Part shown: piece by piece, positions 1-64,000 of the stretch
Position numbering within the stretch: position 1 is the first letter of the stretch
Layout of the letters: every line of letters begins with the position of its first letter
Assembly (NCBI GenBank): GCA_964371245.1
Contig: CAYJKP010000002.1
Coordinates: 102,960 to 166,959, forward strand
Reading direction: 5' to 3'
Source: an uncultured Gammaproteobacteria bacterium
GTDB taxonomy: Bacteria; Patescibacteriota; Patescibacteriia; JAHIZJ01
Length of the DNA: 64,000 nucleotides
Translations under genes and position numbers: made by a program
The notes under the pieces: generated by a model
Told to the model about the DNA's origin: nothing
Database searches by the model: none
The model's input: the letters and a program-made list of their open reading frames with translations, nothing else

Positions 1-25
1 GGTTCGACTCCCTCCTCCGGCACCA
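1..25 (+). tRNA. 3' end of a tRNA truncated by the window start (T-arm, acceptor 3' strand, CCA)
   Basis: Sequence ggttcgactcc-ctcc-tccggc-a-cca shows the GGTTCGAnTCC T-loop consensus followed by 16 nt, which is 5 (T-stem) + 7 (acceptor) + discriminator + CCA. The 5' part lies outside the window, so identity is unknown. Confidence 0.5.
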
Positions 26-62
26 GCTGGCCTGGACAAAAATACAGAAATATCTGGAATAT

Positions 63-93
63 AAAAAAACCGGACGCGTGTCCGTGTTTTTTT
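63..93. terminator. Bidirectional rho-independent terminator hairpin between the tRNA (+) and the ABC transporter (-)
   Basis: aaaaaaaCCGGACgcgtGTCCGtgttttttt: a GC stem flanked by an A-run on one side and a T-run on the other. Confidence 0.5.
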
Positions 94-99
94 GATTCC

Positions 100-1848
100 T
101 TATGCTTCTGAAGCGGCGCTTTGTTGTCGCCAGAGGGCTGCGTACAGTCCGCCTCCGCGCAGCAACGTCTGATGGTTTCCCTGTTCAATAATTTTTCCTT
201 TTTCCAGGACATAAATCCGGTCCGCCCCTGCAATTGTTGAGAGCCGATGCGCGACGAGCACGGTAATAAGGTTTGGCCGCGTCGCCACCACCTGATCAAT
301 CGTTTCGGTGATCGCCTGCTCGGTGATCGAATCGAGGCTGCTGGTCGCTTCATCAAAAATTATCAGGTCGGGATTACGCAGGAGCGACCGGGCAATCGCC
401 AGCCGCTGTTTTTCGCCGCCGGATATTTTAATCCCGCCTTCGCCGATTTTCGTATCCAGCCCCAGTCCCCCGCGCTCAAGCAACGAGCTCGCGGCCGCGG
501 CTGCCAGCACCTGCCGGCATTCGTCGTCTGACGCGTGAGGATTGACGAAAAGCAAGTTTTCACGGATTGTGCCGGCAAAGAGCTGCGTATCTTGTGAGAC
601 AAGACCGATCTTTCGACGGTATGCCTCGAGATCAATATTGTTGAGGCGGGTGTTATTCACACGGACACTGCCGATCTGAGCCCCGTACAAACCGACGATG
701 AGCTTCATGATCGTTGTCTTACCTGAACCCGACGGCCCGACAAAGGCGACTTTTTCGCCTGCTTGGACGCGGAAGTTTATATCGGAGATGGCCGGCTGAC
801 TGGCGCTCTGATGCTGGTAGCACACGTGCTCGAACTCTATTGTTTGCAGCGGCCCGAGCGTTACTGCCTGAGCCGGTCTCGGCTCGGGTTTCATTATGAG
901 GACGGCCTCGAGAATTTCCACGCTCGCGCGCGCCTCTTGATATTGCGTCGCGACTTGGCCGAAATCGGCCAAGGGCGTAAAAATAAAGAAGGAATAGATA
1001 AACAAGCTGAACAGTTGGCCGATCGTGATTTTACCGTCAAACAATAGCCAGAGCATGAGGAGCAACAACGCTGAGCGCAGGGTGTTTACGAGCGTCCCCT
1101 GAATGAAACTTAATCGTCGAATCAAACGTATTTTTCGAAGCTCGAGACCGAGTATTTTTTCGTTAACTGCATTGAGCCGTTTAATTTCCTGCTCATCCAA
1201 GCCGAGACTCTTCACCAACTCAACATTCCGGATCGTCTCAGTGGTTGAACCGGCCAGGTCGGCTGTTTCGCGCACAACATTCTGCTGGGCCTGTTTCACG
1301 CTGCGGCTGATGAGATAGGTAACGCCGGAGATAATCGGGATAACAAGGAAAAAAAGAAGTCCAATCGTCCAGTGGACAATGGTTGCATAGATCAAAACAA
1401 AGACAACGCCGACGGCCGCGAAAAAGACTGTGCTGATGAGACTGGTAATCAGCGTCTGAGTATCGGTCCGGGCCTTCTGTAATTTTTGGAGGAGTTCACC
1501 GGAGCGCTGGTCTTCAAAAACGGAATACGGCAACGAGAGCGCGTGCTCAACGCTGGTGGCATACAGCCGCGTGCCGAGCCGTTGGGTGATAACGTTGGTG
1601 TAATAATCCTGGAAATTCTTCGCCACTCGAGAAACGAACGCCACTCCCATAGAGGCTAGCAGCCAAACGATAATGCCGCGGAAAAATTGACCGGCCGTAA
1701 AATGGCCGACCTGCTGGGCAAATCGGTCGATAATAATCCGGAAAATTTGCGGATCCAACAACGAAAAAACTTGGTTAACCGTGGCCAGGGCCAACGCTAA
1801 AACAAGTGTTTTCTTATACCGGCTGAGATATTTCCAAATAAACTTCAT
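100..1848 (-). CDS. ABC transporter, fused permease/ATP-binding protein (MsbA/exporter type)
   Basis: 582 aa with N-terminal TM helices, then Walker A GPSGSGKTT, ABC signature LSGGEKQRLAIARSLL and Walker B IIFDEATSSLD. Confidence 0.9.
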   Translation of the reverse strand: MKFIWKYLSRYKKTLVLALALATVNQVFSLLDPQIFRIIIDRFAQQVGHFTAGQFFRGIIVWLLASMGVAFVSRVAKNFQDYYTNVITQRLGTRLYATSVEHALSLPYSVFEDQRSGELLQKLQKARTDTQTLITSLISTVFFAAVGVVFVLIYATIVHWTIGLLFFLVIPIISGVTYLISRSVKQAQQNVVRETADLAGSTTETIRNVELVKSLGLDEQEIKRLNAVNEKILGLELRKIRLIRRLSFIQGTLVNTLRSALLLLMLWLLFDGKITIGQLFSLFIYSFFIFTPLADFGQVATQYQEARASVEILEAVLIMKPEPRPAQAVTLGPLQTIEFEHVCYQHQSASQPAISDINFRVQAGEKVAFVGPSGSGKTTIMKLIVGLYGAQIGSVRVNNTRLNNIDLEAYRRKIGLVSQDTQLFAGTIRENLLFVNPHASDDECRQVLAAAAASSLLERGGLGLDTKIGEGGIKISGGEKQRLAIARSLLRNPDLIIFDEATSSLDSITEQAITETIDQVVATRPNLITVLVAHRLSTIAGADRIYVLEKGKIIEQGNHQTLLRGGGLYAALWRQQSAASEA

Positions 1849-1909
1849 GTTTTTTCGAGATAATAGTATGAAAGATTATACCATATTCCAGGCGCGCCTT
1901 CCAGGCAGC

Positions 1910-1938
1910 TTGATTCTTTTGCTGAATTAGTATAGTAT
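1910..1938 (+). promoter_or_regulatory. Candidate sigma70 promoter upstream of the tRNA pair (TTGATT -35, about 17 nt spacer, TAGTAT -10)
   Basis: Hexamers read directly from the sequence. The -10 matches the consensus only partially. Confidence 0.25.
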
Positions 1939-1973
1939 ACAAATGCACTAAACAGAGTGTTTTTTCGTAACGA

Positions 1974-2049
1974 CGCGGGGTGGAGCAGTTGGCAGCTCGC
2001 AAGGCTCATAACCTTGAGGTCGCCGGTTCGAGTCCGGCCCCCGCACCCA
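1974..2049 (+). tRNA. tRNA-Met (anticodon CAT); the C1xA72 acceptor mismatch suggests a possible initiator
   Basis: Manual cloverleaf: acceptor cgcgggg/ccccgca with a C1-A72 mismatch, D-arm gagc-agttggca-gctc, anticodon stem caagg/ccttg with loop ctCATaa, T-arm gccgg-ttcgagt-ccggc, encoded CCA. Anticodon stem positions 29-31/39-41 carry only two of the three G-C pairs typical of initiators. Confidence 0.8.
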
Positions 2050-2139
2050 AGCCTTTTATTTCCATATATATTTTCCATCACCGTGTTGACGAGAAGCGCC
2101 GCCGAAACACAACAGGAGTCGCCACTCGCAATCACGCGT

Positions 2140-2216
2140 GCCAGGGTAGCTCAGTTGGTTAGAGCGTGGGACTCATAAGCCCAAGGTCGAGGGTTCGAAC
2201 CCCTCCCCTGGTACCA
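2140..2216 (+). tRNA. tRNA with CAT anticodon (elongator Met, or Ile2 if the anticodon is lysidinylated)
   Basis: Acceptor gccaggg/ccctggt, D-arm tagctcagttggttagagc (Ile/Ala-like), anticodon loop ctCATaa, T-arm gaggg-ttcgaac-ccctc, discriminator A, encoded CCA. Confidence 0.8.
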
Positions 2217-2240
2217 GGTACTATCATTAAATACTATATA

Positions 2241-2441
2241 ATGCTGAAAAAAGTCTTAACGATCGTTCTTGGTGTTATCGGCTTTTCGGCGATCGGCTAC
2301 GGTTTTTTTAAACCCGATATAAAAGGCAACGATCCAATATATTTTGCCTCGTTTGTCGCAATTGTCTTGGTTACACTCCTGCAAGCGTGGCCGGCAAGGA
2401 AGGTGGATAAAAAGAATAACGTCTCCTCGCAACTGCAATAA
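2241..2441 (+). CDS. Small membrane protein (hypothetical)
   Basis: The tracked ORF 2166-2441 overlaps the tRNA, so the start was trimmed to the ATG at 2241 (MLKKVLTIVLGVIGFSAIGYGFF...). Two predicted TM helices. Confidence 0.4.
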   Translation: MLKKVLTIVLGVIGFSAIGYGFFKPDIKGNDPIYFASFVAIVLVTLLQAWPARKVDKKNNVSSQLQ

Positions 2442-2477
2442 TACGACATTCTTCTTATTATCTGTTCACCCTAATAC

Positions 2478-3011
2478 ATGTTTCTTACTACTCACGCCGC
2501 CGCGGGCGTTCTGATTAGCCAGCGTTTTGAGTCGCCGGTGGTTGTTTTTTTTGTTTCAATCTTCATCCATTTTATCATGGACTTTATCCCCCACGGCGAT
2601 GAAATGCTCTACCAGGAGTGGGACGAGAAGAAGCGCCGTCGAGCAATTATACTGGGTCTCATCGACTTTATGCTGGTCGTGATCATGATTGGAGTGCTCT
2701 ACAAAACCACTGAACTACCGCGCTTTGCCTTGGTTTCGGCCGGTCTCGCTGGTTCGCTGCTGCCCGATCTCGTCTCCCATGTTTTTCCATGGATTCACCA
2801 AAAATTCCGTGAGGTCTTCATCTTCCGCTCGCTTGGCTTTTTAAAGAAGAAGATATTCCTACTCCATCCCCTCATGGAACGGCACAATATTCTACATGAC
2901 AAGTTTCATCAATTTTTCGACCAGTTCTTAGATTACCGGATCTCGCCGATTGCCGGTTTGGCGATCCAAGTGCTCATCGTCGCAGTGTTTTTAATCTCTG
3001 AATTTCGCTAA
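2478..3011 (+). CDS. Membrane protein, tandem paralog 1 (possible YdjM/DUF457-like membrane metal-dependent hydrolase)
   Basis: 177 aa. N-terminus MFLTTHAAAGVLISQ and motif DFIPHGDE, then hydrophobic segments. Paralogous to the next ORF. Confidence 0.4.
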   Translation: MFLTTHAAAGVLISQRFESPVVVFFVSIFIHFIMDFIPHGDEMLYQEWDEKKRRRAIILGLIDFMLVVIMIGVLYKTTELPRFALVSAGLAGSLLPDLVSHVFPWIHQKFREVFIFRSLGFLKKKIFLLHPLMERHNILHDKFHQFFDQFLDYRISPIAGLAIQVLIVAVFLISEFR

Positions 3012-3012
3012 T

Positions 3013-3522
3013 ATGTTTCTCACCGTTCATGCTTCGGCCGCTCTGTTAATCGGCCAAACAATGCACCAGCCCGTCTGGTCGTTTTTTTGTGCGCTCGGCT
3101 CGCATTATCTGCTTGATATAATCCCGCATGGGGATGAAGGGATCGGTTGGTGGATACACGGCCGGCCGAAACGTATTTGGTGGATTGGCCTGGTCGATCT
3201 CAGTGTTGTTTTCCTGCTGGTTATAATGTTTCTTCATTTTCGATCAACCGCAAACGTCTGGCCGTTTGTCTGGGCACTCATCGGTGCGCTCTTGCCAGAT
3301 TTCCTCTCGGAAACAAATTATCAAATACGCCAGGCCAGGGCGCCCCTTCATCGATTCGCCCATATGATCAACAAAATCCCTTTCTTTGACCGTTTCTTAT
3401 ATATACATAATTACTTTCATCATCGGCTTCATTGGCTGATTAAACGGCATCTTCCCTGGCGTCCGGGCCTATTTTTCCAATTCCTCTTGGCCGGTGCATT
3501 TTTTGGATTGGCGTTATTATAA
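3013..3522 (+). CDS. Membrane protein, tandem paralog 2 (same family as 2478-3011)
   Basis: 169 aa. MFLTVHASAALLIGQ and DIIPHGDE are conserved with the upstream ORF. Separated from it by only 1 nt. Confidence 0.4.
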   Translation: MFLTVHASAALLIGQTMHQPVWSFFCALGSHYLLDIIPHGDEGIGWWIHGRPKRIWWIGLVDLSVVFLLVIMFLHFRSTANVWPFVWALIGALLPDFLSETNYQIRQARAPLHRFAHMINKIPFFDRFLYIHNYFHHRLHWLIKRHLPWRPGLFFQFLLAGAFFGLALL

Positions 3523-3559
3523 AAAAAGAGGGGCAAGTTCCGAAGAACCCACCCCCGTA

Positions 3560-4924
3560 CTACATACCTGCGAGGACCGGCTCGTTCATCACGTGAACGA
3601 TGACACTTGCCGTTCCCCGATTGTCGAAATAGCAGCTGGTACCATCCGTGTCGGGCTGATAGCGATTATCACCCTGGCGGACGGTATCATTGATATCGAG
3701 CCACAGATACCCCTTGGCGTTGACCTGGACGTAGCCGACCAAGTCATCGCCCGGCGGAAAGGCTGGATACCAGTTGTCGCCGCGATCGCCGATCCGATAG
3801 ATCACCGATCCGGCCGGCGCCTCGAGGGTGTAGAACCATCTCGGCGCCCGGAAGATCCGAGGATAGGCCAGCTGTCCCTGATGGACGCAGCCTCGGACCG
3901 TGGCCGTGTAGATCTTCGTCGTGCCAGGGGTCACCTCCCGCAGCCACTCGTACTGCGTGGTGTCTGCTTCCTCGAAGGCGAGGTACTGGCCAGGGTTGAG
4001 CATGATCGGGATCGGGTGCGGTCCAGGGCTTCGCGTGTCAAACGTGACCTGATACCGCGTGTCGTCGATCTTCTGCGTCAGCGGCGGCGCGATGACTGAC
4101 CCGAGCGCTTGCCCGTAGAACCCAGTGACTGGCTTATGGGTCAGTGACGGGAAGCCGACCTTGACAAGGCCGGCGCCGCTCAAACCCAGCAGGGCCAGTG
4201 CGAGCATCATCGCGGGAACCAGTCGCGTCGCCCGGTTCATGCCCATGGCGACCAGCGAAAGGATGAAGCCAAGCAAGACCATCTGGGAAGCGCTCTCGAA
4301 GCCGAGCCAACCGCTGACCGTGTGGAACAGGATCTTCAGATACAGCGGCATGCTCGCGGTCAGTGGCGGGATCAAGACGGTACAGGCGAAGAAGATGACG
4401 GCCATTTGAATGATAGCCAGTCCCTCCTTTCCGCCCGGCAGGCTCGTCACCTTCCGCTTGATCATATACCGCGTGATCAGCCAGGCCATCATGAGCGTGA
4501 GCAGCGGAATCGCGAACTGCATGGACCTGTAGATGTTCCAGGCGGTGTCGGGGTTGAACCAGGGGTAGACTCTCTTGATCGCGGCGACGGCCGACTGGTA
4601 CTGTTCCGCCTGGCGCTGGAGCGCGGCGCCGACGTTCTCGGTCACCGGGTGGGTCTTGACGTAGACGATCTTGGCCCAGAGGGGCTGGTTGTCCACATCG
4701 ATGACCGACTGGTACTTCACATACCCGGGGATCGTGCAAACCGCGATGACGATGACGAAGAGCGGAACCACTACCCTGGTCAGCTTCGAGAAGAAGTAGT
4801 CGCCGAGCCCGACGTGCACCGGTTCGCCCGCGGTTGCCCTGGCTTTTCGTTTCTTGACCTCGACAATACTGAAGACCACCGTCAGAACATAGACGATGAT
4901 CAGGAGCCACCAGAACCATGACAT
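3560..4924 (-). CDS. Polytopic membrane protein with a C-terminal extracytoplasmic domain (hypothetical), in a GC-rich island
   Basis: 454 aa with several hydrophobic helices (LLIIVYVLTVVFSIV, VVPLFVIVIAVCTI, AIPLLTLMMAWLI and others). High GC3 codon usage, unlike the neighbouring genes. Confidence 0.5.
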   Translation of the reverse strand: MSWFWWLLIIVYVLTVVFSIVEVKKRKARATAGEPVHVGLGDYFFSKLTRVVVPLFVIVIAVCTIPGYVKYQSVIDVDNQPLWAKIVYVKTHPVTENVGAALQRQAEQYQSAVAAIKRVYPWFNPDTAWNIYRSMQFAIPLLTLMMAWLITRYMIKRKVTSLPGGKEGLAIIQMAVIFFACTVLIPPLTASMPLYLKILFHTVSGWLGFESASQMVLLGFILSLVAMGMNRATRLVPAMMLALALLGLSGAGLVKVGFPSLTHKPVTGFYGQALGSVIAPPLTQKIDDTRYQVTFDTRSPGPHPIPIMLNPGQYLAFEEADTTQYEWLREVTPGTTKIYTATVRGCVHQGQLAYPRIFRAPRWFYTLEAPAGSVIYRIGDRGDNWYPAFPPGDDLVGYVQVNAKGYLWLDINDTVRQGDNRYQPDTDGTSCYFDNRGTASVIVHVMNEPVLAGM

Positions 4925-4984
4925 ATCGTGTACCTCCGTTGAGTACGGAAGGGGCTACCCGGTTACGAGCAGCCCCGACCAGTT

Positions 4985-6880
4985 CTACTTGCTTGCCGGA
5001 GGAGGCGGGCCTGAACCTTTCGATTCATCCTTGCCTCCCTTTTCCTTTTCTTCCTTACCCTTGTCGCCACCGCCGCCCTTGCCCTTTCGTCCGATCAGTT
5101 CGGCCGTCAGAGCGCTGTTCACTTCCTGACCGCCACCAATGATGACGACGGCGCCGGGCGGCAGATGTGTCAGTGTGTCCTGTTGAACCAGTGCGGCAGC
5201 GAGATCACCTTGACCGAGATAGGCCTTGCCGCGTTTGTCGATGGCTGCTGCCTCGGCATCGGCCTTGATCCGTAGCGCCTTGCCTCTCTTGTCGGCTTCG
5301 TATTCGATACGTAACAGTTCCGCGTCCTTCTCATCGGACGGATTGACGTCCGTGATCGCCATGTCGGTGATCACGAACCCAAACCTCCGCAAGGAACGCA
5401 GCGCCTGGAGAACGCCCGCTTCGGCCGGCTTGAAGTTGACCCTGTCGCTATCCGGCTCCATCTCGAGTGTTACCGGTTCGCCCTTGGCACAGCGCGACAC
5501 CGTTGTTGAGAGCTTGTCCTTGTTGCCGTAGGCGGCGGTGAACGACAGTTTCCGGATCAACGACCGCATGAAATCGAGCAGGATCTGGACGACGGCGTGT
5601 TCCCAGTCGTCGACCTCATAGATCGCCCGATAGGGGTTGCGGATCCGGCCGAAAACGACAAAGCTGATAGACACAGCCGGCCCGCTCAGGGTTTCCGCTT
5701 TCGGAATGGTGATCTGGATGCGGATTTGCCCAAGCGAGAGGTCGGGTCGGAGTTTCCGTTCCTGGCACACGGGATGGCCCCTGGCATCGCTTGTCCAGAC
5801 CCCAGGCTCCCGAATCGGGCGGATGACGTCAAATCCGGGGATGCCAATCACCTGAACGCCACCAAGCAGTTTCGCCCGCGGCTTTTCAAACGTCGGACAA
5901 TCTTCGATCGCCCAACGAATGTGATGCGCCGGCAGACGAAGCTCAGGCGAGAACGCAGTTTCATCTTGAAGTTCGTCGAGCGTGATAATATCGTGTTGGT
6001 CGAACAGCTCGGTCCAGCCCCCAACCATCTCAAACGCAGCCAATACCTCGAGAACCTTGTGTCGAGGCTGGGTCAGTGCCCAAGTCCAGAAACTCTCGGC
6101 CAGTGCGCGTGCGCGCTCCATGTCGATCGGATCGGAGTCGGGCTTGTCTGTCAGCCAGTTGTCGACCAAAGCCTTGTCTTTCATCGCCCGCTTCAGCCGC
6201 TCGGACAGCCACGATTTTGAGCGCACCTCGTCAGGCGGTTTGTTACGTTTTGGCTGCGCCAGAACGAGGCTGAGAAGAAACATCAGGCCGTTCAGTTTGG
6301 CTGCCGCGTCGGACGTGACGTGGGTGCGGTTGCGGTACGCCCAGAGGATCCAGCGGAAGCGTTTCTCCCGCTCGACCACCCTGAACGTCGCTTCGTAGAC
6401 AGTGGTGAGCCCGTAGTCCGCCTTCACCATCGAATCGATCGCGCCCACGAGGAGCACGAAATAGATGATGATGGCGACGATCTCCGGAACGACGTGACCC
6501 CTGGCAGCGATCAGAATGGCTGTGATCACAACGACCGACATGAACAGAATGACCGACCAGTATGTCTTGCCCGGCCCGCTCACCGTCAGGTTGTTCTTGT
6601 AAAACAGCCCCAGTGCCTCCAGCCAGCCGACCGGGCGGCTGAGTTTCTGTCTCTGTTTGCGTCGATACCACCACCACCAGCCTCCGAAGAGGCCAGCGAG
6701 GATACCGACCACGAGCAGGGTCACGACCAGCTGCGTCAAACCGTGAGTAACGGTAGCCGCAGCAGACCGCAGGCCAACGAGTCTCAAAACAGCCAGTATC
6801 AGCACAATGGCCACGGCTGCAATGAACAGCGGATAGACAACCCGCAACACGCTCTGCCACCGAAACGTACGTCCGAACAT
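4985..6880 (-). CDS. SPFH/band-7 (stomatin/flotillin-like) domain protein with an extended N-terminal membrane domain
   Basis: 631 aa. N-terminal TM helices and a WWWWYRRKQRQK stretch. A central band-7-like core (IPGFDVIRPIREPGVW...SISFVVFGRIRNPYRAIYEV). A flotillin-like Ala/Glu-rich C-terminus (RIKADAEAAAIDKRGKAYLGQGDLAAAL) and a Gly/Lys/Glu-rich tail. Confidence 0.6.
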   Translation of the reverse strand: MFGRTFRWQSVLRVVYPLFIAAVAIVLILAVLRLVGLRSAAATVTHGLTQLVVTLLVVGILAGLFGGWWWWYRRKQRQKLSRPVGWLEALGLFYKNNLTVSGPGKTYWSVILFMSVVVITAILIAARGHVVPEIVAIIIYFVLLVGAIDSMVKADYGLTTVYEATFRVVEREKRFRWILWAYRNRTHVTSDAAAKLNGLMFLLSLVLAQPKRNKPPDEVRSKSWLSERLKRAMKDKALVDNWLTDKPDSDPIDMERARALAESFWTWALTQPRHKVLEVLAAFEMVGGWTELFDQHDIITLDELQDETAFSPELRLPAHHIRWAIEDCPTFEKPRAKLLGGVQVIGIPGFDVIRPIREPGVWTSDARGHPVCQERKLRPDLSLGQIRIQITIPKAETLSGPAVSISFVVFGRIRNPYRAIYEVDDWEHAVVQILLDFMRSLIRKLSFTAAYGNKDKLSTTVSRCAKGEPVTLEMEPDSDRVNFKPAEAGVLQALRSLRRFGFVITDMAITDVNPSDEKDAELLRIEYEADKRGKALRIKADAEAAAIDKRGKAYLGQGDLAAALVQQDTLTHLPPGAVVIIGGGQEVNSALTAELIGRKGKGGGGDKGKEEKEKGGKDESKGSGPPPPASK

Positions 6881-7069
6881 TGAGACACCTCCGTTTCATC
6901 CGTTTCAGGCTTTCGCCTCTATACCGTTTGGATACCCTGTATTTCCAAGCTTACCCGCTGATTACCGCTAGGTTAAGCGTTACTAAACTGAAGTCCGTAG
7001 ATAACATGTCAAACAGCGAGTCTGACCCGCGATAGTAGCAAATTGTTTTCGTTTTGTCAAGGTCTTTGG

Positions 7070-7106
7070 AAAACAAAAAATCGCCAAACTGGGACACGAG
7101 GCGATA
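7070..7106 (-). terminator. Rho-independent terminator downstream of lgt (minus strand)
   Basis: Minus-strand read: atcgcctcgtgtcccagtttggcgat followed by ttttttgtttt. Confidence 0.4.
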
Positions 7107-7110
7107 TGTC

Positions 7111-7944
7111 TTAGACCTTATTGGATTGCGGAGGTCTGACCAGAAAAATAACCAAAAGACCGCAGATTATCGTACCAATCGAAAACCACTGGCTCGGATG
7201 CAGGTTGAAATATGTCAGCGGGTCAGACCCAATCAGGTCGGTCGCCCGCCAAAAATCGGCGACGAAGCGGAAAATTCCATAGAGGATAAAAAACAGTCCG
7301 CTCAACCAGCCGGGCCGGTCCGCAATAAATGGCGCCTTGCGTAATCGCCAAAAAATCATAAACACAACTAGCCCAAAAATAATTTCGTAAAAAGCCATGT
7401 CGTGCCGGATCGTCCCATCGATTAATTTTACTCCCCACGGCACCGTGGTTAGCTTCCCGAGATGGTCGTGGACGAAAAAACAGCCGAGCCGGCCCACAGC
7501 CAGGCCGAGCGGCAGCGAAAAGATGATTGTATCGGCATGCTCCCAGAACGGACGCTTCTTTACCCTTAAATAGAGCCAGCCAGCAAAAACGGCACCGGCT
7601 AAACCGCCATAGATGCCAAGTCCGCCCTCCCAGAGCTTAACAATATCGAGCGGCTGGTTTTGAAATTGCGACCATTCGTTCAAGACATAAAAAATCCGGG
7701 CGCCAACAAAAGCCGACACGATAATCACAATCGCTAAATCAAGTATTGTCGATACGGATTGGTTTTTCCGCTTCGCCTCGGACATACTTACTAGGACGCC
7801 GACCAATAAGCCGGCCGCCACCAATAAACCCCAAACATTTATGGATATTGGGCCGAGGCTGAAAGAATCTATTTCAAAATATGGAATCATAGGAACATCG
7901 AATAAATAAAAAAACGCGTTGTCAGCGTCTTTTCTTTTCTTCAA
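7111..7944 (-). CDS. lgt: Prolipoprotein diacylglyceryl transferase
   Basis: 277 aa polytopic protein. Lgt-like motifs VKLWEGGLGIYGGLAGAV and GRLGCFFVHDHLG (compare GRLGNFING/GGLSFHGG in characterised Lgt). Confidence 0.6.
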   Translation of the reverse strand: MKKRKDADNAFFYLFDVPMIPYFEIDSFSLGPISINVWGLLVAAGLLVGVLVSMSEAKRKNQSVSTILDLAIVIIVSAFVGARIFYVLNEWSQFQNQPLDIVKLWEGGLGIYGGLAGAVFAGWLYLRVKKRPFWEHADTIIFSLPLGLAVGRLGCFFVHDHLGKLTTVPWGVKLIDGTIRHDMAFYEIIFGLVVFMIFWRLRKAPFIADRPGWLSGLFFILYGIFRFVADFWRATDLIGSDPLTYFNLHPSQWFSIGTIICGLLVIFLVRPPQSNKV

Positions 7945-7960
7945 CTACCCCGAACACATG

Positions 7961-8131
7961 CTACCCGTGAGCTTTCAGAAAAATATGGAGATGCTCTTTT
8001 TCCATAATCGCCCCGCACTTGCAGCGCTTCGGCTCATCCGCGCTCGCCCAGCACCAGGGACAAACGTACCGCTCGCGTGAGAGCAAGCGGGCTTTGGTCG
8101 GTTGTCGGCGATAGGAAACTTTTACTTTCAT
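7961..8131 (-). CDS. Small Cys4 zinc-ribbon protein (hypothetical, 56 aa)
   Basis: Hand translation of the minus strand gives MKVKVSYRRQPTKARLLSRERYVCPWCWASADEPKRCKCGAIMEKEHLHIFLKAHG, with CPWC...CKCG as a zinc-ribbon signature. Below the ORF-track length cutoff. Confidence 0.3.
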   Translation of the reverse strand: MKVKVSYRRQPTKARLLSRERYVCPWCWASADEPKRCKCGAIMEKEHLHIFLKAHG

Positions 8132-8245
8132 ACTGCCATCAATACTACAATCTCCTAGAAATGCTGGAAGTTGATGGACTGTTGAAAAGACGTAAAAACT
8201 GTGTATGAAACTGTTGAAAAGATCGTTCTTTTGGCCAATGACAGC

Positions 8246-9019
8246 TTAATTCAGCGTCGCCGTGTTTGTTTCGGTGAGATCGAGGTTTGCCGGATTTAGC
8301 TCTGGAATAAACTGGTCGAGAAGATCATAGAAATCTTGCTTGCTCAACGCACCCTCAATCCGATACCCATTAATAAACATTGTCGGCGTTCCCTGGACAT
8401 GAGCAGCCAATCCTTCTTGGTAATCTGTTTTTACCTGCTCGGCATATTTTTGGCCCTCAAGACAACCAGTAAACGTGGTGACGTTTAGTCCAGTTCCTTG
8501 GGCTAGGGTGATGAGACTCGCTTGATCATTCGCCTCCGGCTGCAACCAGTACCGATCGTGAAAAAGCCAAAACTTCCCTTGCTCGTGGGCGCATTTGCCC
8601 GCTTCCGCCAGTCGAACAGAGGTAGCGTCAGTTTGATCGACGAAATCCCGATAGATCAACCGTACACTCGTTCCGTATTCAGAGGCTATCTCGCGAACAA
8701 TTTGGCCGGTTGCCTGACACTCCGCGCAGGCAAAATCCGAGAACTCTACAATGACAACCAGGGGGTTTATTTCACCGATGGCCGGACGATCAGCTGCCTC
8801 AACCTCCCGGTGCCGATCGAGTGACAGTCGGTCCACCGCCGAAACTGTTTGCGATTGACGCGCGTCGGCTGGCGTTTTCGTATTAAATAAATGATTCGAC
8901 CAGAGGATGACGCCAAGACCGAGCAGGGACAATCCAATGACGAGCAACAACAACCCCCACCGACGGAATTGCCGTGATGAGGGTTTATTGATTTGACGTG
9001 TATTCGTTTGCTCGGCCAT
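8246..9019 (-). CDS. DsbA-family thiol:disulfide oxidoreductase, membrane-anchored
   Basis: 257 aa. N-terminal TM (WGLLLLVIGLSLLGLGVILW), then a thioredoxin fold with VVIVEFSDFACAECQ (E-F-x-D-F-x-CxxC). Confidence 0.7.
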   Translation of the reverse strand: MAEQTNTRQINKPSSRQFRRWGLLLLVIGLSLLGLGVILWSNHLFNTKTPADARQSQTVSAVDRLSLDRHREVEAADRPAIGEINPLVVIVEFSDFACAECQATGQIVREIASEYGTSVRLIYRDFVDQTDATSVRLAEAGKCAHEQGKFWLFHDRYWLQPEANDQASLITLAQGTGLNVTTFTGCLEGQKYAEQVKTDYQEGLAAHVQGTPTMFINGYRIEGALSKQDFYDLLDQFIPELNPANLDLTETNTATLN

Positions 9020-9069
9020 GCGAAACCTCCCTTTAACCGACTGTCTTCGCTCGGTTCTCGCGTCCGAGA

Positions 9070-9897
9070 TTACTTGCCAATGATCGCTTTTACCTGGGCT
9101 TCAAGCGACGCGTATGAAACTGCGCCACCGAGCTCGGTTCCGTTCAAGAAATTCCCCGGCGTACCCTGGACACCGTTGCTCGTTCCGACGGTCGTATCGT
9201 TTGTGACGACGCTGGCCGTTGTCTTATTGGTGATACAATCATTAAATTGTGTCGCGTTCAAGCCAAGATCCTTGGCAATCTGTTTGTACAGATCGGTGCC
9301 AAGCGTCGCCTGATTTTCATACAACTTGTCGCTATATTGCCAGAAAACGTCGTTGCCTTTTTGTTTGGCGGCACACTCGGCGGCAATGGCGGCCGGCGTC
9401 GCCTCAGGGTGAAAGCTCAGTGGAAAATTCTTGAACACCCAGCGGACATCATTCGGATATGCCTTCATCAGCTGTACCATCGTTTCATGAAACTTCTCGC
9501 AATACGGGCATTGGAAGTCCGACCATTCGAGAATCGTCACTTTGGCGTCTTTGTTGCCACGAACATGGTCCGTGTCGGCAATGGCATAGTCGGTGGTCAG
9601 TGGCGCGCTCGGTGCGGAATTTGTATTGGTGTTGGCATTTGCACCGGCGACTACCTTGTTGGCGTTGTTCGTGTTGCTATTTTTTGCGGCTGTTTCGGGG
9701 AAACCGCCTTTAAAATATACGCCCAGCATGATAAAAAATCCGATTGAAAACAAAAGCATCATTCCGCCGACTAAACCAAAGATAAAGCTGGCTTTGGCAG
9801 ATAAGTTGGCGAAAATGCCTTTTACGCCTGATGGGCCAGACGGATTTTCTGGTCGGTCTTGACCGTGATAACCTTCAGCATATTGCATAGTACGCAT
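9070..9897 (-). CDS. DsbA-family thiol:disulfide oxidoreductase, membrane-anchored (second copy)
   Basis: 275 aa. TM (FIFGLVGGMMLLFSIGFFIMLGVYF), then ILEWSDFQCPYCEKFH (CPYC active site). Confidence 0.7.
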   Translation of the reverse strand: MRTMQYAEGYHGQDRPENPSGPSGVKGIFANLSAKASFIFGLVGGMMLLFSIGFFIMLGVYFKGGFPETAAKNSNTNNANKVVAGANANTNTNSAPSAPLTTDYAIADTDHVRGNKDAKVTILEWSDFQCPYCEKFHETMVQLMKAYPNDVRWVFKNFPLSFHPEATPAAIAAECAAKQKGNDVFWQYSDKLYENQATLGTDLYKQIAKDLGLNATQFNDCITNKTTASVVTNDTTVGTSNGVQGTPGNFLNGTELGGAVSYASLEAQVKAIIGK

Positions 9898-10075
9898 TCT
9901 CCTTTAAATTAAGAGTTAAGCGGCGTAACTAATTGTTTATAGTACGTGAATTTTATTAACTTGTCAAATAGATTTTTCTCCACAGTCCGCCTGTTTGCCA
10001 AACCCTCAGCTCACTTTCAGCTTTCGTATAAAAAAATAACAAAAAATGAGCCCGCATTAACATTTTTTGTTTGAG

Positions 10076-10609
10076 TTACTTTTTACGATACTTACGTATG
10101 ACGATAACAATTGCCGCCGCGCCGAGTAACGGCCAGACGATCATGAAAATGGTAAGATACAGCGTGCTCTTTTTTTGCAGGCCATTACCCTCCTGTTCAG
10201 GGTGCGCCAGATACTCATAATATCGGTCAAGGACTTCCTGGGGTGAATCGCAACGCACGGCTTGGCACTGAATGATTGTGTTCTCAATCTCGCTTGTGAT
10301 GGCGGCGCTATACCCGACATATACGTTTTTTCCGGCAAAGACGGTCGGCGTCTGTCGACTCGGCATCTGATAGAGTGTCAGTAGATCTTCAAAAATTGCC
10401 CGGTTATCTGAATCTGTGCTCACGTCAAAGGTCGCTAAAATGATACCATATTTATTTTTGAAGCCGGACAGCGTATCGTCCATCGATTGGCAGCTCGGGC
10501 AACCGCTTTCATAGAAATAAAATACTTCCACCGTTTCTTTCGCCTGGGCGGGTCGAACTGAGAGTGCCGCCGCCACGACGATGAGACTGATGAGTAGGTA
10601 TTTCTTCAT
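10076..10609 (-). CDS. Exported thioredoxin-like CxxC protein with a C-terminal TM anchor
   Basis: 177 aa. Signal peptide MKKYLLISLIVVAAALSVRPAQA, CPSC motif (VFYFYESGCPSCQ), C-terminal TM LYLTIFMIVWPLLGAAAIVIVI followed by RKYRKK. Confidence 0.55.
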   Translation of the reverse strand: MKKYLLISLIVVAAALSVRPAQAKETVEVFYFYESGCPSCQSMDDTLSGFKNKYGIILATFDVSTDSDNRAIFEDLLTLYQMPSRQTPTVFAGKNVYVGYSAAITSEIENTIIQCQAVRCDSPQEVLDRYYEYLAHPEQEGNGLQKKSTLYLTIFMIVWPLLGAAAIVIVIRKYRKK

Positions 10610-10610
10610 C

Positions 10611-12290
10611 TTAAAAACGGACTACTTGTTTAGGTTGCAGTGGATGCGTCTGGTCGTTCCGGCGAGGCGGTTGCGTTGGCTGAGGCCTCGGTCGCTGGTT
10701 ATTGTTCGGCTTATTCTTGGGACGTTGGTTCGGTGCGGGTGGCGGACCGGGACGTTTCATTTGCTTAAACAATACCGGCTCTTGCTTGAGCGCCGTCTGC
10801 AAGCTGATCGCCTGTGGGACCGCCGGCCCGTCTTCGACAATTTGAACGCCCGTTTCTTCGTCAGCATCGTTGCTGGCCAGATTTATTCTCACCCGTTGAT
10901 GATCACCGTTTGGTCTCGGCTGGACGTCGTTCCGCGGTCGACTGTTGGCTGGGGTCGTCTCGTTCTGGTCTTCATCATCGTCGCCGTTCTCGGTCGGTTC
11001 AATGCCGGCCCAACGGGATATTTTTTCCTCAACCACTTGGCGGGCGGTTGAATACCGTTCCCGGGAAACCTTGATAATTTTTTCATGAGTCTCTTCTGCC
11101 TCGGCCGTATAGAGCGGTGGCAGCCCTCGGGCGGAAAACGGCTCCGAGGCAACGCCATCAATCATGAGCTTGAGATACATTTCAAACTTGGTCAGATTAA
11201 CAAGATCGTTTTGCATGAAAACAGGCTCGAACTCCTTTTCGAGAAACTCAGCGTCAGCGGCGCCCACCCGGAAACAGACTAAGGTACCGACGTTCCCGAA
11301 AACCGCCGCCTGAACCGTTTCATCAAGCTGCTCAATATATTGATGGGCAATAATCAGATCAAGCCGATATTTTCGGGCTTCGGACAGGATATTCGCAAAG
11401 CTTTCCGTGGCAAAATTCTGAAACTCATCGACGTACAGAAAGAAATCGCGGCGCTCTAATTCCGGCATATCGACCCGACTCATCGCGGCGAGCTGGAGTT
11501 TTGTGATCATCATCGCGCCAAGCAAGGCCGCATTATCCTCGCCAATCCGTCCTTTTGACAGATTCAGCAAGAGGATTTTCCCGCTGTCCATAATATCGCG
11601 CATGTCAATCGAGCTTTTTGTTTGACCGACAATATTTCGGATGATCGAGCTCGATAAAAATTGCCCGACTTTGTTCTGGATCGGAGAAATCGCCTCGGTC
11701 CGAAATTGATTGCTATAAGCGGCATATTCATCAAGCCAAAACGCCTTGAGGATCGGATCGGTTAGGCGGGTGACAACTTTTTTTCGGTATTTGTTATCGA
11801 CGAGCAGACGAGTGATGCCGAGCAGAGTTGAGCCGGGGTACTCAAGCAACGATAAAACCGTGTTACGGAGTACATACTCCAACCGCGGGCCCCAGGAGTC
11901 CGCCCAGATTTTTTTGAAAACGCCCACCAATCCCGAGGCCACGAGGTGTCGGTGAACGGGATTCACGGATTCCAGGACGTTAAAGGCGATCGGATAATCA
12001 ATATCAGCCGGATTGAAATAGATCACGTCGTTCGTTCGATTAGCCGGAATAAAATCAAGGAGTTTTTCGACCAGGTCGCCGTGCGGATCCACGACCGCGA
12101 GCCCGTGACCGGCCTGGATGTCGGAAACGATCATGTTCTCGAGCAGCGTCGTTTTTCCCATTCCGGTTTTTCCGATGACATACATGTGCCGGCGCCGATC
12201 ATCCAGTTTAATGCCAAAACGCCGTTTTTGATTACGGAAGTTTGTTTCTCCAAAAAGGGTAATATAGTTTTTTGGCTCGGGCATTGTCAT
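10611..12290 (-). CDS. TrwB/TraD/VirD4-like P-loop ATPase (type IV coupling-protein family) with no obvious TM segment and a Pro/Gln-rich C-terminal tail
   Basis: 559 aa. Walker A plus family motif HMYVIGKTGMGKTTLLENMI...LAVVDPHGDL (TrwB has ...GATGTGKS...IVDPNGD). Walker B FFLYVDEFQNF. LIIAHQYIEQL Q-motif. Low-complexity PPAPNQRPKNKPNNNQRPRPQPTQPP tail. Confidence 0.55.
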   Translation of the reverse strand: MTMPEPKNYITLFGETNFRNQKRRFGIKLDDRRRHMYVIGKTGMGKTTLLENMIVSDIQAGHGLAVVDPHGDLVEKLLDFIPANRTNDVIYFNPADIDYPIAFNVLESVNPVHRHLVASGLVGVFKKIWADSWGPRLEYVLRNTVLSLLEYPGSTLLGITRLLVDNKYRKKVVTRLTDPILKAFWLDEYAAYSNQFRTEAISPIQNKVGQFLSSSIIRNIVGQTKSSIDMRDIMDSGKILLLNLSKGRIGEDNAALLGAMMITKLQLAAMSRVDMPELERRDFFLYVDEFQNFATESFANILSEARKYRLDLIIAHQYIEQLDETVQAAVFGNVGTLVCFRVGAADAEFLEKEFEPVFMQNDLVNLTKFEMYLKLMIDGVASEPFSARGLPPLYTAEAEETHEKIIKVSRERYSTARQVVEEKISRWAGIEPTENGDDDEDQNETTPANSRPRNDVQPRPNGDHQRVRINLASNDADEETGVQIVEDGPAVPQAISLQTALKQEPVLFKQMKRPGPPPAPNQRPKNKPNNNQRPRPQPTQPPRRNDQTHPLQPKQVVRF

Positions 12291-12293
12291 AGG

Positions 12294-13814
12294 CTAGGCA
12301 AAAGGCAAATTGGGTGGCGGTTGACCAGCCGGCGGTTTCGATGGTTCGGCCGGAGGCGGGGTGGCTGGGACAGCAGTCGGCGGCACAGCAAAAGGCGGCG
12401 GTGTTTGCGGCTGGGGCGTAGCCGGCAGAGCTGCTGGTGGCGCCTGTTGAGGTTGCGTCGGCAGGGAGGTTGGCGGTGGCGCGGCCGGGGTGACAGATGG
12501 CTGGAAGGGCCGAAACGGTGAGCCAAATTCATGCATCGGTAAGCCGGCCGGCGGTTCGCCGCGTTTGCTTTCGATCTTGCTCACCAGAGGCGCTTTCACG
12601 GTTAAAACCGGGAAGTGGAAAATGGTCGCCAGCTCCTCGATATTCATAATAATACCTTTTCCGGCCAGGCGCTGTTTATAGGTTTTCATCAACCGCCGCT
12701 GACGACGGGCCAGGCGAGCTTTATTAAAGAAGATGAAATTACTTTTTGTAAAAGTAACCTTGTCAGGCTTGAAGCTGTTCATATTCACGGTCGCGAATTG
12801 ATTTAAGGCACCAAAAATTGCGTTGATACCAGTTCCTTTGTTCGTCAGCGCCTTTTCAGCCAAATAGCAATAGCGGAATTTCGTTTCATAGGCACGCTTC
12901 GCCATTTTCACCTGCATCGCTTCAACAATCCCCTTTTCGCCGGGCGTCAGCTGCATCATCCAGTTTTTCGGCTTAGTCTGTTCCGGCCTGGTTTCGCCCG
13001 GGGCAAAGAGCGAGGCAGTCAAGGTTTCATAGGTTCCCTTGGCTACTCCACCGACCGGCCCGAGGAGTGGCTTGGCTTTGCTTTGTTCACCGATCATTTT
13101 ATTGATAATTGTACGGCCTTGCTCCATCCAGCCAGTCGAATCAATCGGCCGGATAACAAGCTGGATCCAAATCTGCTCGCCCTGCCTGAGCTTGCCTAAT
13201 ATTTCCAGCAAGCCCGCCATCGGATCAGCAAGCTGTTGCGACAAGCTGTGCTCAAAATCGACATAGGTGCGGATTGGAAACGCATTCGGCTTTGAAAACA
13301 CAATGCTCGATCCGTAGAGATCATATTTATCGTTCGGGAATTTATCCGGTGAGCCTTTCGTATAATCATCGACCTCGGTAATAACGGAGTCGGGATATTG
13401 GGCATAGAAAGCGGACTCGACCAGATCACGGAACTGCACCGGCGTCCGGATCATAAATTGAATATATCCGCTGATGCTGGCCAGCTCGAGACTAAGGGTT
13501 AACTGGACCTTCCCTTTAAAATATTTCTCGATAATGTTCGGTTTTGAGAGTATGCCCGAAAACTGCGCGTAGATTTGTTCAATCGCTTTCAGATTCGGCT
13601 CGATTTCCCGCGGGACGTCAATGGCCAAGAGGACAAACTTCTGCGAGGCGATAAATCTTTGTTTGAGCGTCAGCTGCCAATACGAAATGCCGATGACAAA
13701 GATTGAGGCGACTAACATCACCCACCCGCCACTAATAAAAAACTGCCAGAAGTAACCGAAGGGCAGGAGACTCCCAATAACTGAAGGCTCACTGACGTCA
13801 ATCACGAATGGCAT
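12294..13814 (-). CDS. Membrane protein partner of the TrwB-like ATPase (hypothetical; N-terminal TM, Pro-rich C-terminal tail)
   Basis: Start moved to MPFVID (ATG complement at 13812-13814) so it does not overlap the upstream gene. TM helix GGWVMLVASIFVIGISYW. C-terminus is about 80 aa of P/A/T/Q-rich low complexity. Confidence 0.45.
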   Translation of the reverse strand: MPFVIDVSEPSVIGSLLPFGYFWQFFISGGWVMLVASIFVIGISYWQLTLKQRFIASQKFVLLAIDVPREIEPNLKAIEQIYAQFSGILSKPNIIEKYFKGKVQLTLSLELASISGYIQFMIRTPVQFRDLVESAFYAQYPDSVITEVDDYTKGSPDKFPNDKYDLYGSSIVFSKPNAFPIRTYVDFEHSLSQQLADPMAGLLEILGKLRQGEQIWIQLVIRPIDSTGWMEQGRTIINKMIGEQSKAKPLLGPVGGVAKGTYETLTASLFAPGETRPEQTKPKNWMMQLTPGEKGIVEAMQVKMAKRAYETKFRYCYLAEKALTNKGTGINAIFGALNQFATVNMNSFKPDKVTFTKSNFIFFNKARLARRQRRLMKTYKQRLAGKGIIMNIEELATIFHFPVLTVKAPLVSKIESKRGEPPAGLPMHEFGSPFRPFQPSVTPAAPPPTSLPTQPQQAPPAALPATPQPQTPPPFAVPPTAVPATPPPAEPSKPPAGQPPPNLPFA

Positions 13815-13851
13815 AAAACATACGTATAATTGTGGTTTAGGTGTTTGTTTC

Positions 13852-15030
13852 TTACGACTGGACTGGTTCGGCTGGCGCTTTCTCAGCGAGACGGAAGTGT
13901 CCATCCGATGTTTTCGTAAACCGTTTCTGATCGGTTAGCGCTAAATGAATGGTATTTTTTTTCACCAGCCGCTGCTTCAGGACCGCTTCGACGATTTGTT
14001 CGCGGCTCAGCGGCTCTGACGACTTCTTTAATATTTCGACGATAACGTCAGCGACGACGCCCGGCTTGTACCCCCATTCTTTCAGGGCATAAATGCCACG
14101 GCCGACGAGGACATAGCGGTCATTCAATATCAATTCGTTGTGGATGGTCGGTGGGTAGGCTTTTCGGTTGTCAAAATGAATTTTATTAATCCGTTCGGCA
14201 ATCTTCGTAAAATGCATCGGCTTGCCTTCTTTTTTCAGAATCAAGTATATCTTATCGTTCATCCGCCGCGGTACGATCGTGCCCCATTCGCTTAAGCCGT
14301 AGTCGCCAAAGGGATTGCGACTAATTTTCTGGCTCATGGTGGCGTACCCGATGAGTGCCTGGTCGTTCGCCTCCGGCTCGCTTGGCCCGGCTGGGTGCTT
14401 CTGCCGGTAGGATTGGATCAATTCTTTTTCAGTCATCGGCTCGCCCTTGGCCGTAATGTTGGCGACCAGCCGGTCGATCACCTGACGCACCTGCTCAAGC
14501 GAACAGGTCGGAAGATACCAGGAAGCGCAAAAATAATCATTCTCTGGCTGGGCGATGAATTGCTTCGTCAACAGCCGAGAGAGGATGAACATCACCGACT
14601 GCCGGGCGATCGGCGTATCAGTCGAAAATTCAAAAAGTTGCTCGAGGAGTCGATCTTTTGAGATAGCCCCGCCGTCCCGTTCGATCACGGTTTTAATCGT
14701 TTGATCAATCGGCTCGATCAGTTCCCGAAAGTTCTTTAAACCGCGAATTTTTTTCACGGCTGTGCTTTCGATTTGCCGGATCCGTTCTCGAGTCAAGTTA
14801 TAGAATTGGCCGATTTCCTCCAACGTCTGCTTTGTTTTGCCATTCAACCCATACCGGCGTCGCAAGACGTCTTCTTCTTTGTTCGTGAGCAATTTCAAGA
14901 GCGCAGCCACTGCCTCGGGCGGGTTGAATTCGCGCATTTGTTCAGTCTGCTTGCTGAGAATTACTTTGTCGAGAATTGAATCTTCCATAAAAATGTATTT
15001 TTTTCCCAAATATTGAAGCAAAAACGGCAA
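13852..15030 (-). CDS. Protein with an N-terminal sigma70 region-4-like HTH and a long C-terminal domain (hypothetical regulator)
   Basis: 392 aa. LRRRYGLNGKTKQTLEEIGQFYNLTRERIRQIESTAVKKIRGL matches the sigma70 region 4.2 HTH consensus. The remaining 300 aa are unassigned. Confidence 0.45.
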   Translation of the reverse strand: MPFLLQYLGKKYIFMEDSILDKVILSKQTEQMREFNPPEAVAALLKLLTNKEEDVLRRRYGLNGKTKQTLEEIGQFYNLTRERIRQIESTAVKKIRGLKNFRELIEPIDQTIKTVIERDGGAISKDRLLEQLFEFSTDTPIARQSVMFILSRLLTKQFIAQPENDYFCASWYLPTCSLEQVRQVIDRLVANITAKGEPMTEKELIQSYRQKHPAGPSEPEANDQALIGYATMSQKISRNPFGDYGLSEWGTIVPRRMNDKIYLILKKEGKPMHFTKIAERINKIHFDNRKAYPPTIHNELILNDRYVLVGRGIYALKEWGYKPGVVADVIVEILKKSSEPLSREQIVEAVLKQRLVKKNTIHLALTDQKRFTKTSDGHFRLAEKAPAEPVQS

Positions 15031-15170
15031 TGAACGATATTACTATACTTTTGGTACTCTGTCAACAATATTTCTCCTCTATCATTAGTATAGCATAACA
15101 TTGATAAAGTGTCAAGCTTTTGTATTCAAATATAAAATTGCCTTCTTGGCAACTTGAATATCAGACTTTC

Positions 15171-16079
15171 CTATCTTGCTTGGCGCCGCGTTTTCAATTT
15201 TTGCCAAACCACCAGGAGCGGGCTGGCCACAAAGATCGATGAATACGTTCCGGCGATGATTCCGATGATCATGGCAAAGACAAACCACCGAATAGAGTCG
15301 CCGCCGAAAAAATAGAGGGCGGTAAGGACGAAGAGTGTGGTTAATGATGTGTTGAGTGAGCGAGCCAGAGTCTGGTTGATCGCTTGATTGATTGTTTCCT
15401 CAAAATTATTGGCCGCGCCACGCAACATATTTTCCCTGATTCGATCGAAGACGACGATCGTGTCATGGACGGAAAAGCCAAGGATCGTTAAGAGGGCGGT
15501 GATAAAGAGCGCGCCCACCTCAACCTGATAGACGTAGCCGAGAAAAGCGTAGACGCCGAGAATGACAATCATATCGTGCACCAAGGCGATCACGGCTGCC
15601 ACGCCCATAACCCAGCTCGGGATGATCGTCGTTTTTGATATTTTCCGAAAAGCGATGGTGATATAGATGATGATTCCAAGCATGACAAAAATTACGGCTT
15701 GGACGGCGCGGGACTGTAATTCCTTGCCGATCGTCGGTCCAACCGATTCAAAGCTTTCTTCTTGAACATTGCCATAGGCCTGGTTCAGTCCATCAAGGAG
15801 GGCGGCCCGTTTCTCATTATCGATTGTTTGGGATCGGATCGTTATTCCTTGATCTCCCGAGGGTTGGATGGACTCGGTTGGCAAACCTAGCTCTTTTAGT
15901 TTTGCTTGGAGATCCTGGGGACTCGGTCGATTGGCAGAAAAATTTAGCTGCCAGATCGTACCACCAGTGAAATCAATATTCGGTTTCAGGCCGCCAAGAG
16001 AAAGGAAAACGATACCAGGAACAAGAATGATGCCTGAGAGCACGAACCACCAATATTTTCTTTGGATAATTCGATACAT
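15171..16079 (-). CDS. secF: Protein translocase subunit SecF
   Basis: 302 aa with six TM helices and a SecD/SecF family C-terminal TM bundle. Adjacent to secD. Confidence 0.85.
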   Translation of the reverse strand: MYRIIQRKYWWFVLSGIILVPGIVFLSLGGLKPNIDFTGGTIWQLNFSANRPSPQDLQAKLKELGLPTESIQPSGDQGITIRSQTIDNEKRAALLDGLNQAYGNVQEESFESVGPTIGKELQSRAVQAVIFVMLGIIIYITIAFRKISKTTIIPSWVMGVAAVIALVHDMIVILGVYAFLGYVYQVEVGALFITALLTILGFSVHDTIVVFDRIRENMLRGAANNFEETINQAINQTLARSLNTSLTTLFVLTALYFFGGDSIRWFVFAMIIGIIAGTYSSIFVASPLLVVWQKLKTRRQAR

Positions 16080-17743
16080 TAGTGAAATATACCAAGTAAT
16101 CGTTTATGCTTAACCAGCCACTCGCCCGCCAACAGCCGTAACAGCGTGCGCGTAACCGTGATGGCCGTGAACATGCTGACGAGAATGCCGATCGCCAGTG
16201 TCAGAGCAAAACCTTTAATCAAGCTGGTTCCAAACCAGGTCAGAATCAAACAGGTGATCAAACTGGACGCGTTCGAATCGCGGATCGACAGCCAGGCGCG
16301 CCGGAAACCCTCTTCGATCGCGCTCGCCAACGGTTTTCCAAGGCGGATTTCTTCCTTTAAACGCTCGAAGATCAAGACATTCGCGTCAACCGCCATGCCA
16401 ATAGATAAGATGAATCCGGCCACACCAGCCAGGGTGAGCGTAACAGGCCAAAGTTTAAAAATCGCCAACGAAATAAGCGAATAGATTCCCAGAGCGATAA
16501 TCGCCAGCAAGCCCGGGAAGCGATAATAGACAATCATGAAAAAGGCGACTAACGCAATCCCGATCAAGCCGGCAAACAAGCTTTTTTGAACGGATAATTT
16601 TCCCAGCGAAGCGCCGATATTCTGTTGGTTGACTAGGCTAATCGGCACCGGCAGCGCGCCGGAGTTCAACCGTTGGGCCAGGGTTTTGGCCTCGTCGAGC
16701 GTGAAGGTACCGGTAATAACCGCTTCACCAGAATCGATTTCCGTTTCCACCCGCGGCGTGCTGATCGGCGAGCCGTCAAGATAAATGGCCACGATCTTGC
16801 CCACATTCCGCTTGGTAATTTCACCAAAGAGTTTCTTCCCTTCGTCGTTAAAAACCAGCGTCACTTGCGGCGCGCTCGTATTCGGATCAAATTGGACATC
16901 GGCCCGCTTGAGCTGTTTGCCGGTCAGTCCGGTATTCACAAACTCGGGCGTAGTCGAAGCCTCGGTTGACTCTTTCGTAAACAAAATGTGGCTGGCCTGG
17001 TCTTCAACTGTTTTTTGATCGCCCTCACCCGTTGTGCGCTCGTCGGTTTTCTTAATGATATGCCAACCGTAGCTGGTTTCGACCAGCTGCGGATAAGTTT
17101 CACCGACCTTCATATTATCAAAAACGACGTTTTCAAATTCGGCCACCATTGTCCCTTTAGCGAAATAACCAAGGTCGCCGCCAGTCTCGCTCGTGGAAGT
17201 ATCTTGGGAATACTGTTTCGCCAGCGCCGCAAAATCTGCATTTGGCGCCAAGGCCAATTGTAATACTTCCTCGGCTTTTTTCTTTTGTTCGGCATTTAAG
17301 GCCTCGATCGCCTTTTTTTGTTCGTCGGTCAGTGGTTCAGGCGCCTTCTCTTCGCGGAACTCGAGCAGCGGGGTTTCGCCGATCCGCTTGATCGCATCAT
17401 TGATATCAAAAACGCCGGCAATCTCCACAATCACCCGCCACTTGCCACCGACTTGGCTGGTTTGGATAACCGGCTCAGACACCCCAAACGCATTGATCCG
17501 GCGCTCAATCACGTCGCGCACTCCATCAACGGCGTTCTTCTGGTCGGCTTTTTGGAGCTGCGAAACATCCGCTTCGTAGACTAGCCGCGACCCGCCCTGG
17601 AGATCAAGGCCGAGCTGAACGTTGCCCCGAACCCAATTGCCGATTTTCAGATCCGGACTCTTCGGAAAATCAAAATAGCCGGCGGCTAAAGCCAGCGCGA
17701 GAATAATACCGAATGTCATCCAAACCTTCTTCCGTGGAGTCAT
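16079..17743 (-). CDS. secD: Protein translocase subunit SecD carrying an inserted parvulin-like (PpiC-type) PPIase domain
   Basis: 554 aa. SecD P1 motif GLDLQGGSRLVY and C-terminal TM core. The roughly 130-aa insert contains ADFAALAKQYSQDTSTSETGGDLGYFAKGTMVAEFENVVFDNMKVGETYPQLVETSYGWHIIKK, which matches the parvulin/PrsA signature. Confidence 0.85.
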   Translation of the reverse strand: MTPRKKVWMTFGIILALALAAGYFDFPKSPDLKIGNWVRGNVQLGLDLQGGSRLVYEADVSQLQKADQKNAVDGVRDVIERRINAFGVSEPVIQTSQVGGKWRVIVEIAGVFDINDAIKRIGETPLLEFREEKAPEPLTDEQKKAIEALNAEQKKKAEEVLQLALAPNADFAALAKQYSQDTSTSETGGDLGYFAKGTMVAEFENVVFDNMKVGETYPQLVETSYGWHIIKKTDERTTGEGDQKTVEDQASHILFTKESTEASTTPEFVNTGLTGKQLKRADVQFDPNTSAPQVTLVFNDEGKKLFGEITKRNVGKIVAIYLDGSPISTPRVETEIDSGEAVITGTFTLDEAKTLAQRLNSGALPVPISLVNQQNIGASLGKLSVQKSLFAGLIGIALVAFFMIVYYRFPGLLAIIALGIYSLISLAIFKLWPVTLTLAGVAGFILSIGMAVDANVLIFERLKEEIRLGKPLASAIEEGFRRAWLSIRDSNASSLITCLILTWFGTSLIKGFALTLAIGILVSMFTAITVTRTLLRLLAGEWLVKHKRLLGIFH

Positions 17744-17893
17744 ACTAAAGAATTATAGCATATAGAATATATTTCACAACCGGCCAATAATCTGGAGATT
17801 TTTACGTTTTCTTAACGATACCAGTAACCGCATCCACCCCGGCATGCGCCGGGGCAGGCTTCCACCCATTCCAAAGTTTTGTTTCCTTAATAA

Positions 17894-19333
17894 TCATATT
17901 TTTCTAACCACTCCTTTTGTGGCGTCAACTTCCACCCAATCGCCGTCTCGGAAAACCTTCGTGGCAATCCGCGTGCCAACGACGCAGAACTTGTGCATTT
18001 CCCGCGCCACGATCGCCGCGTGGCAGGTGATCCCGCCCTCATCCGTGACAATAGCCGCCGCCCGCTTCATCACCGGCACATATTCCGGCAGCGTCATGCC
18101 GCAGATCAGGACGTCGCCAGCTTTCACCTTTTGACGCGCTTCAGCCACGCCATTACACACCCGCGCCCGCGCCCGGACAATGCCTTTGGTGACGCCGACG
18201 CCCTTTACGGCCGTATCAGTACGCTTAAAAGAGCCAAGTGCTTGGTTTCGTCCTGCCAGCGCGCGCGGTCCGCTCATAATTACGAAACTCGACCGATCAG
18301 CCAGTACGTAGAGCGTTTTTTTTCGGCGCAACAGCTCAGTCCGGTCAAAATTTCGACCGCGAAAAAAACGAATTATTTCCTGAGAATAAAACCATTCCAA
18401 ATCATTAACCGTGACTTTCAACCGACGCGCTGCCTCACGCAACCAGAGGTGAAACGCATACATAGTTCGGCACTGCATCTCTTTCCGCCGATCATGATAA
18501 TACGAATAACGATCAAGCACGCCGAGCCAGTATTTTACGGCAGGCGCGCAATGATATCGACGCAGTATTTCCGTTCGGTTTTTGGCCGCAAGGGACGGCA
18601 ATCGCGCCATCCGTTTTAGTCTTTGTTGCGTCGGCCGGTTTCGAAGATACTGAAGTATTTTTTTCAGGTAAATATTTTCGTTGACATAGTTCACCTGCTC
18701 CCAGCCAAGTCCCGTCCACCAAAAACGCTCATAGAGCCTGGAAACATCAGCGGCCGGCAAGCCCTTTTGTATTGCCCGCTCAATCGCCAGTTCTTCCTCG
18801 GCCACATACGTCTGATGGATCGGGATGGATAATTTTTTAAACAGAGCGGTATATTGTTTTTCAGATAGACGAATCGGAACGTTCTGACGGATTCTTTCGT
18901 ACAAAAAATTCTCGAGCAACGCATCAACCGCGTCAATATCAATATCCAAAAAACCGTGGGCCGGGCCGGTTTCCTGAAATAGCCACTGCTGAAGCTTAAT
19001 TAGTTCCGGCTGGCTCAACCCTCGCAGATCGAGATGGCGCGTCCGTTCCGCGGCTCGATTCGCCCGATCAATGACGTTTTGGATCGCCCGAAAATGGCGT
19101 TCTTGTCCCACCCGGGTGGAACATTTTCGGATGATGCTTTTTCCAACCGCGAATAGCTGTGCCTCGTCCCAGGCCCAGGTTAAATTCAAGCCATGGCTCG
19201 TGTGAAGTACTCGATCAATTCGTGTCCCATTGTACTTCGTACCAAACACCTGCACGCCGCGCAAGGCAATTTCCAGTCGGTAGGGCGGTACAACACCGCG
19301 GGTGAACGTGAACCACATAATATTCTTTGGCAT
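17894..19333 (-). CDS. PEP-utilising-enzyme mobile-domain protein (swivelling phospho-His domain at the C-terminus; N-terminal 350 aa unassigned)
   Basis: 479 aa. C-terminal GGITCHAAIVAREMHKFCVVG matches the PEP-utilising enzyme mobile domain (GGxTSHAAIxARE). No ATP-grasp motifs recognised in the N-terminal part. Confidence 0.5.
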   Translation of the reverse strand: MPKNIMWFTFTRGVVPPYRLEIALRGVQVFGTKYNGTRIDRVLHTSHGLNLTWAWDEAQLFAVGKSIIRKCSTRVGQERHFRAIQNVIDRANRAAERTRHLDLRGLSQPELIKLQQWLFQETGPAHGFLDIDIDAVDALLENFLYERIRQNVPIRLSEKQYTALFKKLSIPIHQTYVAEEELAIERAIQKGLPAADVSRLYERFWWTGLGWEQVNYVNENIYLKKILQYLRNRPTQQRLKRMARLPSLAAKNRTEILRRYHCAPAVKYWLGVLDRYSYYHDRRKEMQCRTMYAFHLWLREAARRLKVTVNDLEWFYSQEIIRFFRGRNFDRTELLRRKKTLYVLADRSSFVIMSGPRALAGRNQALGSFKRTDTAVKGVGVTKGIVRARARVCNGVAEARQKVKAGDVLICGMTLPEYVPVMKRAAAIVTDEGGITCHAAIVAREMHKFCVVGTRIATKVFRDGDWVEVDATKGVVRKI

Positions 19334-19384
19334 ATCACATAAATACTGCGACCCTTTCGGATCGTTGGTGATTATATACAGACA

Positions 19385-20314
19385 TTATTTTATTGCCTTT
19401 TCAACCTTTAGCTCCCGCCGGGACAAGTAAAAGAAGAATCCCACCACGATAAATGTGATTACCGGCGACACCCATGAGTAGATATGGACGCTGAAGCTTT
19501 CGAGTACCATGATCAAACCGAGCAGGCCGATCGAATACATGGCGCCGTTTTTCAAATAGGCGTATTTTTTTACCGTATGTATTCCGTGGACGGTCAAATA
19601 CCGGACAATGAACGCGCCGATGCCGTTTCCCACCAAAATAAGCGGCACGGAGATGGTGAAGGCAAACGCGCCGAGCACGCCGTCAACTGAAAACGAAGCG
19701 TCAATAAGTTCAAGATAGAGAACCTTGCTGATGTCGCTCAAGTGCCCGTGCATCATCTGTTTTTCCTTTTCCTCGGCGTTTCGTTTAAATCCGCTGACGA
19801 TGAAGAAAGCGGTTGACCCGACGACCGTGCCCAGAGCGATCAGGGGATTCAGCCGGATGGTCGACCAGACGATAACCAATAAAATAACAGAGGCAATGGC
19901 ATAGAACCAGAACCCGAGTTTGTGATGGATGTGCCGCTCGATGAAAAAAGCATATTTTTTTTCCTCTAAAAAAAGCCAGTGTAAAAATAAAAAAATCAAA
20001 AAAATGCCGCCGCCGGCCAGTAGGATCGGCGCCTGTTTCTCGATCGCTTCCTTCGCCCCGCTACCCTGGGAAAAGGTCGCAATAAATGTCTGGCCAATGG
20101 TTATGCCGGGCGTTGAGAGATACACGATCAGCAACGGCAACAGACCGCGGATGACGAAGACGGCGAAAAATATGCCGTATATCAAAAACCAGCGCCGCCA
20201 GCGCTCGGACATCGTTCCGAGCACGTCGGCGTTCACCACGGCGTTATCGACGCTCGTAATTACCTCGAACAGCGTCAGGCCGAGAACGACAACGATAATA
20301 CTTTCAAAACTCAT
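19385..20314 (-). CDS. TerC/DUF475-like integral membrane protein
   Basis: 309 aa polytopic protein. N-terminal ...LTLFEVITSVDNAVVNADVL resembles the TerC-family E-x-x-LS-x-DN motif. Confidence 0.4.
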   Translation of the reverse strand: MSFESIIVVVLGLTLFEVITSVDNAVVNADVLGTMSERWRRWFLIYGIFFAVFVIRGLLPLLIVYLSTPGITIGQTFIATFSQGSGAKEAIEKQAPILLAGGGIFLIFLFLHWLFLEEKKYAFFIERHIHHKLGFWFYAIASVILLVIVWSTIRLNPLIALGTVVGSTAFFIVSGFKRNAEEKEKQMMHGHLSDISKVLYLELIDASFSVDGVLGAFAFTISVPLILVGNGIGAFIVRYLTVHGIHTVKKYAYLKNGAMYSIGLLGLIMVLESFSVHIYSWVSPVITFIVVGFFFYLSRRELKVEKAIK

Positions 20315-20419
20315 GCTATATATTTTGCCTGAAAAACGGAGACTTGTAAAGATGTGTTTACAATAAACGTAGGCGAGCCTTAAGGCTCGCCTACAGAAAA
20401 TATCCTATACGTAATCTTT

Positions 20420-21799
20420 TTACTGCACCAACATCAGCCGATTCTTCTCTTTCTTCACTGGCACCCACTTGAAGCTGCCAGTCACCGAGTCGATATAGGC
20501 AACTTTCAAATATTTACGGCCGAGGAGATTAGCCAGTTTCGTCCCAATCCGGGCTGAATCCGACTCGAGCATTTGGAGGCGCTGTTTTAACAGGTATTGG
20601 AGCCAGAGGCTGTAAAATACCGGGTCGGTCGGCTGGGCGTCGAACTGAGTCAATGATTCTGGTCCGTATTTCTCTTTCAAATAATCCCGAAACACACTGT
20701 CGGTTTTCATAACCATAGCTAAATCCTGAGTTTTCGCCAAAACGTGCAAGAACGCTATCACTCGGTTTCGGTTATTGCCTCGAATTGCCTCTTCAAATTC
20801 CGGCCGGATGTTCAGCTGTTCCCGGCCGACTCGTTTCAGAATATTTTTTTCCTCCTCGTAGATCGCCTTTTGCTCATCCGGGTTTTGGGAGTAGATTTTC
20901 AGGAGATTCTCGACACCAAGGTGGCTTGGCTTGGCGTTTGTTTGCTCCGCCGCTGGCCGAGCACCGACGGTAGCCGGAGCGGCGCCGGCCTTGCTTCGGT
21001 TGTAATCAGCGTCGTATTTTTCGACTATGTCATACCATTTTTCCATTCGTTTCTGCTCTTCCCGCTCTTTTTCGCTGTATTTTTCTAATACGCCGCCGCG
21101 AATCGTGCCCGTTGCAGCCGGATCATCGACCGGCACGGCGGATTCAAAACCGGCCGGCGAATCAGACGGCGTCTTCAGATACTCGAGGAACTCAAAGAAA
21201 GACCGCAAGCGCTCGCGCGACTCTTTGCCTAGCGCTTTCGTGTTTTGGCTGTTAACGAGATATTCCGACAGGCGGATTGACGTAATCTGTTGGGTACCTA
21301 GCGCAATCACCTCGTCAAGCGCCCAATTTTTTACCGTTCCAGCCTGCTCTTTGCCGTCTTTGGTGACTGATTCATGCGTTAAGACCTCAGTATTGTTCCG
21401 GATGGCCTCGAGAATTTCTTTTCTCAGCGCATTTCTGTCCTCGAGACGGACGAACGTAACCAGCTTGTGCTTCAATTTCTCGATTAAATTAAAGTCGGGG
21501 ATCTGCCACGTTAAGATATAGTGGTCCTGAAACAAGGGGATAATGACCGGTTCGCGGTACCAGGGCAAGGCGATCCAACGCAGCTTCCACTGCAGGGTTT
21601 CGTACTCCTTATAGACGGCGGCGTCACTGGTCGGCAGCTCCGGACGCGCGGCCAGGTTGCGGGCGATTACCTCGGCCAATTCAAACGCCTGCTCGCCCAT
21701 GTCATATTTCGCGCAAACGCTAAAAGAATCCTGAAACCTGGCTAGTGTCTCGGGGCTTTCAAATGCTTTGGCTTGGTTGTTTGGTGTTGCGTCGACCAT
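20420..21799 (-). CDS. Hypothetical cytoplasmic protein (459 aa), last gene of the giant-protein operon
   Basis: No recognisable motifs. Has a charged Glu/Lys-rich central segment. Co-oriented and tightly spaced with the upstream genes. Confidence 0.4.
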   Translation of the reverse strand: MVDATPNNQAKAFESPETLARFQDSFSVCAKYDMGEQAFELAEVIARNLAARPELPTSDAAVYKEYETLQWKLRWIALPWYREPVIIPLFQDHYILTWQIPDFNLIEKLKHKLVTFVRLEDRNALRKEILEAIRNNTEVLTHESVTKDGKEQAGTVKNWALDEVIALGTQQITSIRLSEYLVNSQNTKALGKESRERLRSFFEFLEYLKTPSDSPAGFESAVPVDDPAATGTIRGGVLEKYSEKEREEQKRMEKWYDIVEKYDADYNRSKAGAAPATVGARPAAEQTNAKPSHLGVENLLKIYSQNPDEQKAIYEEEKNILKRVGREQLNIRPEFEEAIRGNNRNRVIAFLHVLAKTQDLAMVMKTDSVFRDYLKEKYGPESLTQFDAQPTDPVFYSLWLQYLLKQRLQMLESDSARIGTKLANLLGRKYLKVAYIDSVTGSFKWVPVKKEKNRLMLVQ

Positions 21800-21804
21800 A
21801 AATT

Positions 21805-24594
21805 TTATAAGACTACTGGTGGCTCATGCGCCGTGGCCGGTGCCTCTTGGTGCGTCTCGCTATAGCCCGTTACTACCCGGTCAACATTATCCAGTTTCAT
21901 GCCTTCCTTACCTGCGAAATCACGCAACTTACTTAAAAACACATCATAATTTTCCATAACGAAATCCTTGTAGTGCGCTTGGAATTCAGCTGGTGTTTCG
22001 GCGTCAATATTCGATTTTTTTATCGCATCCCGATTGGCTTCAAAATATCGCGTCACCACATCGATATTATTCTGTTCTACACCCGCCTGCACGTCAACCA
22101 TTTCGCGTATCGGTCCGGTAAGTAGCCCTTGGTTATATTCGTTCGTTAAATGACGGGCATTGCTGACATTAAACCGCTCTTTGCCGATCGAGCTGGCAAT
22201 CGCCGGCCATTTTTCCGCGATCATCTTCGCGCCATACCCGGTCAGCTTGCCGTATCGTTCGCTCTCTGGATTGGTTGGATCTTTCAGGTATTCATCCATG
22301 AAACCAAGCCTGTTGAATCGCCGCAGCGCGGTTTCAAAGTCCTGTTTACCCATCTCCGTGTCCACGCGCAGATTTTGAAGTTTGCGCGAACGCTGATGAA
22401 GCGTTCCATCGGAAGTCGTACCGATCGCTTGTCCGACGTTCCAATGCCCCGTCTGCTCAGCTACGTTGCTGACATCGTTTTCGAGGGCATAGGCCACCTG
22501 CTGATTCATTTTTAGCTTCTTGATAAAGGCTTCGCGGATGAACGCGTGCATACCCTGCAGGCCGGAGGGCAGCTGCTCGCCCGCTTTGATGATCGCCTGT
22601 CCGCCATGCTCAAACTCTTCCTTTATCTTATCGGCCGACATGCCCTTTGTAAAATCATCAAACTCCGTTTTGCTCATCAGGCCCTTTTCCCGATGTTCAT
22701 AATAATCCTCGGTCGGCTTATAGGAATAATTTACGACTTCGTTCTCATGGCCAACGCGCGCCGCTTGCAGCAAGATCGCGCGCGCCGCCGCCATATCGCC
22801 CCGGGCAATGGCGCCCTTCATCAGGGAGATCAGCTCTTCCTCGCTGGAGGTATTGTATTTCTTGCTTTCTTCCGCGTCCTGGGCGCGCCGCAGCTGCTGG
22901 GCCATAAAATCGCGCGGCTTGTACGCTTCGTATTTCGCGACCACTTCCTTTAACGAGGCGACTGCCCTTGCTTCCTGGTCGCGCAGGGCCGTTAATTGTT
23001 TGTATTCTTCGCCGCCTATTTCTTTCGTCGCGCGAGCTCGGGCGACTTCCTCGGACAAGTCTTTATCATTGGCCATTAACTCTCCCGTTCGAGCATCAAT
23101 CTCGTCCTTATGCGCCTCCTCGTAACTCGTCATTCTGGATTTCGCCACGTTCAGTTTTTCTTCGCCCTCGGTCAGCCTACGCTCTGCCCTGCCTTGCGGT
23201 ATCCGGCGGCCCCAAGTTTTAAAACCATGATTATAGAACAGGCCTTGCATGTAGGTTTCAACCAACGACGGCGCGCCAGCACCGGAAATCGGCGCGAGAA
23301 AACCGCCTTTGCGTAATCGTTCTTCGGCAAATATTTTCCCTTCCCGTTCTTCTTTCGCCCGCTTTAAGACCATACCTTCTTTTATGTTCCGATAGACATT
23401 GACCGGATTGAACTCAAGGCCTTTCCCGACGCGGCCAGGCAGAGCGCCAGATTTAATTTTACGTGCTCCCCAGGCATACGCGGTTCCCGGAGCTCGAGCC
23501 AGCCACGCACCCGTGGCCGCCGCCATTCCACCGGCGACTTTTGACCCTAGTCCGCTTCCGAGCGTGCGCGTCTGCTGGGCGGCCATGACCGCAGCGTACA
23601 GTAGGCCGATAGTCACAAAATAACTCATGAGATTGTCCGAGGTCGACATTTCCGAGATCCCCGCGGCTAAACCGGTTGATTGCTGTCCTGCTTCGACAAA
23701 CGCTCGCGTGCCCTCCGGTATGCCCTGGGTAATCTCTCGACCGACATTGCCCGGATTTGTCGCCATAACCGCCATTGCGAGCCATAGATAAAAAGCAATA
23801 ATGGGTCCGACGGTCACGTAATTTCCAAACGTACTCCACCACTGGGTGGCCGCCTTCTTCAACGGACTGATCATTTCCCCAAGATAGGCCAGGGGCGATA
23901 GCACCACCAGGATCCAAAGCACGATGATTCGGCCGAGTAAAATAAAGATGATCATCAGCACGGCGCCGATCATAAACAGTAACAGAAAGATACCGAGAGC
24001 GACGGCAGCGAATGCCTCACCGACGCTGGCGATCGCGCCCGTATCAGTTTCCTGGGCAAACATGAGCACCTTCTGCAAACCACTGGAAGTTGTTAAATTC
24101 GCGGCGGCCGCATCGGCGAAACGCGAGGTAAATGTATTCATGATGACCTGGCACAGATCGATGAAAAAGCCGGCGATGGTCTTCGAAAAGTTCAGCAAGA
24201 ACGCCATAATGATAAACTTCGGCAGGGTGCGCTTATAATGATAACTTTCGATCCGGAGCACCGTGCCCCAAGAAATGGCCAGCAGGATCAAAACAAGAAA
24301 GACGTTGCACATATCGCGTACCACCACCCAGCCCTTCTGTACAGCCGTCGTGTCAACAAAGTTATTAAACTGAACAAACGCCAGCATGATGTTGATCAGG
24401 ACAACGAGCAGTTTCCCGAGCAGCGAGAGAATCATAAAGAACGGATAGGTCACCCACATCAGGATCCGATCGGTTATGCCCATCGCGGCGTGAATCGGCG
24501 TCCAGGTCACGAGAATACCAGCCAATACGAAAATACAGACGATCAGAATCGTGAGGCGCTGGGTTTTTCTTGTGGGTTGAAAGTTGATTTTCAT
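21805..24594 (-). CDS. Large polytopic membrane protein with a C-terminal cytoplasmic coiled-coil domain (hypothetical; VirB6/TrbL-like topology)
   Basis: 929 aa. At least seven hydrophobic helices in the N-terminal 350 aa, then a long charged alpha-helical region (EAHKDEIDARTGELMANDKDLSEEVARARATKEI...). Confidence 0.45.
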   Translation of the reverse strand: MKINFQPTRKTQRLTILIVCIFVLAGILVTWTPIHAAMGITDRILMWVTYPFFMILSLLGKLLVVLINIMLAFVQFNNFVDTTAVQKGWVVVRDMCNVFLVLILLAISWGTVLRIESYHYKRTLPKFIIMAFLLNFSKTIAGFFIDLCQVIMNTFTSRFADAAAANLTTSSGLQKVLMFAQETDTGAIASVGEAFAAVALGIFLLLFMIGAVLMIIFILLGRIIVLWILVVLSPLAYLGEMISPLKKAATQWWSTFGNYVTVGPIIAFYLWLAMAVMATNPGNVGREITQGIPEGTRAFVEAGQQSTGLAAGISEMSTSDNLMSYFVTIGLLYAAVMAAQQTRTLGSGLGSKVAGGMAAATGAWLARAPGTAYAWGARKIKSGALPGRVGKGLEFNPVNVYRNIKEGMVLKRAKEEREGKIFAEERLRKGGFLAPISGAGAPSLVETYMQGLFYNHGFKTWGRRIPQGRAERRLTEGEEKLNVAKSRMTSYEEAHKDEIDARTGELMANDKDLSEEVARARATKEIGGEEYKQLTALRDQEARAVASLKEVVAKYEAYKPRDFMAQQLRRAQDAEESKKYNTSSEEELISLMKGAIARGDMAAARAILLQAARVGHENEVVNYSYKPTEDYYEHREKGLMSKTEFDDFTKGMSADKIKEEFEHGGQAIIKAGEQLPSGLQGMHAFIREAFIKKLKMNQQVAYALENDVSNVAEQTGHWNVGQAIGTTSDGTLHQRSRKLQNLRVDTEMGKQDFETALRRFNRLGFMDEYLKDPTNPESERYGKLTGYGAKMIAEKWPAIASSIGKERFNVSNARHLTNEYNQGLLTGPIREMVDVQAGVEQNNIDVVTRYFEANRDAIKKSNIDAETPAEFQAHYKDFVMENYDVFLSKLRDFAGKEGMKLDNVDRVVTGYSETHQEAPATAHEPPVVL

Positions 24595-24620
24595 TATTTG
24601 CCGATGAATCGACGTCTTCG

Positions 24621-27600
24621 TTATTGCGTGATTACGACACTGCCGTCAAAAAGGCTATTGCAATACGCACCCGCACCTTGACACTGCCCCTGATTTTGAC
24701 AGATATTCAGCGGGGTCGTGCCACCGCGACAGGCGCCCACGCAGGTACCACCGCCACAGTTCAGATCGCTCGAGCAATCAGTGCCGTCGTTGTCGCAATA
24801 CCCGCTGCCCTTGTCCCAGTTATCTTCGACAAAGACACGGACAAAGCAGGTATCGGGACCGCCGCCGGCTGCTCCGCAATCCCCATAGGTATAGTCATGT
24901 GTCAAGGTATGATACGGCCCATTCGGGTCTGACCGCGGCGGGATACCGGGATTCTTTGGAAATGATTCCCAGTGGTTATTGCCCCAGTCAACAACAAACT
25001 TCTTGATCGGCATTTGCTCGGGGTCGACCATGGAATTGAAGGTGACCGTGGCCGTCCCTGATCCATTCTTGATTTGCACCGGCCCGGTCCGGCCGTTAAT
25101 CTTAATATTGAACACTGTTGGTTGCGCCCAGCAAAAATCAAACGGAAAACCGGTGATGTCATTCGGTCGATTATCCGACATGCCGTTTGAACCGTTGTGC
25201 ACTTTGCATTGATCCATTGCCTCAAATGCATCCGAGTAGGCGGCCTTGAATGAATTCAGGCTGAGGTCCGGCTCATACTTGGCCTCGGTCGGGTCTGGCG
25301 CTGAATCAGGCAAACCATTGCAGTATTGTAGTTGTTTGCTTTGGCCATGCTGCGCTTGGATATGGCCGAGCGTGCAATTATCACCCGATCGGATACCGCC
25401 CTCGCACTCCCAGTCAGCGCATTCGGCAACAACTCCGGGTGCGCACGCGCCCGGCACCTCACAACAATCCGCCGCATCCTGGCCGACCCGGCACGGATTA
25501 CCCAGTAACTCGCCGCCCGTGCAAATACCATTGTATTGGATACATGACCCGCCGGAAATACCCGTGCAATTTGAGTCAGAGGCGCAGGCTTGGCCGCACC
25601 AATAGCCACAACCGGGTGGATTACCGTTTTCATTCCAACCGCAGATCGCCTCGGCGCAAGAACCTTCAGGGCAATCCCCCTGTCCTGAGCACGGTCGTCC
25701 AGCGTTAGTGCCACCGACGCAGACTTTATCGACACAGGAACTTCCAACTTCGCATGAACCGCTACCGCACGGTAAGCCGCTCGTGCTGCATCGTTCCTTC
25801 TCTTCGCAAACCCCACCGTTACATACGCCGGCGTCACAACGGGCGTTATTTAAGCGGCAGATATCAGCGTTTCCGAGACAGGCGGCACCGCCGGGACATG
25901 GATTGGTCGGCTGATTATTTGAGGCACATAGCGTCGTGGCTTGATTGGAGCAGACACCGTCGGCGCAGAAGCCGCTTCGACAATCGCATTGGCCAACTGC
26001 ATCATAGGTGCACTTTGAATTGGCATTACAGGAATAACCGGCTGGACAGGCATTAGCCGGCTGACAGGTCTGTGTGTGGTCGCCCGAGCAGCGTGGCCGA
26101 TTCCAACATACTTGGGCTGGGTTCGCGTACAGGCAGAATATTCCGGCATTACAATTAGAATCATCAATGCACTGCGTCCCAGGATAATCGCCCCAGCCGT
26201 CGACATTATTATCGCAATATTTCGAACAATTCTGGCCACCGTTGCATTCCTCCCCCGTATCACGGCATATTGAAATGTTGACGCAGCTTCCTTCGTTCGG
26301 ACAGTCGCAGGCTGCCGGCACATTCGAGACACATTTCTTCAGTGCGCCCTGGGTCAGACATGTGGACCCAGTCGGACAATTGTTGGCAATATTACACTGG
26401 TCGCTACCCGCGTCCGTTCCCCCGACGCACCGTTGGGCGACACAGGCATTACCGCCGCCCGGGCAGGCGCCGAGGCCGCACGGGATGGTTGGATCATTAC
26501 TGCAGCGCTGGCTCAGCTCGCAGACCTCGCCAGCCGCGCAGCCGCACGGCGTCATCGGACTTGGGTTGTCGGGGTCAATGCTAATACAGAGCTGACCCGA
26601 ACACACGCCATTGCCGATATTACACTCGTCATTGTTTTCACACCCAGTTCCTCTGAAGGGGTATTGCGGGTCATTGGCTTTGAAGCAGCCCATCGTCGTG
26701 ATGTCGACGCATTTGCCGTCAGACCATACCCAGACGCCATAGACATCAGCAAAGATCCGCTGGATGCGACGCAGCCCTAAGCCCCCGCCCGTGGCCGTGT
26801 AATTTGTCGGCGGCTGGTTGGGTGGTGGCGGTTCGCCTGGGGTTAATGGGCCGCTGAATTGTTCCGTCGTTGTATAGCGATTTGGGAAGACGTCATCACA
26901 AATGGTTATTTCCGATCGGTCATAACGGAAGCCAGTCCACCAGCCCCAGCTATACAACCGTTTATTGGCTTTATGCTTGCATGAATATGGAACGCCAGCG
27001 CGCGGATAGCTAAGATAATCCACCTCATCAAAGCCGTGTTCAACGCCCCGGTACGGCGACCAGCCCCAGTCCTGAGCGAAGGGCGAGAATGAACCGCCGC
27101 CTGTTTGCTGCTGCGGATCCCACCATAGGTAGATGATTGGTTGGTATTTTGAGCCCAGGTCTTTCGTCATTTCATACGGATTGCCCCAGACTGACGTGTA
27201 GTCTGTGTCCCAGGTCGCCGGATCGCCCGGCACGTTGGTCACGTTATTCCCAGCGTGTCCAACTGAACCAGGATAGGTCAAACTGCCGTATGGATTCGCA
27301 TCATCGTCAAAGGTAACGCCAAGATCCCAGATCTGGGAATAATTCCCCTTGATCCGTTCGGCCCAAGCTTTGTTCGCGCCGCTCGGATCGACTGTCTGGC
27401 CGATCACGTCGCAACGGAACGCGAGCACCTCGCCGATGTTTCCCGGCCAGGCTTCGCCGAGATGATTATGGCTCAGCCAACCGTCAAATGGTTGCCAGAC
27501 ACCCGGTGCGATTGGGTTGAGGCCGTTTTGGTGGTTCGAATCCCACCAGTTATACTGGAGGTTTTCACCGCCGCCGCCGCTGTGCGACCAGTATTCACAG

Positions 27601-30600
27601 ACATCGGAATCCGGTATTTCGTTCGGCACACACACGTATAAACATTTGTCTTGATGGCCGCCGCCGCGGACGGCTTTTTCGCAGAGCTTGCGATGATAGC
27701 CAAGCTCTTCACAGGAATAGTGGCTGGCGTAATTGCAATTGCCGTTGGAAAGACCATATGGTCGTCGGAATTCATAGAATGACCCTTGGAGACAGTAGTA
27801 GAGCGGCGCGTCGCCAAAATAACCGACCAGCTGATCCGTATCATCGGCCTCGCCGGAAATGATATCAACCGGCCACCACTGCAAACAAACGCTGCGATTT
27901 TGCGGGTCGGTTTCGAGACAGTAGCCTTTCCAGCCGCGATAAATCTTCCGGGCCGTACCGGTGGTCTTGGTATAGTCGCATGTTAACGAATTCGATTCCG
28001 GATAGAGTCGACAGGATCTGACCACAAACCGCGGATCGTTCGGAAGCTCGGGCGGCATCTGCGTGGATTTCTTTTCCAGCAAGGTCTGGAACATCACGTC
28101 ATCAACCTGGAATTTTTGCAGCCCGGCGTTCCCGCCCGCGTCCACAATACTGAGATAGGTATTTTTAAATACGCCACTGACGACCATCGCATTACCAAGC
28201 GGCAAGGTAAAGATCTGCCAATTCATCGTGGCCGTAACCGTGCCAAAAACCTGACATGGCCCCGCATCATCGTTATAACAAAGCTGAACTTTTATCTTAG
28301 AATCTTGATCAGCCCGCAATTTCAGGCTTATAACCAACGGCTGGTTATCAAATATGAGCGAATCGAGATTAATCTTCGCTCCCGAATCGGCTCCGGTCAA
28401 ACCGCCTACCTCCATCACCCAATTCTGTTTTGTCGGATCAAGCGGGTCTTCGACAGCCTTCAGGGCATTCGGCGGGTTGATGTTCCGCGGCTCCCACGGT
28501 GAGGAGTTTTTAAACTGAAAGTCGTAATTCGGTAAATTCATACCGATGCCGATTTCTTGCATCGATCCGGTTGGGTAATACCCATGGATGACTTGGCAGA
28601 CGTTGCTCTCGCCGACACACTGATCGCAATAGGTCGGATTATTGAGATCGCAAGCCGTGTTATTTGGGCATACGCCGCCGGGGCAATCGTCTGGTTTTTG
28701 GCAGAGCAGTCCGTCCTTGTCGCCGCCCTGACAGATGCCATCGCGCCAGCAGACCGTGTTCGGATCTTCGCTGCATCGCCAATTATAGCCGACCCGCGCA
28801 TAGCCTGAATAATTTACGGAGTTGTCAACTTCCGTTTTGTGATCAAACGTCAAGTCAGTCGGGTGGTTCGGAGGTGTCACTAGTCGATTCATGTACTCGA
28901 CGGTCGGGGTGGCATTTTCAAATTTCGGCGTTCGAATGCAATGTGAAGTCAAACCGCAATCGGCATCGATGAGACAAGGTCGCGAGGGATCGTTTTCACA
29001 TTGCCCTTCGCCGACCGGCTTGATACATTGGCCGGACGTGCCTAGCTGACGGCAATTTCCAATATCATAACAGGTCAATTCCTTCGAACCATCGCTTTTC
29101 TCCACTTCGTAGCTCGTCTTGCAATACAACCACTGATTACAGACCCGATCACGATCAACTTTATAGACGCTGTTGGAATCGGCCGTGCAACCGCCGCCAG
29201 TGCACGTTTCGGGCGTTCCTCGGTTTGTATCCAGTTTCGCGTATGTCAAATCGCTATCATAGGTGAGACCCTGTGAATTAGTGGTGTCGTTGAATAGAAT
29301 GCAGCCCTCGTCTTTATTAACCACCCCGGCACAACTCGCCGAATCGATAGTGCTATCAATATAGTAGTAGGGCTGGCAGCCAGACAGATAATCAGGCGGG
29401 AGAGCGCCGTTCTGGTAGGGCCGGCACTGTTGATCCGTCCGGTAAAACTCGCCTTGGTCGTTATATTCAGCCCGACAATTCGCGTTGCAGCCTTGGAAAA
29501 CACAGGTGCTTTGAGGACAGTCGGCGTTGATTTTACAATTCTGTCCCCCGCTCGGGCCAGCTAAACAGACGCCATCTGGCGTTACTTTATCCGGTGACGG
29601 CGTTTGGGGATCGCGGTACTCACTGCAACCGCTGGCTCCATTTTGACATTTACCAACCCAATACTCGGTACATTTCTGACCTTCCGGACACTGACCGTCG
29701 TCTTGGCATATTCTTTCCGCGCAGTAGCCGTCGTTCGAACTGTTCGCGTCGGCGCAGCCATATGCGGCATCGTTTGGATCGGCGTCAGAATCGCAGGCTT
29801 GCCCGGCGCGTATTCCGCCATAGCAGACTTCCGTCAAGTCGGAGCATAAACCGTCGTTATTGCCACCCGCCTGATCACAGCCATAGAGTGGATCCTTCGG
29901 ATCAACTTGCGAATTACATTTTTCTCCGGCCCGATAGCCACCGCGGCACGTTTCTTGCAGCCGTGGTCCGCAGACCTTCGTCGGCATTGGCGATTCTGGA
30001 TATTGCTCGCAAAGGCCGCCGTCACATGACGCGAGATCGCCCGGCCCGAAACACGCCACGCCCGGATTGTTTCCGCCAATACAGGAGTATTTTTGGACGG
30101 GGCAAAATTTATCCGTCCCACTCTTCAGCCAAGCATCATAGACCTCGCCTTGATATTTGAGACTCTTTCGAAAATCGCAGACTTGGGCGTTTGGCTGCTT
30201 AAACTGCGTAAAACTTCCGGAATCTGCGCCAATCTGGAATTGATCACAGAATGTTTCTTCTTTCGTACAGAGTGTTTGGTCGTATTCGTCGGGATTATTG
30301 ATGAGATAGGTTGTCTTAAACTTCGTTACCCGGCCTTCCACGTCAAAGCTCGGCAAACCGAGGCCTTCGCAGCCTTTCGCTTTGGCTTGGCATTTGTACT
30401 TCGCCGCGTTGACGATCGGCCGGACATTGTCCGCCTCTACTCTTACGCCTTTGTCTGCCGGCTCATAAGGAAAGGCGGTGGTCGAGTTGTTCGTTTCGAT
30501 GGCGGCGGTACAACCGACTTTCTCAGGTCGGCAGAGATTCGTGAAACTCTGGATATATTGATCGTTTCCTTCACTGTCCGTATAGAGCGAGCAACCAACC

Positions 30601-33600
30601 CATTGCGCCGGGCATTCTTGGTAGGTTTTATATCGGAGATAGACGCTATCGCGGGTTTCCCAAACCGTAATATTATCGATGAAAAAGCCGGCGCCCGCTT
30701 CAATCGTCAGCACCTCGGCCGGGTCAGGCGCGCCAATAAAATGGGCTGGGCCAAGAACATAATGATTCCAATTCTCGTTGGTTGCGGTCACGCCCGCGAC
30801 TGGCACAAAGTCGATTGCTGGATTCGGTGCAAATTTCACCGTGATCTGGGCGTCGTCCGCTTCAGCCTTCGCCCAGAATTCAATCATGTAATCCTTGCCG
30901 TCTTCAACCAGCTCGCTGACGGCCGTTGACATACTGGGGGTTACTTTGGCTGAGCCGCCGCCGGCCTTCAGCGATTCAGTGCTCCAGGTGACATTACCAG
31001 CCCAGCCAGCCGTATCGCCGTCATCAAAATTATCCGTGATAATCTTCCGGATATTGTATCCGGTGCTCCCCCGATACTCACGACAGGCCGCCTGGTTAGC
31101 CGGACAGCGTATGCCCTGATCGGGGATCGCATTGTAAATTGTGTTATCGAGGGTGTTCCTGAGCGGGTGGCAGTCTTCCGAGCAGGTGATGGTGTTAAAC
31201 ATCGGGCAATAGTAACTGTTGCCACTCTGATCATAGTATTGGGTGCAGCCGAAATCATTCGGGTCGCAACCACACGCCCCGCCCGGCGTCATTTCCGGCG
31301 GCGCATTCGTACCGCCCTTCAGGTCTTCGGCTACCAGTTCAAATCCATTAACATCGTCGCCTTCCCAGCGATAGTACGTCGCGCAGGTCGGATTCGGCTG
31401 TTCACAGCGGCGGATGGCGCTGTAATACTCAAGCCCCTCGCCGCCCTGGGCGACGATATCAAGATTGGTGTATTCCTCACAACCGACATAAGCTGCGTCG
31501 CAGGTTTTCCCCGTCGTGGCGATAAAAGTCGTCGACAATATTCCCGACCGGTCAACCAAGGCCTGGTCGGTGCCGTTTGATACGGGCATCTGCTGATAAT
31601 CTTTGCACCCGACAAATTCAGCCGGACAATAGTCGTCCGAGGTTACCACCGCCGGCACCTTGTCGCCTTTTTCATCAGGCGTATACATGTCGCACCCGAT
31701 TTCATCTACCCGGCAAGCGATCGAATCCTTCGACAAGCTGACGCTCACCTGGTCAAATTGTCCGCCGCTTAATAAAACCCTGATAAACGCCGCGTCCGGT
31801 TTATCGGCCTCAACCCCAAAGGTAACAAAATCCCATCGGCCGGTATTTGTTTCACGCTGGGCGCGCGGATCGGCGCCAACGACCGTCAGGTCACAGTCGG
31901 CAACCACGGCCCGGTTCTTATCACGACATTCGGTGAGGAGCGGGGTAGCGCCGCCGCCTTTCACCCAAGCCGAGACATCATAGCGCGTACCATAGACGAT
32001 CGGCACGTCCTGATATCCGCCGGAGCCGGAGTAATAATCCCCATATCCTTGAGCGGCATCGATGGCGGTACCAACCCAGCCGTCGGCCAGATGATCGCCA
32101 GCGACATAATTGTCATTCGTGTCGTCTTTATAATAATCATGCCCGCTGTCGATACTAAAGCTGGAATTCGAAATGTAATTTTCCGCCTTATTTTTCAAAT
32201 ACGCTTGGTTAGCCGTGTCGTACATCGCGTGGGCCGTGACGTCGCCCAATTCAAGCTGTACGCCATCGAGCGTGATCTCGCAATTCGGAGTAATCTTAAA
32301 AGCTACCTGGTTTGGATTTGCGGTCGGGGCAGGCGGATCGGTTTCTCCAACCTCGCCAAACTGACCGGTCACGACAACTCTCGACCAGCCGTCAGCGCTC
32401 ACCCGGTGGGAATCCAGCGGATCGACGTAATTCATCCAAGCCCCGCCGGTGTGGTTTCCGCCGATCTCAACGTGGACATTGTCGCATGCGCCTTTTGCAA
32501 AGAAAGAAGCGGTAAATTTCTTATGATAGACCGGCGACTCAGTATCGAAATAATACGCCACCTCGCCGCTTGTCCGAACGGCATAGGTACCGTCCGTGGC
32601 ATCGGTTGTTGCGAAGGCGTCACTGGCGAACTCCCATTTCCACTGCGAGTAATCAGCCGCGAAGACGTCTGGATCATTATCGTCGACTATCCCGGCAAAC
32701 GTTTCAAAGCTCGAATTGGCCGCGAGATTACTCCCGGCGATAACAGGAATGTATTCCGTGCAACCGCGGTCGCCACTCGAGCACTTCGTGGCATTATTAT
32801 CCAGACGGATCTGGTCGCCGGCAGCGAGATAATCAGGCTCGGCCGGGTTGACCAAATGCTCCGGGGAGCTGCAGACAAAGCCTTTTTCCTTATTGTCATA
32901 ATTCTGGCAGTACCACTGACAGCCGGCATTATCCGCCGAACAGGAATCGTGATTGACCGTGCTTTCAATGAAAGATGCTTCCTTTTTCTTTGAATCAACA
33001 AAAGTTTGACAGGTATTTTCATAGGCCTGGCAAGCAGTTCCGGAAAACCGCCAGATCGGTTTTTCCTCAGCGCAGTAGCCATAGAACAAGCAGGTGCCAT
33101 CTTCGGCTTCCTGTATGCAGGTACGTTCATCCGCGCAATAGCTCCCCCGTTCAACCTGCCGTGACGGCGTATCGCGAGAATCAATCACGCCGTCATTGTT
33201 CGTGTCGTCTAACTGGACTAGCGCATCGGCCACCAGTTGCTCGCCCGGCCCTTCCTTTTTGCAATATGTTTCAGGCGCCTTCAACACCCAATTTGGGTCA
33301 ATAAGATGATAAAACGGATTGTCTATTTGAACGCCTTGGGGGTTGGTCCATTTTTCATCATCATAGAGATCAACCAGTTCTTTCAGTCCAAATCCCTGGG
33401 CCGGTACAACATAATTTTTGATATAGAGCGCGGCCGCTTCCCAGGTCGAGGGGATGACGCGATATTTGCGCAGGATAACCAAGCTGCGGTAGGGATAGCC
33501 GTTGGTATATTCCGGCTCTTGTCCATTTTGATCAAAACCAAACGTGCCGGTACTGTTGAGCGAGCCTTCTTCAAGGGCTTGCTTCACCGTGATCCGGCGG

Positions 33601-34676
33601 TTAATCGCGTCCGCGAAGTTCTCGTCGATCACGCAATTATTTGTCACGCGGTACTCGCTTGGACAGGCGGCGAGCGTGCTCACGATATCGACCGGCCCGC
33701 GCGCTCGGAAGGTTGGTCGGACGAGCTCGGCAAAATACCGTTTGGCCGCGGAAACACCGCTGGTTGTCATTTCAAAGCTATCCCCGCTGCCCGACGGCAG
33801 GATTCCTTTTTCAAAAATTGTTTTATAGAGCCGATTGATTAAGGTGTTAGTGAATAGGGAAAACGCATCGGCCAGCGGCTCGCCCGTATAGACTTTGTCG
33901 GCGGCCGTACTTTCTTGGATTGATAGGTTGGCGACCGTGTTGATGTATTCTTTTGGCGTTTTTGTTATGCCGGTTACCAAATCCTTCACGCCGAGAAAGG
34001 AGCTGGCCGTCTGCTCCAAGCGCATTTTCGCTTCCGCTTTTGCGACCGCCTTTTCGGTTTCATCCATGATCAAGAAATAGGCGCCGATTTGCGATGAGTT
34101 GACATCGAAGACATGCTGAAAATCCACCATGTCCTGAAGCGACATCTTGGATATCTTGTTGAAATTCTTGGCCATGTTTGTCACCGGACAGGAAGCTTTT
34201 GGTTCGAGCGTTTGCTTGGCATAGACACCGAGCCTTAAACGAATGGCCGGGTCAAATGATATCGTACACAAGCTCTCGCCGAATAGGCTCTGAAATTCTG
34301 TATCGAGAAATTCACCAGCCGCGCCGTCAACAACCTGAGTGAGATACTTCCCAGGATTCGAAATAAAGAGTGGTTTTTGCCCTTTGCCGCCCGAGCCGAT
34401 ATAGACGGCGGTATCATAGGCGATCTTATTTAAGAAATATGAAAGGCCTTTTTTCCAAGCCACGGCCGCGGCGCTTTTCAGCACCTTTAATATGGCATCG
34501 GTGACATTGCGATGTTCTTGGGCGACGTCTTCAACGGGGATAACGGCTTGAACCTTGGTTGGGACAAAATAAAACACTCCCAAGCTAAGAACGAGTGAGA
34601 GCGATAACATAACGCCGACGACAAGAGAGCGTATTTTTTTAGCTCGGCTTTTTATTTGAGGATGGCTCTGTGGCAT
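24621..34676 (-). CDS. Giant secreted cysteine-rich surface protein (3351 aa) with repeated disulfide-module motifs
   Basis: Single uninterrupted ORF. Signal sequence MLSLSLVLSLGVFYFVPTKVQA. Hundreds of Cys in recurring C-x(3-6)-C-x(2-4)-G-x-C modules (CPGGGNACVAQRCVGG, CEVGSSCVDKVCVGG, CPEGSCAEAICG). All long antisense ORFs across it are short and low-complexity. Confidence 0.75.
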   Translation of the reverse strand: MPQSHPQIKSRAKKIRSLVVGVMLSLSLVLSLGVFYFVPTKVQAVIPVEDVAQEHRNVTDAILKVLKSAAAVAWKKGLSYFLNKIAYDTAVYIGSGGKGQKPLFISNPGKYLTQVVDGAAGEFLDTEFQSLFGESLCTISFDPAIRLRLGVYAKQTLEPKASCPVTNMAKNFNKISKMSLQDMVDFQHVFDVNSSQIGAYFLIMDETEKAVAKAEAKMRLEQTASSFLGVKDLVTGITKTPKEYINTVANLSIQESTAADKVYTGEPLADAFSLFTNTLINRLYKTIFEKGILPSGSGDSFEMTTSGVSAAKRYFAELVRPTFRARGPVDIVSTLAACPSEYRVTNNCVIDENFADAINRRITVKQALEEGSLNSTGTFGFDQNGQEPEYTNGYPYRSLVILRKYRVIPSTWEAAALYIKNYVVPAQGFGLKELVDLYDDEKWTNPQGVQIDNPFYHLIDPNWVLKAPETYCKKEGPGEQLVADALVQLDDTNNDGVIDSRDTPSRQVERGSYCADERTCIQEAEDGTCLFYGYCAEEKPIWRFSGTACQAYENTCQTFVDSKKKEASFIESTVNHDSCSADNAGCQWYCQNYDNKEKGFVCSSPEHLVNPAEPDYLAAGDQIRLDNNATKCSSGDRGCTEYIPVIAGSNLAANSSFETFAGIVDDNDPDVFAADYSQWKWEFASDAFATTDATDGTYAVRTSGEVAYYFDTESPVYHKKFTASFFAKGACDNVHVEIGGNHTGGAWMNYVDPLDSHRVSADGWSRVVVTGQFGEVGETDPPAPTANPNQVAFKITPNCEITLDGVQLELGDVTAHAMYDTANQAYLKNKAENYISNSSFSIDSGHDYYKDDTNDNYVAGDHLADGWVGTAIDAAQGYGDYYSGSGGYQDVPIVYGTRYDVSAWVKGGGATPLLTECRDKNRAVVADCDLTVVGADPRAQRETNTGRWDFVTFGVEADKPDAAFIRVLLSGGQFDQVSVSLSKDSIACRVDEIGCDMYTPDEKGDKVPAVVTSDDYCPAEFVGCKDYQQMPVSNGTDQALVDRSGILSTTFIATTGKTCDAAYVGCEEYTNLDIVAQGGEGLEYYSAIRRCEQPNPTCATYYRWEGDDVNGFELVAEDLKGGTNAPPEMTPGGACGCDPNDFGCTQYYDQSGNSYYCPMFNTITCSEDCHPLRNTLDNTIYNAIPDQGIRCPANQAACREYRGSTGYNIRKIITDNFDDGDTAGWAGNVTWSTESLKAGGGSAKVTPSMSTAVSELVEDGKDYMIEFWAKAEADDAQITVKFAPNPAIDFVPVAGVTATNENWNHYVLGPAHFIGAPDPAEVLTIEAGAGFFIDNITVWETRDSVYLRYKTYQECPAQWVGCSLYTDSEGNDQYIQSFTNLCRPEKVGCTAAIETNNSTTAFPYEPADKGVRVEADNVRPIVNAAKYKCQAKAKGCEGLGLPSFDVEGRVTKFKTTYLINNPDEYDQTLCTKEETFCDQFQIGADSGSFTQFKQPNAQVCDFRKSLKYQGEVYDAWLKSGTDKFCPVQKYSCIGGNNPGVACFGPGDLASCDGGLCEQYPESPMPTKVCGPRLQETCRGGYRAGEKCNSQVDPKDPLYGCDQAGGNNDGLCSDLTEVCYGGIRAGQACDSDADPNDAAYGCADANSSNDGYCAERICQDDGQCPEGQKCTEYWVGKCQNGASGCSEYRDPQTPSPDKVTPDGVCLAGPSGGQNCKINADCPQSTCVFQGCNANCRAEYNDQGEFYRTDQQCRPYQNGALPPDYLSGCQPYYYIDSTIDSASCAGVVNKDEGCILFNDTTNSQGLTYDSDLTYAKLDTNRGTPETCTGGGCTADSNSVYKVDRDRVCNQWLYCKTSYEVEKSDGSKELTCYDIGNCRQLGTSGQCIKPVGEGQCENDPSRPCLIDADCGLTSHCIRTPKFENATPTVEYMNRLVTPPNHPTDLTFDHKTEVDNSVNYSGYARVGYNWRCSEDPNTVCWRDGICQGGDKDGLLCQKPDDCPGGVCPNNTACDLNNPTYCDQCVGESNVCQVIHGYYPTGSMQEIGIGMNLPNYDFQFKNSSPWEPRNINPPNALKAVEDPLDPTKQNWVMEVGGLTGADSGAKINLDSLIFDNQPLVISLKLRADQDSKIKVQLCYNDDAGPCQVFGTVTATMNWQIFTLPLGNAMVVSGVFKNTYLSIVDAGGNAGLQKFQVDDVMFQTLLEKKSTQMPPELPNDPRFVVRSCRLYPESNSLTCDYTKTTGTARKIYRGWKGYCLETDPQNRSVCLQWWPVDIISGEADDTDQLVGYFGDAPLYYCLQGSFYEFRRPYGLSNGNCNYASHYSCEELGYHRKLCEKAVRGGGHQDKCLYVCVPNEIPDSDVCEYWSHSGGGGENLQYNWWDSNHQNGLNPIAPGVWQPFDGWLSHNHLGEAWPGNIGEVLAFRCDVIGQTVDPSGANKAWAERIKGNYSQIWDLGVTFDDDANPYGSLTYPGSVGHAGNNVTNVPGDPATWDTDYTSVWGNPYEMTKDLGSKYQPIIYLWWDPQQQTGGGSFSPFAQDWGWSPYRGVEHGFDEVDYLSYPRAGVPYSCKHKANKRLYSWGWWTGFRYDRSEITICDDVFPNRYTTTEQFSGPLTPGEPPPPNQPPTNYTATGGGLGLRRIQRIFADVYGVWVWSDGKCVDITTMGCFKANDPQYPFRGTGCENNDECNIGNGVCSGQLCISIDPDNPSPMTPCGCAAGEVCELSQRCSNDPTIPCGLGACPGGGNACVAQRCVGGTDAGSDQCNIANNCPTGSTCLTQGALKKCVSNVPAACDCPNEGSCVNISICRDTGEECNGGQNCSKYCDNNVDGWGDYPGTQCIDDSNCNAGIFCLYANPAQVCWNRPRCSGDHTQTCQPANACPAGYSCNANSKCTYDAVGQCDCRSGFCADGVCSNQATTLCASNNQPTNPCPGGAACLGNADICRLNNARCDAGVCNGGVCEEKERCSTSGLPCGSGSCEVGSSCVDKVCVGGTNAGRPCSGQGDCPEGSCAEAICGWNENGNPPGCGYWCGQACASDSNCTGISGGSCIQYNGICTGGELLGNPCRVGQDAADCCEVPGACAPGVVAECADWECEGGIRSGDNCTLGHIQAQHGQSKQLQYCNGLPDSAPDPTEAKYEPDLSLNSFKAAYSDAFEAMDQCKVHNGSNGMSDNRPNDITGFPFDFCWAQPTVFNIKINGRTGPVQIKNGSGTATVTFNSMVDPEQMPIKKFVVDWGNNHWESFPKNPGIPPRSDPNGPYHTLTHDYTYGDCGAAGGGPDTCFVRVFVEDNWDKGSGYCDNDGTDCSSDLNCGGGTCVGACRGGTTPLNICQNQGQCQGAGAYCNSLFDGSVVITQ

Positions 34677-34683
34677 GGTCGAA

Positions 34684-35526
34684 CTATTGATTTACACCGT
34701 TGATCGACTCAAGAAAGATGGCCTTGAGCGTCGTGTCGTCAATCTGTGACAGCGTCTCCGCCGGCACGCCCGAGGCAATCATTAATTCCCTGATTTCGGC
34801 CGGCGTGAGCTGGCTCAATTGCGCCAGCGTCTGCTGGTCGGTTTCGTTCAAGTTCGAGGCGTTCGCATTGTTCGTTACCGGCAGATTGGTGTTGCTGTTT
34901 GCTGACTCTTGAGAAAGCGCGTCAGCGTAGAGCTGCCGGAGCTCGACATCGGACAATGCATTCAGCGTTTCGGTCGGCACGCCAGCCCCCTTGAGCGCTT
35001 CCCGGAGCGCGCCTATGGAAACATTCTCTGGAGCAGGATTGGTATTTGAGTTCCCAGTGGTGTTCGTATTGCCGTTTTGGCTGCTATTCGCGTTGGTTGG
35101 TTGGTTTGTGTTTTCGCCCGCGTTGACGTTCGTGTTTTGGTTGATATTGTAAAAATTTGCGAGATTGCTATAGCCATTCGTGTTCGTCACTGCAATCGCG
35201 CAGGATTTTCCCTGCGGACAATTCGGATCTGTGCCATTCGCCAACTCCATGTTATCTGGAATCCCGTCGCTGTCAGAATCAGCCAGGTAGGGTGACGTGC
35301 GATGAATTTTCAACTCATCAAAATCCGAAAGGGTGTCATTGTCGGTATCCTTGTCACGCAAAGCGAGAATTTCCTTCCGCGCATTTACCGAATCTGAGGA
35401 TGACTCGTCCAGCCCGGTAAACGGACTCTTGAGGGAGCGCGAAAGCTGAAAAATTCCCAAACCTATTCCGAAACATCCCACCACAAAAATGAGCAACCAG
35501 AGAGTTTTTGGCGAGACTTCTTTCAT
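34684..35526 (-). CDS. Membrane-anchored protein with thrombospondin type-3-like Ca-binding repeats and an Asn-rich low-complexity region
   Basis: 280 aa. N-terminal TM LWLLIFVVGCFGIGLGIF. Two D-x-D-x-D-G-x-x-D-x-x-E type motifs (DKDTDNDTLSDFDE, DSDSDGIPDNME). N/T-rich linker. First gene downstream of the consensus promoter. Confidence 0.5.
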   Translation of the reverse strand: MKEVSPKTLWLLIFVVGCFGIGLGIFQLSRSLKSPFTGLDESSSDSVNARKEILALRDKDTDNDTLSDFDELKIHRTSPYLADSDSDGIPDNMELANGTDPNCPQGKSCAIAVTNTNGYSNLANFYNINQNTNVNAGENTNQPTNANSSQNGNTNTTGNSNTNPAPENVSIGALREALKGAGVPTETLNALSDVELRQLYADALSQESANSNTNLPVTNNANASNLNETDQQTLAQLSQLTPAEIRELMIASGVPAETLSQIDDTTLKAIFLESINGVNQ

Positions 35527-35599
35527 TTTGTTTGTCGACTTTTGTTTGGACTTTAAATATAGAAACCAAACTCAGGAACTGTGCACATTTTACCCCACC

Positions 35600-35628
35600 A
35601 TTATATCACAATAGCCCGCGTGTGTCAA
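35600..35628 (-). promoter_or_regulatory. Perfect-consensus sigma70 promoter (TTGACA - 17 nt - TATAAT) on the minus strand, driving the TSP3-repeat and giant-protein operon
   Basis: Minus-strand read TTGACAcacgcgggctattgtgaTATAATggtgggg. The -35 complement is at 35623-35628 and the -10 complement at 35600-35605. The first ATG of the downstream operon is at 35526. The promoter overlaps the 3' end of ksgA. Confidence 0.6.
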
Positions 35629-36475
35629 CTTTATGACTTTTGCCAATATTAGCCATTAAACTGTTTTTGCTGAGTTCGTATAAAGTCTCCCACTGCACCA
35701 AAGAAAGTTCCTGAGCTCGCGCGTTTTGAGATATTTCGCATTTGTCAAATAGCTCTGTTACCGCCTCGCGGGTCAAGTGAAAACCCGCGTCCAGGTTGTT
35801 GTGCAATTGTTTTCGCCGGGCTGAAAAGCCGACGCGGAGAAATCGAAAAAAATCGCGATCGGAGGGTTGCGGTTCTCGTTTGACGATAATGCGCACAACC
35901 GCTGAATCCACCTCGGGCTGGGGCCAAAAGCTCGTTCGCGGTACTGTAAAAAGTTTTTCAACCGCGCCATAGAACTGAACCGAGATCGAGAGGAGACTGT
36001 GCCCGCCGGGCTGAGCGATGATCCGATCGGCGACCTCGGCTTGAACCAGTAGTACCAGCCGCGCGGGTTGCGGTTTTTGCGAAAGAAACTCTCGAATAAT
36101 CAGGCTGGTGAGATAATACGGAATATTCGCGACAACCAGATAGCCACGGTCTGAGAGTACGGGCGGCTGCTGCTTCCGCCAACGAATAACATCGTCTTGT
36201 ATGAACTGGATATTTTTCAGTGTGCCGACATTTTTGTGAAGGAGCGGGATCATGTTCCGATCGTTTTCGATCGTGATAACGCGACCAGCCGCAGGTGCCA
36301 AAAGCCGAGTTAAATTCCCCGGGCCCGACCCGATCTCGAGCACGGTGTCGCTTTTTTTCAGCTCGCCGGCCGCCGCAATCCGTTCCAGAACCTGTTGATC
36401 CAATAAAAAACATTGGCCGCTTTTTTTCGACGGGTGAAGACCAAGTTGGTGGAGCTGCTTTTTTATGTCCATCAC
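35606..36475 (-). CDS. rsmA: 16S rRNA (adenine1518/1519-N6)-dimethyltransferase
   Basis: 289 aa. SAM-binding motif VLEIGSGPGNLTRLL and KsgA/RsmA family architecture. Confidence 0.9.
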   Translation of the reverse strand: MMDIKKQLHQLGLHPSKKSGQCFLLDQQVLERIAAAGELKKSDTVLEIGSGPGNLTRLLAPAAGRVITIENDRNMIPLLHKNVGTLKNIQFIQDDVIRWRKQQPPVLSDRGYLVVANIPYYLTSLIIREFLSQKPQPARLVLLVQAEVADRIIAQPGGHSLLSISVQFYGAVEKLFTVPRTSFWPQPEVDSAVVRIIVKREPQPSDRDFFRFLRVGFSARRKQLHNNLDAGFHLTREAVTELFDKCEISQNARAQELSLVQWETLYELSKNSLMANIGKSHKVDTRGLL

Positions 36476-37638
36476 AAAATATTATACAGCAATGACATGC
36501 CGCCGGCTAACAGAAAGGCGAAAATGAATCCGACCGAGACGCCAAATGCCTGCATAACCACAAAGATGCTCGCGATCGCGACGAGCTTCCCGATCACCAA
36601 CGACATCTCCAGAAAAAGCACCCCTTTCATGATGTCATAGCGCCTCGCCCGATAATAGGTGATCGCGGTCAGCGGCACATAAACCATGTTTTTCGCAATC
36701 CGAGACAACGAATCCAGCAAGAATATCTGGATGCCGGTACCAGCGAACACGCGCAGCGTCCACGACAGCGCATAGAGCGCCGAGCCAAGCTTGATCACCG
36801 GATGCTTGCGGTGTTTGTCGCACACCCGACCAACATAGACCGTCACCAGGGTCGTAACCAACGTGGCAAGCGCCACGACCGTACCGACGGCCAGCGACGT
36901 CTTCATTATTAGGAAGATGAAAACCGGCCATAAAACGAGCACAACCAATTCCTCGCCGAAGCCGAGATAAGCCAGAAACTGGCGGCGGCGATCTTTTTTC
37001 AAAAGCCGACGATAGGCCTTGATATATGAAAAGGAATGCGGCGTATATGGCTGCCGCGAAATTATTAGCGGGAAGTTCGATACCGCGATCAGTGCAATGA
37101 CAACGATAAAAAGCGCCTGGTAACTCGAGAAGGTGATAATCAATCCGCCGACGAGCGGGCCGACAATATAGACAAGGCTGTCAATCACGCGCAGGGTGCT
37201 GATTTCTCTCGCCTGCTCACGTTCATCCGAATAGCGGGCAAAATCGGCATGATAGCCTGGCCAATAAAATGTTTTTTGAAAGGCAAGAAAAACCGGAGCG
37301 AAGAAAATCAGCCAGCGATGCTGCGGCAAGATAAATAGGCTCAAGTAGTAACAAACCAAAAAGAAGGTGCTAAAGAGAATGCTCCGTTCATAGCCACGCG
37401 CGTTGGCGAACTTGGCGCCCAGCGGCATGATTATAAAATACAAACAATAGGTGATGAAAAAGAAAATGAGTATTTGTTGGATGGAAAACTTGAGCGTATA
37501 CAGATAGATCGGCTCAAAGATCATGACGGCGGCCGTGGCCAAGTCCATGATGGCGACCGTCAAATATAATTCTTTCACCGGCCGGGTGAGCCGATGGGCG
37601 AAAAAGTGGGGCAGGTTGTAGCTGAAACGATTAAACAT
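36472..37638 (-). CDS. MFS-like polytopic membrane transporter, paralog A
   Basis: 388 aa with about 12 hydrophobic helices. Paralogous to 38267-39430. Confidence 0.5.
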   Translation of the reverse strand: MFNRFSYNLPHFFAHRLTRPVKELYLTVAIMDLATAAVMIFEPIYLYTLKFSIQQILIFFFITYCLYFIIMPLGAKFANARGYERSILFSTFFLVCYYLSLFILPQHRWLIFFAPVFLAFQKTFYWPGYHADFARYSDEREQAREISTLRVIDSLVYIVGPLVGGLIITFSSYQALFIVVIALIAVSNFPLIISRQPYTPHSFSYIKAYRRLLKKDRRRQFLAYLGFGEELVVLVLWPVFIFLIMKTSLAVGTVVALATLVTTLVTVYVGRVCDKHRKHPVIKLGSALYALSWTLRVFAGTGIQIFLLDSLSRIAKNMVYVPLTAITYYRARRYDIMKGVLFLEMSLVIGKLVAIASIFVVMQAFGVSVGFIFAFLLAGGMSLLYNIL

Positions 37639-38257
37639 GGTGTTGTTTCTTTGTGACGCGCGCGCCGGTCCGCAAGATGCGTTTTCCGCGACTGGTGAAT
37701 TGGATGATGTGTGACGGTCGGCTATTCGGCAAACGACCCGCGTCGATCACAAGGTCGGGCTGGCCCGATCGGCGACGAAATTGTTTCAGTATCGTTCGAA
37801 TCGAGTTGCTCGCGGGTTGTCCGCTGATATTCGCGCTGGTAGCCGTGATCGGCTGACCATAAGATGTTAGGAGCGCGATAACGAAGCGCTGCCGCGGCCA
37901 ACGGACCGCGATCGTCTTCCGCTGTCCCGTGAGCCAAAGTGGAACGCGCTTCTGTTTCGGCAGTACCACCGTCACCGGGCCAGGCCAAACCGGTTTCAGG
38001 TTTTTTGCATCACGCACGGTTGTAGCGGCAACGTGTTTAAGTTGCGCCTGATTCGCGATCAAAACCGAAATCCCCTTCCGCGCTGACCGCCCTTTGATGG
38101 CCAGTATTTTTTTATACGCGCCCTGACTGAACGGATCGGCGCCAAGACCATAGAGCGTATCCGTTGGATAGACGATCGTGCCGCCGCGTCGCAGAATCCG
38201 GCAGGCGCGCCGGATAATTGACGCTTGGCGTGAGGCTGTCAGCCGGACAATTTCCAT
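37631..38257 (-). CDS. tsaC: L-threonylcarbamoyladenylate synthase (YrdC/Sua5 family)
   Basis: 208 aa. YPTDTLYGLGADPFSQGAYKKILAIKGRSARKGISVLI matches the conserved YrdC core. Confidence 0.8.
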   Translation of the reverse strand: MEIVRLTASRQASIIRRACRILRRGGTIVYPTDTLYGLGADPFSQGAYKKILAIKGRSARKGISVLIANQAQLKHVAATTVRDAKNLKPVWPGPVTVVLPKQKRVPLWLTGQRKTIAVRWPRQRFVIALLTSYGQPITATSANISGQPASNSIRTILKQFRRRSGQPDLVIDAGRLPNSRPSHIIQFTSRGKRILRTGARVTKKQHHV

Positions 38258-38266
38258 GTCGGCAAA

Positions 38267-39430
38267 TTAAATTACGTTGATAAAGAGGGAAAATATCGCC
38301 GCGATCCAAAACAGCGTATTCAAGCCGATGGCGCCGACCAGGAAAAATAACAAGATAAAAACAATAATCCGACCGATATTGAGTGACATTTCGCGGAAGA
38401 CGCTCATTTCATCGACGTAATGGCCGGCATCGGCCATTTGTTCATAGGTCAAGGCGTCGAATGGCGTCCGCATAACCGTACTGGCGAGGTTGTGATAGGT
38501 TGAGGCGATAAAAATCTGATAGCCGGTCGTGACAAACGTCTTCGCACCCCAGCCGATCGCGTAAATCACCGTGCCCCAGCGAAGCAGTTTGTGTTTGGAA
38601 AAGGCGTCGGTAAACCGCCCCATGATGAGCTGCACGACGATCGTCACAAAAACCGCCAACGTAGAGACGGCGCCGATTTCGAAATAGTTGTGATTCAATA
38701 TTTGGTAGATAAAGAGCGGCCAGATGGACAGACCGATTCCATTTTCAGCCCCCTCGGCGGCATAGGCAAACAACAAACGCCGGTGCTTCGTAAAAAGGAG
38801 GCGGTAGGTTTCAAAATAGCCGTAGGAAAACTTTTCTCTCACCGGACGAGTGAAGATCAGGGGGAAGATCGACAGAAAGACTAATATAACCACAATAATT
38901 AAGAGATTTTGGTACCCATATTTGGCAATGATGAAGCCGGCCGCGATCGGAATGGTGATGCCGACCAGATCGGCGATGGCATTGAAATAGCTGAGTTGCC
39001 GGCCGCGATTTCGGCGGCTCGTGAACTCAGCCAGCTCGGTGTGATACGGCACCCAGTATAAACACCGCCAGATAGTTGTCATCCCGATTGCAATCAAGAT
39101 AAAGGTCCAAACGCCGTTTTGAACAAAATAATACGCGACGTAGGAAAGCGCTAAAAACGGTATGCCGATCATCATTGACCGCTTCAAGCCCAGCCGGCTC
39201 ATCGCCCGGGCGCCCGGCTGGATGAACAGGAGGTAGGCCAACCATTCGAGGATGTAAAACACGATCACCGCCTTGAGCGAGAAATTCAGCTTCTCGTACA
39301 AAAAGATGGGCAAAAATATGCCCAGCAGGCTCGTGGCCGCATTCTGAATCAAGCGCTGCGAATAGAGCGCGATGATGTCGGGCGTGAACTTTCCCTTTGG
39401 TTTTTCGAGTGAAAAGGTCTCTTTAGACAT
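38267..39430 (-). CDS. MFS-like polytopic membrane transporter, paralog B
   Basis: 387 aa with the same architecture as 36472-37638. Confidence 0.5.
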   Translation of the reverse strand: MSKETFSLEKPKGKFTPDIIALYSQRLIQNAATSLLGIFLPIFLYEKLNFSLKAVIVFYILEWLAYLLFIQPGARAMSRLGLKRSMMIGIPFLALSYVAYYFVQNGVWTFILIAIGMTTIWRCLYWVPYHTELAEFTSRRNRGRQLSYFNAIADLVGITIPIAAGFIIAKYGYQNLLIIVVILVFLSIFPLIFTRPVREKFSYGYFETYRLLFTKHRRLLFAYAAEGAENGIGLSIWPLFIYQILNHNYFEIGAVSTLAVFVTIVVQLIMGRFTDAFSKHKLLRWGTVIYAIGWGAKTFVTTGYQIFIASTYHNLASTVMRTPFDALTYEQMADAGHYVDEMSVFREMSLNIGRIIVFILLFFLVGAIGLNTLFWIAAIFSLFINVI

Positions 39431-42400
39431 TCGGGACGACCAGATTTATTATTTTTCCTTTGACGTAGATTATTTTTTTCGGCTGCTGGCCGCTCAGGGA
39501 TTTCCGGATTTTCTCGCGCGACAACGTCTGTTTGGTAACCTCGTCTTCAGTCGCCTCGGCCGAGACAGTGATCCGGTCGCGCATTTTACCGTTGACCTGG
39601 ATGATAATTTCAATTTCGGCATCATGCAAGAATCGTTCATCCGTCGTTGGCCAGCCGGCGGCTGAGGCCAGTCCCTTGCCCCCGTGTTGAGCCCATAGTT
39701 CCTCGGCGAGATGAGGCGCAAACGGCGATAGAATCCGAACGAAGGCAGCAAAATCAGAGCTGCTAATTTCGCCCGCTTGACCCAGGTGATTAATAAAAAT
39801 CATCAGCGCGCTGACCGCCGTATTGAACTTGAACGCCTCGAGATCGTGGCTGACCTTTTGAATTGTCCGATGAAGGAGTTTTTCCGTGGTCGCGTTGGTC
39901 TGTTGACCGATTTTTTTCTGGCTGTCCCAAACCTTGTCCAGAAAACGCCGGACGCCGATCAACCCTTGGGTCGACCAAGGAATCGTGTCCTCGAACGGCC
40001 CCATAAACATCTCGTAAATCCGTAGGCTGTCAGCGCCGTATTGTTTCACCAGATCATCGGGATTGATAACGTTACCGAAGCTTTTCGACATTTTGCGTCC
40101 GTCCTCAGCCAGAACAATGCCGTGCGAATGCCGCCGCCGATACGGTTCGGGATGAGGCACCAGGCCCTGATCGTATAAAAACTTGTGCCAGAAACGGGAA
40201 TACAAAAGATGCAGGGTCGTGTGTTCCATGCCGCCGTTATAAATATCAACCGGCAACCAATAATCGAGCTTTTTCCGATCGGCGAAAACGGCCGGATTGT
40301 GCGGGTCGCAAAAACGCAGGTAGTACCACGACGAACCCGCCCAATTCGGCATCGTGTCGGTTTCGCGTTTCGCCGGCTTCTGGCAAATCGGGCATTTTGT
40401 GTTTACCCATTTTTTTATGCCGGCCAGGGGCGACTCGCCTGTATCCGTCGGTTGGTATTTTTTGACGTACGGCAATTCCACCGGCAGTTGGTCCTCCGGC
40501 ACGGGCACCGGACCATGTTCGGGACAATGAATGATCGGAATCGGCTCGCCCCAGTAGTGCTGGCGGGAAAACACCCAGTCGCGAAGTTTGTATTGGACGG
40601 CTGGCGCGCCAAACGCCTTGGCCATTTTTCCGATCGCCTCGTTGGATGACAACCCGTTATACGGGCCGGAATTGCAGACAACGCCTTCACCGGTGTAACA
40701 ATTAGAATCCGACACGTAGGCCTCCCAGATGTATTTGAAGGAGGCTAAATTCAACCATTCGCCCATTTTTGCTTTTTCTATCCAAACCGCCGTATGATGT
40801 TTCGTGTGTTCATCCGAAACTGGCTCCCTCGTTTCATCGACCAGTTCAAAAAGCATGCCCTGCCCGTACGCATACCGGTTTTCGTCTTTGTGCGTGGCGA
40901 AAAAATGATTGTGCTGCTCGCCGCCAAGGTTTTTTACGAACTTCAAATTCAGATAACCGGTTTCTTCGCGGATTTCCCGACGGGCCGCATCCTCATAGCT
41001 TTCCCCCTCATCAACGCCGCCGATAATACCGGAACGCCAGTCGTATTTTTCCCAGTCCAGGCATAAAAAGGCGTTTTTCTTTTTGCTGTAAACCAGGGCG
41101 TAGGCTGTTTTGCGTTTTACTGTTTTCTTATCCGGTCGGAGCGCGTCTTTGTCTTCCGCATTTTTTGTAAAATATGGCGCAATCACCTGACGGATCGGTA
41201 AATCATATTTTTTCGCGAACTCATAATCCCGCTCGTCATGAGCCGGCACGGCCATGATCGCGCCCGTACCGTAACTCAACAGCACATAGTCGGCCACCCA
41301 AATTGGAATTTCCTCATTGTTCGCCGGATTAATCGCTTTCACTCCTTTCAACTCAACGCCGGTTTTTTCTTTGGCTAAATCCGTCCGGTCCAAATCCGAC
41401 TTCTTCGCCGCTTTCTCGATATATTTTTTAACCTCTCCAAAATTTTGAATTTTGAATTTTGAATTTTGAATTATCTCATGCTCCGGCGCCACGACCAAAT
41501 ACGTGGCTCCGAAAATCGTATCCGGCCGCGTCGTGAAGACTGGTATCGCCGGACTCAATAGCCGGCAGAGCGCGTCCGAATACGGCTTCAATTCAATATA
41601 TTCTTCGGCCGCGGTTTGATCATACGGATAGCGTCCGGTCGCTTTTACGTGATACAACGACCGGAGCGGAAAATGCCAGTCGACTTTCTCGTGCGGTTTC
41701 GTCAAGAGAATAATATCGCGGCGTCCCTGGCTCTGAGTTTCGCGACCATCAGGGGTAAGCAACACCAGTGCGTCGATCCAGTATCCGGCCACGCCGGCTG
41801 GCTGCTTCTCTGCGATCGCTTTGTAAAAATTTAATATCGCCTGTCCGATTTTTTCCGGTGATAAGTTCTTTTCAGTGCGGCCGCGGAAGGCATTTCGCTT
41901 CACCTGCGCCGGGTCGATCATTTCGCCATCAATGAAAAGACCGGTGTCAGTGCCGAGAATCGGCAGATCGGTTTTACCGAAATACGCCTTAGCTTTCCGT
42001 CGGGCGTTTTCGACGAGGTTGCTCTCTTCCGTTACGTCGACGGTTGATAATCCGATTTCCGCCGGCGTAACGACTGACACATTCGGTAAATATTTTGCGA
42101 GCAGTTTTTTGACTCGGTCAACCTTGCTCGGGTTATTCGTGGCTAGCAATACTTTTTTTACCTCAGAGTTTTGAACTCGAAATTGTATTTCCGCCCCTTC
42201 GCTCCGGCCGATCCAATTGACTTGCTGGGTTTTTATCTTCTTCAAATAGTCGACTGTATCCAAATCTTTCAACAACCGATCAGCATAGGCGGTTATTTTT
42301 AACATCCATTGTTTCTGAAGCCGCCGCGTTACCGGCGTGCCGCAGCGCTCGCACTTGCCGCCGATCACCTCTTCATTGGCTAAGCCGATTTTATCTTTCG

Positions 42401-42896
42401 GACACCAGTTGATCGGGATCGTCGCTTGATAGGCCAAGCCCTTTTTATACAATTGGAGAAAAATCCACTGGGTCCATTTGTAATAGTTTGGGTCGGTCGT
42501 ATCGATTTCGCGCGACCAGTCAAACGAGAGGCCGAGCGACTTCATTTGTTTCCGAAAGGTGGCGATGTTTGTATCGGTCGCTTGGCGGGGATGGACGCCC
42601 GTTTTGATGGCATAGTTTTCCGTCGGCAAGCCGAACGCGTCCCAACCAATGGGATAGAGCACGGCAAAACCTTTCAGGCGGCTATACCGCGCCAGGGCGT
42701 CGATGGCACTATAACTGCGAACGTGGCCGACGTGAAGCCCGTCGCCCGAAGGATAGGGGAACTCAACCAAGAGATAGCGTTTTGTCCGCTCGGTATTTTC
42801 CGGCGCCTCAAATGCCGCCTGTTCCAACCAGGTTTTTTGCCACTTCCGTTCAATTTTTTCCGGCTGATACCGTGTTCGTCGCGAAGGCAGAGGCAT
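39423..42896 (-). CDS. leuS: Leucyl-tRNA synthetase with two inserted extra domains (Ham1/RdgB-like and Nudix)
   Basis: HIGH motif (HVGHVRSYS), WIGRSEG, TTRPDTIFGATYLVVAPEH, GTGAIMAVPAHDERDYEFAKKY, KMSKS (RKMSKSFGNV). Start placed at MPLPSRRTRYQPEKIERKWQ (ATG complement at 42894-42896). The ORF track extends it to 43007. Confidence 0.9.
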   Translation of the reverse strand: MPLPSRRTRYQPEKIERKWQKTWLEQAAFEAPENTERTKRYLLVEFPYPSGDGLHVGHVRSYSAIDALARYSRLKGFAVLYPIGWDAFGLPTENYAIKTGVHPRQATDTNIATFRKQMKSLGLSFDWSREIDTTDPNYYKWTQWIFLQLYKKGLAYQATIPINWCPKDKIGLANEEVIGGKCERCGTPVTRRLQKQWMLKITAYADRLLKDLDTVDYLKKIKTQQVNWIGRSEGAEIQFRVQNSEVKKVLLATNNPSKVDRVKKLLAKYLPNVSVVTPAEIGLSTVDVTEESNLVENARRKAKAYFGKTDLPILGTDTGLFIDGEMIDPAQVKRNAFRGRTEKNLSPEKIGQAILNFYKAIAEKQPAGVAGYWIDALVLLTPDGRETQSQGRRDIILLTKPHEKVDWHFPLRSLYHVKATGRYPYDQTAAEEYIELKPYSDALCRLLSPAIPVFTTRPDTIFGATYLVVAPEHEIIQNSKFKIQNFGEVKKYIEKAAKKSDLDRTDLAKEKTGVELKGVKAINPANNEEIPIWVADYVLLSYGTGAIMAVPAHDERDYEFAKKYDLPIRQVIAPYFTKNAEDKDALRPDKKTVKRKTAYALVYSKKKNAFLCLDWEKYDWRSGIIGGVDEGESYEDAARREIREETGYLNLKFVKNLGGEQHNHFFATHKDENRYAYGQGMLFELVDETREPVSDEHTKHHTAVWIEKAKMGEWLNLASFKYIWEAYVSDSNCYTGEGVVCNSGPYNGLSSNEAIGKMAKAFGAPAVQYKLRDWVFSRQHYWGEPIPIIHCPEHGPVPVPEDQLPVELPYVKKYQPTDTGESPLAGIKKWVNTKCPICQKPAKRETDTMPNWAGSSWYYLRFCDPHNPAVFADRKKLDYWLPVDIYNGGMEHTTLHLLYSRFWHKFLYDQGLVPHPEPYRRRHSHGIVLAEDGRKMSKSFGNVINPDDLVKQYGADSLRIYEMFMGPFEDTIPWSTQGLIGVRRFLDKVWDSQKKIGQQTNATTEKLLHRTIQKVSHDLEAFKFNTAVSALMIFINHLGQAGEISSSDFAAFVRILSPFAPHLAEELWAQHGGKGLASAAGWPTTDERFLHDAEIEIIIQVNGKMRDRITVSAEATEDEVTKQTLSREKIRKSLSGQQPKKIIYVKGKIINLVVPNV
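41441..41468. repeat. Perfect 4 x 7-bp microsatellite (aattttg)4 inside the leuS coding region
   Basis: Read directly: aattttgaattttgaattttgaattttg. On the coding strand it encodes ...NSKFKIQNF.... The unit length is not a multiple of 3. Confidence 0.8.
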
Positions 42897-43073
42897 GATC
42901 ACAATACAATTAATTAATCGACGGCTCGTCTTCAAAAGCATATCATTTTTTTGGGGTTTTGCCACGTGAAAATCCATCATACGACTATACCTTGACAGTA
43001 CCGGCATCGCATGATAACCTACTAAATATCAAAACGAAGTGATGCAATAACGTAGCTAATATTAGCCAATTAA

Positions 43074-44447
43074 TTGGCTATTATTTCACGATTAAGGCCA
43101 AAGGCCATTAGCATTTACCTCAAAAAATACAGTCTTACCGCCCTCCGCCAGATCATGCGCGGACTTTCTTATTTATTCAAAGGTTTGGCTCGGATGCTCA
43201 ACCTGGTAATGATTCGACCGATTCGAGTTATTGGCCGCGTCCTCCTCCGCTCCGTCCTTCCGCGCATTTACCTGACTGTTTATTTTCCGATTAAGCGGCG
43301 ATTGATTGAGCGGTTTGCCTTTGCTAAAAGCAAAATTTGGTATCCATTTGCATCGAAATATATCCTGCATTTCTTTCTCCTCGTCATGGCCGGCGGCGTT
43401 TTAGCGCATAGCATAAAAACTCGCGCGGTTTCAGCCGAAGAATTTGGCTCGGATAGTTTGATCAGCCAGTTTATCGGCTTGGATAATCAGATCATCGAAG
43501 AAACTGCCAACGCGACGCCGACGACATCAATGAGCTATCTGAATCAAAAAGGGCTTGTCGGCGGCTCGAACCTTGAAACGCAGGGACCGGCTCCGGATGA
43601 GAGCGAGAACCTCAATCTCTCCCTGGCTCAAGGCGGCAGCTCGATTGTCAAACCGAATATACCAACCACGGAAATCACCGACCAGCCGCGCGAGCTAGTG
43701 GACTATTACGTCGTCCAGGGCGGTGACACGGTCAGTACGATTGCCGATCAATTTAACGTCTCCACGAACACTATTCTCTGGGAAAACCGGCTGGGCGCCA
43801 AGGATTATATTAAACCTGGCGATAAGCTGACTATTCTTCCGACCAGCGGCGTTTCGCATCAGATCAAAAAGGGCGACACCATTGCCAGTATCGCGAAAAA
43901 ATATGGCGTTGAAACCCAGGCGATCATTGATTACAACCAACTCGCCTCCGCCGATGCCATCCAAGTCGATCAAATATTGATCGTGCCGGGCGGCATCGCG
44001 CCGGAAACCATCGCGCCGGCGGCGCCGGCTACTGGCCTCGGTCGCTATGTTAGTGGTGGAACGCCTCCGCCCCCGGCCCGGGTCCCAGCCTCGCAAAAAA
44101 TGCTCTGGCCGACCGGCAGCCACCGCATTAACCAGTACTTTGGTTTTCGTCATACTGGTCTCGATATTGATGGGAATATCGGCTCGCCTATTTATGCCGC
44201 CGAGGGTGGTCGCGTCGAAGTTGTCGGCTGGGGAAAAGGGTACGGTCTGCATGTCATTATTAACCATGGCGGTGGCAAAAAGACGCTCTACGGGCATTTC
44301 AGCAAGGCATACGTAAATTCCGGCCAGCAGGTAAACAAAGGCGACTCAATCGGTCTCATGGGTTGCACCGGCTGGTGCACTGGCCCGCATCTCCACTTTG
44401 AGGTCATCGTCAACGGGAAAAAGATCAATCCGCTGTCATATCTCTAA
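43074..44447 (+). CDS. LysM-domain M23-family peptidoglycan endopeptidase
   Basis: 457 aa. N-terminal TM. Two LysM repeats (YYVVQGGDTVSTIADQFNVSTNTILWENRL and HQIKKGDTIASIAKKYGVETQAIIDYNQL). M23 motifs HTGLDIDGNIGSPIYAAEGG...GLHVIINHGGG...HLHFE. Confidence 0.85.
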   Translation: MAIISRLRPKAISIYLKKYSLTALRQIMRGLSYLFKGLARMLNLVMIRPIRVIGRVLLRSVLPRIYLTVYFPIKRRLIERFAFAKSKIWYPFASKYILHFFLLVMAGGVLAHSIKTRAVSAEEFGSDSLISQFIGLDNQIIEETANATPTTSMSYLNQKGLVGGSNLETQGPAPDESENLNLSLAQGGSSIVKPNIPTTEITDQPRELVDYYVVQGGDTVSTIADQFNVSTNTILWENRLGAKDYIKPGDKLTILPTSGVSHQIKKGDTIASIAKKYGVETQAIIDYNQLASADAIQVDQILIVPGGIAPETIAPAAPATGLGRYVSGGTPPPPARVPASQKMLWPTGSHRINQYFGFRHTGLDIDGNIGSPIYAAEGGRVEVVGWGKGYGLHVIINHGGGKKTLYGHFSKAYVNSGQQVNKGDSIGLMGCTGWCTGPHLHFEVIVNGKKINPLSYL

Positions 44448-44816
44448 ATCAACATATTCCGAGATTCTATAAGGCGGTCGAATGACCGCCTTTTTTGTTG
44501 ATAACTGCATTGACAGCCTTATAATATGATGAAATAATATATCCGGATGGGAGTTCTGCCTGCAGACTTCCGGACAGGGCAACTGACGCCTTCGCATGGA
44601 CCGACCTCCTCTGGTGTATCCGACTGACCGGCATGGTCGCCTTCCTGAAAGGAGGAAGCGAATGCACAAAGTCGCTGTGCGGTAGGTAGAGGGGCCAACC
44701 CATTGCTGCGCCATGGCTCCGTGGTAATGTGGTGAGCCCGCTCGGACCTGATCGTTCAACCTGAGCCTGGATCGTGTCTCTGTACCACAACCACCCCGAA
44801 CGGGAGGAAAGGTACG

Positions 44817-44957
44817 ATGCCCAAGAACCACAGGTCGGCGCCCGGATGTGGGCCGCCGATGTTCGCGCAGGTTCTGTCGAAGATGAAGGCCACGACCAAG
44901 GTCGCCAAGAAGAACGCCGGCACGATCGCCGCCGAGATGGAGGAGACCGGGAGCTAG
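44817..44957 (+). CDS. Candidate 46-codon small ORF with a strong RBS inside the GC-rich 44460-45060 segment
   Basis: gggaggaaaggtacgATG..., MPKNHRSAPGCGPPMFAQVLSKMKATTKVAKKNAGTIAAEMEETGS*, followed by a T-run terminator-like sequence near 45030-45052. Composition is anomalous. Could be a ncRNA instead. Confidence 0.2.
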   Translation: MPKNHRSAPGCGPPMFAQVLSKMKATTKVAKKNAGTIAAEMEETGS

Positions 44958-45225
44958 CGCGTCACCTGCGCCGACCCGGTACGTTCGAACACCCCGCCAT
45001 GGGCGGGAACCAGGGCGCGCGTGATCTACCCAGATCCGCCGCCCGTTTTATTTTTTTAGGTCAAGTGAAGAATTTTAGAAATCATCCCCGACGTGACCGG
45101 GGATCAGAAAGAAGAACATCAGTTGTCACGTTGCGGGACTACAATAATTATTACTTCTGAATTTTGAATTCAGCAGTTTATTAATATACCAAAATTATTG
45201 CTTTCCCTAGCCTATATTGCCCACA

Positions 45226-45254
45226 TTGACAGGAATCCGCGGCCGTGATAGACT
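45226..45254 (+). promoter_or_regulatory. Candidate sigma70 promoter for the RRM-protein gene (TTGACA - 17 nt - TAGACT)
   Basis: ccacaTTGACAggaatccgcggccgtgaTAGACTgacc, about 95 nt upstream of the ATG at 45350. Confidence 0.4.
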
Positions 45255-45349
45255 GACCGCGCTTATCGTTTTGGGACAATCTAATGGTAACATTAGAGGA
45301 TAAAGGTCTCCCGAAATTAGAGAGCGCTCTAATTAAGTGAACAGTACAA

Positions 45350-45685
45350 ATGGCAAAAAAACTGTACGTCGGAGGTTTATCCTACGATGTTACCGACGCC
45401 CAGCTGAACGAGTTCTTCGCTCAAGCCGGGACCGTTGAGTCCGCTTCTGTGATCATCGACCGAATGACCGGCCGCTCGCGCGGTTTCGGCTTCGTCGAGA
45501 TGGCCTCGGATGAGGACGCGAAAAAAGCGGTCGAAACCCTGAACGGTCAGGAATTCGCCGGACGGACCATTACCGTCAATGAAGCCCGACCCATGGCTGA
45601 TCGCCCCCGCGGCGGTGGCGGTGGCGGCGGTTTCGGTGGCGGACGCGGTGGACGCGGTGGCTTCCAGCAACGACGCGACTACTAA
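45350..45685 (+). CDS. RRM-domain RNA-binding protein with a Gly/Arg-rich tail
   Basis: 111 aa. RNP-2 LYVGGL and RNP-1 RGFGFVEM. C-terminal RPRGGGGGGGFGGGRGGRGG. Confidence 0.85.
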   Translation: MAKKLYVGGLSYDVTDAQLNEFFAQAGTVESASVIIDRMTGRSRGFGFVEMASDEDAKKAVETLNGQEFAGRTITVNEARPMADRPRGGGGGGGFGGGRGGRGGFQQRRDY

Positions 45686-45707
45686 GCTTCGATACGAAGT
45701 TTCGAAA

Positions 45708-45737
45708 AAAAGACCTTCTCTACGGAAGGTCTTTTTG
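45708..45737 (+). terminator. Rho-independent terminator after the RRM-protein gene
   Basis: aaaAGACCTTCtctacgGAAGGTCTttttgg. Confidence 0.55.
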
Positions 45738-45812
45738 GTCGATGACAAAGAAAATCATCGGCGGGACGCCTCGGATTGGTAGTTTAATAAACATATATTT
45801 CGATAATCAATG

Positions 45813-46679
45813 TCATTCCATCACCCGGTACTGTAATGCCTCCGCCACCTGATGTATTTGAATCGTATTACTGCCCTCAAGATCGGCAATCGTCCGGCTG
45901 ACTTTCAGCAGGCGCGAGTATGACCGCGCCGAGAGCTGCAACCGAGTCATGGCCGAGCGGAGGAGGTCACCGGTTTTACTATCCAATACACAATGCCGCG
46001 CGATCTCCCGACTGTCCATTTCCGAGTTCGCATATTTCGACTGGCCAGGAAAACGTTGACGCTGGATCAGCCGTGCCGCAATAACGCGTTGACGGATCGT
46101 TTCGGAATTCTCCGCCGGCTGCCGCGATGTCAATTCATCATACTTTACCCGTGGTACAGGAAGGTGGAGATCGATCCGGTCGAGTAAAGGACCAGATATT
46201 TTTTTTCGATAGTATGAAACTTGTTGCGTTGAACAGGTGCAAGCCTTTTCTTTATCACCAAAAAAACCGCACGGGCAGGGATTTTGGGCGGCCACGAGGA
46301 TAAATCGCGCCGGAAAACGCAGGCTGCCGTGCACCCGACTGACATGGATGACGCCGTCCTCAAGCGGTTGGCGCAGACTCTCGAGAACCACCCGGGGGAA
46401 TTCCGGCAGTTCGTCGAGAAACAACACGCCTCGATGGGCCAATGAGATTTCGCCGGGCCGGGGAATCCGTCCGCCGCCGATCAGCGAGGCGGCTGAGGCG
46501 GTATGGTGCGGCGAACGGAATGGCCGTTGCCAGATCATCGGCCGTTCCGGTGCGATCAAACCGGCGATGCTGTAAATCTGGGTGACCTCGACCGATTCTT
46601 CCAGCTCAAGCTCAGGCAAGATCGAAATGAGGGCTTTGGCCAAAAGGGTCTTCCCTGAACCGGGCGGTCCGGAAAAAAG
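45813..46679 (-). pseudogene. comM: comM (YifB/Mg-chelatase-like AAA ATPase), C-terminal part of a gene split by element insertion
   Basis: The frame reads back to LFSGPPGSGKTLLAKALISILPELE (Walker A) at 46679, then ...FLDELPEFPRVVLESLRQPLEDG...NPCPCGFFGD...LLDRIDLHL. Upstream of 46679 the reading frame enters AT-rich foreign DNA and meets a stop. Confidence 0.75.
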
Positions 46680-48244
46680 GAAGTTGTGGACGCAGTACTA
46701 CCTGTACTCTGCTTATCCTCTGTGTTAACGGGGATTGCTCCCAATATATCAATCTGATTATGTCCAAACTCTATCTTTCTTACTAGGCTCTGAAGAATAA
46801 ACTGCTTTTCATCAAATGTAGTATTATTCAGTCTTTTTGAGACATGTTTACAGTAATATTTAATTCCCCTGGAGATAATACTATAAGTAGGATTGTTCTG
46901 TTGTGTTTGGCATGTGTTTTTTTGTTCATTAAGTCGTTTAATGTTTTCTTTAATATTCACCATTTTATCCTTCAATTGATTTAGCTCAACTGCCCCCTCA
47001 CTGTATGCGTCCAACAAACGCTTCTCCTTTTGTTGCTCATTATTAATATCTTTATCTAAGCGTGTTATTTCATTACTGGTTTCCTGAATAGATAGAATAT
47101 TAGTATTTTTTATTCTCTTTACCTGACTCATTATTATATTTGGGTTTATTAATGCCTCACAGACAGTTCCCCAAACTAATGGCTCAAGTATATGCGTACT
47201 GACCATGCTAGCACTACATGTTCTGGGTAACGGAAAATTACGGTGGCGATTACCACATCTGTAAAACGTCTTGTCGTGAACCGGAGTACCATAATATGGC
47301 GATCCACAATCCTTACAAACAACTAAGCCCCTAAGTAAATAGTGGTTCTTTATATTCCTTGGAGACAACTTAACGTTTTCTTTTAATTGTTTTTGAGCTC
47401 GGTCAAAAACGTCCTGTCCAATTATTGACGGCACACTAATGGGTATCCACTCTGATTTATTCCTCAGTTTTCTGCCAGTCCTAACACTCCGTTTATATTT
47501 AACGTTAGTCGGAGACTCAATAGACGCATATTTGTTATAATAGGTTATCCCTGTATATGTGTTATTTCTAATTATTCTAGCCACGCTACTTTTCGCCCAT
47601 TTTCCCTTGCCCCCTCTAGGTTGAATGTTCTCTTGTGTTAATTTTTTAGTAATACCTCGAATACTAAGTCTGTCATCAGTAAACCATTTATAAATTAATC
47701 TAACTACCTTGGCTTCTGTTTCAAGTATTTTGTAATAGCCGTTACGTTTTTCGTTTTTCTTAACATATGTGTATCCATATGGCGGTAAACTTCCAACAAT
47801 ATCGCCCCTTCTGGCCTTTGCTAATCTGCCCCTACGCGTTCTCTCCAATATTTTTCCTTTTTCGTATTCGGCGATTAACCCCTGGAAACCAAGCAATAGT
47901 TGATCCTCTGGATTATCACCAATTTCTCTATTAAAAAATAGTAGTTTTACTTTGTTCTTCTCAAGCTCCTCTTTGATTAAATACTGGTATGCGTAATTTC
48001 TCGCCAATCGATCAGGGGAATGAATTAATGCACCCTCAAAAAGATTCTTTTTAGCGTCATCTCTTAGCCTATCCATGCCTGGCCTAGCCATTATTTCACC
48101 GCTCCAGCCGTCATCAATATATTCATCAATAACTGTATGGTTGTTTTTTTTGGCATACTCTTTCAAAGCATCTACCTGTGATCTAATGGTTTTTTGTTGT
48201 TCTTGCCTCTCAGTCGAAACGCGAGCATAAATCGCAATTTTCAT
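46556..48244 (-). CDS. Large serine recombinase (integrase) of the element; its ORF reads across the left junction into host DNA
   Basis: 562 aa. N-terminal resolvase catalytic domain MKIAIYARVSTERQEQQ (Ser nucleophile). Recombinase domain. Cys-rich zinc-ribbon CKDCGSPYYG...CGNRHRNFPLPRTC. Coiled-coil. The last ~40 codons are GC-rich host sequence in an alternative frame of comM. Confidence 0.85.
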   Translation of the reverse strand: MKIAIYARVSTERQEQQKTIRSQVDALKEYAKKNNHTVIDEYIDDGWSGEIMARPGMDRLRDDAKKNLFEGALIHSPDRLARNYAYQYLIKEELEKNKVKLLFFNREIGDNPEDQLLLGFQGLIAEYEKGKILERTRRGRLAKARRGDIVGSLPPYGYTYVKKNEKRNGYYKILETEAKVVRLIYKWFTDDRLSIRGITKKLTQENIQPRGGKGKWAKSSVARIIRNNTYTGITYYNKYASIESPTNVKYKRSVRTGRKLRNKSEWIPISVPSIIGQDVFDRAQKQLKENVKLSPRNIKNHYLLRGLVVCKDCGSPYYGTPVHDKTFYRCGNRHRNFPLPRTCSASMVSTHILEPLVWGTVCEALINPNIIMSQVKRIKNTNILSIQETSNEITRLDKDINNEQQKEKRLLDAYSEGAVELNQLKDKMVNIKENIKRLNEQKNTCQTQQNNPTYSIISRGIKYYCKHVSKRLNNTTFDEKQFILQSLVRKIEFGHNQIDILGAIPVNTEDKQSTGSTASTTSFFPDRPVQGRPFWPKPSFRSCLSLSWKNRSRSPRFTASPV

Positions 48245-48351
48245 ATTTATTGTCTAAATTATTGGTTATGTTAGAATACAAAAGCAGTAATCTGCACCAA
48301 AGACTTCTTGTTTAGCGATGGGGAGTCTTTTGGTATATTGTTTCGCTTTCT

Positions 48352-48756
48352 TTACTGTGGGTATCTTTTAAAACATTCATCTTTCGATTCTTTACGAAAA
48401 CTTTCAATATGATTTGCGGTTGCTGAAGGAAGGCTACAGTCGTCCTTTAATTTTCTTGATTCACATTCTGTCTTCCATTGCGCCAAATAGCTTTCATCTG
48501 CTGACTGTAGACATACATTTAATAATCTTGTGTTCAATGATTCTTTTGATTTTTCATCCTCTATTTTTTTTTGTTCTGACGACCATTTGTCTCTCTCAAA
48601 GTCTAATTTCGCTTTCTCTTTTTGCGGTATAAAAATCACAAAGTAGTAAAATATTGACCCGGCGACAATTAATATACCTAATACAATGGCGATTGTAATA
48701 ATTTTTTTATGATATTTATGTCTATTTTCTTGTTCGTTGATTAATTGCTCTTCCAT
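48352..48756 (-). CDS. Element-encoded small membrane protein (hypothetical)
   Basis: 134 aa. TM helix KIITIAIVLGILIVAGSIFYYFVIFI. Charged C-terminus. Confidence 0.4.
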   Translation of the reverse strand: MEEQLINEQENRHKYHKKIITIAIVLGILIVAGSIFYYFVIFIPQKEKAKLDFERDKWSSEQKKIEDEKSKESLNTRLLNVCLQSADESYLAQWKTECESRKLKDDCSLPSATANHIESFRKESKDECFKRYPQ

Positions 48757-48768
48757 AAATTATAAAAG

Positions 48769-48933
48769 TTAATTGTTAGTCTTGTTTAATAATTTATAAA
48801 TATTTTTTTCACTAATTCTCCAATGCCCAATCTTAGAAGCTTTTATTTTACCAGATTTAATATAACGAAAAATCGTTCGTTCACTTACTCTTAATATAGC
48901 GGCTACTTCTTTGATCGTTAGTAGTCTGTCCAT
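48769..48933 (-). CDS. Excisionase/Xis-like HTH DNA-binding protein (54 aa)
   Basis: Hand translation: MDRLLTIKEVAAILRVSERTIFRYIKSGKIKASKIGHWRISEKNIYKLLNKTNN. Typical excisionase-family HTH. Sits next to the recombinase gene. Confidence 0.55.
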   Translation of the reverse strand: MDRLLTIKEVAAILRVSERTIFRYIKSGKIKASKIGHWRISEKNIYKLLNKTNN

Positions 48934-49075
48934 ATAAACATAGTGTAAAACGATATATTTCTATTGTCAAGTATTGTCATGCTTTGTCATTCTATTGACT
49001 TGTTGGGCTTACGGGCGTATGTTTGGGTTGCAAGAGTTCCTTGATTAAACGCTAATTGTCTAATTAATCCTGTAT

Positions 49076-49861
49076 ATGAAAGAAAAATCAATTATTCATT
49101 TCTTGATTCTCGGAATGTTCTCCATTATTGTTGGTGGTGGAATTCTTTGGTATGCATCACAATTCAAGACTGATTCTTCTACCATAGGAATTATTCATAA
49201 TATTCCAAAAGTATTAGGCGAAGAAACAAAAAATATTAATGTTCCGGCAGTAAATACTAATGAACCTATTGTAGAAGAAAAAGCTGCATCTCAACCAGTT
49301 GCTTCAACAGGAATGTCATCTAGCGAAGTAAGTGGACTATTTTTGACTTATTATAATCGCGGCGCTAGCCAAGATGAACTTAATTGGTGGTCGGGGCGAA
49401 ATAAATCAGAACTAGAGTCTAACTTAAAGAGCCATCCACTAACTAAAGACAATAATCAATCCCAACAAACTGCTACAAATACTAATACCAACTCAACACC
49501 TACTACAAATACCAACGCCACGCCCACACCGACTCCTACTGTTGACCCTGCGATAAAAATCGAGCTCTGTAAGTCCGAAGCGGATACAGCTAAGATAGCC
49601 GCAAAAACAACATGCACTAACTCTGCGATGGAAGCGTTTCGTGCAGACCCCAATAACGTCATGGCCCTGAAAGAATCGTCGAAGTGCAACACCAAATATT
49701 CCGACATCTTTGATCCCAGTGCAAGAAATTCCTTAATAAATCAATGCGTAAGCATGTATACTCAAGTAATGAGCGACATAAAATCCGGCTACCTGACCAA
49801 GATACCTGCATGCACAGATGCGGTCTATCAAAATACCTATACTGAATGTTTGAATAAGTAA
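49076..49861 (+). CDS. Element-encoded secreted protein with a Thr/Asn-rich linker and a Cys-containing C-terminal domain (hypothetical)
   Basis: 261 aa. N-terminal TM/signal IIHFLILGMFSIIVGGGILWYA. Linker QQTATNTNTNSTPTTNTNATPTPTPTV. C-terminal domain with 6 Cys. Confidence 0.5.
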   Translation: MKEKSIIHFLILGMFSIIVGGGILWYASQFKTDSSTIGIIHNIPKVLGEETKNINVPAVNTNEPIVEEKAASQPVASTGMSSSEVSGLFLTYYNRGASQDELNWWSGRNKSELESNLKSHPLTKDNNQSQQTATNTNTNSTPTTNTNATPTPTPTVDPAIKIELCKSEADTAKIAAKTTCTNSAMEAFRADPNNVMALKESSKCNTKYSDIFDPSARNSLINQCVSMYTQVMSDIKSGYLTKIPACTDAVYQNTYTECLNK

Positions 49862-50086
49862 CACCATTTGAGCATAAGAATACTTTTTCATAGTACTAGA
49901 CAACTGGTATTTTTTACTTTATTTAATCAACCTCTTTTAAGTAGTAACAAAATCACTTAACTCTCTTTATATGATTCGTAAAATCATAATCAAGTCTCTT
50001 GAGTAATCCATAGTTACTATATACCCCATAGTTACCTACTTAATAGAACAGATACTATATAGTTACTAGAGTACTATATTAGGGTA

Positions 50087-50380
50087 TTACGTCTGTAAGC
50101 TTTCTTTGAAGACCTGATTATTGAATTCTTCGACTATCTTCGTTTCTAATTCTTTCCATAGTTCGGGGTTTTCGCAATAATAGTAGAATTCCCATTTTTT
50201 GTTATCCTTTTGTTTTCTGGGTGGATAAACAAAATAGTTACCATCTAATTTACGAAGATGTACGGTGAAACCTTTTATCCTGTGAACGTCATCAATAATG
50301 ATGTTGGCGATAGCCAGTGTTGAGCTACCCGGTTTTTTAGTTTTAACGCTGACTTTGATGTTTGATGTATCAATACTCAT
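50087..50380 (-). CDS. SpoVG-like protein
   Basis: 97 aa. ...KVSVKTKKPGSSTLAIANIIIDDVHRIKGFTVHLRKLDGNYFVYPPRKQKDNKKWEFYYYCENPELWKELETKIVEEF follows the SpoVG pattern (..AiAsitlD.efvvhdirvi.g.nGlFVamPsrk...g.frdi.hpin...r..i...vl.ey). Confidence 0.4.
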   Translation of the reverse strand: MSIDTSNIKVSVKTKKPGSSTLAIANIIIDDVHRIKGFTVHLRKLDGNYFVYPPRKQKDNKKWEFYYYCENPELWKELETKIVEEFNNQVFKESLQT

Positions 50381-50451
50381 TTTCGATAAATTATTTTGTT
50401 AGAGGACAATTTTTAGTGCTCACAGACACAAATAGGGGGGTCAAAACGGGG

Positions 50452-50661
50452 TCATAACAAAAGCTGACGTCTTAGGATGTCCTTGATTATCTGTTCTTTT
50501 TCAGAAGGGTCATAATCGTCCCTTGAGACACACTTGTTGAAGTGTTTACGGATCAGCCTCGGTTTGTCGGTATTATTCAATGACTGCCAAAATGCAGGTA
50601 CATCACCAACAAGTGGGTTTTTTCTTTTAATTGCCTTGAATCGTGTTGATATTGATTTCAT
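50452..50661 (-). CDS. Element-encoded hypothetical protein (69 aa)
   Basis: ORF only; no motifs. Confidence 0.25.
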   Translation of the reverse strand: MKSISTRFKAIKRKNPLVGDVPAFWQSLNNTDKPRLIRKHFNKCVSRDDYDPSEKEQIIKDILRRQLLL

Positions 50662-51250
50662 GGTTTTTGTGAGTTATTCATCTTGATTTTAATTATTGTT
50701 ATGTCGTATTTTCTTCTCAATTTCATAAATATCTTTTAGCAGTAAATCAAACACAATGTTTAAACTATTATTCTGTAATTCGTTTTTTTCTTGTATGATT
50801 GTTATTTTGTAAAGATTTGTTTTTTCCATATAAAAAGAGCTAACCAATTTAGCTCCTCACGGGTATGCGCGAAGATTTAATAATTTATTTATTACAAATC
50901 ATAAATTATTGGTCAAGCTTCTAAGCAGCACAGCCTATGAACATGTTATTAACAATTTACGTAATATATTAACAAAACTGGAGTAATTTCCAGTTTATTG
51001 TTTATATATTAATCGAGTAATTTGATGGTATATCCCTACTATTTTGTACCAATCGCAGTACGTATACTGTTTTAGTCAAGACGAGTGTAATATGTGCCAG
51101 TTATCGGTTACACCGAAGTATGCAAATTGTAATGGCCTTTTTGTGATATATGGTTTGAGAGTCATAAAATTACTACGACCCCAAACTACACCCCACCCCT
51201 CTATGTCCCCTCGTTGTATTTGGTTAAATAAATGTTTATTCCAGAGCTTT

Positions 51251-52255
51251 CTACCCGCCTGGGCAAATGCTCTCACATGGCACACCATCTTTATCATTAT
51301 CTCTAATTGAACAACCACAATTATTCAACTGATAATATGCCTCCTCGCAGGTGGATATTTGCGTGCAAGTCTTCTTGCAGTCGCATGTATATTTTGACGT
51401 ATTAGTATCTGTGGCTGTGTTTGTATTTGTAACAACGTTTGTGTTGGTAGTTGTGTTCGTATTTACGACTGTATTGATATTTGCTGCTGTGTTAGTACTT
51501 GTCTGTGTTGTGGGTATTTCCGTAGAACCATTGCAAGTATTATCCGCCCATAATCCCTTCTTGCCTTCACGAGCCCGAGTTTCTAGAGTTTTATATTCCT
51601 CCGTCTTTGAAGTCGGATACTTCAAATAGGCATACGCGTACCCTTCCCGAATCATCGTTGCTCCAATGTCTTCATTTTCTAAGTATATATACCGCAACAA
51701 CCTGCCGTACTTATCTCTATCCCCTTGGCTAGCATCCACTAATAGTATTACCTTTTTACCATTAACCAACTCTTTCATTTTATCAGACGCTTCCTTGCCA
51801 AAACACTGAACCGCTTTTCTAGGATCAACTGTCTCTGGAGTATCAATTCCGAGAATACGTATCTTGTTTCCATCAGATAATTTTACTGTGTCCCCATCAA
51901 CCACGCTTGAAATAATTGCTTCCGAACCAACCGGATTTGTTATACTTGAATTACTCGACGATACAACTGTATAGTTTGAGGGGATTGTTACGTCCTCTTG
52001 TTTTATATCTACTACAGAATCATCTGCGGTCTTATCATCGTCATATTCTACCAGTGAAGGTATAGTGATTGTTTTTGTGACTTCTGAATTGACGTTATTA
52101 TTTGTATTGTTTTGCGGCTGATTTGAATTTGTTTTATTGCTACTACTAATTGACGCAATTCCAATTATAAATAATATAAAGCCACCTATAATCCAAAGCC
52201 ATTTTTTACTTTTCTTTTTTGGTTTTTGTTCTTGATCTGTCTGTTGATTGTCCAT
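51251..52255 (-). CDS. Membrane-anchored secreted thermonuclease (staphylococcal nuclease/SNase family) with a Thr/Asn-rich linker and a Cys-rich C-terminal module
   Basis: 334 aa. TM WLWIIGGFILFIIGIASI. SNase core VVDGDTVKLSDGNKIRILGIDTPET...GRLLRYIYLENEDIGATMIREGYAYAYLKYP. T/N-rich stretch. C-terminus CDCKKTCTQISTCEEAYYQLNNCGCS...CESICPGG. Confidence 0.7.
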   Translation of the reverse strand: MDNQQTDQEQKPKKKSKKWLWIIGGFILFIIGIASISSSNKTNSNQPQNNTNNNVNSEVTKTITIPSLVEYDDDKTADDSVVDIKQEDVTIPSNYTVVSSSNSSITNPVGSEAIISSVVDGDTVKLSDGNKIRILGIDTPETVDPRKAVQCFGKEASDKMKELVNGKKVILLVDASQGDRDKYGRLLRYIYLENEDIGATMIREGYAYAYLKYPTSKTEEYKTLETRAREGKKGLWADNTCNGSTEIPTTQTSTNTAANINTVVNTNTTTNTNVVTNTNTATDTNTSKYTCDCKKTCTQISTCEEAYYQLNNCGCSIRDNDKDGVPCESICPGG

Positions 52256-52270
52256 AAATGTATTGATTAT

Positions 52271-52462
52271 TTAAGTACCAAAATGCCTCCCACACAATGT
52301 TGTGCAACCTTGGGCTTTAATGTCGGGCATGTCTTTAAGACATTGAATCCGGCAAGCCTCAAATTCTGTCTTTTGGCTTGGCCTTAAAACAAGATAATAT
52401 GCAACCGATAACGCAACAAGCCAAATTCCAAATACGATGCTGATTTTTAGAAACTTGCTCAT
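52271..52462 (-). CDS. Element-encoded small membrane protein (63 aa, 4 Cys)
   Basis: TM ISIVFGIWLVALSVAYYLVL, then CRIQC...C..LC. Confidence 0.3.
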   Translation of the reverse strand: MSKFLKISIVFGIWLVALSVAYYLVLRPSQKTEFEACRIQCLKDMPDIKAQGCTTLCGRHFGT

Positions 52463-52523
52463 AACATTGTTAGTTAATTTTTAATAATATATCGATCTAA
52501 TCTCGTCAATAATATATATGATC

Positions 52524-52982
52524 CTATTTATTTGCTTGTTTTTTAGTTGTATATTTTTCAGCCATCTCAATAATGTAGGAATTGTAACTACCGCTATTCC
52601 ATAAATCTTTATTAAACCAAGCCCAAATTTTAATTTTTTTCATCAGAATATTCTTAATCTCTTCTATTTCTTGATTTGTTGGTATCGTTATATTTTGTTT
52701 ATTGTTCTTTTCTTTGTAGTAATAAATATAGCCATCAATGAGTTCTTGTCTCGCACGAACAAATCCGGAATGTTGAGCATATACCAATAAGATAAGTGAC
52801 AGAAAATATACAACAATTAATATAACCCACCAATTTCCATCAGCCTGTAGCTTTGAAATACCATCATCAATTACTCGGAAAATAGTAATGATTAGTAAAC
52901 CAACAAAAGCAACAATTGGAACATAAGCTAGGGCAATTAGCATATTTTCCCACAAATTTCTTTTCCTAAACGTAATAAGCAC
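52524..52982 (-). CDS. Element-encoded membrane protein (152 aa, hypothetical)
   Basis: Two TM helices. AT-rich codon usage like the rest of the element. Confidence 0.35.
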   Translation of the reverse strand: MLITFRKRNLWENMLIALAYVPIVAFVGLLIITIFRVIDDGISKLQADGNWWVILIVVYFLSLILLVYAQHSGFVRARQELIDGYIYYYKEKNNKQNITIPTNQEIEEIKNILMKKIKIWAWFNKDLWNSGSYNSYIIEMAEKYTTKKQANK

Positions 52983-53134
52983 TTTTGTTGATTTTCACTT
53001 AATGCCCTGTATTGAAGTTATATGCCCAGGCCATACCCCCCCCTATATACGCCCCCTCTTTGTATATATAGTTAAATTATACCCTCTTTGGCATCTTTTT
53101 GACCAACCGAAACTCAATGCTTGTTGTACTGTGT

Positions 53135-53830
53135 CTATAATTTAAGCAGGTTATGCCCGCCGGCGGCGGCAATCTCAAGCGCCCGTTTTGCCTGTTCTTG
53201 TCCTTTTATCTGGGAAAAATTAACTGGATATTCAAAGCATTCCCGCCTCGACGCGGTCTGGGTAAACACGGTTAGCGGCGTCGTTCCCTCCAGATGGGCA
53301 ATGAGCGTGTTGAGCGACTGAACCGGATAAATTTCGAGACCGGGAATGATGGCTGCTTCAGCTGCGTTCGCCGCTGGTAAAAATATTTTCCGTAGGCCGT
53401 GGCGTTTGGCTGCCTGCATAATTGAGAGCATCCCCGTAACTGGCCGGAGACGTCCTTCTAAAGAAAGCTCACCGATAAACAGCGCATTGTGGTTGGCCGG
53501 CTGGATTTGGCGCGAGGCCATCAGGATGCTGACCGCGATCGGTAAATCAAACCCTGGTCCTTCTTTTTTCATATCGGCCGGTGCCAGATTCACCGTCACG
53601 CGCGTCGTCGGAAAACGAACGGCGCTGTTTTTTATCGATGAACGAACCCGTTCGCGCGCTTCTTGGACGGCGAGATCCGGCAATCCGACGATGAAAAATT
53701 TTGGCAGACCCGAGGCGATATCCGCCTCGACCTCGACTAATTCGGCCTCGAGGCCGACCACGGCCGCTGATAACACTTTTCCAGGCATAGAAAAACAGGC
53801 TCGTCTCGCCTGCCATTTAAAACCTACCAT
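53135..53830 (-). pseudogene. comM: comM, N-terminal part (ChlI-like N-domain up to just before the P-loop), truncated by the element
   Basis: 231 aa ending ...FSQIKGQEQAKRALEIAAAGGHNLLKL*. In intact ComM/YifB this segment is immediately followed by the GPPGxGKT Walker A motif, which is found at 46679. Confidence 0.75.
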
Positions 53831-53925
53831 AATGAATTAACCCGTGTCAACCGCTTCTTCTAGAAAAGAAGAAGCCCCACAAGCATTGCCTGTAGGGCAG
53901 CGTCGGTCTGAACCGACGTAACAGA

Positions 53926-54360
53926 TCAGGATCTAATTGGCTTGGGCCCGGGAGGAAACATCACCCGGGCCAGCGAGTCCGCCGGATAGGGCGAGAACAT
54001 CAGCACCGATGCGCGCGACATGGGATCGTAAAGATCTCTGGCGGCCGTGACGACACCGATGGTGCGATCCCACTTGGCGAAATCCTGTAACTCTATCGGC
54101 TTGATCAGCTCTTGCTTCCAAGCCTTATACAGGATGGTCGTGTGGTCATCAACGTTGGCCAGGAACTTGAGCCGTCCGTCGAGATCCTCCACTCCGACGA
54201 GACACAGACCATCGGTATTCTGGATGATCATGCGGCCGGAGAGCGCCTCATACGTCAGGTACTCTGGATTCGTGGTCAGTGCCGGATGAGTGGCGCACCC
54301 ACCGACAACCAGTGCGGCGACCAGAATCGAAACGGCGAACAACGACTGCAGCAGTCTCAT
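53926..54360 (-). CDS. Lipoprotein (hypothetical)
   Basis: 144 aa. Signal peptide with lipobox MRLLQSLFAVSILVAALVVGGC. Confidence 0.5.
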   Translation of the reverse strand: MRLLQSLFAVSILVAALVVGGCATHPALTTNPEYLTYEALSGRMIIQNTDGLCLVGVEDLDGRLKFLANVDDHTTILYKAWKQELIKPIELQDFAKWDRTIGVVTAARDLYDPMSRASVLMFSPYPADSLARVMFPPGPKPIRS

Positions 54361-54509
54361 AATGAAACTTCCCCTTTCCGCGATGTACCGACTTCTGTCT
54401 AGGCCTAGGTTGTCAACCGAGTAATTTAGCAGAAAACACAGTTTTTGTCAATACCCTAGCCGGATAGAACATTTATCAACATTTATTAACCTGCTATGAT
54501 AGCAATACT

Positions 54510-55157
54510 ATGCTCGGTTTTCTTCACAAAAAAACAACCCGGCGTATCTTGGGCGAATTCGGTTTTTCCGAATCCGCGCAGGCCCTGGTCGTTTCGTCCT
54601 GCGTCTGGCCTGACGCGGTTCGATATTTTGACGACCGCTACCACGCCCAAACACCCCTTCGATCGGACGGTCGGCCGCAACCGGCTGATGAGGCTGCTTT
54701 ACGCTTCAGCCTGCTCTTGTCTCTATTAATCAATAAAGTCCGGTCGGACGAACCAGCCGAACGGATCGCGTGGCTGGGCGTCTGCCTGCATCTTGTCCAA
54801 GACCTGGCCGTCCACCAAGGCAATACCGGACCGGAACATTTCTGGCAATTATTTTGGCTGTGGAAATTCCCTGATATCGCACCAGCTGATGTTCGACGGG
54901 CGCGTGATTTCAGCCGACAATTTCTCGCTGCTATCCGAGTAAAATTTGGCGAAGTGTTTTGGCACGATCTTATTACTACGCCCATCCCCGCCCTAACGCC
55001 AAACCAGTTGCGCCAGCGTCTTCTTGGAAAAAGTGATTTTTCCTGGCAATCTGTTTTTCAATTTGTCCGAAACGTCTGGCAATATCTCTGGTGGCCGCGA
55101 TCAGCCAAGCGCACGCGCTGGGACATTGCGGCAGTCTTGCGGCAGGCCTTACAATAA
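54510..55157 (+). CDS. Hypothetical protein (215 aa), the only sizeable + strand gene in this block
   Basis: GC-rich ORF with no overlapping better ORF. Contains several His and Trp (HLVQDLAVHQGNTGPEHFWQLFWLW) but no confident family match. Confidence 0.35.
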   Translation: MLGFLHKKTTRRILGEFGFSESAQALVVSSCVWPDAVRYFDDRYHAQTPLRSDGRPQPADEAALRFSLLLSLLINKVRSDEPAERIAWLGVCLHLVQDLAVHQGNTGPEHFWQLFWLWKFPDIAPADVRRARDFSRQFLAAIRVKFGEVFWHDLITTPIPALTPNQLRQRLLGKSDFSWQSVFQFVRNVWQYLWWPRSAKRTRWDIAAVLRQALQ

Positions 55158-55203
55158 ACACAAAAAAACAGCACTGACACCCAGGCTGTTTTTTTTGTTA
55201 CCC

Positions 55204-55674
55204 TTATTTTTCCGCCGGTTGCTTTTTGGCGCTCGGCCGGAGCCACGAGAGCAGGACGAGAACAACTCCGCCGATGATAAGTAAATCGGCAAAATTAAAT
55301 ACCGGCCAACCGAAAAGACTGAAGTAGTCGATCACGTGGCGATATATGAGCCGGTCAATCAAGTTGCTTAGCGCCCCAACGCAAACTATACTCAAACCCC
55401 AAATGAGAAATATTTGCTTGTGCCGAAACGACTGGATTAGCCAGACCAACACACCGGCTATTGCCACCCCGACAGCGGCGATGATCACCGGATACGGTAC
55501 GGTTAAACCAAATCCGATGCCGGTATTGGTAAAATACCCGTAGACTAAATGCGAACCGAGCAACGGCCGGGGCGCGCTCAGTTGTTTCGCGACAAGCTTG
55601 CCGGCTTGGTCCGTGAATAAAACAAGCCAGAGCAGAAGCGCGTAGATATAAGGATAACGAAAGGGATTAAGCAT
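55204..55674 (-). CDS. lspA: Lipoprotein signal peptidase (signal peptidase II)
   Basis: 156 aa with four TM helices. LspA motifs YFTNTGIGFGL and WPVFNFADLLIIGGVVL. Confidence 0.8.
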   Translation of the reverse strand: MLNPFRYPYIYALLLWLVLFTDQAGKLVAKQLSAPRPLLGSHLVYGYFTNTGIGFGLTVPYPVIIAAVGVAIAGVLVWLIQSFRHKQIFLIWGLSIVCVGALSNLIDRLIYRHVIDYFSLFGWPVFNFADLLIIGGVVLVLLSWLRPSAKKQPAEK

Positions 55675-55812
55675 GGTAAATAAAAATCCTCCACCCTTAG
55701 TATAGCCGTTCGGGTCGAGGCCGACAAATCTTTTCCCAAAAAGAAGAAGCCGCGAATGCCCTATAGAAAGATTATATGGCCTGCGGCCTCCATCGTCATA
55801 GCTCGATCCTCG

Positions 55813-55858
55813 TTGGATAGTTTGACTACTCCACTCTTGAAGCGTTCAAACTATCCAA
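55813..55858. repeat. Perfect 13-bp inverted repeat (stem-loop) in the lspA upstream intergenic region
   Basis: TTGGATAGTTTGA - 20 nt - TCAAACTATCCAA, read directly from the sequence. Confidence 0.6.
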
Positions 55859-56273
55859 CGAAGGCATTCCCGCCATAACGTTATTGCGTTGTTCTATCCG
55901 GCTATCGAACACGCGAATCTCACACCGTTCTTGTGGTATGCCCCGAAACCCGAAGGTTTTAAAGCGTACCTTTTTGATTTTTGTTTTCCCTTTTTGGGGG
56001 GAATTTTTTTTGGTTTTCAGCCTGCCGGAAAGGCAAGCGTTTCGAACAGTGTGAAATTCCCATCCCTGGTGTTGTAGAAGGGGCATCTCACACCATTCCG
56101 GCATGAAATCGTTATACTGTCAATGTTCTAGCTCCAGTATAGCAAAGAAAATAGGCCTTGTCAAGAGCGAGCATAATAACCGTTTTATCCTAATACTAGC
56201 CACTATCTCGTTTATTCGCTCTTGCGGTGCATTGTGAGCAACTTGTGAAGAACATGTGGCGTTATCCACACAG

Positions 56274-57926
56274 CTATTTATATGGTTCAATGCAGAATGT
56301 TAGATAAATATTTTGATCTTTGGTGGCGTCGGCAACGAAAACGCGCGCGGCATACTGTCCGTACTCCGGACTGAGCAGCAGTTGGTCACGATTGACCACG
56401 AGCAAACGCTTGCCTGAGATTTTGCGTACGCAGGCTGGTTCATCAGCCGCGCTTGATTGTTTCGCGATTGCTTCAATCATCGCCGGCGCGTTGGAAACGA
56501 CCACCCGATTGTCGAGTTGTCCATAGACGAGGGTATTTTCTCCACCCGGCAGCTCAATCTGCCAAAGTTTCTGGATCGACTGGCTATCAACACGAAAATC
56601 TTTTTGGTTTCCCGCCTGGGTATCCGGCACCAGCTCGGTTACAGTCGTGCCGTCGCTTAATGTTTTTTCGATTTTGCGGGGTGAGAGGACGCTCAGGACG
56701 TTTTTTATCAAGGCATCCGTGTTATTGGCGACGTCGTTGAGTCCTTCTGGAGCGTTTGGTTGCATTGTCAGTAGGAAGGCCTGCGGGCTATCGTCCGCGG
56801 CCGGCTGTTGCCCAATAATCATATCGGTCTGAAGATTTACGAGCGGCAGAACGTGCTTCGCCCAATCAAAACGAAATTCATTCGTGAAAAAGCTGGGCCA
56901 ATAAAAAATCGATTCGTTATCCGTTGACGGTTCGGCCGCGCTCAACGACTGAAAAACGTCGCGTAAATTGATCCCTAGCCAGGCCAGCCGATAGCTGGGC
57001 GGAAAATAGCGTTCCGCTTGCCGATAAATATTGCTCGCGTCGCCGGCGCTGAGTTTTTCCAGCAAGGTTGCGGGATGATTTGTAACCGAGCCAACAAACA
57101 ATCCGTCGCTGAGATCGACTTGAAAAAATAGATCCGTTTCGGTCATTGTATCGGCGTTGAAATATGTCCGGATCTGTTCGGGCACCGCCTTGGCAAGATC
57201 ATAGCCGGCCGGTTTCAGCCAAAGCGAGAACAGCGTGGCGTTCGGACGATAGACGCTGATGGTGGCGGCCAGCGCATCGGCTTCTTTGTTTTTCACATCG
57301 ATGACGGCGTGAATCGGCGCGGCTGAGTCAGCAATCACAAACATGCCTTTCTTCACCTCGCTCCAATAGAGCCCGGCCGCAGTTTGTGAATCGACGTTGG
57401 AAAAAGGTAAATCAGCAAACAAATCGGCTGGCCGGCTGTCGATCGACACCCCGTGATAGTCAGCGGCTTCACCGCTGCCGCGAAAAAGCTCGTTGAGCAT
57501 TACTCGAAAATCCTTGGCTGACCGCGCCTCGATGATGAACGCCCGACCTTGATTACCCGGGAGAACAAAAAAAGCGGCCTCCTGCCCCAGGACTTTATAC
57601 AAGCGCTGATTATCGAAGGCAGCGGGCAGTTTTTTCTTTATGGCTAGCTCGATCTTCGCGCTCAGCTGTTGCCAGGATTGGTTATCCCGCATCGTTTGGT
57701 CGGCCCGATTAAACAAGCCAAGGTTGAGGTGGGCATAGACAATCGCTGAACGCGGGATGAGCGCGTCGATCCGGTTTGAGCCATGACCAGGCGTATAGGC
57801 ACGCAGAAAAAGCGAAAGCACAATGATACCGACGATAATAACAACGCCCACGCCCAGAGCGAGGAGAAAGCGCGGCTCGATAAGTTTTTTCCGTTCAGCC
57901 GACCACATGGGCGCGGAGATGTTCAA
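56274..57926 (-). CDS. Membrane-anchored hypothetical protein (550 aa)
   Basis: N-terminal TM LLALGVGVVIIVGIIVLSLFL, then a large soluble domain. No motifs recognised. Confidence 0.45.
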   Translation of the reverse strand: MNISAPMWSAERKKLIEPRFLLALGVGVVIIVGIIVLSLFLRAYTPGHGSNRIDALIPRSAIVYAHLNLGLFNRADQTMRDNQSWQQLSAKIELAIKKKLPAAFDNQRLYKVLGQEAAFFVLPGNQGRAFIIEARSAKDFRVMLNELFRGSGEAADYHGVSIDSRPADLFADLPFSNVDSQTAAGLYWSEVKKGMFVIADSAAPIHAVIDVKNKEADALAATISVYRPNATLFSLWLKPAGYDLAKAVPEQIRTYFNADTMTETDLFFQVDLSDGLFVGSVTNHPATLLEKLSAGDASNIYRQAERYFPPSYRLAWLGINLRDVFQSLSAAEPSTDNESIFYWPSFFTNEFRFDWAKHVLPLVNLQTDMIIGQQPAADDSPQAFLLTMQPNAPEGLNDVANNTDALIKNVLSVLSPRKIEKTLSDGTTVTELVPDTQAGNQKDFRVDSQSIQKLWQIELPGGENTLVYGQLDNRVVVSNAPAMIEAIAKQSSAADEPACVRKISGKRLLVVNRDQLLLSPEYGQYAARVFVADATKDQNIYLTFCIEPYK

Positions 57927-58461
57927 TGACTTTTTTAATTACCGCCTCTTTGCCGATTCGCGTGGTATCCAGGACGTAATCATAATGCTTCGGGTCGTAG
58001 ATATCGGCTTGACCATAATACTTCTGATAGCGAAGCTGGTCGCTGGCAATGCGGTTTTTCACGCTGGCCTCGACGTCGGCCTGGCTTTTTGGATTGGCCA
58101 TTTCATTGCGCTTATCCGGGTGGGCTTTCAGATCAAGCCATATTCTCTTCGCGCCTTCCTCGGGGGTGACATCGAGCAATATCTTATACGAATGTGGAAT
58201 CAGAAAATACGATGTCCGGCCTTCAATGACGAAATTATCGTCAGTCTGGCCAAGCTTCTTTTGATATTCGTCAACTTCGCGATCGGTCGAGAAATCGGTT
58301 TCACCTAAATGATTGTATTCCTCCAGGGTCATGCCCCGCTTTCTGGCCATTTCACGACGGAGACCGCCCATGTAGTAGCGCTTCAAACCAAACTCGTCGG
58401 TAATCGCTTGCGCCACCGAACTTTTTCCTGAGCCGGGCTTGCCACTGAGCGTAATAATCAT
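57895..58461 (-). CDS. cmk: Cytidylate kinase, archaeal-type (CMP kinase family 2)
   Basis: 188 aa. MIITLSGKPGSGKSSVAQAITDEFGLKRY... P-loop and overall pattern match the short archaeal Cmk family. Confidence 0.55.
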   Translation of the reverse strand: MIITLSGKPGSGKSSVAQAITDEFGLKRYYMGGLRREMARKRGMTLEEYNHLGETDFSTDREVDEYQKKLGQTDDNFVIEGRTSYFLIPHSYKILLDVTPEEGAKRIWLDLKAHPDKRNEMANPKSQADVEASVKNRIASDQLRYQKYYGQADIYDPKHYDYVLDTTRIGKEAVIKKVIEHLRAHVVG

Positions 58462-58536
58462 GTTGTTACTGTACCAGATAACCGCTGATTGGTAAATAAA
58501 AAAATGGCGGCCGCGGCCGGTTTTTATATTCCAACA

Positions 58537-58839
58537 CTAGGTTTTTATTTCCGGGTCTATTTTTCGCTTGGCCAATTTCCTTTTCGCGTAGGCCGGATAA
58601 AAAAACATAATTAGGCCGGTCAATGCCATCAGCGTTAGAATACCCCCGAACCAGGGGCTTAATCGGTTATGGACATAGCGCAGTAAACCGAGATCAACAA
58701 ATGACATTGACCGTGATACAAAGTCCGGATATTTCAACAATAGTCCTGATGTCGCCATAACAAGAATCAGCGCCGAGATTAACAAGACAAGTAATCGATG
58801 GATTTTTTTCGAAAGGAGAAAGCTATTCATAGCCGTCAT
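58537..58839 (-). CDS. Small membrane protein (100 aa, hypothetical)
   Basis: Two to three TM helices. Confidence 0.35.
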   Translation of the reverse strand: MTAMNSFLLSKKIHRLLVLLISALILVMATSGLLLKYPDFVSRSMSFVDLGLLRYVHNRLSPWFGGILTLMALTGLIMFFYPAYAKRKLAKRKIDPEIKT

Positions 58840-58847
58840 TATTAAAA

Positions 58848-59279
58848 TTATTTGGTGTTTGAATTATTAATATCAAGAGCGCCGATGAGATACGGTGCCA
58901 AGTCGGCATACGCAGCCGGCGAGTGGGCGCCTCGGCCGGCCTTCGTCTGAAAAGCCTGCGTTGCCTCTTGTCCGCAATATTGGGTTATTATATTGCTGCC
59001 GCCCGGATGTTGCTTGAGATAATGAGTAACATTATAAATTTTGTCTTGGATAATAATCCAACAATCGGTGGGGGTTGTATGTTGAGCGACGATACTGGTA
59101 GTGAGGATTGCCTGGTTCGTATTTGAATTACTACCGGTTATCGGACCAGCCGTCTTGTGTCGATAATACCCCGCGGCATAATAGCCGATGATTACCCCGA
59201 AGATGAGGATTAATATCACCCCGATGACAATTTCTTTTCTCATATGACGCAGTATATCATGTCGAATACTCTGAAACAA
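58848..59279 (-). CDS. Membrane-anchored cytochrome b5-like heme-binding domain protein
   Basis: 143 aa. N-terminal TM IVIGVILILIFGVIIGYYAAGYY. Cyt-b5 signature HPGGSNIITQYCGQEATQAF (HPGG). Confidence 0.55.
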   Translation of the reverse strand: MFQSIRHDILRHMRKEIVIGVILILIFGVIIGYYAAGYYRHKTAGPITGSNSNTNQAILTTSIVAQHTTPTDCWIIIQDKIYNVTHYLKQHPGGSNIITQYCGQEATQAFQTKAGRGAHSPAAYADLAPYLIGALDINNSNTK

Positions 59280-59328
59280 TTCAATAACAAAACCGGATTA
59301 TTCATCCGGCCTTGTTATGTTGCGCTAC

Positions 59329-61581
59329 TTAATATCTCCGCGGACCGCCATGGCCGCCGCCGTGCCGATCAAACGGCCGCCGGGGCGGACGGGAACGGGC
59401 GAAGTTCATCCGCTCTTCATGTTCCGCCGGTGTTTCGAGCAGCGCTCGCCGGGACAGACTGATCCGGCCGCGCTCGGCATCCACTTCGAGCACCTTCACC
59501 TTCATGGCATCGCCCACCTTCACCACATCCTCGATTTTGTAAACCCGTTCGCGAGCCAGCTCGGAGATATGGACCATGCCGTCTTTTCCGGGCAGGAATT
59601 CGACGATCACGCCGATTTCTTTGCCGGTGTTCCGGTCGCTGACGATCTGCGTTACCGTGCCTTCGTATTCTTCACCGATCTGAATATCGCGGGTGAGGTT
59701 TGTAATCCAGTCGATCGCCTTCTGAGCCATCTCGGAATTATGCGACGTGACCATGATCAAGCCGTCATCCTCGATATCAATCTTAGTGACGTCCTTGCCC
59801 CCGCAATTATCGATAATGTCGTTAATCGTTTCACCGCCCTTGCCGATGACCTCGCGGATCTTCTTCGGATCAATGCGCATTGAGGTGATCCGTGGGGCGT
59901 AGGGCGAGAGTTCGGCCCGCGGCGCAGCGATGGCCTCAGCCATTTTATCCAGAATAACAGCACGCACTTTTTTCGCCCGTTCGAACGTCTTCTCACAAAT
60001 CTCCAGGCTGATGCCGGCGCATTTCACGTCCAGCTGAACGGCGGTGATCCCATCCTGCGTGCCGGCGACTTTGAAATCCATATCGCCCGAATGGTCTTCC
60101 AGGCCTTGGATATCGCTCAGTAAACGGAATTTATTTTGTGCTTCATCGGACATCATGCCGATTGAGATACCGGCGACGGGTTTTGTGATCGGCACCCCGG
60201 CATCCATGAGGGCGAGGGTTGAGCCGCAGGTTGAAGCCATCGAGGTTGAACCGTTTGATGACAGGACCTCCGACACCACCCGAACGGTATACGGAAACGT
60301 TTCTTTGTCGGGCAAAACCGGCAGTATCGCCTTTTCGGCGAGCGCCCCGTGGCCGATTTCTCGCCGGCCCGGGCCGCGCAACGGCGCGACTTCGCCCACG
60401 GAAAACGCGGGAAAGTTGTAGTGATGCATATACCGCTTCTTGCCGCTTTCTTCCATCGTATCAAGGAACTGTTCGTCGCCCGGCGAACCAAGCGTTACAA
60501 TCGACAGTACCTGGGTCTCGCCGCGATTGAACAGGCCAGAACCATGCGTGCGCGGCAGGATGCCGACTTCGACGGACAAGGGCCGGATGTCTTCGATTCC
60601 GCGGCCGTCCACGCGCTTACCTTTCTCTAGGACCATCGTCCGGATCGCCCGTTCGAGCAATTTTTCAACCAGGTCCGGCGCTTTCAGCCGCATTTCTTTC
60701 GTCACCTCGTTGTCGGCTTTCAGACTGGCGTCAAGGTCAGACAAAAGCTTGGCCTTTTTTTCTTCGAGGCGTGGCTTCTCAGCGGTCTGGATGATATCGC
60801 CCAGGCCGTTCTCGCAAAAAGCGTTGACTTTTTGTTCGAGCAAGAGCTTCGACTTTTCAACTTCGTCCTCAGCCGCGACCTCGACCACCATTTTCGGCGT
60901 GCCGACTTTTTGCCGCACCTCTTCGATGAGGTCAATTATTTTTCGCAGGTGTTTCTGACCAAAGCGTAGAGCCTCCATCATCGTCACTTCAGGGACTTCT
61001 TTCGCACCCGCCTCGAGCATGACAATTTTTTCGGCATTACCGACAACGACAAGATCGAGCTCTGATTTTTCCCGAGCCGAATAGGTTGGGTTCAAAACCC
61101 ATTCACCATTTATCTGGCCGACTCGGACGCCGCTGACCGGACCGTTCCAGGGAATGCTGGAAATCGTCAGCGCGCACGATGCGGCGATCAGCGCGGAAAT
61201 GTCAGGATCGTTTTCTTGATCAATCGACAGCACGGTAATCACAACCTGGACGTCATTGCGAATCGTGTCTTTGAAAAACGGTCGGATCGAACGGTCGATC
61301 ATACGCGATGATAAAATCGCCTCGTCGGTTGGTCGGCCCTCGCGTTTAATGAAGCGTGAGCCTTTAATCTTCCCAGCCGCGTAGAGACGTTCTTCATAAT
61401 CGACGAGCAACGGGAAGTAGTCGATGCCTTCCCGAACGGTATCGCTCATCACCGCCGTGGCTAATACGACTGTGTCGCCGTAACGGATGGTACACGAACC
61501 ATTCGCTTGGCCGGCGAATTTCCCGGTCTCGATGGTCATTTTGCGACCACCGATTTCGGTTTCAAATGTGTTGAGTGGCAT
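59329..61581 (-). CDS. pnp: Polynucleotide phosphorylase
   Basis: 750 aa. Two RNase PH domains, KH and S1 domains (GEEYEGTVTQIVSDRNTGKEIGVIVEF...). Arg/Gly-rich tail. Confidence 0.9.
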   Translation of the reverse strand: MPLNTFETEIGGRKMTIETGKFAGQANGSCTIRYGDTVVLATAVMSDTVREGIDYFPLLVDYEERLYAAGKIKGSRFIKREGRPTDEAILSSRMIDRSIRPFFKDTIRNDVQVVITVLSIDQENDPDISALIAASCALTISSIPWNGPVSGVRVGQINGEWVLNPTYSAREKSELDLVVVGNAEKIVMLEAGAKEVPEVTMMEALRFGQKHLRKIIDLIEEVRQKVGTPKMVVEVAAEDEVEKSKLLLEQKVNAFCENGLGDIIQTAEKPRLEEKKAKLLSDLDASLKADNEVTKEMRLKAPDLVEKLLERAIRTMVLEKGKRVDGRGIEDIRPLSVEVGILPRTHGSGLFNRGETQVLSIVTLGSPGDEQFLDTMEESGKKRYMHHYNFPAFSVGEVAPLRGPGRREIGHGALAEKAILPVLPDKETFPYTVRVVSEVLSSNGSTSMASTCGSTLALMDAGVPITKPVAGISIGMMSDEAQNKFRLLSDIQGLEDHSGDMDFKVAGTQDGITAVQLDVKCAGISLEICEKTFERAKKVRAVILDKMAEAIAAPRAELSPYAPRITSMRIDPKKIREVIGKGGETINDIIDNCGGKDVTKIDIEDDGLIMVTSHNSEMAQKAIDWITNLTRDIQIGEEYEGTVTQIVSDRNTGKEIGVIVEFLPGKDGMVHISELARERVYKIEDVVKVGDAMKVKVLEVDAERGRISLSRRALLETPAEHEERMNFARSRPPRRPFDRHGGGHGGPRRY

Positions 61582-61695
61582 TGAGAAATTCTCCTTTTGA
61601 GAATCCTCGTGACCCCCAGACTCCAGACTTTCATTAGGATAAAATGAAAAAGTCTGTTGGTCTGCGGGCCAAAGAGGACGCTGTAGTTAATTATG

Positions 61696-62292
61696 TTAAG
61701 ACTTCGTTTTTGGTATTGATTGGTTTGCGGGTCTCGCCCGGCCAACATTCTGTATTGGTTTTACCAGACGTTTCAAATTGAACGGTCCGCGGTGGTTGCG
61801 CAGCAAATATTTCGACTCATCGAGACAGAGGTCGGTGAAATCATCAACCACCTCAGTCAAACGGGTGGAGGCGGAACGGGCGAAGGCGACGACTTCGACT
61901 TGCTGGCCGGTGAATTTCAGGTACTCAACCAGCGGAATAAAATCGCCGTCACCGCTGACGATCACAACGACGTCGAGCCGGCTCGCCAAGCGGATCGCAT
62001 CAACGGCCACACCGACATCCCAATCGCCTTTTTTCTGGCCGCCGTAGAAAACTTGCAAATCTTTCGAGCGTATTTCGAACCCTTGCTTACTGAGGGCGTC
62101 AAAAAAACTCTGTTCGTCCGGCGCCTCGGCTTTTATCACATAGGCGATTGCCCGGATAAGCTTTCGACCAGCCACGGCGGTTTTCAAAATTTCGCCAAAA
62201 TTGACCTTTGAGTTATAAATATTCTTGGCGGAATAGTACATGTTCTGCACGTCGACGAATACGCCGACACGCTGTTCTGGATGTTTCATCAT
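61696..62292 (-). CDS. NYN/LabA-like (DUF88) domain protein
   Basis: 198 aa. VGVFVDVQNMYYSAKNIY...DVVVIVSGDGDFIPLVEYLK follows the NYN/LabA pattern (acidic residues D15, D107, D109 typical of the family). Confidence 0.6.
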   Translation of the reverse strand: MMKHPEQRVGVFVDVQNMYYSAKNIYNSKVNFGEILKTAVAGRKLIRAIAYVIKAEAPDEQSFFDALSKQGFEIRSKDLQVFYGGQKKGDWDVGVAVDAIRLASRLDVVVIVSGDGDFIPLVEYLKFTGQQVEVVAFARSASTRLTEVVDDFTDLCLDESKYLLRNHRGPFNLKRLVKPIQNVGRARPANQSIPKTKS

Positions 62293-62341
62293 ATGTTTTT
62301 TGTCTTATCGAAAAAAGCCCGACTCAACGGGTATGCAATAA

Positions 62342-62611
62342 TTAATGCTTGAGTTTTAACTTTTTGATCAGGTTTTGATAGCTCTCGGCATTCTCTTTTT
62401 CAAGATAGCGGAGCAGGCGGCGGCGTTGGCCGACCTTGCGGAGTAGGCCGCGTCGGGAAGAAAAATCCTTTTTATGATCGCGCAGGTGATCGGTGAGCTG
62501 CTGGATTTCCTCGGTCAAAATGGCGATCTGCACCTCGGACGAACCGGTATCGGTTTCGTGCGTTTTAAACTTTTTGATGAGCTCTTCTTTTTTTTGCTTG
62601 TCGATTGCCAT
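62342..62611 (-). CDS. rpsO: 30S ribosomal protein S15
   Basis: 89 aa. ...[49 protein letters not shown] is a canonical S15. Confidence 0.9.
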
Positions 62612-62854
62612 ACGGCGTTCCTTTCGCGTCCGCGAAACCCGAGTTGCGTCCTAACTTTCGCTCCAATTCATCAGTCATGGAGGGGCGCAACCAAGGAGTC
62701 GTAATAAATTAATTAGCTAGCTTAAAATATCACAATCCTTATCTTCTGTCAAGAAGTACGGTTTCTCCAATATTATTAAATAAAAACTGCCATAACTCCG
62801 ATCTGAGAGTCTGGCAGTCACCTTATGGAAAAGAGCGGGGGTCTGGCCCGGCGG

Positions 62855-63175
62855 CTAGATACTTGTCACCAGACTGAACTGGATCGGCGGAGTCTTCTGG
62901 TCCGTACTGTAGGCGCACATGTAACTACAGTCTTCCAGGTGAACGTTGCCAGGTGTCCAAAAGCCGTGTTCTTCGTCATACTGCACCGTGGCCCAGCCCG
63001 TGGCTTGCTGGCCGTCCCCATAGGTAAAGGTGAAATCGACCTTGAGTTTCTGGCTGCGGTCGATGCCGGCCAGCTCGAACGTCACCTTCTCCGGCCTTCC
63101 GAATCGCCGCCGTATGGCGCTTTCGGCCATTCGCACGACCAGATCCTTCACTTCCGCAGAGTCATTTCCTGGCAT
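62855..63175 (-). CDS. Hypothetical protein (106 aa)
   Basis: GC-rich ORF with an ATG start in good context. No motifs. Confidence 0.3.
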   Translation of the reverse strand: MPGNDSAEVKDLVVRMAESAIRRRFGRPEKVTFELAGIDRSQKLKVDFTFTYGDGQQATGWATVQYDEEHGFWTPGNVHLEDCSYMCAYSTDQKTPPIQFSLVTSI

Positions 63176-63239
63176 GCCTTTTTCCTCCCGGGTATTATCC
63201 CTTACCAGGACGGCGTGTCCTGGCTTGCTACCGAACTGC

Positions 63240-63980
63240 CTAGAGTCGCTTAGTCATGAAGGAAAGATCTGAACCTTCAACTTCAAGAATCGCGTACCCC
63301 GGATGCCCCACTCCGAACTGTACGCCCCAGACCGCGGGCACAAACATCATCTCATACGGAACCGGTCCGAACTTGGCCAGCTCCTGGTCTGCCTTCAGTT
63401 TGGCATGGAAGTCACCGAATACTACCGCCTTGATTCTGCCAGAGTAGTCTGAGATCCGTTCCTCAGAGATGACGTTCATCCGGTGGGTGAACAGCACGAC
63501 TTGCTTCGGACCACTGCGGGCAAGCGTCTCCGTGATGAAATCATTCTGCCGGCGAAGCAAATCCTGCAAGAAGGCGCTGTTCGAATCCTTGATCTGCCGC
63601 TTCCACCGAAAGAGGTCGCAGTCGATCCAAACGAACCGGAGGGCGCCGACTTCCTTCATGCCCCAGAGCGGGCCGGCCAATTCAAGCCAGTTGCGGATCG
63701 CCTCTTCACTCAGGTCACCTCCGATATCCCGAGTGATCTCAATCAGGATCTTCGACAGGTCGTTTCCCCAGCGAGGCCGGAAGAAATAATCGACCCCGTC
63801 GCGATATCCTAGGGGGTGCTCCGATGGGACGTGAAACAAAGTCTGTCCCATCGTTTGGCATAGCCTCAGAAATTCTCCGAGAACCGATCGGCCCGCTTTT
63901 CCCTCGGCACCGCGTTCGGCAATGCCGTGGATTTGGTCACCGAGCGTTATCAGCCCGTCACTCTGCAATGACGGATACAC
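63240..63980 (-). CDS. Hypothetical protein, possibly metallophosphoesterase-like. N-terminus may extend or be truncated near the window end
   Basis: 246 aa. ...VVLFTHRMNV...VVFGDFHAKL... loosely resembles calcineurin-like phosphoesterase motifs. The ORF approaches the window edge. Confidence 0.3.
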   Translation of the reverse strand: MYPSLQSDGLITLGDQIHGIAERGAEGKAGRSVLGEFLRLCQTMGQTLFHVPSEHPLGYRDGVDYFFRPRWGNDLSKILIEITRDIGGDLSEEAIRNWLELAGPLWGMKEVGALRFVWIDCDLFRWKRQIKDSNSAFLQDLLRRQNDFITETLARSGPKQVVLFTHRMNVISEERISDYSGRIKAVVFGDFHAKLKADQELAKFGPVPYEMMFVPAVWGVQFGVGHPGYAILEVEGSDLSFMTKRL

Positions 63981-64000
63981 CCGCTGGAGCTTAGCGATCG

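Follow-up and report, generated by a model that had tools for sequence, protein, structure and literature searches.

Ultra-small cells of the Patescibacteria (CPR) are thought to use T4SSs on their host cells. In Enterococcus, the prgQ operon of pCF10 carries the adhesin genes prgA, prgB and prgC upstream of prgH (VirB6). From there on, the gene order of pCF10 is prgH(B6)-prgI(B3)-prgJ(B4), and an extended class of VirB6, consisting of a polytopic core and a large hydrophilic C-proximal domain, has been defined (PMC12857230). The T4SSs of Patescibacteria were surveyed by Quinonero-Coronel et al. in 2025 and described as MPF_FATA-like; only 480 VirB6 homologues were found and "no adhesins such as PrgB were detected" (PMC12102498). 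T4SS and VirB6-like proteins of ~1000 aa are essential in Southlakia epibionticum (Wang et al. 2023, PMC10633639). Large Cys-rich extracellular proteins, 1,655 aa on average and encoded in a 14-gene cluster, are known from Peribacteria (Anantharaman et al. 2016, PMC4736985).

Here we examined a 64-kb stretch of DNA (the window), in which four genes, denoted g1, giant, g3 and g4, follow one another on the minus strand with intergenic gaps of 7, 26 and 5 nt (Table 1). The ORFs were found exactly where an earlier note on this DNA had placed four co-directional, tightly spaced genes. The perfect TTGACA-17-TATAAT promoter reported there to overlap the 3´ end of ksgA was recovered too, with a TG extension in addition; the window contains no other exact match (chance expectation 0.01). 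Upstream of g1 orthologues from nine other lineages, at least 11 of the 12 promoter positions are preserved in seven cases, at a distance of 70-135 nt, four of them being perfect. An intrinsic terminator, absent from the earlier note, ends the four-gene unit. This module is missing from the 2025 survey and from the other literature searched, where g1, giant and g4 appear in no description of a T4SS. Since the text of the survey reports no adhesin and contains zero occurrences of "giant", "large protein" or "surface protein", these three proteins are not described there. With a probability of about 0.6, we consider the four genes to be the promoter-proximal, envelope-facing module of a Patescibacteria T4SS (monoderm, MPF_FATA-related), in which the giant protein serves as host-contact element.

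Table 1. Coordinates of the features discussed (positions in the window).
Feature	Position	Strand	Remarks
g1	34684..35526	-	280 aa, membrane-anchored
giant, secreted protein	24621..34676	-	3351 aa
g3, extended VirB6/TrbL-like T4SS translocon subunit	21805..24594	-	929 aa
g4, cytoplasmic protein	20420..21799	-	459 aa
Sigma-70-type promoter, TTGACA-17-(TG)-TATAAT	35600..35628	-	covers ksgA 3´ end and stop codon
Intrinsic terminator	20368..20395	-	12-bp stem (8 G-C pairs), T-rich tail; 25 nt past g4 stop
Hypervariable, cassette-like segment	20923..23211	-	g3 C-terminal domain and g4 N-module; close-strain comparison
VirD4/TrwB-like type IV coupling protein	10611..12290	-	559 aa; Pfam TrwB_AAD_bind, TraG-D_C, T4SS-DNA_transf
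Single-TM protein	12294..13904	-	536 aa; TM helix aa 52-80; directly upstream of coupling protein
TraF/glutaredoxin-like thioredoxin	10076-10609	-	Pfam; directly after coupling protein
DsbA-like oxidoreductases, two	9070-9897, 8246-9019	-	Pfam
ksgA	35606-36475		
lgt	7111-7944		
lspA	55204-55674		

The earlier note stated that nothing in the module matches a known secretion component. This does not hold for g3, which is VirB6-like by its homologues as well as by structure. All 77 homologues belong to Patescibacteria and some carry PF04610 TrbL or PF19590 TrbL_3; Pfam TrbL matches were obtained for 9 of 48 aligned family members, and the orthologue in locus L060 matches with E 2.3e-4. The g3 protein of the window stays under every Pfam threshold for TrbL, and its assignment as an extended VirB6 is therefore based on homologues, fold and synteny. 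A structural comparison of the 929-aa protein with VirB6/TrbL had been suggested, and indeed, when its AF2 model (pLDDT 81) was compared with PDB by Foldseek, the four best matches were all TrwI/VirB6, with probability 0.94-1.0. A signal-anchor and about six long hydrophobic helices form the polytopic N-domain (aa 1-342); behind it come a juxtamembrane segment rich in K/R and an extensive hydrophilic tail. The polytopic character proposed before is thus evident, but the tail is not simply a coiled coil: it is modelled as a helical hairpin (aa 458-557) and then a confident globular alpha/beta domain. Eight K/R residues after the last TM helix and the lack of Cys in aa ~400-900 predict a cytoplasmic location for this ~500-residue tail.

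The giant protein begins with a Sec signal peptide (cleavage after ...KVQA), which is kept together with its AxA site across 27 orthologous sequences. With 192 Cys residues (5.7%, dominant spacing 5-8 residues), it is indeed the signal-peptide-bearing, Cys-rich protein that was expected. The C-x-C-x-G-x-C modules attributed to it do not exist: the motif count is 0 and self-BLAST reveals no recurring modules. The conserved N-domain of ~500 aa (aa ~45-520; AF2 pLDDT 41) defines a family of at least 1129 50%-identity clusters at E<=1e-30, whose members measure for the most part 2,500-3,800 aa. Further parts are CBM_4_9-like modules, significant at aa 1212-1281 (35.9 bits against a 25.9-bit cut-off) and weak at aa ~880-910, Cys-rich linkers, a hyper-Cys segment with 15 Cys per 100 aa (aa 2700-3100) and a C-terminal domain. 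Scanning of the sequence revealed no LPxTG motif, no C-terminal TM helix and no lipobox.

A 10-kb ORF might be an artefact of assembly or annotation, a chimera of repeats, as the earlier note had considered. We found nothing in favour of this. Neither protein nor DNA self-BLAST detects internal repeats, the identical 3351-aa product is present in an independent Logan assembly (with g3 on 21 contigs), the orthologue of a sister strain is 96% identical, and 23 independent MAGs contain orthologues as intact single ORFs of 2305-3224 aa, with 75-128 Cys each. The chance of an artefact is therefore practically negligible.

It could also be argued that the giant protein, whole or in part, is cargo, namely an effector or toxin that the T4SS helps to deliver to the host. 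Patescibacteria T4SSs are without relaxase and thought to move proteins (PMC12102498), and the middle and C-terminal regions of the giant protein vary more than its N-domain. However, it bears a Sec signal peptide instead of a T4SS C-terminal signal, domain searches detected no toxin or enzyme domain, and passage through the T4SS channel seems unlikely because a protein with 192 Cys is presumably folded and oxidised outside the cell. We find delivery as cargo highly unlikely; the giant protein most likely leaves the cell via Sec, is stabilised by disulfides and belongs to the T4SS as its host-contact element. Known-domain matches cover ~100 of its 3351 residues, so that the word adhesin is a functional guess; as such, the protein is the best candidate yet for the missing adhesin of Patescibacteria T4SSs.

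The product of g1, described before as a membrane protein with thrombospondin-type (TSP3-like) repeats, fits that description. A TM helix spans aa 4-30 at the N-terminus, and the rest of the protein contains an Asp-rich, TSP3-like motif of Ca-binding type, a linker rich in N and T, and a helical repeat, LRxxLxxxGVxExxLxxxDDxxL, that occurs twice. The match to Pfam TSP3_bac (E 1.4e-4, 22.1 bits) falls short of the cut-off at 25 bits; nevertheless, all 16 aligned orthologues show the TSP3-like motif without variation, with conserved Cys C103 and C109.

Relatives of g3 occur in 450 species-representative genomes, from which 80 loci were fetched. A giant gene lies upstream of the VirB6-like gene in 43 of 54 loci of sufficient length, the other 11 having no recognisable one, g1 precedes giant in 10 of 11 that reach far enough, and g4 follows g3 in 41 of 65. 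In 37 of 56 loci, VirB4 is encoded no more than 10 kb away in the same orientation, the block running on through PrgI/VirB3 and a TraC-like gene to VirB4. Locus L060 is fully colinear (ksgA, perfect promoter, g1, giant, VirB6, g4, unknown, PrgI, TraC-like, VirB4, unknown), with a gene for a T4SS_pilin protein further downstream of the VirB4 cluster, and L006 from Buchananbacteria has the same arrangement. The g4 protein of the window and its Buchananbacteria orthologue share 27% identical residues (E 6e-45). The order g1, giant, VirB6-like, g4 is conserved in Patescibacteria and persists at 26-27% identity of g3 and g4 while the surrounding genes all differ. The synteny search advised in the earlier note thus traced the block far beyond close relatives.

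This conservation bears on another interpretation, according to which the giant protein is a general envelope protein (S-layer-like coat, cell-wall scaffold, or polysaccharide-binding/scavenging protein) and adjacency to VirB6 merely reflects inherited gene order at a highly expressed locus following ksgA. Its CBM_4_9 modules and extreme size would agree with such a function, CPR commonly have large extracellular proteins rich in Cys, for which no T4SS link is reported (PMC4736985), and in the clade of the window VirB4 is not coupled to the block. Yet the four-gene order has outlasted deep divergence and changing neighbours, 11 exceptions in 54 loci are a low rate at this depth, and conservation of the N-domain suggests specific docking. 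A general envelope function is therefore unlikely, and we retain the T4SS module as the preferred reading.

No VirB4, VirB3 or TraC-like gene was found within the window, so that other lineages provide the basis for inferring co-function with them in this genome. In the lineage of the window, module and VirB4 block have been separated by rearrangement, but the module retains a promoter and a terminator of its own. Such a closed unit, with no VirB4 within 64 kb, would suit a self-contained adhesin operon independent of any T4SS, with the polytopic protein as dedicated exporter or anchor of the giant protein, similar to the export route the earlier note had envisaged. However, g3 is an extended VirB6 with a VirB6 fold, the giant protein does not require a special exporter since its Sec signal peptide is conserved, the block leads directly into VirB3 and VirB4 in the 37 loci mentioned above, and a coupling protein is encoded 8 kb downstream. 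We regard independence from the T4SS as distinctly improbable.

The coupling protein, for which no TM helix is predicted, is kept in the sister strain and probably belongs to the same machine as the four-gene module. The adjacent 536-aa protein has no Pfam match; it adjoins the coupling protein gene in loci L001 and L007 too and may, judging by this position, be its membrane partner. Next to them are the genes of a thioredoxin and two DsbA-like enzymes, plausible oxidants of the 192 Cys of the giant protein. Together with the coupling protein gene they lie 8-12 kb downstream of the module, and lgt is likewise downstream by transcription, not upstream as previously stated. The supposedly nearby lspA is 20 kb off. 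As anchoring machinery, lgt and lspA are irrelevant because the giant protein is devoid of a lipobox.

Comparison of close strains revealed a segment that diverges strongly from that of a strain with ~84-90% nucleotide identity in the flanks. In a strain pair sharing 96% identity in the giant protein, identity drops to 22-74% in g3 aa 400-929 and to 24-54% in g4 aa 1-300, with 92-100% in the flanks; the pattern is repeated in a second close pair. The g4 protein consists of an N-module (aa 1-300) and a C-module (aa 300-459). No TM segment was found, in agreement with the soluble 459-aa protein described before, and searches gave no Walker A motif and no Pfam or PDB match. The type of g3 tail is associated with the type of g4 N-module (23/1 against 15/26, Fisher p ~1e-6, a value uncorrected for phylogeny and confounded by shared ancestry). 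Judging from these alignments, the cytoplasmic pair of g3 tail and g4 appears to swap as a cassette between close strains. Since both parts diverge jointly, the pair probably sets a strain-specific property, e.g. substrate or partner recognition.

As a T4SS module, the four genes may work as follows. The polytopic N-domain of g3 would form a membrane translocon platform, and g4 would bind the cytoplasmic VirB6 tail, both diverging together as the swappable cassette. Sec would export the giant protein, and the DsbA/thioredoxin enzymes, whose genes stand next to that of the coupling protein, would oxidise it extracellularly. Its conserved N-domain would tether it to the T4SS, the partner being VirB6, the membrane-anchored, Ca-binding g1 or both, and the giant protein could then serve as a long, rigid, lectin-like element for host contact, equivalent in function to the surface adhesins PrgA/PrgB/PrgC. 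Taken as a whole, the observations of the earlier note were partly confirmed and its interpretation partly supported: the general idea of an attachment/secretion operon of an episymbiont agrees with homologues found exclusively in Patescibacteria and with deep synteny, whereas the unknown route turned out to be part of a T4SS cluster.

Relatives of the block share with Patescibacteria T4SSs the order VirB6-like, PrgI/VirB3, TrsD/TraC-like, VirB4, a separately encoded VirD4-like coupling protein and, in L060, the T4SS_pilin gene; detachment from VirB4 sets the clade of the window apart from the surveyed systems. Southlakia possesses VirB6-like proteins of similar kind (SEML1_0011 and SEML1_0013, ~1000 aa, helical cytoplasmic tails), but according to the supplement their genes neighbour a small pilin gene and an NTF2-like gene, whereas a 10-kb Cys-rich gene and a TSP3 protein gene precede VirB6 in the window. 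A core with a large hydrophilic tail is also typical of the extended VirB6 proteins, such as the Rvh paralogues of Rickettsiales and MPF_FA VirB6 (700-900 aa). Unlike in these, the g3 tail is predicted to contain a confidently folded alpha/beta domain without structural match and is paired with a dedicated downstream g4, apparently exchanged with it as a cassette between strains. The best structural match to the g3 N-domain is the TrwI/VirB6-TrwJ/VirB5 stalk of R388 (PDB 7o3v), which illustrates how an exported protein encoded beside VirB6 could sit on a VirB6 platform, although VirB5 has ~220 aa and belongs to a diderm system. The Peribacteria proteins resemble the giant protein by description (CPR origin, signal peptides, ~7% Cys, proposed role in attachment, strain variation) and differ in average length, in their clustered genes and in not being linked to a T4SS (PMC4736985). 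The arrangement in pCF10, a monoderm and adhesin-reliant system, is colinear, with adhesion genes first and VirB6, VirB3 and VirB4 behind them. No sequence or domain relation exists between the two, the giant protein being without a polymer adhesin domain and LPxTG sortase signal; it is ~2.5 times longer than PrgB and disulfide-stabilised, and the Patescibacteria systems are, unlike pCF10, mostly without relaxase. T4SSs as such are known in Patescibacteria; new with respect to the literature searched are the partners of VirB6, namely g1, the giant protein and g4.

The four genes lie on the minus strand where the earlier note had placed them, separated by gaps of 7, 26 and 5 nt. In order they encode g1 (a membrane-anchored protein), the giant (a Cys-rich secreted protein), g3 (VirB6-like) and g4 (a cytoplasmic protein). 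The TTGACA-17-TATAAT promoter reported ahead of them was confirmed; it also has a TG extension, and no second exact match occurs in the 64 kb of the window (chance expectation 0.01). In seven of nine lineages, g1 is preceded by a promoter that agrees at 11 or more of the 12 positions. Since the promoter lies on the 5' side and a terminator follows g4, the unit is bounded on both sides.

Features of the window and, in the last row, of locus L060 from a relative
Feature	Position	Strand	Remarks
Two tRNA-Met (CAT) genes	1974-2216	plus	90 nt apart
Second T4SS-related cluster	10076-15030		
VirD4-like coupling protein	10611-12290		8 kb downstream of operon; Pfam matches
392-aa protein	13852-15030		sigma-70 region 4 and HARE-HTH domain; start of second T4SS-related cluster
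SecD	16079-17743		PPIC-type peptidyl-prolyl isomerase (rotamase) domain between first periplasmic segment and P1 head
Terminator	20395-20368	minus	12-bp stem, 25 nt after last stop codon (g4)
g4	20420-21799	minus	459 aa
Hypervariable cassette-like segment	20923-23211		g3 aa ~400-929 and g4 aa 1-300
g3, VirB6-like	21805-24594	minus	929 aa
Giant	24621-34676	minus	3351 aa
g1	34684-35526	minus	280 aa
Promoter	35628-35600	minus	overlaps ksgA end
ksgA	35606-36475		end overlapped by operon promoter
Leucyl-tRNA synthetase	39423-43007		1194 aa; inserted Ham1-like (aa 286-360) and NUDIX (aa 632-746) domains
comM/Mg-chelatase-like gene, C-terminal part	45813-46643		apparently split
Large serine recombinase	46556-48244		inside low-GC stretch
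SNase/Excalibur nuclease	51251-52255		inside low-GC stretch
comM/Mg-chelatase-like gene, N-terminal part	53135-53830		apparently split
T4SS_pilin (PF18895) protein	L060:19787-20773		328 aa; downstream of VirB4

The earlier note had recognised no known secretion component among these products. This proved wrong: by its homologues and its fold, g3 is a VirB6-like protein of a type IV secretion system (T4SS). Every one of its 77 detectable homologues comes from Patescibacteria. Precomputed Pfam matches to TrbL (PF04610) or TrbL_3 (PF19590) are on record for a few of them, and one is annotated as VirB6-like by one source. The g3 of the window has no match to TrbL or TrbL_3 at E<=0.1, scanning g3 and g4 directly against Pfam and NCBIfam returned no matches, and PDB searches with g3, by sequence and by profile, gave nothing meaningful. 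TrbL is matched by nine of 48 aligned relatives (best E 1.2e-5) and by the L060 orthologue (E 2.3e-4). Structure prediction and comparison with VirB6 had been proposed in the earlier note. An AlphaFold2 model built on the 48-member alignment has a mean pLDDT of 81, and among its PDB matches Foldseek ranks TrwI/VirB6 of the R388 T4SS in the first four places.

g3 has a polytopic core of at least five hydrophobic helices and the VirB6 fold, and it corresponds to what PMC12857230 calls an "extended VirB6". Its 500-residue tail is predicted to be cytoplasmic, because eight K/R residues follow the last hydrophobic helix and the tail contains zero cysteine. At pLDDT >90 the tail is modelled as a helical hairpin and an alpha/beta domain, the latter with no specific structural match. 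No relatives of g3 were found in IMG/VR viral contigs, so the module shows no sign of being phage-borne.

In relatives with 64, 44, 37 and 26% identity, the gene order is always giant, VirB6-like protein and a 447-471-aa protein, the giants measuring 3137-3395 aa; a full-length alignment with the g4 orthologue of Buchananbacteria gives 27% identity (E 6e-45). When each species was represented by a single genome, a scan yielded 450 genomes with a g3 relative. Eighty loci were fetched. Giant segments lie upstream of the VirB6-like gene on the same strand in 43 of the 54 loci whose sequence reaches far enough for a call, g4 lies downstream of it in 41/65, and g1 precedes the giant in 10 of 11. 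VirB4 follows at most 10 kb downstream on the same strand in 37 of 56 loci, always with PrgI/VirB3 and a TraC-like gene ahead of it. Named lineages with the locus include Kerfeld-, Falkow-, Buchanan-, Magasanik- and Komeilibacteria, which we take to belong to class ABY1. Many TPA MAG records containing the module (L008, L012-L014 and others) are titled "uncultured Gammaproteobacteria bacterium", apparently a mislabelling of these public entries.

The cluster in L060 starts with ksgA, a perfect consensus promoter, g1, the giant, VirB6 (with its TrbL match) and g4, continues with an unknown gene, PrgI, a TraC-like gene, VirB4 and another unknown gene, and has a T4SS_pilin-domain protein further downstream. 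The operon thus follows ksgA in L060 as well, and this position is therefore ancestral. Because of the T4SS_pilin protein, giant and VirB2-like pilins coexist in one cluster, and replacement of such pilins by the giant was rejected. In the clade of the window the operon does not adjoin the VirB4 block but is followed by TerC, PEP-utilising proteins and SecDF, and within the 64-kb window neither VirB4 (tblastn with the Buchananbacteria protein) nor VirB3 or a TraC-like gene was found. The rotamase insertion in SecD is kept in the relatives L001 and L003.

These comparisons show the four genes to be the VirB6-containing, promoter-proximal module of a Patescibacteria T4SS cluster of MPF_FATA-like type, in which VirB6 is joined by three conserved partners. 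Two other readings have lower support. An autonomous adhesin operon would stand apart from any T4SS, as the bounded unit of the window does from VirB4, and has to be set against the VirB6 fold of g3 and the VirB4 genes following in other loci. A general envelope protein would owe its linkage to VirB6 to inheritance; the ancestral position after ksgA is to be weighed here against the recurrence of the same gene order down to 26% identity.

A VirD4-type coupling protein, often encoded apart from virB4, is present in the window (TrwB_AAD_bind, E 2.8e-12; TraG-D_C; T4SS-DNA_transf). In its cluster the 392-aa protein is followed by a 536-aa single-TM protein, the coupling protein and a TraF-like thioredoxin; beyond the thioredoxin lie two DsbA-like proteins and Lgt. 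The coupling protein has no TM helix of its own and might be anchored in the membrane by the 536-aa protein, which is unrelated to the 401-aa gene conserved in the VirB4 block. The thioredoxin/DsbA genes and lgt, previously described as upstream of the operon, are actually downstream in the direction of transcription, and lspA, described as nearby, is 20 kb away. Action of Lgt and LspA on the giant was rejected, as the giant has no lipobox.

Elsewhere in the window, the parts of comM are separated by a ~6.5-kb stretch of 35-43% GC (against ~51% elsewhere), which looks like a mobile element integrated in comM. The leucyl-tRNA synthetase is unusual in having nucleotide-sanitising domains fused into an aminoacyl-tRNA synthetase.

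The N-terminus of the giant, with positive charge, a hydrophobic core and an AxA site conserved in 27 aligned sequences, is by sequence a predicted Sec signal peptide. A well conserved N-terminal domain (N-domain) of ~500 aa comes next, with invariant Cys pairs in the 27-sequence alignment and the motifs LAYDTA..GQKPLF, FTNTL, GYPYRSLVILRKYRIIPVGWELAA and LIDPNWVLKAP. Cys-rich linkers and CBM_4_9 (PF02018) modules follow: one at aa 1212-1281 scores 35.9 bits against a gathering cut-off of 25.9 bits, a second match at ~aa 880-910 is weak, and orthologous giants likewise carry a precomputed match. Scans of ten overlapping segments at E<=1 returned nothing except CBM_4_9. Further on, aa 2700-3100 form a hyper-Cys segment for which close relatives alone have a recognisable counterpart, and the protein ends in a C-terminal domain. 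No PDB relatives were found by sequence or by N-domain profile, and an AF2 model of the N-domain from 4 sequences was unusable (pLDDT 41).

An exhaustive HMMER profile search with the N-domain recovered 1,486 representatives of 50%-identity clusters, 1,129 of them at E<=1e-30. Among the matches listed the domain is N-terminal, and 126 of the best 150 have at least 2000 residues, with a maximum of 3808. The 23 complete orthologous ORFs span 2305-3224 aa and contain 75-128 Cys each, or 3.3-4.3%, versus 192 Cys (5.7%) in the giant of the window. The excess falls in aa 2400-3100 (nt ~25377-27476), a part recognised by tblastn in the closest relatives only (10/86 loci), and points to lineage-specific expansion of a Cys-rich stalk.

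The earlier note had described recurring C-x-C-x-G-x-C modules. The motif occurs 0 times, Cys spacing is mostly 5-8 residues, and self-BLAST detected no recurring modules at either protein or DNA level. An artefact, namely an assembly chimera driven by repeats, was rejected, since internal repeats are missing and the identical 3351-aa product occurs in an independent assembly. The four-gene finding is real.

In g1, a TM anchor is followed by an invariant, putatively Ca-binding TSP3-like stretch that closes with DPNCPxGxxC, then by a linker that is N/T-rich and variable, and by one or two helical repeats. Its motif KDTDxDG...DSDSDG...DPNCP is invariant in 16 orthologues. Pfam TSP3_bac is matched at E 1.4e-4 with 22.1 bits, under the 25-bit cut-off, NCBIfam MtsD only locally, and a g1 profile found nothing meaningful in the PDB. 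In g4 there is no TM helix, signal peptide or Walker motif, sequence and profile searches gave no Pfam or PDB match, and its orthologues are likewise without Pfam match.

Comparison of the window with its sister strain, MAG SO_2017_LW4_167 (L007), whose giant is 96% identical in protein, revealed a change inside the operon. Identity of g3 is 92-100% up to aa 400 and 22-74% from there to the end; that of g4 is 24-54% up to aa 300 and 92-100% thereafter. The flanks are ~84-90% identical in nucleotide sequence, and the downstream genes return to that level. The same holds for another close pair, L013/L020 (giant 80%, VirB6 core 81%, tail 13%). Across loci, window-type g3 tails pair with window-type g4 N-modules (23/1 versus 15/26, a difference inflated by shared ancestry). 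The breakpoints coincide with domain borders. This suggests that the VirB6 tail functions with the g4 N-module and that both are swapped as one cassette.

On the most likely reading, the giant would be exported by Sec and oxidised by the neighbouring DsbA/thioredoxin set, then tethered at the T4SS through its N-domain, g1 or both, and would there contact the host as a lectin-like element; a cytoplasmic, strain-specific module would consist of g4 and the VirB6 tail. Of the earlier interpretation, the direction towards surface attachment and secretion holds, and the dedicated export route falls away. Secretion of the giant as T4SS cargo has lower support, as its N-terminus has the features of a Sec signal.

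The locus provides a concrete, testable adhesin candidate for a T4SS whose survey found none. This candidate comprises >1,100 sequence clusters of Cys-rich, lectin-bearing proteins of ~2,500-3,800 residues, genetically tied to VirB6 together with g1 and g4; the strain-variable cytoplasmic cassette is the type of feature expected of a specificity determinant. Three new marker families become available for finding and classifying such systems in metagenomes.

A bolder reading, which we consider improbable, sees in the giant the part of a monoderm T4SS that works outside the cell: a stalk or conduit of ~3000 residues, braced by disulfides, with the N-domain docked on VirB6 and g1 as Ca-dependent clamp, bridging to the host cell. 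It would do the job of VirB5, VirB2 and the outer-membrane core of diderms, and the VirB6-tail/g4 cassette would be a cytoplasmic gate deciding what each strain sends or takes up. If true, this would be a new T4SS architectural class common to >1,000 Patescibacteria lineages.

The T4SS is already known in Patescibacteria and is among the few machines proven essential for their epibiotic life (PMC10633639); the literature searched apparently contains no description of the giant/g1/g4 module or of the cassette. A 2025 survey of Patescibacteria T4SS lists VirB1/2/3/4/6/8, TrsD and T4CP, detected no adhesins, and contains "giant", "large protein" or "surface protein" zero times (PMC12102498). A 2023 Cell paper and a 2025 FEMS review describe pilins, and term searches in them found no giant-like protein. 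A 2016 study had described large, Cys-rich surface proteins of CPR with no link to T4SS, and attachment through them was already proposed (PMC4736985). PrgB/aggregation-substance adhesins combine a polymer adhesin domain with an LPxTG sortase signal at the C-terminus; the giant has 0 LPxTG motifs, no C-terminal TM helix and no adhesin-domain match in Pfam or NCBIfam. It is therefore not a PrgB-type member, and its analogy with PrgA/B/C of pCF10 is one of gene position only. For g3 the resemblance is to the essential VirB6-like proteins of Southlakia, ~1000 aa long (PMC10633639 supplement).

Follow-up and report, generated by a model that had tools for sequence, protein, structure and literature searches.

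The ermC/ermB, cat, and cmlA leaders belong to the antibiotic-inducible leader-peptide attenuators. In these, a strong Shine-Dalgarno sequence (SD) precedes a very short leader open reading frame (ORF), directly after which come a stable hairpin and another SD-ORF pair. Dual-function RNAs that contain a small ORF include RNAIII/hld of S. aureus (514 nt, encoding the 26-aa delta-hemolysin), SR1/SR1P of B. subtilis, and SgrS/SgrT of E. coli. In the repY-repZ system of IncI1 and IncB/O plasmids, a leader peptide and a pseudoknot control repZ/repA, as summarized in PMC8053102, which cites Asano & Mizobuchi (1998) and Praszkier & Pittard (2002). Ribosome profiling has revealed unannotated bacterial small proteins of ≤50 aa, as outlined in bioRxiv 10.1101/511675.

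Patescibacteria are badly under-annotated for small proteins and mRNA leaders, and their reduced genomes are made up mostly of genes whose function is unknown. We analyzed a GC-rich segment in a 64-kb stretch of Patescibacteria DNA (the whole stretch is hereafter called the window). We think it probable that this segment is an autonomous, lineage-restricted Patescibacteria (CPR) transcription unit of about 515 nt for a 46-residue basic protein, with a folded leader that contains a mini-ORF. It is a new orphan gene that matches no known RNA or protein family. The locus offers a clean, testable case, with a promoter-to-terminator unit, two canonical translation starts, a hairpin with compensatory changes, and constrained sequence blocks.

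The unit occupies positions 44545-45057 of the plus strand (513 nt) and has a GC content of 62%, compared to 52% for the window minus a low-GC island; an earlier note made from the sequence had likewise remarked on high local GC here. It sits between the terminator of an M23 peptidase gene upstream and an RRM gene downstream, which has a separate promoter. A promoter scan and stem analysis identified a conserved sigma-70-type promoter and an intrinsic terminator belonging to the unit itself. Both are retained in two related lineages, L002 and L013, where the neighbors are different: a convergent urocanase gene and, in L013, a 203-aa gene between the M23 gene and the unit. There is no second copy within the 64-kb window, and a repeat, DGR-type, or multicopy element was rejected.

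Including that of the window, only four lineages of one narrow Patescibacteria clade contain the unit. In a synteny walk along twelve M23 homologs, it was present only where M23 identity was at least 68% (L002, L012, and L013), and it was absent from at least eight syntenic relatives (L014-L017 and L052-L058). In L013 the unit is tandemly duplicated; the downstream copy (L013B) has a full 46-codon ORF, and the upstream copy (L013A) is cut to 28 codons. Metagenome, genome, and viral collections were scanned for the one exact motif GGAGGN{6,8}ATGCNCAAASTCGCTG, and with this motif the unit was found only as resamplings of the L002 and L013 lineages. The remaining matches were ordinary gene starts of the M(R/H/P)K(L/V)A type. 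The general significance of the element is limited because it is confined to a handful of genomes. As a neutral reference for its conservation, we used the third codon positions of the M23 gene, which differ at 101 of 418 sites (24%) between the window and L002.

Upstream of the unit are two overlapping sigma-70-type promoters (44498-44538, plus strand), each with 11 of 12 consensus matches: TTGATA-16-TATAAT at 44498-44525 and TTGACA-17-AATAAT with a TG extension at 44510-44538. The promoter region is identical to that of L002 at 42 of 43 nt, compared to a 24% difference at neutral sites, and is also kept in L012. Transcription would be expected to start at about 44532-44545, the predicted 5′ end of the RNA. 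The RNA would open with hairpin P1 (44543-44573, plus strand), CCGGA[UGGG]AGUU-loop-GACUUCCGG, which corresponds to an inverted repeat, CCGGA...UCCGG, that the earlier note had placed at about 44545-44575. This repeat is a real hairpin: its inner stem reads AGUU/GACU in the window, AGUCC/GGACU in L002, and AACCC/GGGUU in the covarying L012 version, with two or three pairs changed on both sides.

Next in the predicted RNA comes a noncoding leader block of about 75 nt (44576-44648, plus strand), which is under strong nucleotide-level constraint. It is identical to L002 at 72 of 73 nt, compared to 76% identity at M23 third codon positions, and shows no period-3 GC signal. The blocks CAGGGCA, CCUUCG.AUGG, and ACCUCCUC are retained in L012. 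Within the leader block are an anti-SD-like ACCUCCU (44604-44610) and a local hairpin in which UUCCU is paired to AGGAA from the first SD.

This first SD (SD1, GGAGG, 44651-44655, plus strand) lies 6 nt upstream of an ATG and does not vary among the five units that were compared (window, L002, L012, L013A, and L013B). It would bring ribosomes to a 7-codon mini-ORF (44662-44685, plus strand; ATG CAC AAA GTC GCT GTG CGG TAG), with the predicted product MHKVAVR. The counterparts are MHKVAVL* in L002 and MRKVAA* in both L013 units. In L012 (MPKLAVR...), a 9-nt deletion has removed the stop, and no further stop is reached before the end of the contig. The mini-ORF core, AUGCNCAAA(G/C)UCGCUG, is conserved at the nucleotide level in five of five units, and a stop follows after 6 to 7 codons in four of them. 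Third codon positions are conserved, while the second codon varies among H, R, and P. The stop (44685) lies 131 nt upstream of the ATG of the main ORF (44817), a distance that is similar in L002 and L013. Among the noncoding blocks, the spacer is identical at 51 of 53 nt between the window and L002.

This layout resembles the erm, cat, and cmlA leaders in its strong SD and very short leader ORF, in the stable hairpin directly behind them, and in the further SD and ORF that come next. The Ala at the penultimate positions of the mini-ORF peptide (KVAV/KVAA) is also reminiscent of the chloramphenicol-responsive leaders. However, when the mini-ORF region was forced to be single stranded in nested-fold thermodynamics, the second SD (SD2) was not opened in any of the four units (the change was at most +0.08, and accessibility was lowered in the window), so that SD sequestration with erm-type unmasking of SD2 is unsupported in this modeling. 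Accessibility of the translation initiation regions of both ORFs ranged from 0.30 to 0.59 and did not differ from that in 31 control genes (0.49 ± 0.11). The unpaired probability from SD2 to the AUG was 0.30 to 0.57, to be set against the same control value; unlike in erm and cat, SD2 is no more occluded than in control genes. A further difference is that the downstream ORF encodes a 46-aa protein without a family match, followed by a terminator, and not a resistance determinant.

Translation of the mini-ORF would stop 6 nt before hairpin P3 (44692-44739, plus strand; 17 to 19 bp); in L013, the gap is 0 to 2 nt. The apical loop, CCAUGGCUC, would display an anti-SD-like CUCC, a motif found in the P3 loop of four of four units. 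When the four units were compared, 82% of cells in P3 were paired, versus 32 to 44% in slid controls, and 6 pairs were changed on both sides, versus 1 to 4 in the controls. The covariation score was 0.377, compared to ≤0.175 in controls, and was reached by none of 500 shuffles; these statistics are thin because the family consists of only four lineages. A covariance model of P3 (R1) matched only homologous units. The earlier note had missed this hairpin (44692-44739), as well as the promoter pair (44498-44538) and SD1 with its mini-ORF (44651-44685).

A GAGCC box at 44763-44767 (plus strand) is a candidate pseudoknot partner of the P3 loop sequence GGCUC (44715-44719). Loop and box are complementary over 5 to 6 bp at the same aligned position in four of four units, and the two L013 paralogs show a compensating difference (GGCUCC/GGAGCU versus GACUCC/GGAGUC). 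Since each single match is expected by chance, we offer only as a hypothesis that the loop and the box may form a pseudoknot of 5 to 6 bp. Such an arrangement would be similar to that of repY-repZ as summarized in the source cited above, in that a short SD-preceded leader ORF (with a stop after 6 to 7 codons in four of five units) lies upstream of the main ORF and a hairpin loop is complementary to a downstream box. Unlike in repY-repZ, the leader ORF does not overlap the main ORF, ending 131 nt before its ATG, and about 35 nt separate SD2 from the upstream box that would pair with the loop. In further contrast to the plasmid system, a consensus scan found no promoter for an antisense RNA, the locus is chromosomal, and its predicted product is a protein of 46 aa rather than a replication initiator.

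The folding energy of the segment as a whole is not exceptional, with minimum free energy (MFE) z-scores of −1.3 on the plus strand and −0.4 on the minus strand. These segment-wide scores are near chance; the evidence for structure lies in conservation and compensatory changes of individual hairpins. The many inverted repeats that the earlier note described hold up as single conserved hairpins and not as an excess over the whole segment. Its suggestion of a structured RNA similarly survives for the leader and the untranslated regions of an mRNA but not for a free-standing known RNA.

About 60 nt beyond P3, SD2 (GGGAGG, 44802-44807, plus strand) would drive translation of the main ORF (44817-44957, plus strand), which has 46 codons and a UAG stop and reads MPKNHRSAPGCGPPMFAQVLSKMKATTKVAKKNAGTIAAEMEETGS. 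The 17 nt from SD2 to the ATG (44800-44816) are all identical in L002, and the SD2 counterparts of the L013 units, AGGAGG and UGGAGG, are spaced equivalently. The earlier note had given the translation of this ORF exactly; its ribosome-binding site, gggaggaaagg, includes the GGGAGG of SD2, but the 11-mer ends 4 nt, not 6 nt, before the ATG. Its notion of a leaderless peptide does not fit an ORF that begins about 270 nt into the predicted transcript, behind a conserved structured leader with a mini-ORF of its own.

Several observations suggest that the 46-codon ORF is genuinely coding. The main ORF has a canonical SD and an ATG in four of four homologous units, and all four have a UAG stop; the products are 46 aa in the window, 56 aa in L002, 46 aa in L013B, and 28 aa in L013A. 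The homologs share a PP(M/V)(F/S)A motif, and the full-length copies (window, L002, and L013B) have a Lys-rich middle and an acidic tail. GC contents at the three codon positions are 0.50, 0.52, and 0.93 (chi-square P = 5e-6). The GC3 values of the window ORF and its L002 homolog (0.93 and 0.96) are outliers relative to the 39 other ORFs in the window (0.51 to 0.82). Period-3 GC is confined to the ORFs in the four units (P = 5e-6, 2e-8, 0.02, and 0.02) and is not seen in the leader and 3′ untranslated region (UTR) (P = 0.5 to 0.8). Between the window and L002, the indels inside the ORF are in frame (21 and 9 nt), whereas those outside are of 1 to 2 nt. The earlier note had left the choice between a small protein and a noncoding RNA open; SD conservation, period-3 GC3, in-frame indels, and a frame kept in three lineages argue for the small protein, presumably translated from SD2.

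A 128-aa Arg-rich ORF at 44774-45160 (plus strand), already suspected to be spurious, was rejected because a 2-nt indel in L002 shifts its C-terminal frame. Read-through of the UAG was also rejected, although GC3 stays rather high past the stop, because a 2-nt indel in L002 changes the frame. We drew no conclusion about expression level from the high GC3, because other high-GC3 ORFs in the window are not recognizable as highly expressed genes.

The ORF is usually skipped by gene callers. In this respect, and in having <50 codons and a canonical SD, it is like the small proteins detected by ribosome profiling. It differs from those proteins in its unusually long conserved structured leader with a mini-ORF, in a GC3 that is extreme relative to the host genome, and in its restriction to one narrow Patescibacteria clade. 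No Pfam-A family matched the 46-aa, 56-aa, or L013B protein at E ≤ 1. A word-indexed search and a full HMMER scan of 1.84 billion representatives returned only the L002-lineage protein as a homolog; two other matches were unrelated repeat proteins sharing SAPG.GPP.

Small hairpins recur within the ORF and beyond it. P4 (44835-44859, plus strand) spans codons 7 to 15 and ends on Pro-Pro codons, and its counterparts at the same codon position have different sequences, CGGGC/GCCCG in L013A and CAUCGGC/GCCGAUG in L013B. The ORF would end at the small conserved hairpin P5 (44957-44971, plus strand; 4 bp), which starts at the last base of the UAG stop and continues with CGACC; its stem is GCGC/GCGC in the window and L002, AGCG/CGCU in L013A, and GGUC/GACC in L013B. 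The predicted structured 3′ UTR contains P6 (44993-45007, plus strand; CCCGCC-AUG-GGCGGG), which in L002 is one pair longer and shows a C-G to U-G change. The transcript would end at an intrinsic terminator (45013-45057, plus strand), a 13-bp G+C-rich stem at 45013-45044 followed by GUUUUAUUUUUUU to 45057, matching the terminator-like T-run that the earlier note had picked out. The terminator is kept in L002 with a C-G to U-G change, and L013B has an analogous stem followed by UAUUUUAUUU.

An alternative hypothesis, possible though in our judgment unlikely, is that the transcript works mainly as an RNA, in a regulatory or dual role like RNAIII, SR1, and SgrS, for example by pairing its C-rich elements with the SD regions of other mRNAs, the ORFs being secondary or incidental. 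Like those RNAs, the unit is predicted to be a stand-alone structured transcript of about 0.5 kb with its own promoter and terminator and a peptide of <60 aa, and C-rich anti-SD-like motifs occur both in its leader and in a hairpin loop, including the CUCC in the P3 loop of all four units. In its favor, the noncoding blocks (72/73 and 51/53 nt) and the N- and C-terminal coding parts (83/84 nt identical between the window and L002) are far above neutral conservation, there are conserved hairpins within and at the end of the ORF (P4 and P5), and the mini-ORF is unchanged at third positions, with H, R, or P as its second codon. At the coding termini, synonymous changes are fewer than the 24% neutral rate predicts, which implies either extra RNA-level constraint or recent recombination; the nearby RRM gene is also 98.7% identical. 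However, period-3 GC3 is confined to the ORF in four of four units, and without translation it would be hard to account for the in-frame indels and the two canonical SD-ATG pairs. The folding energy is unexceptional (z = −1.3), there is no Rfam match, and no target can be named. The unit also differs from RNAIII, SR1, and SgrS in having a second mini-ORF and in showing no sequence or structural homology to them (Rfam negative), and its peptide is hydrophilic and basic, unlike the amphipathic cytolysin of hld.

In the small-protein transcription unit that we favor, the leader (the mini-ORF, P3, and the possible loop-GAGCC pseudoknot) may tune translation of the small protein in cis. If the leader is regulatory, it would be among the first cis-regulatory RNA designs described for the Patescibacteria phylum. 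If it is not, the lesson is only a practical one, namely, that gene callers miss the gene, which is called in a minority of identical contigs. We also speculate, while regarding it as quite unlikely, that the locus is an undescribed CPR-specific riboregulatory module. Its conserved leader (the mini-ORF, P3 with its CUCC loop, and a loop-box pseudoknot) would either gate translation of a peptide that is secreted or host directed and diversifies fast, or act in trans as a dual-function RNA aimed at SDs. That would amount to an RNAIII-like regulator in an episymbiotic Patescibacterium.

It is very unlikely that the segment is a horizontally acquired high-GC fragment or the remnant of a decaying gene, with no present function. 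With a GC content of 62% and a GC3 of 0.94, the segment is foreign to a genome whose GC content is about 52%, the distribution is patchy (L014-L017 and L052-L058 lack the unit in the same synteny), and the middle of the protein evolves fast. Against this, three diverged lineages retain every signal intact, from the promoter and both SDs through the start and stop codons to the terminator. Blocks are conserved at 96 to 100% identity compared to 76% at neutral sites, and the stems show compensatory changes. The tandem duplicate in L013 has retained a full 46-codon ORF in copy B (copy A has 28 codons), and blastn searches of phage and plasmid collections in "distant" mode found no similarity to the unit.

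The earlier note had also raised the idea of a toxin-like gene, for which we found no support. In one form of it, a type I toxin-antitoxin-like locus would encode a hydrophobic peptide on the minus strand (44756-44923, MPAFFLATLVVAFIF...) or a plus-strand toxin restrained by an antisense RNA; we consider this highly improbable. The minus strand does have an open frame with a shared GC-rich third position that would yield a hydrophobic peptide of 55 aa, L013 has a comparable one, and a long structured mRNA with an upstream mini-ORF is loosely like mok/hok. However, no SD precedes the minus-strand ORFs (upstream is CTCCTCC), whose start codons are GTG or TTG, and the similarity of their peptides is a necessary mirror of the Lys-rich codons on the plus strand. 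A consensus scan found no minus-strand promoter-like sites within 44460-45060. The plus-strand protein is hydrophilic (mean Eisenberg hydrophobicity of −0.04 and net charge of +4; −0.04 to −0.21 and +2 to +5 across homologs), and its hydrophobic moment was not above that of shuffles in three of four homologs. An amphipathic membrane-active helix was rejected, the signal being inconsistent across homologs.

At gathering thresholds, Rfam 15 matched only two tRNAs (1974-2213) in the whole window, and at E ≤ 10 with relaxed filters, its matches within 44300-45400 were weak ones on the M23 terminator and AT-rich flanks, with none inside 44545-45040; a housekeeping RNA, which the earlier note had thought might account for the GC content, was not among them. 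A divergent known RNA (RNase P, tmRNA, SRP, 6S, or the ROOL/GOLLD/OLE/raiA type) is effectively refuted. In its size of about 0.5 kb, its GC richness within a genome of lower GC, and its flanking promoter and terminator, the segment is typical of such RNAs, but Rfam 15 is empty in the segment, ARAGORN found no tmRNA in the window, and the unit is missing from close syntenic relatives, as a housekeeping RNA would not be.

Returning to the small-protein gene as the preferred explanation, its predicted product is a basic, fast-evolving protein that is probably mostly helical. AF2 predicted a single helix over residues 15 to 43 at low confidence (pLDDT 61). From its composition, our best guess is that it may be a small nucleic acid-binding or ribosome-associated protein. 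The N terminus resembles that of ribosomal protein bL35 (MPK..HR.A); we dropped this resemblance, which L013 does not share. The middle of the peptide changes fast while its ends are fixed: in the alignable middle of the ORF, all four substitutions read between the window and L002 are nonsynonymous second-position changes.

Between the LysM-M23 peptidase gene (43074-44447, plus strand) and the gene for an RRM protein (45350-45685, plus strand) lies a GC-rich segment that the earlier note, made from the sequence alone, read as either a small basic protein gene or a noncoding RNA. Analysis confirmed the segment and favored a protein gene over a noncoding RNA: as judged from its sequence, the unit is a small-protein gene, not described before and restricted to one clade, with an unusually elaborate and conserved mRNA leader that carries its own mini-ORF. 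GC content is 62% at 44545-45057 against a background of 52%, and the features noted earlier were all placed correctly to within a few bases: the CCGGA/UCCGG inverted repeat (44543-44573), the ribosome-binding site GGGAGG (44802-44807; SD2) before an ATG at 44817, the 46-codon ORF (44817-44957), which gives the translation originally quoted, and the terminator, a 13-bp stem and U-run with which the unit closes at 45057. The description of "many inverted repeats" held for the named repeat, but folding of the whole segment does not go beyond that of shuffled sequence; because the folding-energy z scores are only -1.3 (plus strand) and -0.4 (minus strand), the abundance of repeats is not in itself beyond chance. 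Overlooked were a terminator belonging to the M23 gene (44471-44492, followed by a T-run), two promoter-like sites downstream of it (44498-44538, each scoring 11/12), and a second Shine-Dalgarno sequence with a mini-ORF. The latter, a canonical GGAGG (44651-44655; SD1), stands 6 nt upstream of seven codons encoding MHKVAVR (44662-44685).

Several independent signs indicate that the 46-codon ORF is coding. A canonical Shine-Dalgarno sequence and ATG at normal spacing were found in four of four complete units. GC at codon positions 1, 2, and 3 was 0.50/0.52/0.93 in the window ORF (p=5e-6) and 0.48/0.52/0.96 in that of the related contig L002 (p=2e-8), while the tandem copies A and B on L013, another related contig, gave 0.57/0.54/0.86 and 0.61/0.50/0.78 (p=0.02 each). 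This period-3 signal is confined to the ORF (p=0.5-0.8 in the leader and 3' UTR). Among 40 window ORFs, this one has the most extreme GC3, ~0.94, and the rest span 0.27 to 0.82. Indels between the window and L002 measure 21 and 9 nt within the ORF and 1 to 2 nt elsewhere. The products have 46 (window), 56 (L002), and 46 (L013B) residues, with a truncated paralogue of 28 residues in L013A; those of the window and L002 agree at each of the 14 N-terminal and 13 C-terminal residues. A PP(M/V)(F/S)A motif is common to the four, and in the full-length products (window, L002, and L013B) the middle is rich in Lys and Ala and the tail is acidic.

The Arg-rich ORF of 128 codons, already suspected of being spurious, was rejected along with UAG read-through: L002 has a 2-nt indel just past this stop that alters both frames. 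Minus-strand frames for hydrophobic peptides were also rejected; they mirror the Lys-rich codons, start with GTG or TTG, and lack a Shine-Dalgarno sequence. UAG, rather than UAA or UGA, closes all four main ORFs (window 44955-44976, L002:1793-1812, L013:5434-5451, and L013:5749-5769). In the four units a 4-bp hairpin (P5) begins on or beside the stop; its stem sequence differs between units, and the bases after it are (C)GACC in three units and GAGG in L013B.

The protein is hydrophilic and carries a net charge of +2 to +5; shuffled sequences were not consistently less amphipathic. AlphaFold, given a two-sequence alignment, predicted one helix (residues 15 to 43) at low confidence (pLDDT 61). 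Going by composition, our guess is a small basic protein that binds nucleic acid or the ribosome.

Two comparisons with L002 speak against simple protein-level selection. In the alignable part of the ORF middle, four of four substitutions are at second positions and non-synonymous, and the coding termini are identical at 83 of 84 nt, while third positions of the M23 gene differ by 24%. This implies RNA-level constraint as well, or codon bias, or recent recombination. Hairpins P4 (in the ORF, ending at the Pro-Pro codons) and P5 fall within these termini; their positions are retained and their sequences differ. In the RRM region (45219-45739), identity to L002 is 98.7%, with a single mismatch in 336 coding nt, against 88 to 92% for neighboring genes; this suggests either that recombination was recent or that the nucleotide sequence is very strongly constrained, perhaps through a conserved 5' UTR.

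The unit as a whole, compared with L002, is a mosaic of conserved and variable blocks. The promoter (42/43 identical), a leader block at 44576-44648 (72/73), the spacer at 44746-44799 (51/53), and the stretch from SD2 to the ATG (17/17) are conserved, all of them far above the 76% identity of neutral sites. Hairpins P1 and P3 and the ORF middle are 69 to 78% identical, and the variable stems show compensating changes. The inner stem of P1, the 5'-terminal hairpin, reads AGUU/GACU, AGUCC/GGACU, and AACCC/GGGUU in three lineages. P3 (44692-44739), a hairpin of 17 to 19 bp, occurs in all four units; 82% of its alignment cells are paired (32 to 44% in slid controls), six pairs are altered on both sides (1 to 4 in controls), and its covariation score of 0.377, against at most 0.175, was reached by 0 of 500 shuffles. 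The mini-ORF core AUGCNCAAA(G/C)UCGCUG and its Shine-Dalgarno sequence are invariant in five units. The mini-ORF stop adjoins P3, at a distance of 6 nt in the window and 0 to 2 nt in L013; in L012, a further related contig, a 9-nt deletion leaves the mini-ORF without a stop. Every P3 loop contains CUCC and is complementary over 5 to 6 bp to a downstream box at a fixed aligned position, with a compensating difference between the L013 paralogues (GGCUCC/GGAGCU and GACUCC/GGAGUC), which suggests a candidate pseudoknot.

This layout of a short leader ORF, a hairpin right after it, and then a second Shine-Dalgarno sequence and ORF resembles erm/cat-type attenuation. Folding did not support that mechanism: neither ORF's initiation region was more paired than in 31 control genes (0.30-0.59 versus 0.49 +/- 0.11), and holding both the mini-ORF region and the foot of P3 single stranded, as a ribosome mimic, raised SD2 accessibility in none of four units. 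The layout is likewise shared with the repY-repZ type, for which PMC8053102 describes leader-peptide plus pseudoknot control; relative to that description, the unit differs in that its leader ORF stops 131 nt ahead of the main start and that no antisense promoter is seen. The unit belongs with small ORFs that have a structured leader and an upstream ORF and is no new class of element. Most likely, the conserved leader would tune translation in cis, a role we prefer because the constraint is so strong and because there are two canonical ribosome-binding sites. The main rival is a dual-function or purely regulatory RNA, in keeping with the nucleotide-level constraint and the anti-Shine-Dalgarno-like motifs; we consider it unlikely, if worth bearing in mind, next to a translated gene with a cis-acting leader.

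To find relatives, we looked up exact proteins of the neighboring genes, followed synteny across twelve M23 homologues, and scanned the metagenome, genome, and viral collections for motifs. Within these searches, only four lineages carry the unit: those of the window, L002, L012, and L013. In the L002 lineage (with L022 and L043; MAG JBAZLK01), the M23 protein shares 98% identity, and DNA identity over the unit is 85%. L012 has an M23 87% identical, and its contig stops inside the unit; the L013 lineage (with L045 and L046; GCA_028717285.1 and JAQTMH01) has an M23 68% identical and tandem units A and B. Relatives whose M23 identity is 55 to 67% retain the LeuRS-M23-...-comM synteny but have no unit. 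In L002 and L013 the downstream neighbor is a convergent urocanase gene, not the RRM gene, and in L013 a 203-amino-acid gene lies between M23 and the unit; the unit is therefore neither an M23 3' extension nor an RRM leader. The L013 copies (L013:5190-5860, also L045:7850-8000 plus L046:1-520) are arranged as unit A (mini-ORF, P3, and 28-amino-acid ORF), ~20 nt, and unit B (mini-ORF, P3, 46-amino-acid ORF, and terminator); GAGGTCGTCGACACGAGGAGCGC is identical between them, and the N-terminal coding part has strongly diverged. L014, a contig without the unit, has another noncoding stretch of 319 nt at the equivalent site (L014:4110-4429), with a promoter-like TTGACT and a strong terminator, in which nhmmer and CM searches detected no similarity to the unit.

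Patchy distribution and foreign GC3 would fit a functionless, horizontally acquired fragment, yet the intact signals, constraint, and compensatory changes make this improbable. We found no similarity to the segment in phage and plasmid records and no second copy within the window. A type I toxin-antitoxin system is more improbable still, as its defining features are missing; no antisense promoter was seen in the unit. A known housekeeping RNA, part of the original noncoding alternative, is effectively excluded: Rfam 15 gave no match inside the unit whether gathering thresholds were applied or E<=10 was allowed under relaxed filters (the nearby weak matches at the latter setting falling on the M23 terminator and AT-rich flanks), and ARAGORN found no tmRNA. 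The 46-residue peptide had no Pfam match, and homology searches of 5.8 billion clustered and 1.84 billion representative proteins returned nothing beyond the clade.

The window is a segment of a Patescibacteria (CPR) chromosome; near-identical proteins of the closest relative carry the NCBI name "Patescibacteria group bacterium," and more distant M23 homologues are named "Candidatus Kerfeldbacteria." About 10 metagenome contigs gave the same locus, all except two being 100% identical across the intergenic region. Upstream of M23, LeuRS (39423-43007, minus strand; 1,194 amino acids) has Ham1p-like (ITPase) and NUDIX domains set into the enzyme; LeuRS of relatives (L016, L017, L054, L056, and L058) has NUDIX alone or a Ser_hydrolase domain, at times plus NUDIX, so that accessory domains appear to be exchanged at this site within the clade. 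Beyond the RRM gene, comM (Mg-chelatase-like) is split into two pieces (45813-46688 and 53135-53830) by a 6.46-kb island (about 46689-53143; 35% GC versus 52%) with a large serine recombinase (46556-48244) and an SNase/Excalibur nuclease (51251-52255), both on the minus strand. In L002 and further relatives comM is uninterrupted (502 amino acids); aligned to L002, the island junctions overlap by 12 nt, and the copies agree at only 8 of 12 positions (AAGGAAGTTGTG versus AAGCAGGTTATG).

GC3 differs considerably from gene to gene in this genome. The next-highest values in the window, 0.82 and 0.72, belong to minus-strand ORFs at 3560-4924 and 4985-6880, one without a Pfam match and the other with only a weak SPFH/Band-7 match. 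We also detected a giant ORF of 3,351 codons (24621-34676, minus strand) and two tRNA-Met (CAT) genes 90 nt apart (1974-2049 and 2140-2216, plus strand), presumably initiator and elongator (or Ile2-type tRNA).

Follow-up and report, generated by a model that had tools for sequence, protein, structure and literature searches.

Disruption of comM by mobile elements is textbook knowledge, and the gene is already known to be the commonest target for integrases of the large serine recombinase (LSR) type. In the survey of Durrant et al. 2022, homologues of Mg-chelatase/ATP-dependent protease were the most enriched LSR target, with 12.4% of predicted site-specific LSRs directed to Mg-chelatase/ComM homologues, many distantly related LSR clusters converging on the Mg-chelatase gene, and competence genes enriched among the targets (PMC10083194). 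The sr1WO LSRs of phage WO insert into the Mg-chelatase gene of Wolbachia (PMC9203015), and mobile genetic elements (MGEs) both interrupt comM and carry genes for DNases that block transformation (PMC12378983; PMC11472951).

The window analyzed here, by which we mean the whole stretch of 64,000 nucleotides, carries comM (yifB) as two halves with a 6,467-bp block in between, and the block is very probably a small integrative genomic island that entered this gene of an ultra-small bacterium, a member of the Patescibacteria, through LSR-mediated site-specific recombination. Like the elements of Durrant et al. 2022, it combines the same recombinase family, the same target family and intra-CDS insertion with an attP beside int; unlike those, which were surveyed in isolate genomes, it resides in an uncultured host, is very small and non-phage, and has a distinct backbone (PMC10083194). 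As in the case of sr1WO, an LSR has entered the host Mg-chelatase gene, leaving its halves on either side, and the att sites were defined against an uninterrupted homologue (PMC9203015). WO, in contrast, is a full tailed prophage of tens of kb with structural and eukaryotic-association modules, whereas the island is 6.5 kb long and has no virion genes.

The SCC-type cassettes of staphylococci (SCCmec, with CcrA/CcrB/CcrC) are likewise LSR-only islands, composed of recombinase, small regulators and cargo, devoid of transfer and replication functions of their own, and directed site-specifically to a conserved housekeeping gene. For SCC this is rlmH (orfX), which is entered at its 3' end and not inactivated; the present island splits its target at Walker A, and its LSR does not qualify as a Ccr equivalog. 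The prophage A118/phi10403S in comK of Listeria and the SPbeta and skin elements of B. subtilis resemble it in that LSR insertion interrupts a competence or developmental gene that excision restores, and the island LSR is similar to the A118 and SPbeta integrases in sequence and structure; those, however, are prophages or large remnants with demonstrated regulated excision, whereas the island lacks phage genes and its excision is only predicted. AbaR/AbGRI (Tn7-like) islands and further MGEs that interrupt comM in Acinetobacter baumannii, Pasteurellaceae and Vibrio share the target gene, and their knock-out, which entails the same loss of ComM helicase, lowers transformation with heterologous DNA (PMC11472951; PMC12378983). 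Unlike the LSR island, AbaR/AbGRI rely on Tn7-type transposition, occupy another site within comM and carry resistance or defence cargo. Finally, IdeA of ICE VchInd5, SxnA of SXT and Dns of C. jejuni CJIE1 are exported nucleases encoded by integrative elements, as is proposed here; they belong to other nuclease families and their anti-transformation effect has been shown by experiment, while the island nuclease is predicted and may serve nutrition or another role.

The interrupted comM gene

The N-terminal half of comM (53138..53830, minus strand; 231 codons) matches Pfam ChlI (E=9.5e-46), Lon_C and positions 2-26 of the Mg_chelatase profile. Host DNA extends up to the CT at 53146-53145; the element contributes the final two codons (KL) and the stop at 53137-53135. 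This half is 100% identical in L002/L003 and 93% identical to an intact ComM, P0241, of a sister genome. The C-terminal half (45813..46677, minus strand) runs from the Walker A motif GPPGSGKT onward and matches Mg_chelatase positions 26-206 (E=3.3e-79) together with Mg_chelatase_C, so that the Mg_chelatase profile is cut at 26/26, an exactly contiguous split. The preliminary description had proposed that an element of about 6.5 kb interrupts comM in frame, and this is borne out: the rejoined halves align with P0241 over 516/516 residues at 93% identity with 0 gaps, and the sister locus L001 is a syntenic empty site with an uninterrupted comM, whose alignment with the window covers 59783->53144 and resumes only at 46688->45812. 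In the translation, the C-terminal half lacks an in-frame start codon ahead of Walker A, and ComM is therefore inactivated by the integration.

The recombinase and its attachment sites

The LSR gene (46556..48244, minus strand) encodes 562 aa as integrated, and all three expected Pfam domains were found, namely Resolvase (E=3.4e-31), Recombinase (E=2.3e-20) and Zn_ribbon_recom (E=2.6e-11), in agreement with the zinc ribbon and catalytic serine first read from the translation. The catalytic S10 and R8 are invariant across the alignment of relatives. An AF2 model (pLDDT 78) shows residues 368-449 as a coiled coil and the tail, 510-562, as disordered, and its top Foldseek matches are the SPbeta, Bxb1, PhiC31 and A118 integrases; the best PHROG match is the integrase family phrog_95. 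Among NCBIfam families the LSR is most similar to CcrB (E=1.4e-39), with a score far short of the equivalog cut-off. Its reading frame is intact and of full length, and the enzyme is probably still active. As had been noticed earlier, this frame crosses the junction: codons 1-522 are encoded by the element and codons 523-562 (40 codons) are comM read out of frame, whereas the computed excised form would have 544 aa. Since the host-derived tail is unconserved across relatives and predicted to be disordered, its change looks like a by-product of the overlap between attP and the 3' end of int.

The repeats CATAACCTGCTT and CACAACTTCCTT, previously reported at the two junctions, are both present, and the proposal of attL and attR around a crossover site can be made precise: the two share a short core, CTT, flanked by LSR-type att arms. 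By direct reading and comparison with the empty site, the attL-type junction on the comM 5' side (53120..53170, minus strand) consists of the host B arm ending in GGGCATAACCTG, the crossover CT (53146-53145) and the element P' arm, which reads TAAATTATA (53144-53136) followed by GACACAGTA (53135-53127) and resembles that of the related island L008. The attR-type junction on the 3' side (46650..46700, minus strand) consists of the element P arm TACTGCGTC (46697-46689), the spacer CACAACTTC (46688-46680), the crossover CT (46679-46678) and host TTTTTCCGGACCGCC. The arm consensus ATTGCGTCCAcAAC is kept by 17 relatives, all of which have CT or TT as the central column.

Gene content of the island

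At the comM 5' end of the element, a consensus scan located a promoter-like site, TGGTCA-18-TATAAT (53076..53105, minus strand; 10/12 matches), directed inward to the gene of a 152-aa multi-pass membrane protein (52524..52982, minus). The latter has no Pfam, PHROG, PADLOC or NCBIfam match and no relatives in related loci, and the next product, a 63-aa membrane-anchored protein with 4 Cys (52271..52462, minus), has no family match in Pfam or PHROG. It is followed by a 334-aa predicted membrane-anchored extracytoplasmic nuclease (51251..52255, minus), whose Pfam SNase match (E=1.3e-27) accords with the nuclease originally proposed. Its parts, in order, are an N-terminal TM anchor, a linker, the SNase domain, a Thr/Asn linker and a Cys-rich Excalibur-like domain of borderline score (21.8 bits vs a cut-off of 22). 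Aligned to the S. aureus nuclease, the SNase domain retains the DGDT, R..DTPE and YGR motifs; it also matches phage nuclease PHROGs, and 11 related LSR loci have a homologue. Proteins homologous to SNase are frequently carried by MGEs, and other roles are possible.

Next to the nuclease gene lies a 52-aa ORF of doubtful status (50689..50847, minus), which is annotated as a gene in some assemblies and has no homologues in related loci. The following gene encodes a 69-aa basic protein, p69 (50452..50661, minus), which is 72% identical in L171, has homologues in 7 loci on the same strand 0.4-2 kb upstream of the LSR, found only 3 matches in a large protein database, and is a possible regulator or recombination directionality factor (RDF). 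The 97-aa SpoVG-like protein (50087..50380, minus) scores below the Pfam threshold (22.3 vs 29.6 bits), but a profile of 10 homologues matches PDB 2ia9 over its full length (E=2.3e-8). The likeness to SpoVG thus stands, although the cargo role first given to this gene does not: because homologues are found upstream of the LSR in 14 related loci, it is probably backbone.

The sole plus-strand gene (49076..49861) encodes a 261-aa protein, predicted to be secreted or anchored, that combines a Thr/Asn/Pro linker with a Cys-rich C-terminal domain and gave no significant family match; the linker repeat of the gene resembles that of the SNase gene. Two proteins with such linkers are indeed present, as earlier suggested, but the SNase protein is one of the two rather than additional to them. 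A 54-aa protein of the HTH_17/excisionase family (48769..48933, minus; Pfam HTH_17 E=7.2e-15, PHROG excisionase families, TIGR01764 excise) has homologues in 44 related loci, mostly directly upstream of the LSR, and is a candidate RDF or regulator. The excisionase-like reading therefore holds, but its adjacency to the LSR does not, as the gene of a 134-aa single-pass membrane protein with Cys in its C-terminal part (48352..48756, minus; no significant match in Pfam or NCBIfam) lies between them. Judged by recurrence in related loci, p69, the SpoVG-like protein, HTH_17 and the LSR form the backbone, and the predicted cargo is a surface-anchored SNase with an apparently intact catalytic site accompanied by small secreted and membrane proteins. 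Searches of the island with Pfam, PHROGs, PADLOC and NCBIfam returned no phage, replication or conjugation/transfer genes.

Relatives of the recombinase at comM

The novelty earlier claimed for a serine-integrase element in comM is contradicted by published cases (PMC10083194; PMC9203015) and by at least 28 LSR relatives of 36-56% identity (Patescibacteria, Omnitrophota and other MAGs; 26 plus L088/L089), each next to part of a comM gene that is interrupted at these very Walker-A codons (ComM residues 226-233). Nine relatives have the opposite insertion orientation with a crossover that corresponds in its position within the host site, and in L009, which was worked out explicitly, this is the same CT in the codon for Leu; both orientations at one position are expected if the central dinucleotide sets orientation. 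As the closest relative of the LSR is only 56% identical, the present host is the only one known for this element.

Integration and present state of the island

In the circular form, attP would overlap the 3' end of the int ORF and, as reconstructed, would consist of two inverted TACTGYGTC arms in symmetric 9+2+9 nt spacing with the CT crossover dinucleotide at the centre. LSR dimers would bind attP and an attB located at codons GGHNLL/FSGPPG, just before and into Walker A, cut at the central CT, rotate and religate, giving attL and attR, in which nothing but the shared core is duplicated. The integration parts Walker A and the remaining AAA+ helicase from the ComM N-terminal domain. HTH_17 or p69 may act as directionality factor or regulator.

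The most serious alternative, though clearly the less probable one, is that the island arrived by LSR integration, has since lost excision, and is an immobilized relic that leaves comM permanently inactivated; the absence of a functional directionality factor, or impairment of the LSR by its 40-residue host-derived tail, could be the cause. All 16 contigs bearing the island's LSR, and every assembled copy of the strain, have an occupied comM; a collection of 15 billion proteins holds no same-strain intact ComM, the 90%-identity cluster of intact ComM comprising just two sister sequences that are 93% identical; and neither JGI metagenomes nor IMG/VR yielded the attP junction, so that none of these sources gives a sign of current mobility. 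The lack of transfer machinery (Pfam, PHROG) points the same way. Against a relic stand the full-length LSR with its invariant catalytic residues, att arms that both still fit the family consensus, a read-through tail that is common to relatives and predicted to be disordered, and the fact that every ORF of the element is open. Composition also argues for recency: GC is 0.351 in the element vs 0.520 in the rest of the window, as the AT-rich appearance had indicated, and the element lies ~12 sd below equal-sized windows outside it (0.495-0.547, sd 0.014). By this measure the island appears to be of foreign, low-GC origin and, since its GC is still un-ameliorated, recently acquired.

LSR elements that interrupt genes are known switches, and a programmed switch comparable to phi10403S in comK of Listeria or to skin and SPbeta of B. 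subtilis, in which conditional excision restores ComM and is followed by reintegration or by loss in a terminal cell, would account for the exact in-frame comM that excision would give and for a small conserved HTH_17 gene coupled to the LSR across the clade. We regard it as improbable: neither the 16 contigs nor the intact-ComM cluster gives a sign of mixed occupied and empty populations, and insertion in either orientation in many phyla fits selfish targeting of a conserved sequence better. Even less credible is a defective prophage or phage satellite packaged by a helper phage, despite the phage affinities of the LSR, HTH and SNase and the presence of more distant LSR relatives in IMG/VR viral contigs. 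Genes for capsid, terminase, portal, tail, lysis, primase or replication were not detected in the island; the 10.5-kb relative in L008, itself complete, likewise has no phage or transfer genes; 0/21 IMG/VR loci with adequate flank adjoin comM; and the cargo is mostly membrane or secreted proteins. A chimera of a low-GC foreign contig misjoined to a Patescibacteria contig, which the sharp GC discontinuity might suggest, is effectively refuted by identical junctions (100%) in many assemblies made independently, contigs of 918 kb and 1.18 Mb among them, by the location of both junctions at one comM codon position, and by LSR-type att arms there that relatives conserve. Where contigs of other assemblies break close to the element, poly-G artefacts are the cause and not excision.

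Implications

For the integrative island favored here, what is mildly new is the host phylum, Patescibacteria, which agrees with the reduced-genome, episymbiont-like lineage suggested in the preliminary description; a very small non-phage island with the recurring backbone p69/SpoVG-like/HTH_17/LSR; and a predicted extracellular nuclease of the SNase family that is met again in related islands directed to comM. Both comM loss and the nuclease may affect fitness: the loss of ComM, possibly together with the nuclease, may shield the island from removal by transformation-driven recombination, and precise excision of the island would restore an in-frame comM.

Disruption of comM and the empty site

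The comM/yifB gene in the window is a split gene, interrupted on the minus strand by a foreign 6.5-kb large serine recombinase (LSR) island that entered its Walker-A codons by a conservative, site-specific event. A 231-codon ORF (53830..53135) encodes the ChlI/Lon-like N-domain and positions 2-26 of the Pfam Mg_chelatase profile, and a second minus-strand frame, from ~46680 to 45813, continues with positions 26-206 and Mg_chelatase_C. The two halves are thus complementary at profile position 26, and the full ComM/YifB domain set (ChlI/Lon-like, Walker A AAA+, Mg_chelatase_C) is found in one protein only after in-silico removal of the element. When the rejoined product, built as ...GGHNLL+FSGPPG..., was searched against proteins, the intact 502/516-aa ComM proteins P0001 and P0241 were retrieved at 93% identity. 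P0241 (NCBI MFA5107255.1, from GCA_041650335.1, 'Patescibacteria group bacterium'), annotated by NCBI as a YifB family ATPase, aligns pairwise with the rejoined sequence over 516/516 residues without a gap, which bears out the in-frame split proposed in the preliminary description. The cluster recovered by the protein search held these two sister sequences and no intact ComM of the same strain. Because the C-terminal half has no start codon before Walker A, comM is inactivated; precise excision would return it to frame.

An empty site, sought in related genomes as earlier suggested, is present at L001, a sister-genome locus with uninterrupted comM that is syntenic with the window on both flanks (Peptidase_A8, two hypothetical genes, comM, RRM protein, LysM-M23). 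Its DNA aligns from 59783 to 53144 and then from 46688 to 45812, and the 12-nt overlap of the two segments corresponds to the imperfect junction repeat noticed at the outset. The AT-richness of the block is equally clear: between the comM pieces, GC drops from ~0.52-0.55 to 0.30-0.40, a low-GC block unique within the 64 kb window, and the element as a whole (6,467 bp) has a GC of 0.351 versus 0.520 for the remaining window, with equal-sized windows outside it ranging from 0.495 to 0.547 (sd 0.014).

Beyond comM, the RRM-protein and LysM-M23 genes are separated by 166 nt (45053-45219), where the sisters have urocanase (hutU) and ~2 kb (L001 8035-10015, L170 6204-7841). A sub-threshold tRNA-like match lies here on the minus strand (45142-45199; 21.4 bits versus a gathering score of 29), and an indel at a tRNA-like site may have left this gap as its scar. 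The ~600 nt downstream of the LysM-M23 gene (44436-45053) are ORF-poor, have a GC of ~0.57-0.59 and are ~90% conserved with the sister genome, and nothing above the Rfam threshold was detected in them (best L20_leader, 20.7 bits, E=0.26). In Rfam scans of the whole window and of the ORF-poor stretch 44300-45400, two plus-strand tRNA-Met (CAT) genes, at 1974-2049 and 2140-2216 and separated by 90 nt, were the sole gathering-level matches, the rest being sub-threshold.

Attachment sites and crossover

Read directly on the minus strand, the junction on the comM 5' side (attL, ~53120..53170) is ...GGGCATAACCTG-CT-TAAATTATAGACACAGTAC... and that on the 3' side (attR, ~46650..46700) is ...GTACTGCGTCCACAACTTC-CT-TTTTTCCGGACCGCC..., and the empty site of the sister genome reads ...GGGCACAACCTC-CT-TTTTTCCGGACCACC.... 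The reconstructed junctions are ...GGGCATAACCTGCT|TTTTTCCGGACCGCC... for attB and ...GTACTGCGTCCACAACTTCCT|TAAATTATAGACACAGTAC... for attP, the latter in full being GTACTGCGTC-CACAACTTC-CT-TAAATTATA-GACACAGTAC. The attP arms consist of an inverted TACTGYGTC with a spacing of 9+2+9 nt, which puts the CT crossover at 53146-53145 and 46679-46678. CTT alone is common to attP and attB, and because L008, a complete relative, has just TT in common with its target at the equivalent position, the CTT core of the window can be narrowed to its first two bases. As expected for a serine integrase, whose att sites typically span about 40-50 bp, the sites are short and have imperfect inverted arms and a non-palindromic central dinucleotide, without a long target duplication.

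The same organization extends to the relatives. In 17 of them with the same orientation, the arm on the element side follows the consensus GGt.atATTGCGTCCAcAAC.Tc[C/T]T, with CT or TT as the central column of every one; in another nine, the element is inverted. In L009, an inverted relative that was worked out explicitly, the LSR-sense dinucleotide AG represents the same CT in the Leu codon of the host, and the junctions of the remaining inverted relatives are compatible with this CT. Inverted insertion at an equivalent crossover is predicted if the central dinucleotide determines the orientation in which a serine integrase inserts. The LSR and both att arms of the element are intact and fit a family whose habitual site is the one in comM.

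One set of ENA assemblies contains 16 contigs with the identical LSR; every copy occupies the position seen in the window, to which the contigs are 99.8-100% identical in nucleotide sequence. The source samples are represented by the ENA assemblies ERZ13692934-36, ERZ13692950, ERZ13693045 and ERZ13693180. The reconstructed attP junction had no exact match in JGI metagenome contigs or IMG/VR, and the public collections searched yielded neither a same-strain empty site nor an attP junction indicative of present-day excision. Contig ends near the element in two other assemblies, L004 and L006, were considered as signs of population polymorphism or excision and rejected, being poly-C/G artefacts at a G8 run within the element, near 53040. 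Both contigs start with long poly-C/G artefact sequence, and the homopolymer (~53040-53047) coincides with their ends (L004 1-27, L006 1-52) and is mistakable for an element boundary.

The large serine recombinase

The assignment of the 562-aa protein to the large serine recombinases was confirmed by domain searches, in which the catalytic domain PF00239 (residues 3-148, E=3.4e-31), the Recombinase domain PF07508 (E=2.3e-20) and the zinc ribbon PF13408 (E=2.6e-11) were all found. Across 30 homologues, Ser10 (in YARVST) and Arg8 are invariant, as are the zinc-ribbon residues C310, C313 and C343, and C330 is nearly so. The catalytic domain resembles that of TP901-1 integrase (E=9.3e-17). An AlphaFold2 model (mean pLDDT 78) has a coiled coil at 368-449 within the zinc-ribbon domain, its helices (368-415 and 421-449) lying between the zinc-ribbon strands, and the best full-length Foldseek matches of this model, with E-values as low as 1e-24, are the integrases of SPbeta, Bxb1, PhiC31 and A118, in agreement with sequence matches to TP901-1, SPbeta and A118. 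The recombinase is intact and is presumably still active.

As first noticed from the sequence, the recombinase ORF crosses a junction into the host: it runs across attR, and codons 523-562 translate the Walker-A region of comM out of frame. In the excised form, the frame is computed to take in 22 codons from the opposite end of the element, for a total of 544 aa. Since homologues cease to align at ~505-522 and residues 510-562 are predicted to be disordered, the variation of the tail is best regarded as arising from the overlap of attP with the 3' end of int, the recombinase gene, and a regulatory effect of the changing tail is conceivable. An attP inside int is likewise found in the archaeal 'suicidal' tyrosine integrases (PMC8371274).

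Gene content and class of the element

From the comM 5' end, the minus strand encodes a 152-aa and a 63-aa membrane protein; a 334-aa nuclease-like protein with a TM anchor, an SNase domain, a Thr/Asn linker and an Excalibur-like Cys-rich domain; a 52-aa ORF of doubtful status; p69, a 69-aa basic protein; a 97-aa SpoVG-like protein; a 54-aa HTH_17/excisionase-family protein; a 134-aa membrane protein; and, last, the LSR. The sole plus-strand gene listed encodes a 261-aa secreted Cys-rich protein.

The membrane-anchored SNase-family nuclease described earlier is a predicted enzyme (PF00565, E=1.3e-27) that keeps the Ca2+-binding and catalytic motifs (DGDT, R, DTPE and YGR) in comparison with S. 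aureus nuclease chains, and the excisionase-like HTH has Pfam, PHROG and NCBIfam support. The SpoVG-like assignment fared less evenly: on its own the sequence scores 22.3, short of the Pfam gathering score of 29.6, and a profile built from 10 homologues carried by such elements aligns with the SpoVG structures 2ia9, 2i9z and 2i9x over 85 residues (E=2e-8 to 4e-7; best PDB 2ia9, E=2.3e-8), so that full-length family membership holds through the profile. A homologue search with p69 returned three proteins, all without annotation. By their conserved linkage to the recombinase, HTH_17 and p69 are candidates for a regulator or for the directionality factor that LSRs need for excision. Repeat and promoter/terminator scans inside the element remained at chance level, bar the repeats in the linker codons and a small number of good matches to -10/-35 elements. 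The Thr/Asn-linker repeats of the 261-aa gene (49474-49516) and the SNase gene (51419-51461) are 72% complementary over 43 nt, and since the genes lie on opposite strands, this means that the two linkers have related low-complexity codon repeats.

An integrative conjugative or mobilizable element is unsupported, since no relaxase, T4SS or coupling-protein family was detected in Pfam or NCBIfam, an oriT being beyond the reach of these scans. A prophage is likewise unsupported: 6.5 kb is below the size needed by a tailed phage, and none of the 10 ORFs matches a virion structural, packaging or lysis family in Pfam or PHROGs. More broadly, no capsid, terminase, tail, lysis, replication, relaxase or secretion genes were found with Pfam, PHROGs, PADLOC and NCBIfam, and annotation of the cargo for phage, defence and conjugation functions returned only the integrase, the excisionase-like HTH, the SNase and the PADLOC candidate model 'SNc+LTD'.

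Relatives of the element

The LSR homologue search revealed no identical element in a second host; the LSR next in similarity, P0122 (56% identity), also continues into a comM C-half and has an HTH_17 gene ahead. From GTDB genomes, IMG/VR and JGI metagenomes, 240 relative-encoding loci were fetched, and 26 of these (LSR identity 36-54%), together with L088/L089, adjoin a comM fragment broken at residues 226-233. Among loci with adequate flank, those adjoining comM account for 8/64 in the GTDB genome set, 18/51 in the JGI metagenome set and 0/21 in IMG/VR. The hosts include Omnitrophota (Ca. Susulua and others), Patescibacteria/Parcubacteria and one gammaproteobacterial MAG.

In an iterative profile search over the ORFs of these loci, the recurring same-strand partners upstream of the LSR were HTH_17 (44 loci, usually abutting int), SpoVG-like (14), SNase (11) and p69 (7). 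At least five comM-targeting islands contain an SNase homologue (those of the window, L008, L019, L021 and L173). Such homologues occur in at least 5 of ~17 comM-targeting relatives with at least 5 kb of element sequence versus 6 of ~190 other LSR loci; the loci in this comparison are not phylogenetically independent. The complete relative L008 (10.5 kb, Omnitrophota) is also without phage genes and carries an Imm_superinfect-HNH protein, zinc-ribbon membrane proteins and an SNase. The first of these (1205-1882, Ca. Susulua) is a fusion of the superinfection-immunity membrane domain to an HNH endonuclease, a second nuclease-type gene beside the SNase.

Other insertion positions were observed as well. 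A comM match from residue ~42 directly follows the LSR in L024 (11550-12965), L216 (11550-12965) and L202 (1796-1918), and one from residue ~327 is present in L227 (11572-12141); the LSRs of these four are 38-44% identical to that of the element, which suggests from sequence that the clade took up more than one site within comM. Among the non-comM relatives examined, a single apparent radC insertion was recognised: in L090, an IMG/VR viral contig (IMGVR_UViG_3300049640_001177), a 45%-identical LSR (10001-11554) is adjoined just downstream, in antisense, by a RadC N-terminal fragment (UPF0758_N, E=2e-29) that ends after the HhH region, which would be an insertion in another competence-regulon gene. 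LSR relatives with 32-51% identity are found in archaeal MAGs (L018, L020, L034 and L059; Thermoproteota, Archaeoglobaceae, an uncultured archaeon and Thermoplasmata), one of which, L020, has a p69 homologue (2413-2646) directly ahead of the LSR; these occurrences reflect either spread across domains or misbinning.

Biological meaning

The novelty originally claimed for a serine-integrase element in comM does not stand. Mg-chelatase/ATP-dependent-protease homologues are the most enriched LSR target, with 12.4% of predicted site-specific LSRs directed at them, and LSR targets overall are enriched in competence genes (Durrant et al. 2022, PMC10083194); in addition, sr1WO of phage WO integrates by its LSR into the Wolbachia Mg-chelatase gene (PMC9203015), and comM disruption by diverse mobile elements is well reviewed (PMC11472951, PMC12378983). 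As comM is documented as the most frequent LSR target, the element reveals no new mechanism. A full-text literature search found no paper tying Patescibacteria to serine recombinases in the manner of this comM island, and the element therefore makes modest additions in its host phylum, its minimal architecture without phage genes, its recurring backbone (p69, SpoVG-like, HTH_17, LSR) and its recurring SNase cargo.

ComM is known from V. cholerae and A. baylyi to function in the recombination of transforming DNA (PMC11472951), and a benefit of its inactivation to mobile elements is the rationale proposed in the literature (PMC11472951, PMC12378983). By the same rationale, loss of ComM would help the element by lowering the recombination able to delete it. 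The exported nuclease could add to this effect, by analogy with IdeA, SxnA and Dns, or could instead feed a nucleotide-scavenging host. Like SCC cassettes, the element would presumably move between cells by an external route, such as transduction, transformation of the circle, or vesicles. A far-reaching extension, which we consider improbable, is that minimal non-phage LSR cassettes are cross-phylum anti-transformation parasites that strike twice, splitting ComM at its Walker-A codons and exporting an SNase that destroys incoming DNA. If so, p69/SpoVG-like/HTH_17/LSR cassettes would circulate in lineages that are ultra-small or symbiotic (Patescibacteria, Omnitrophota) and in certain other MAGs, and both strikes would guard the element against curing by recombination. 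For such hosts, taking up DNA is regarded as central to nutrition.

To our knowledge, the mobile elements of Patescibacteria are little characterised, and the present one is clean and fully delimited, with exact attL and attR, reconstructed attP and attB, and an empty site in a sister genome. Its LSR/att pair, with at least 17 natural att variants, is a possible integration tool for CPR bacteria, and the conflict of mobile elements with natural transformation is extended to lineages believed to depend on DNA uptake.
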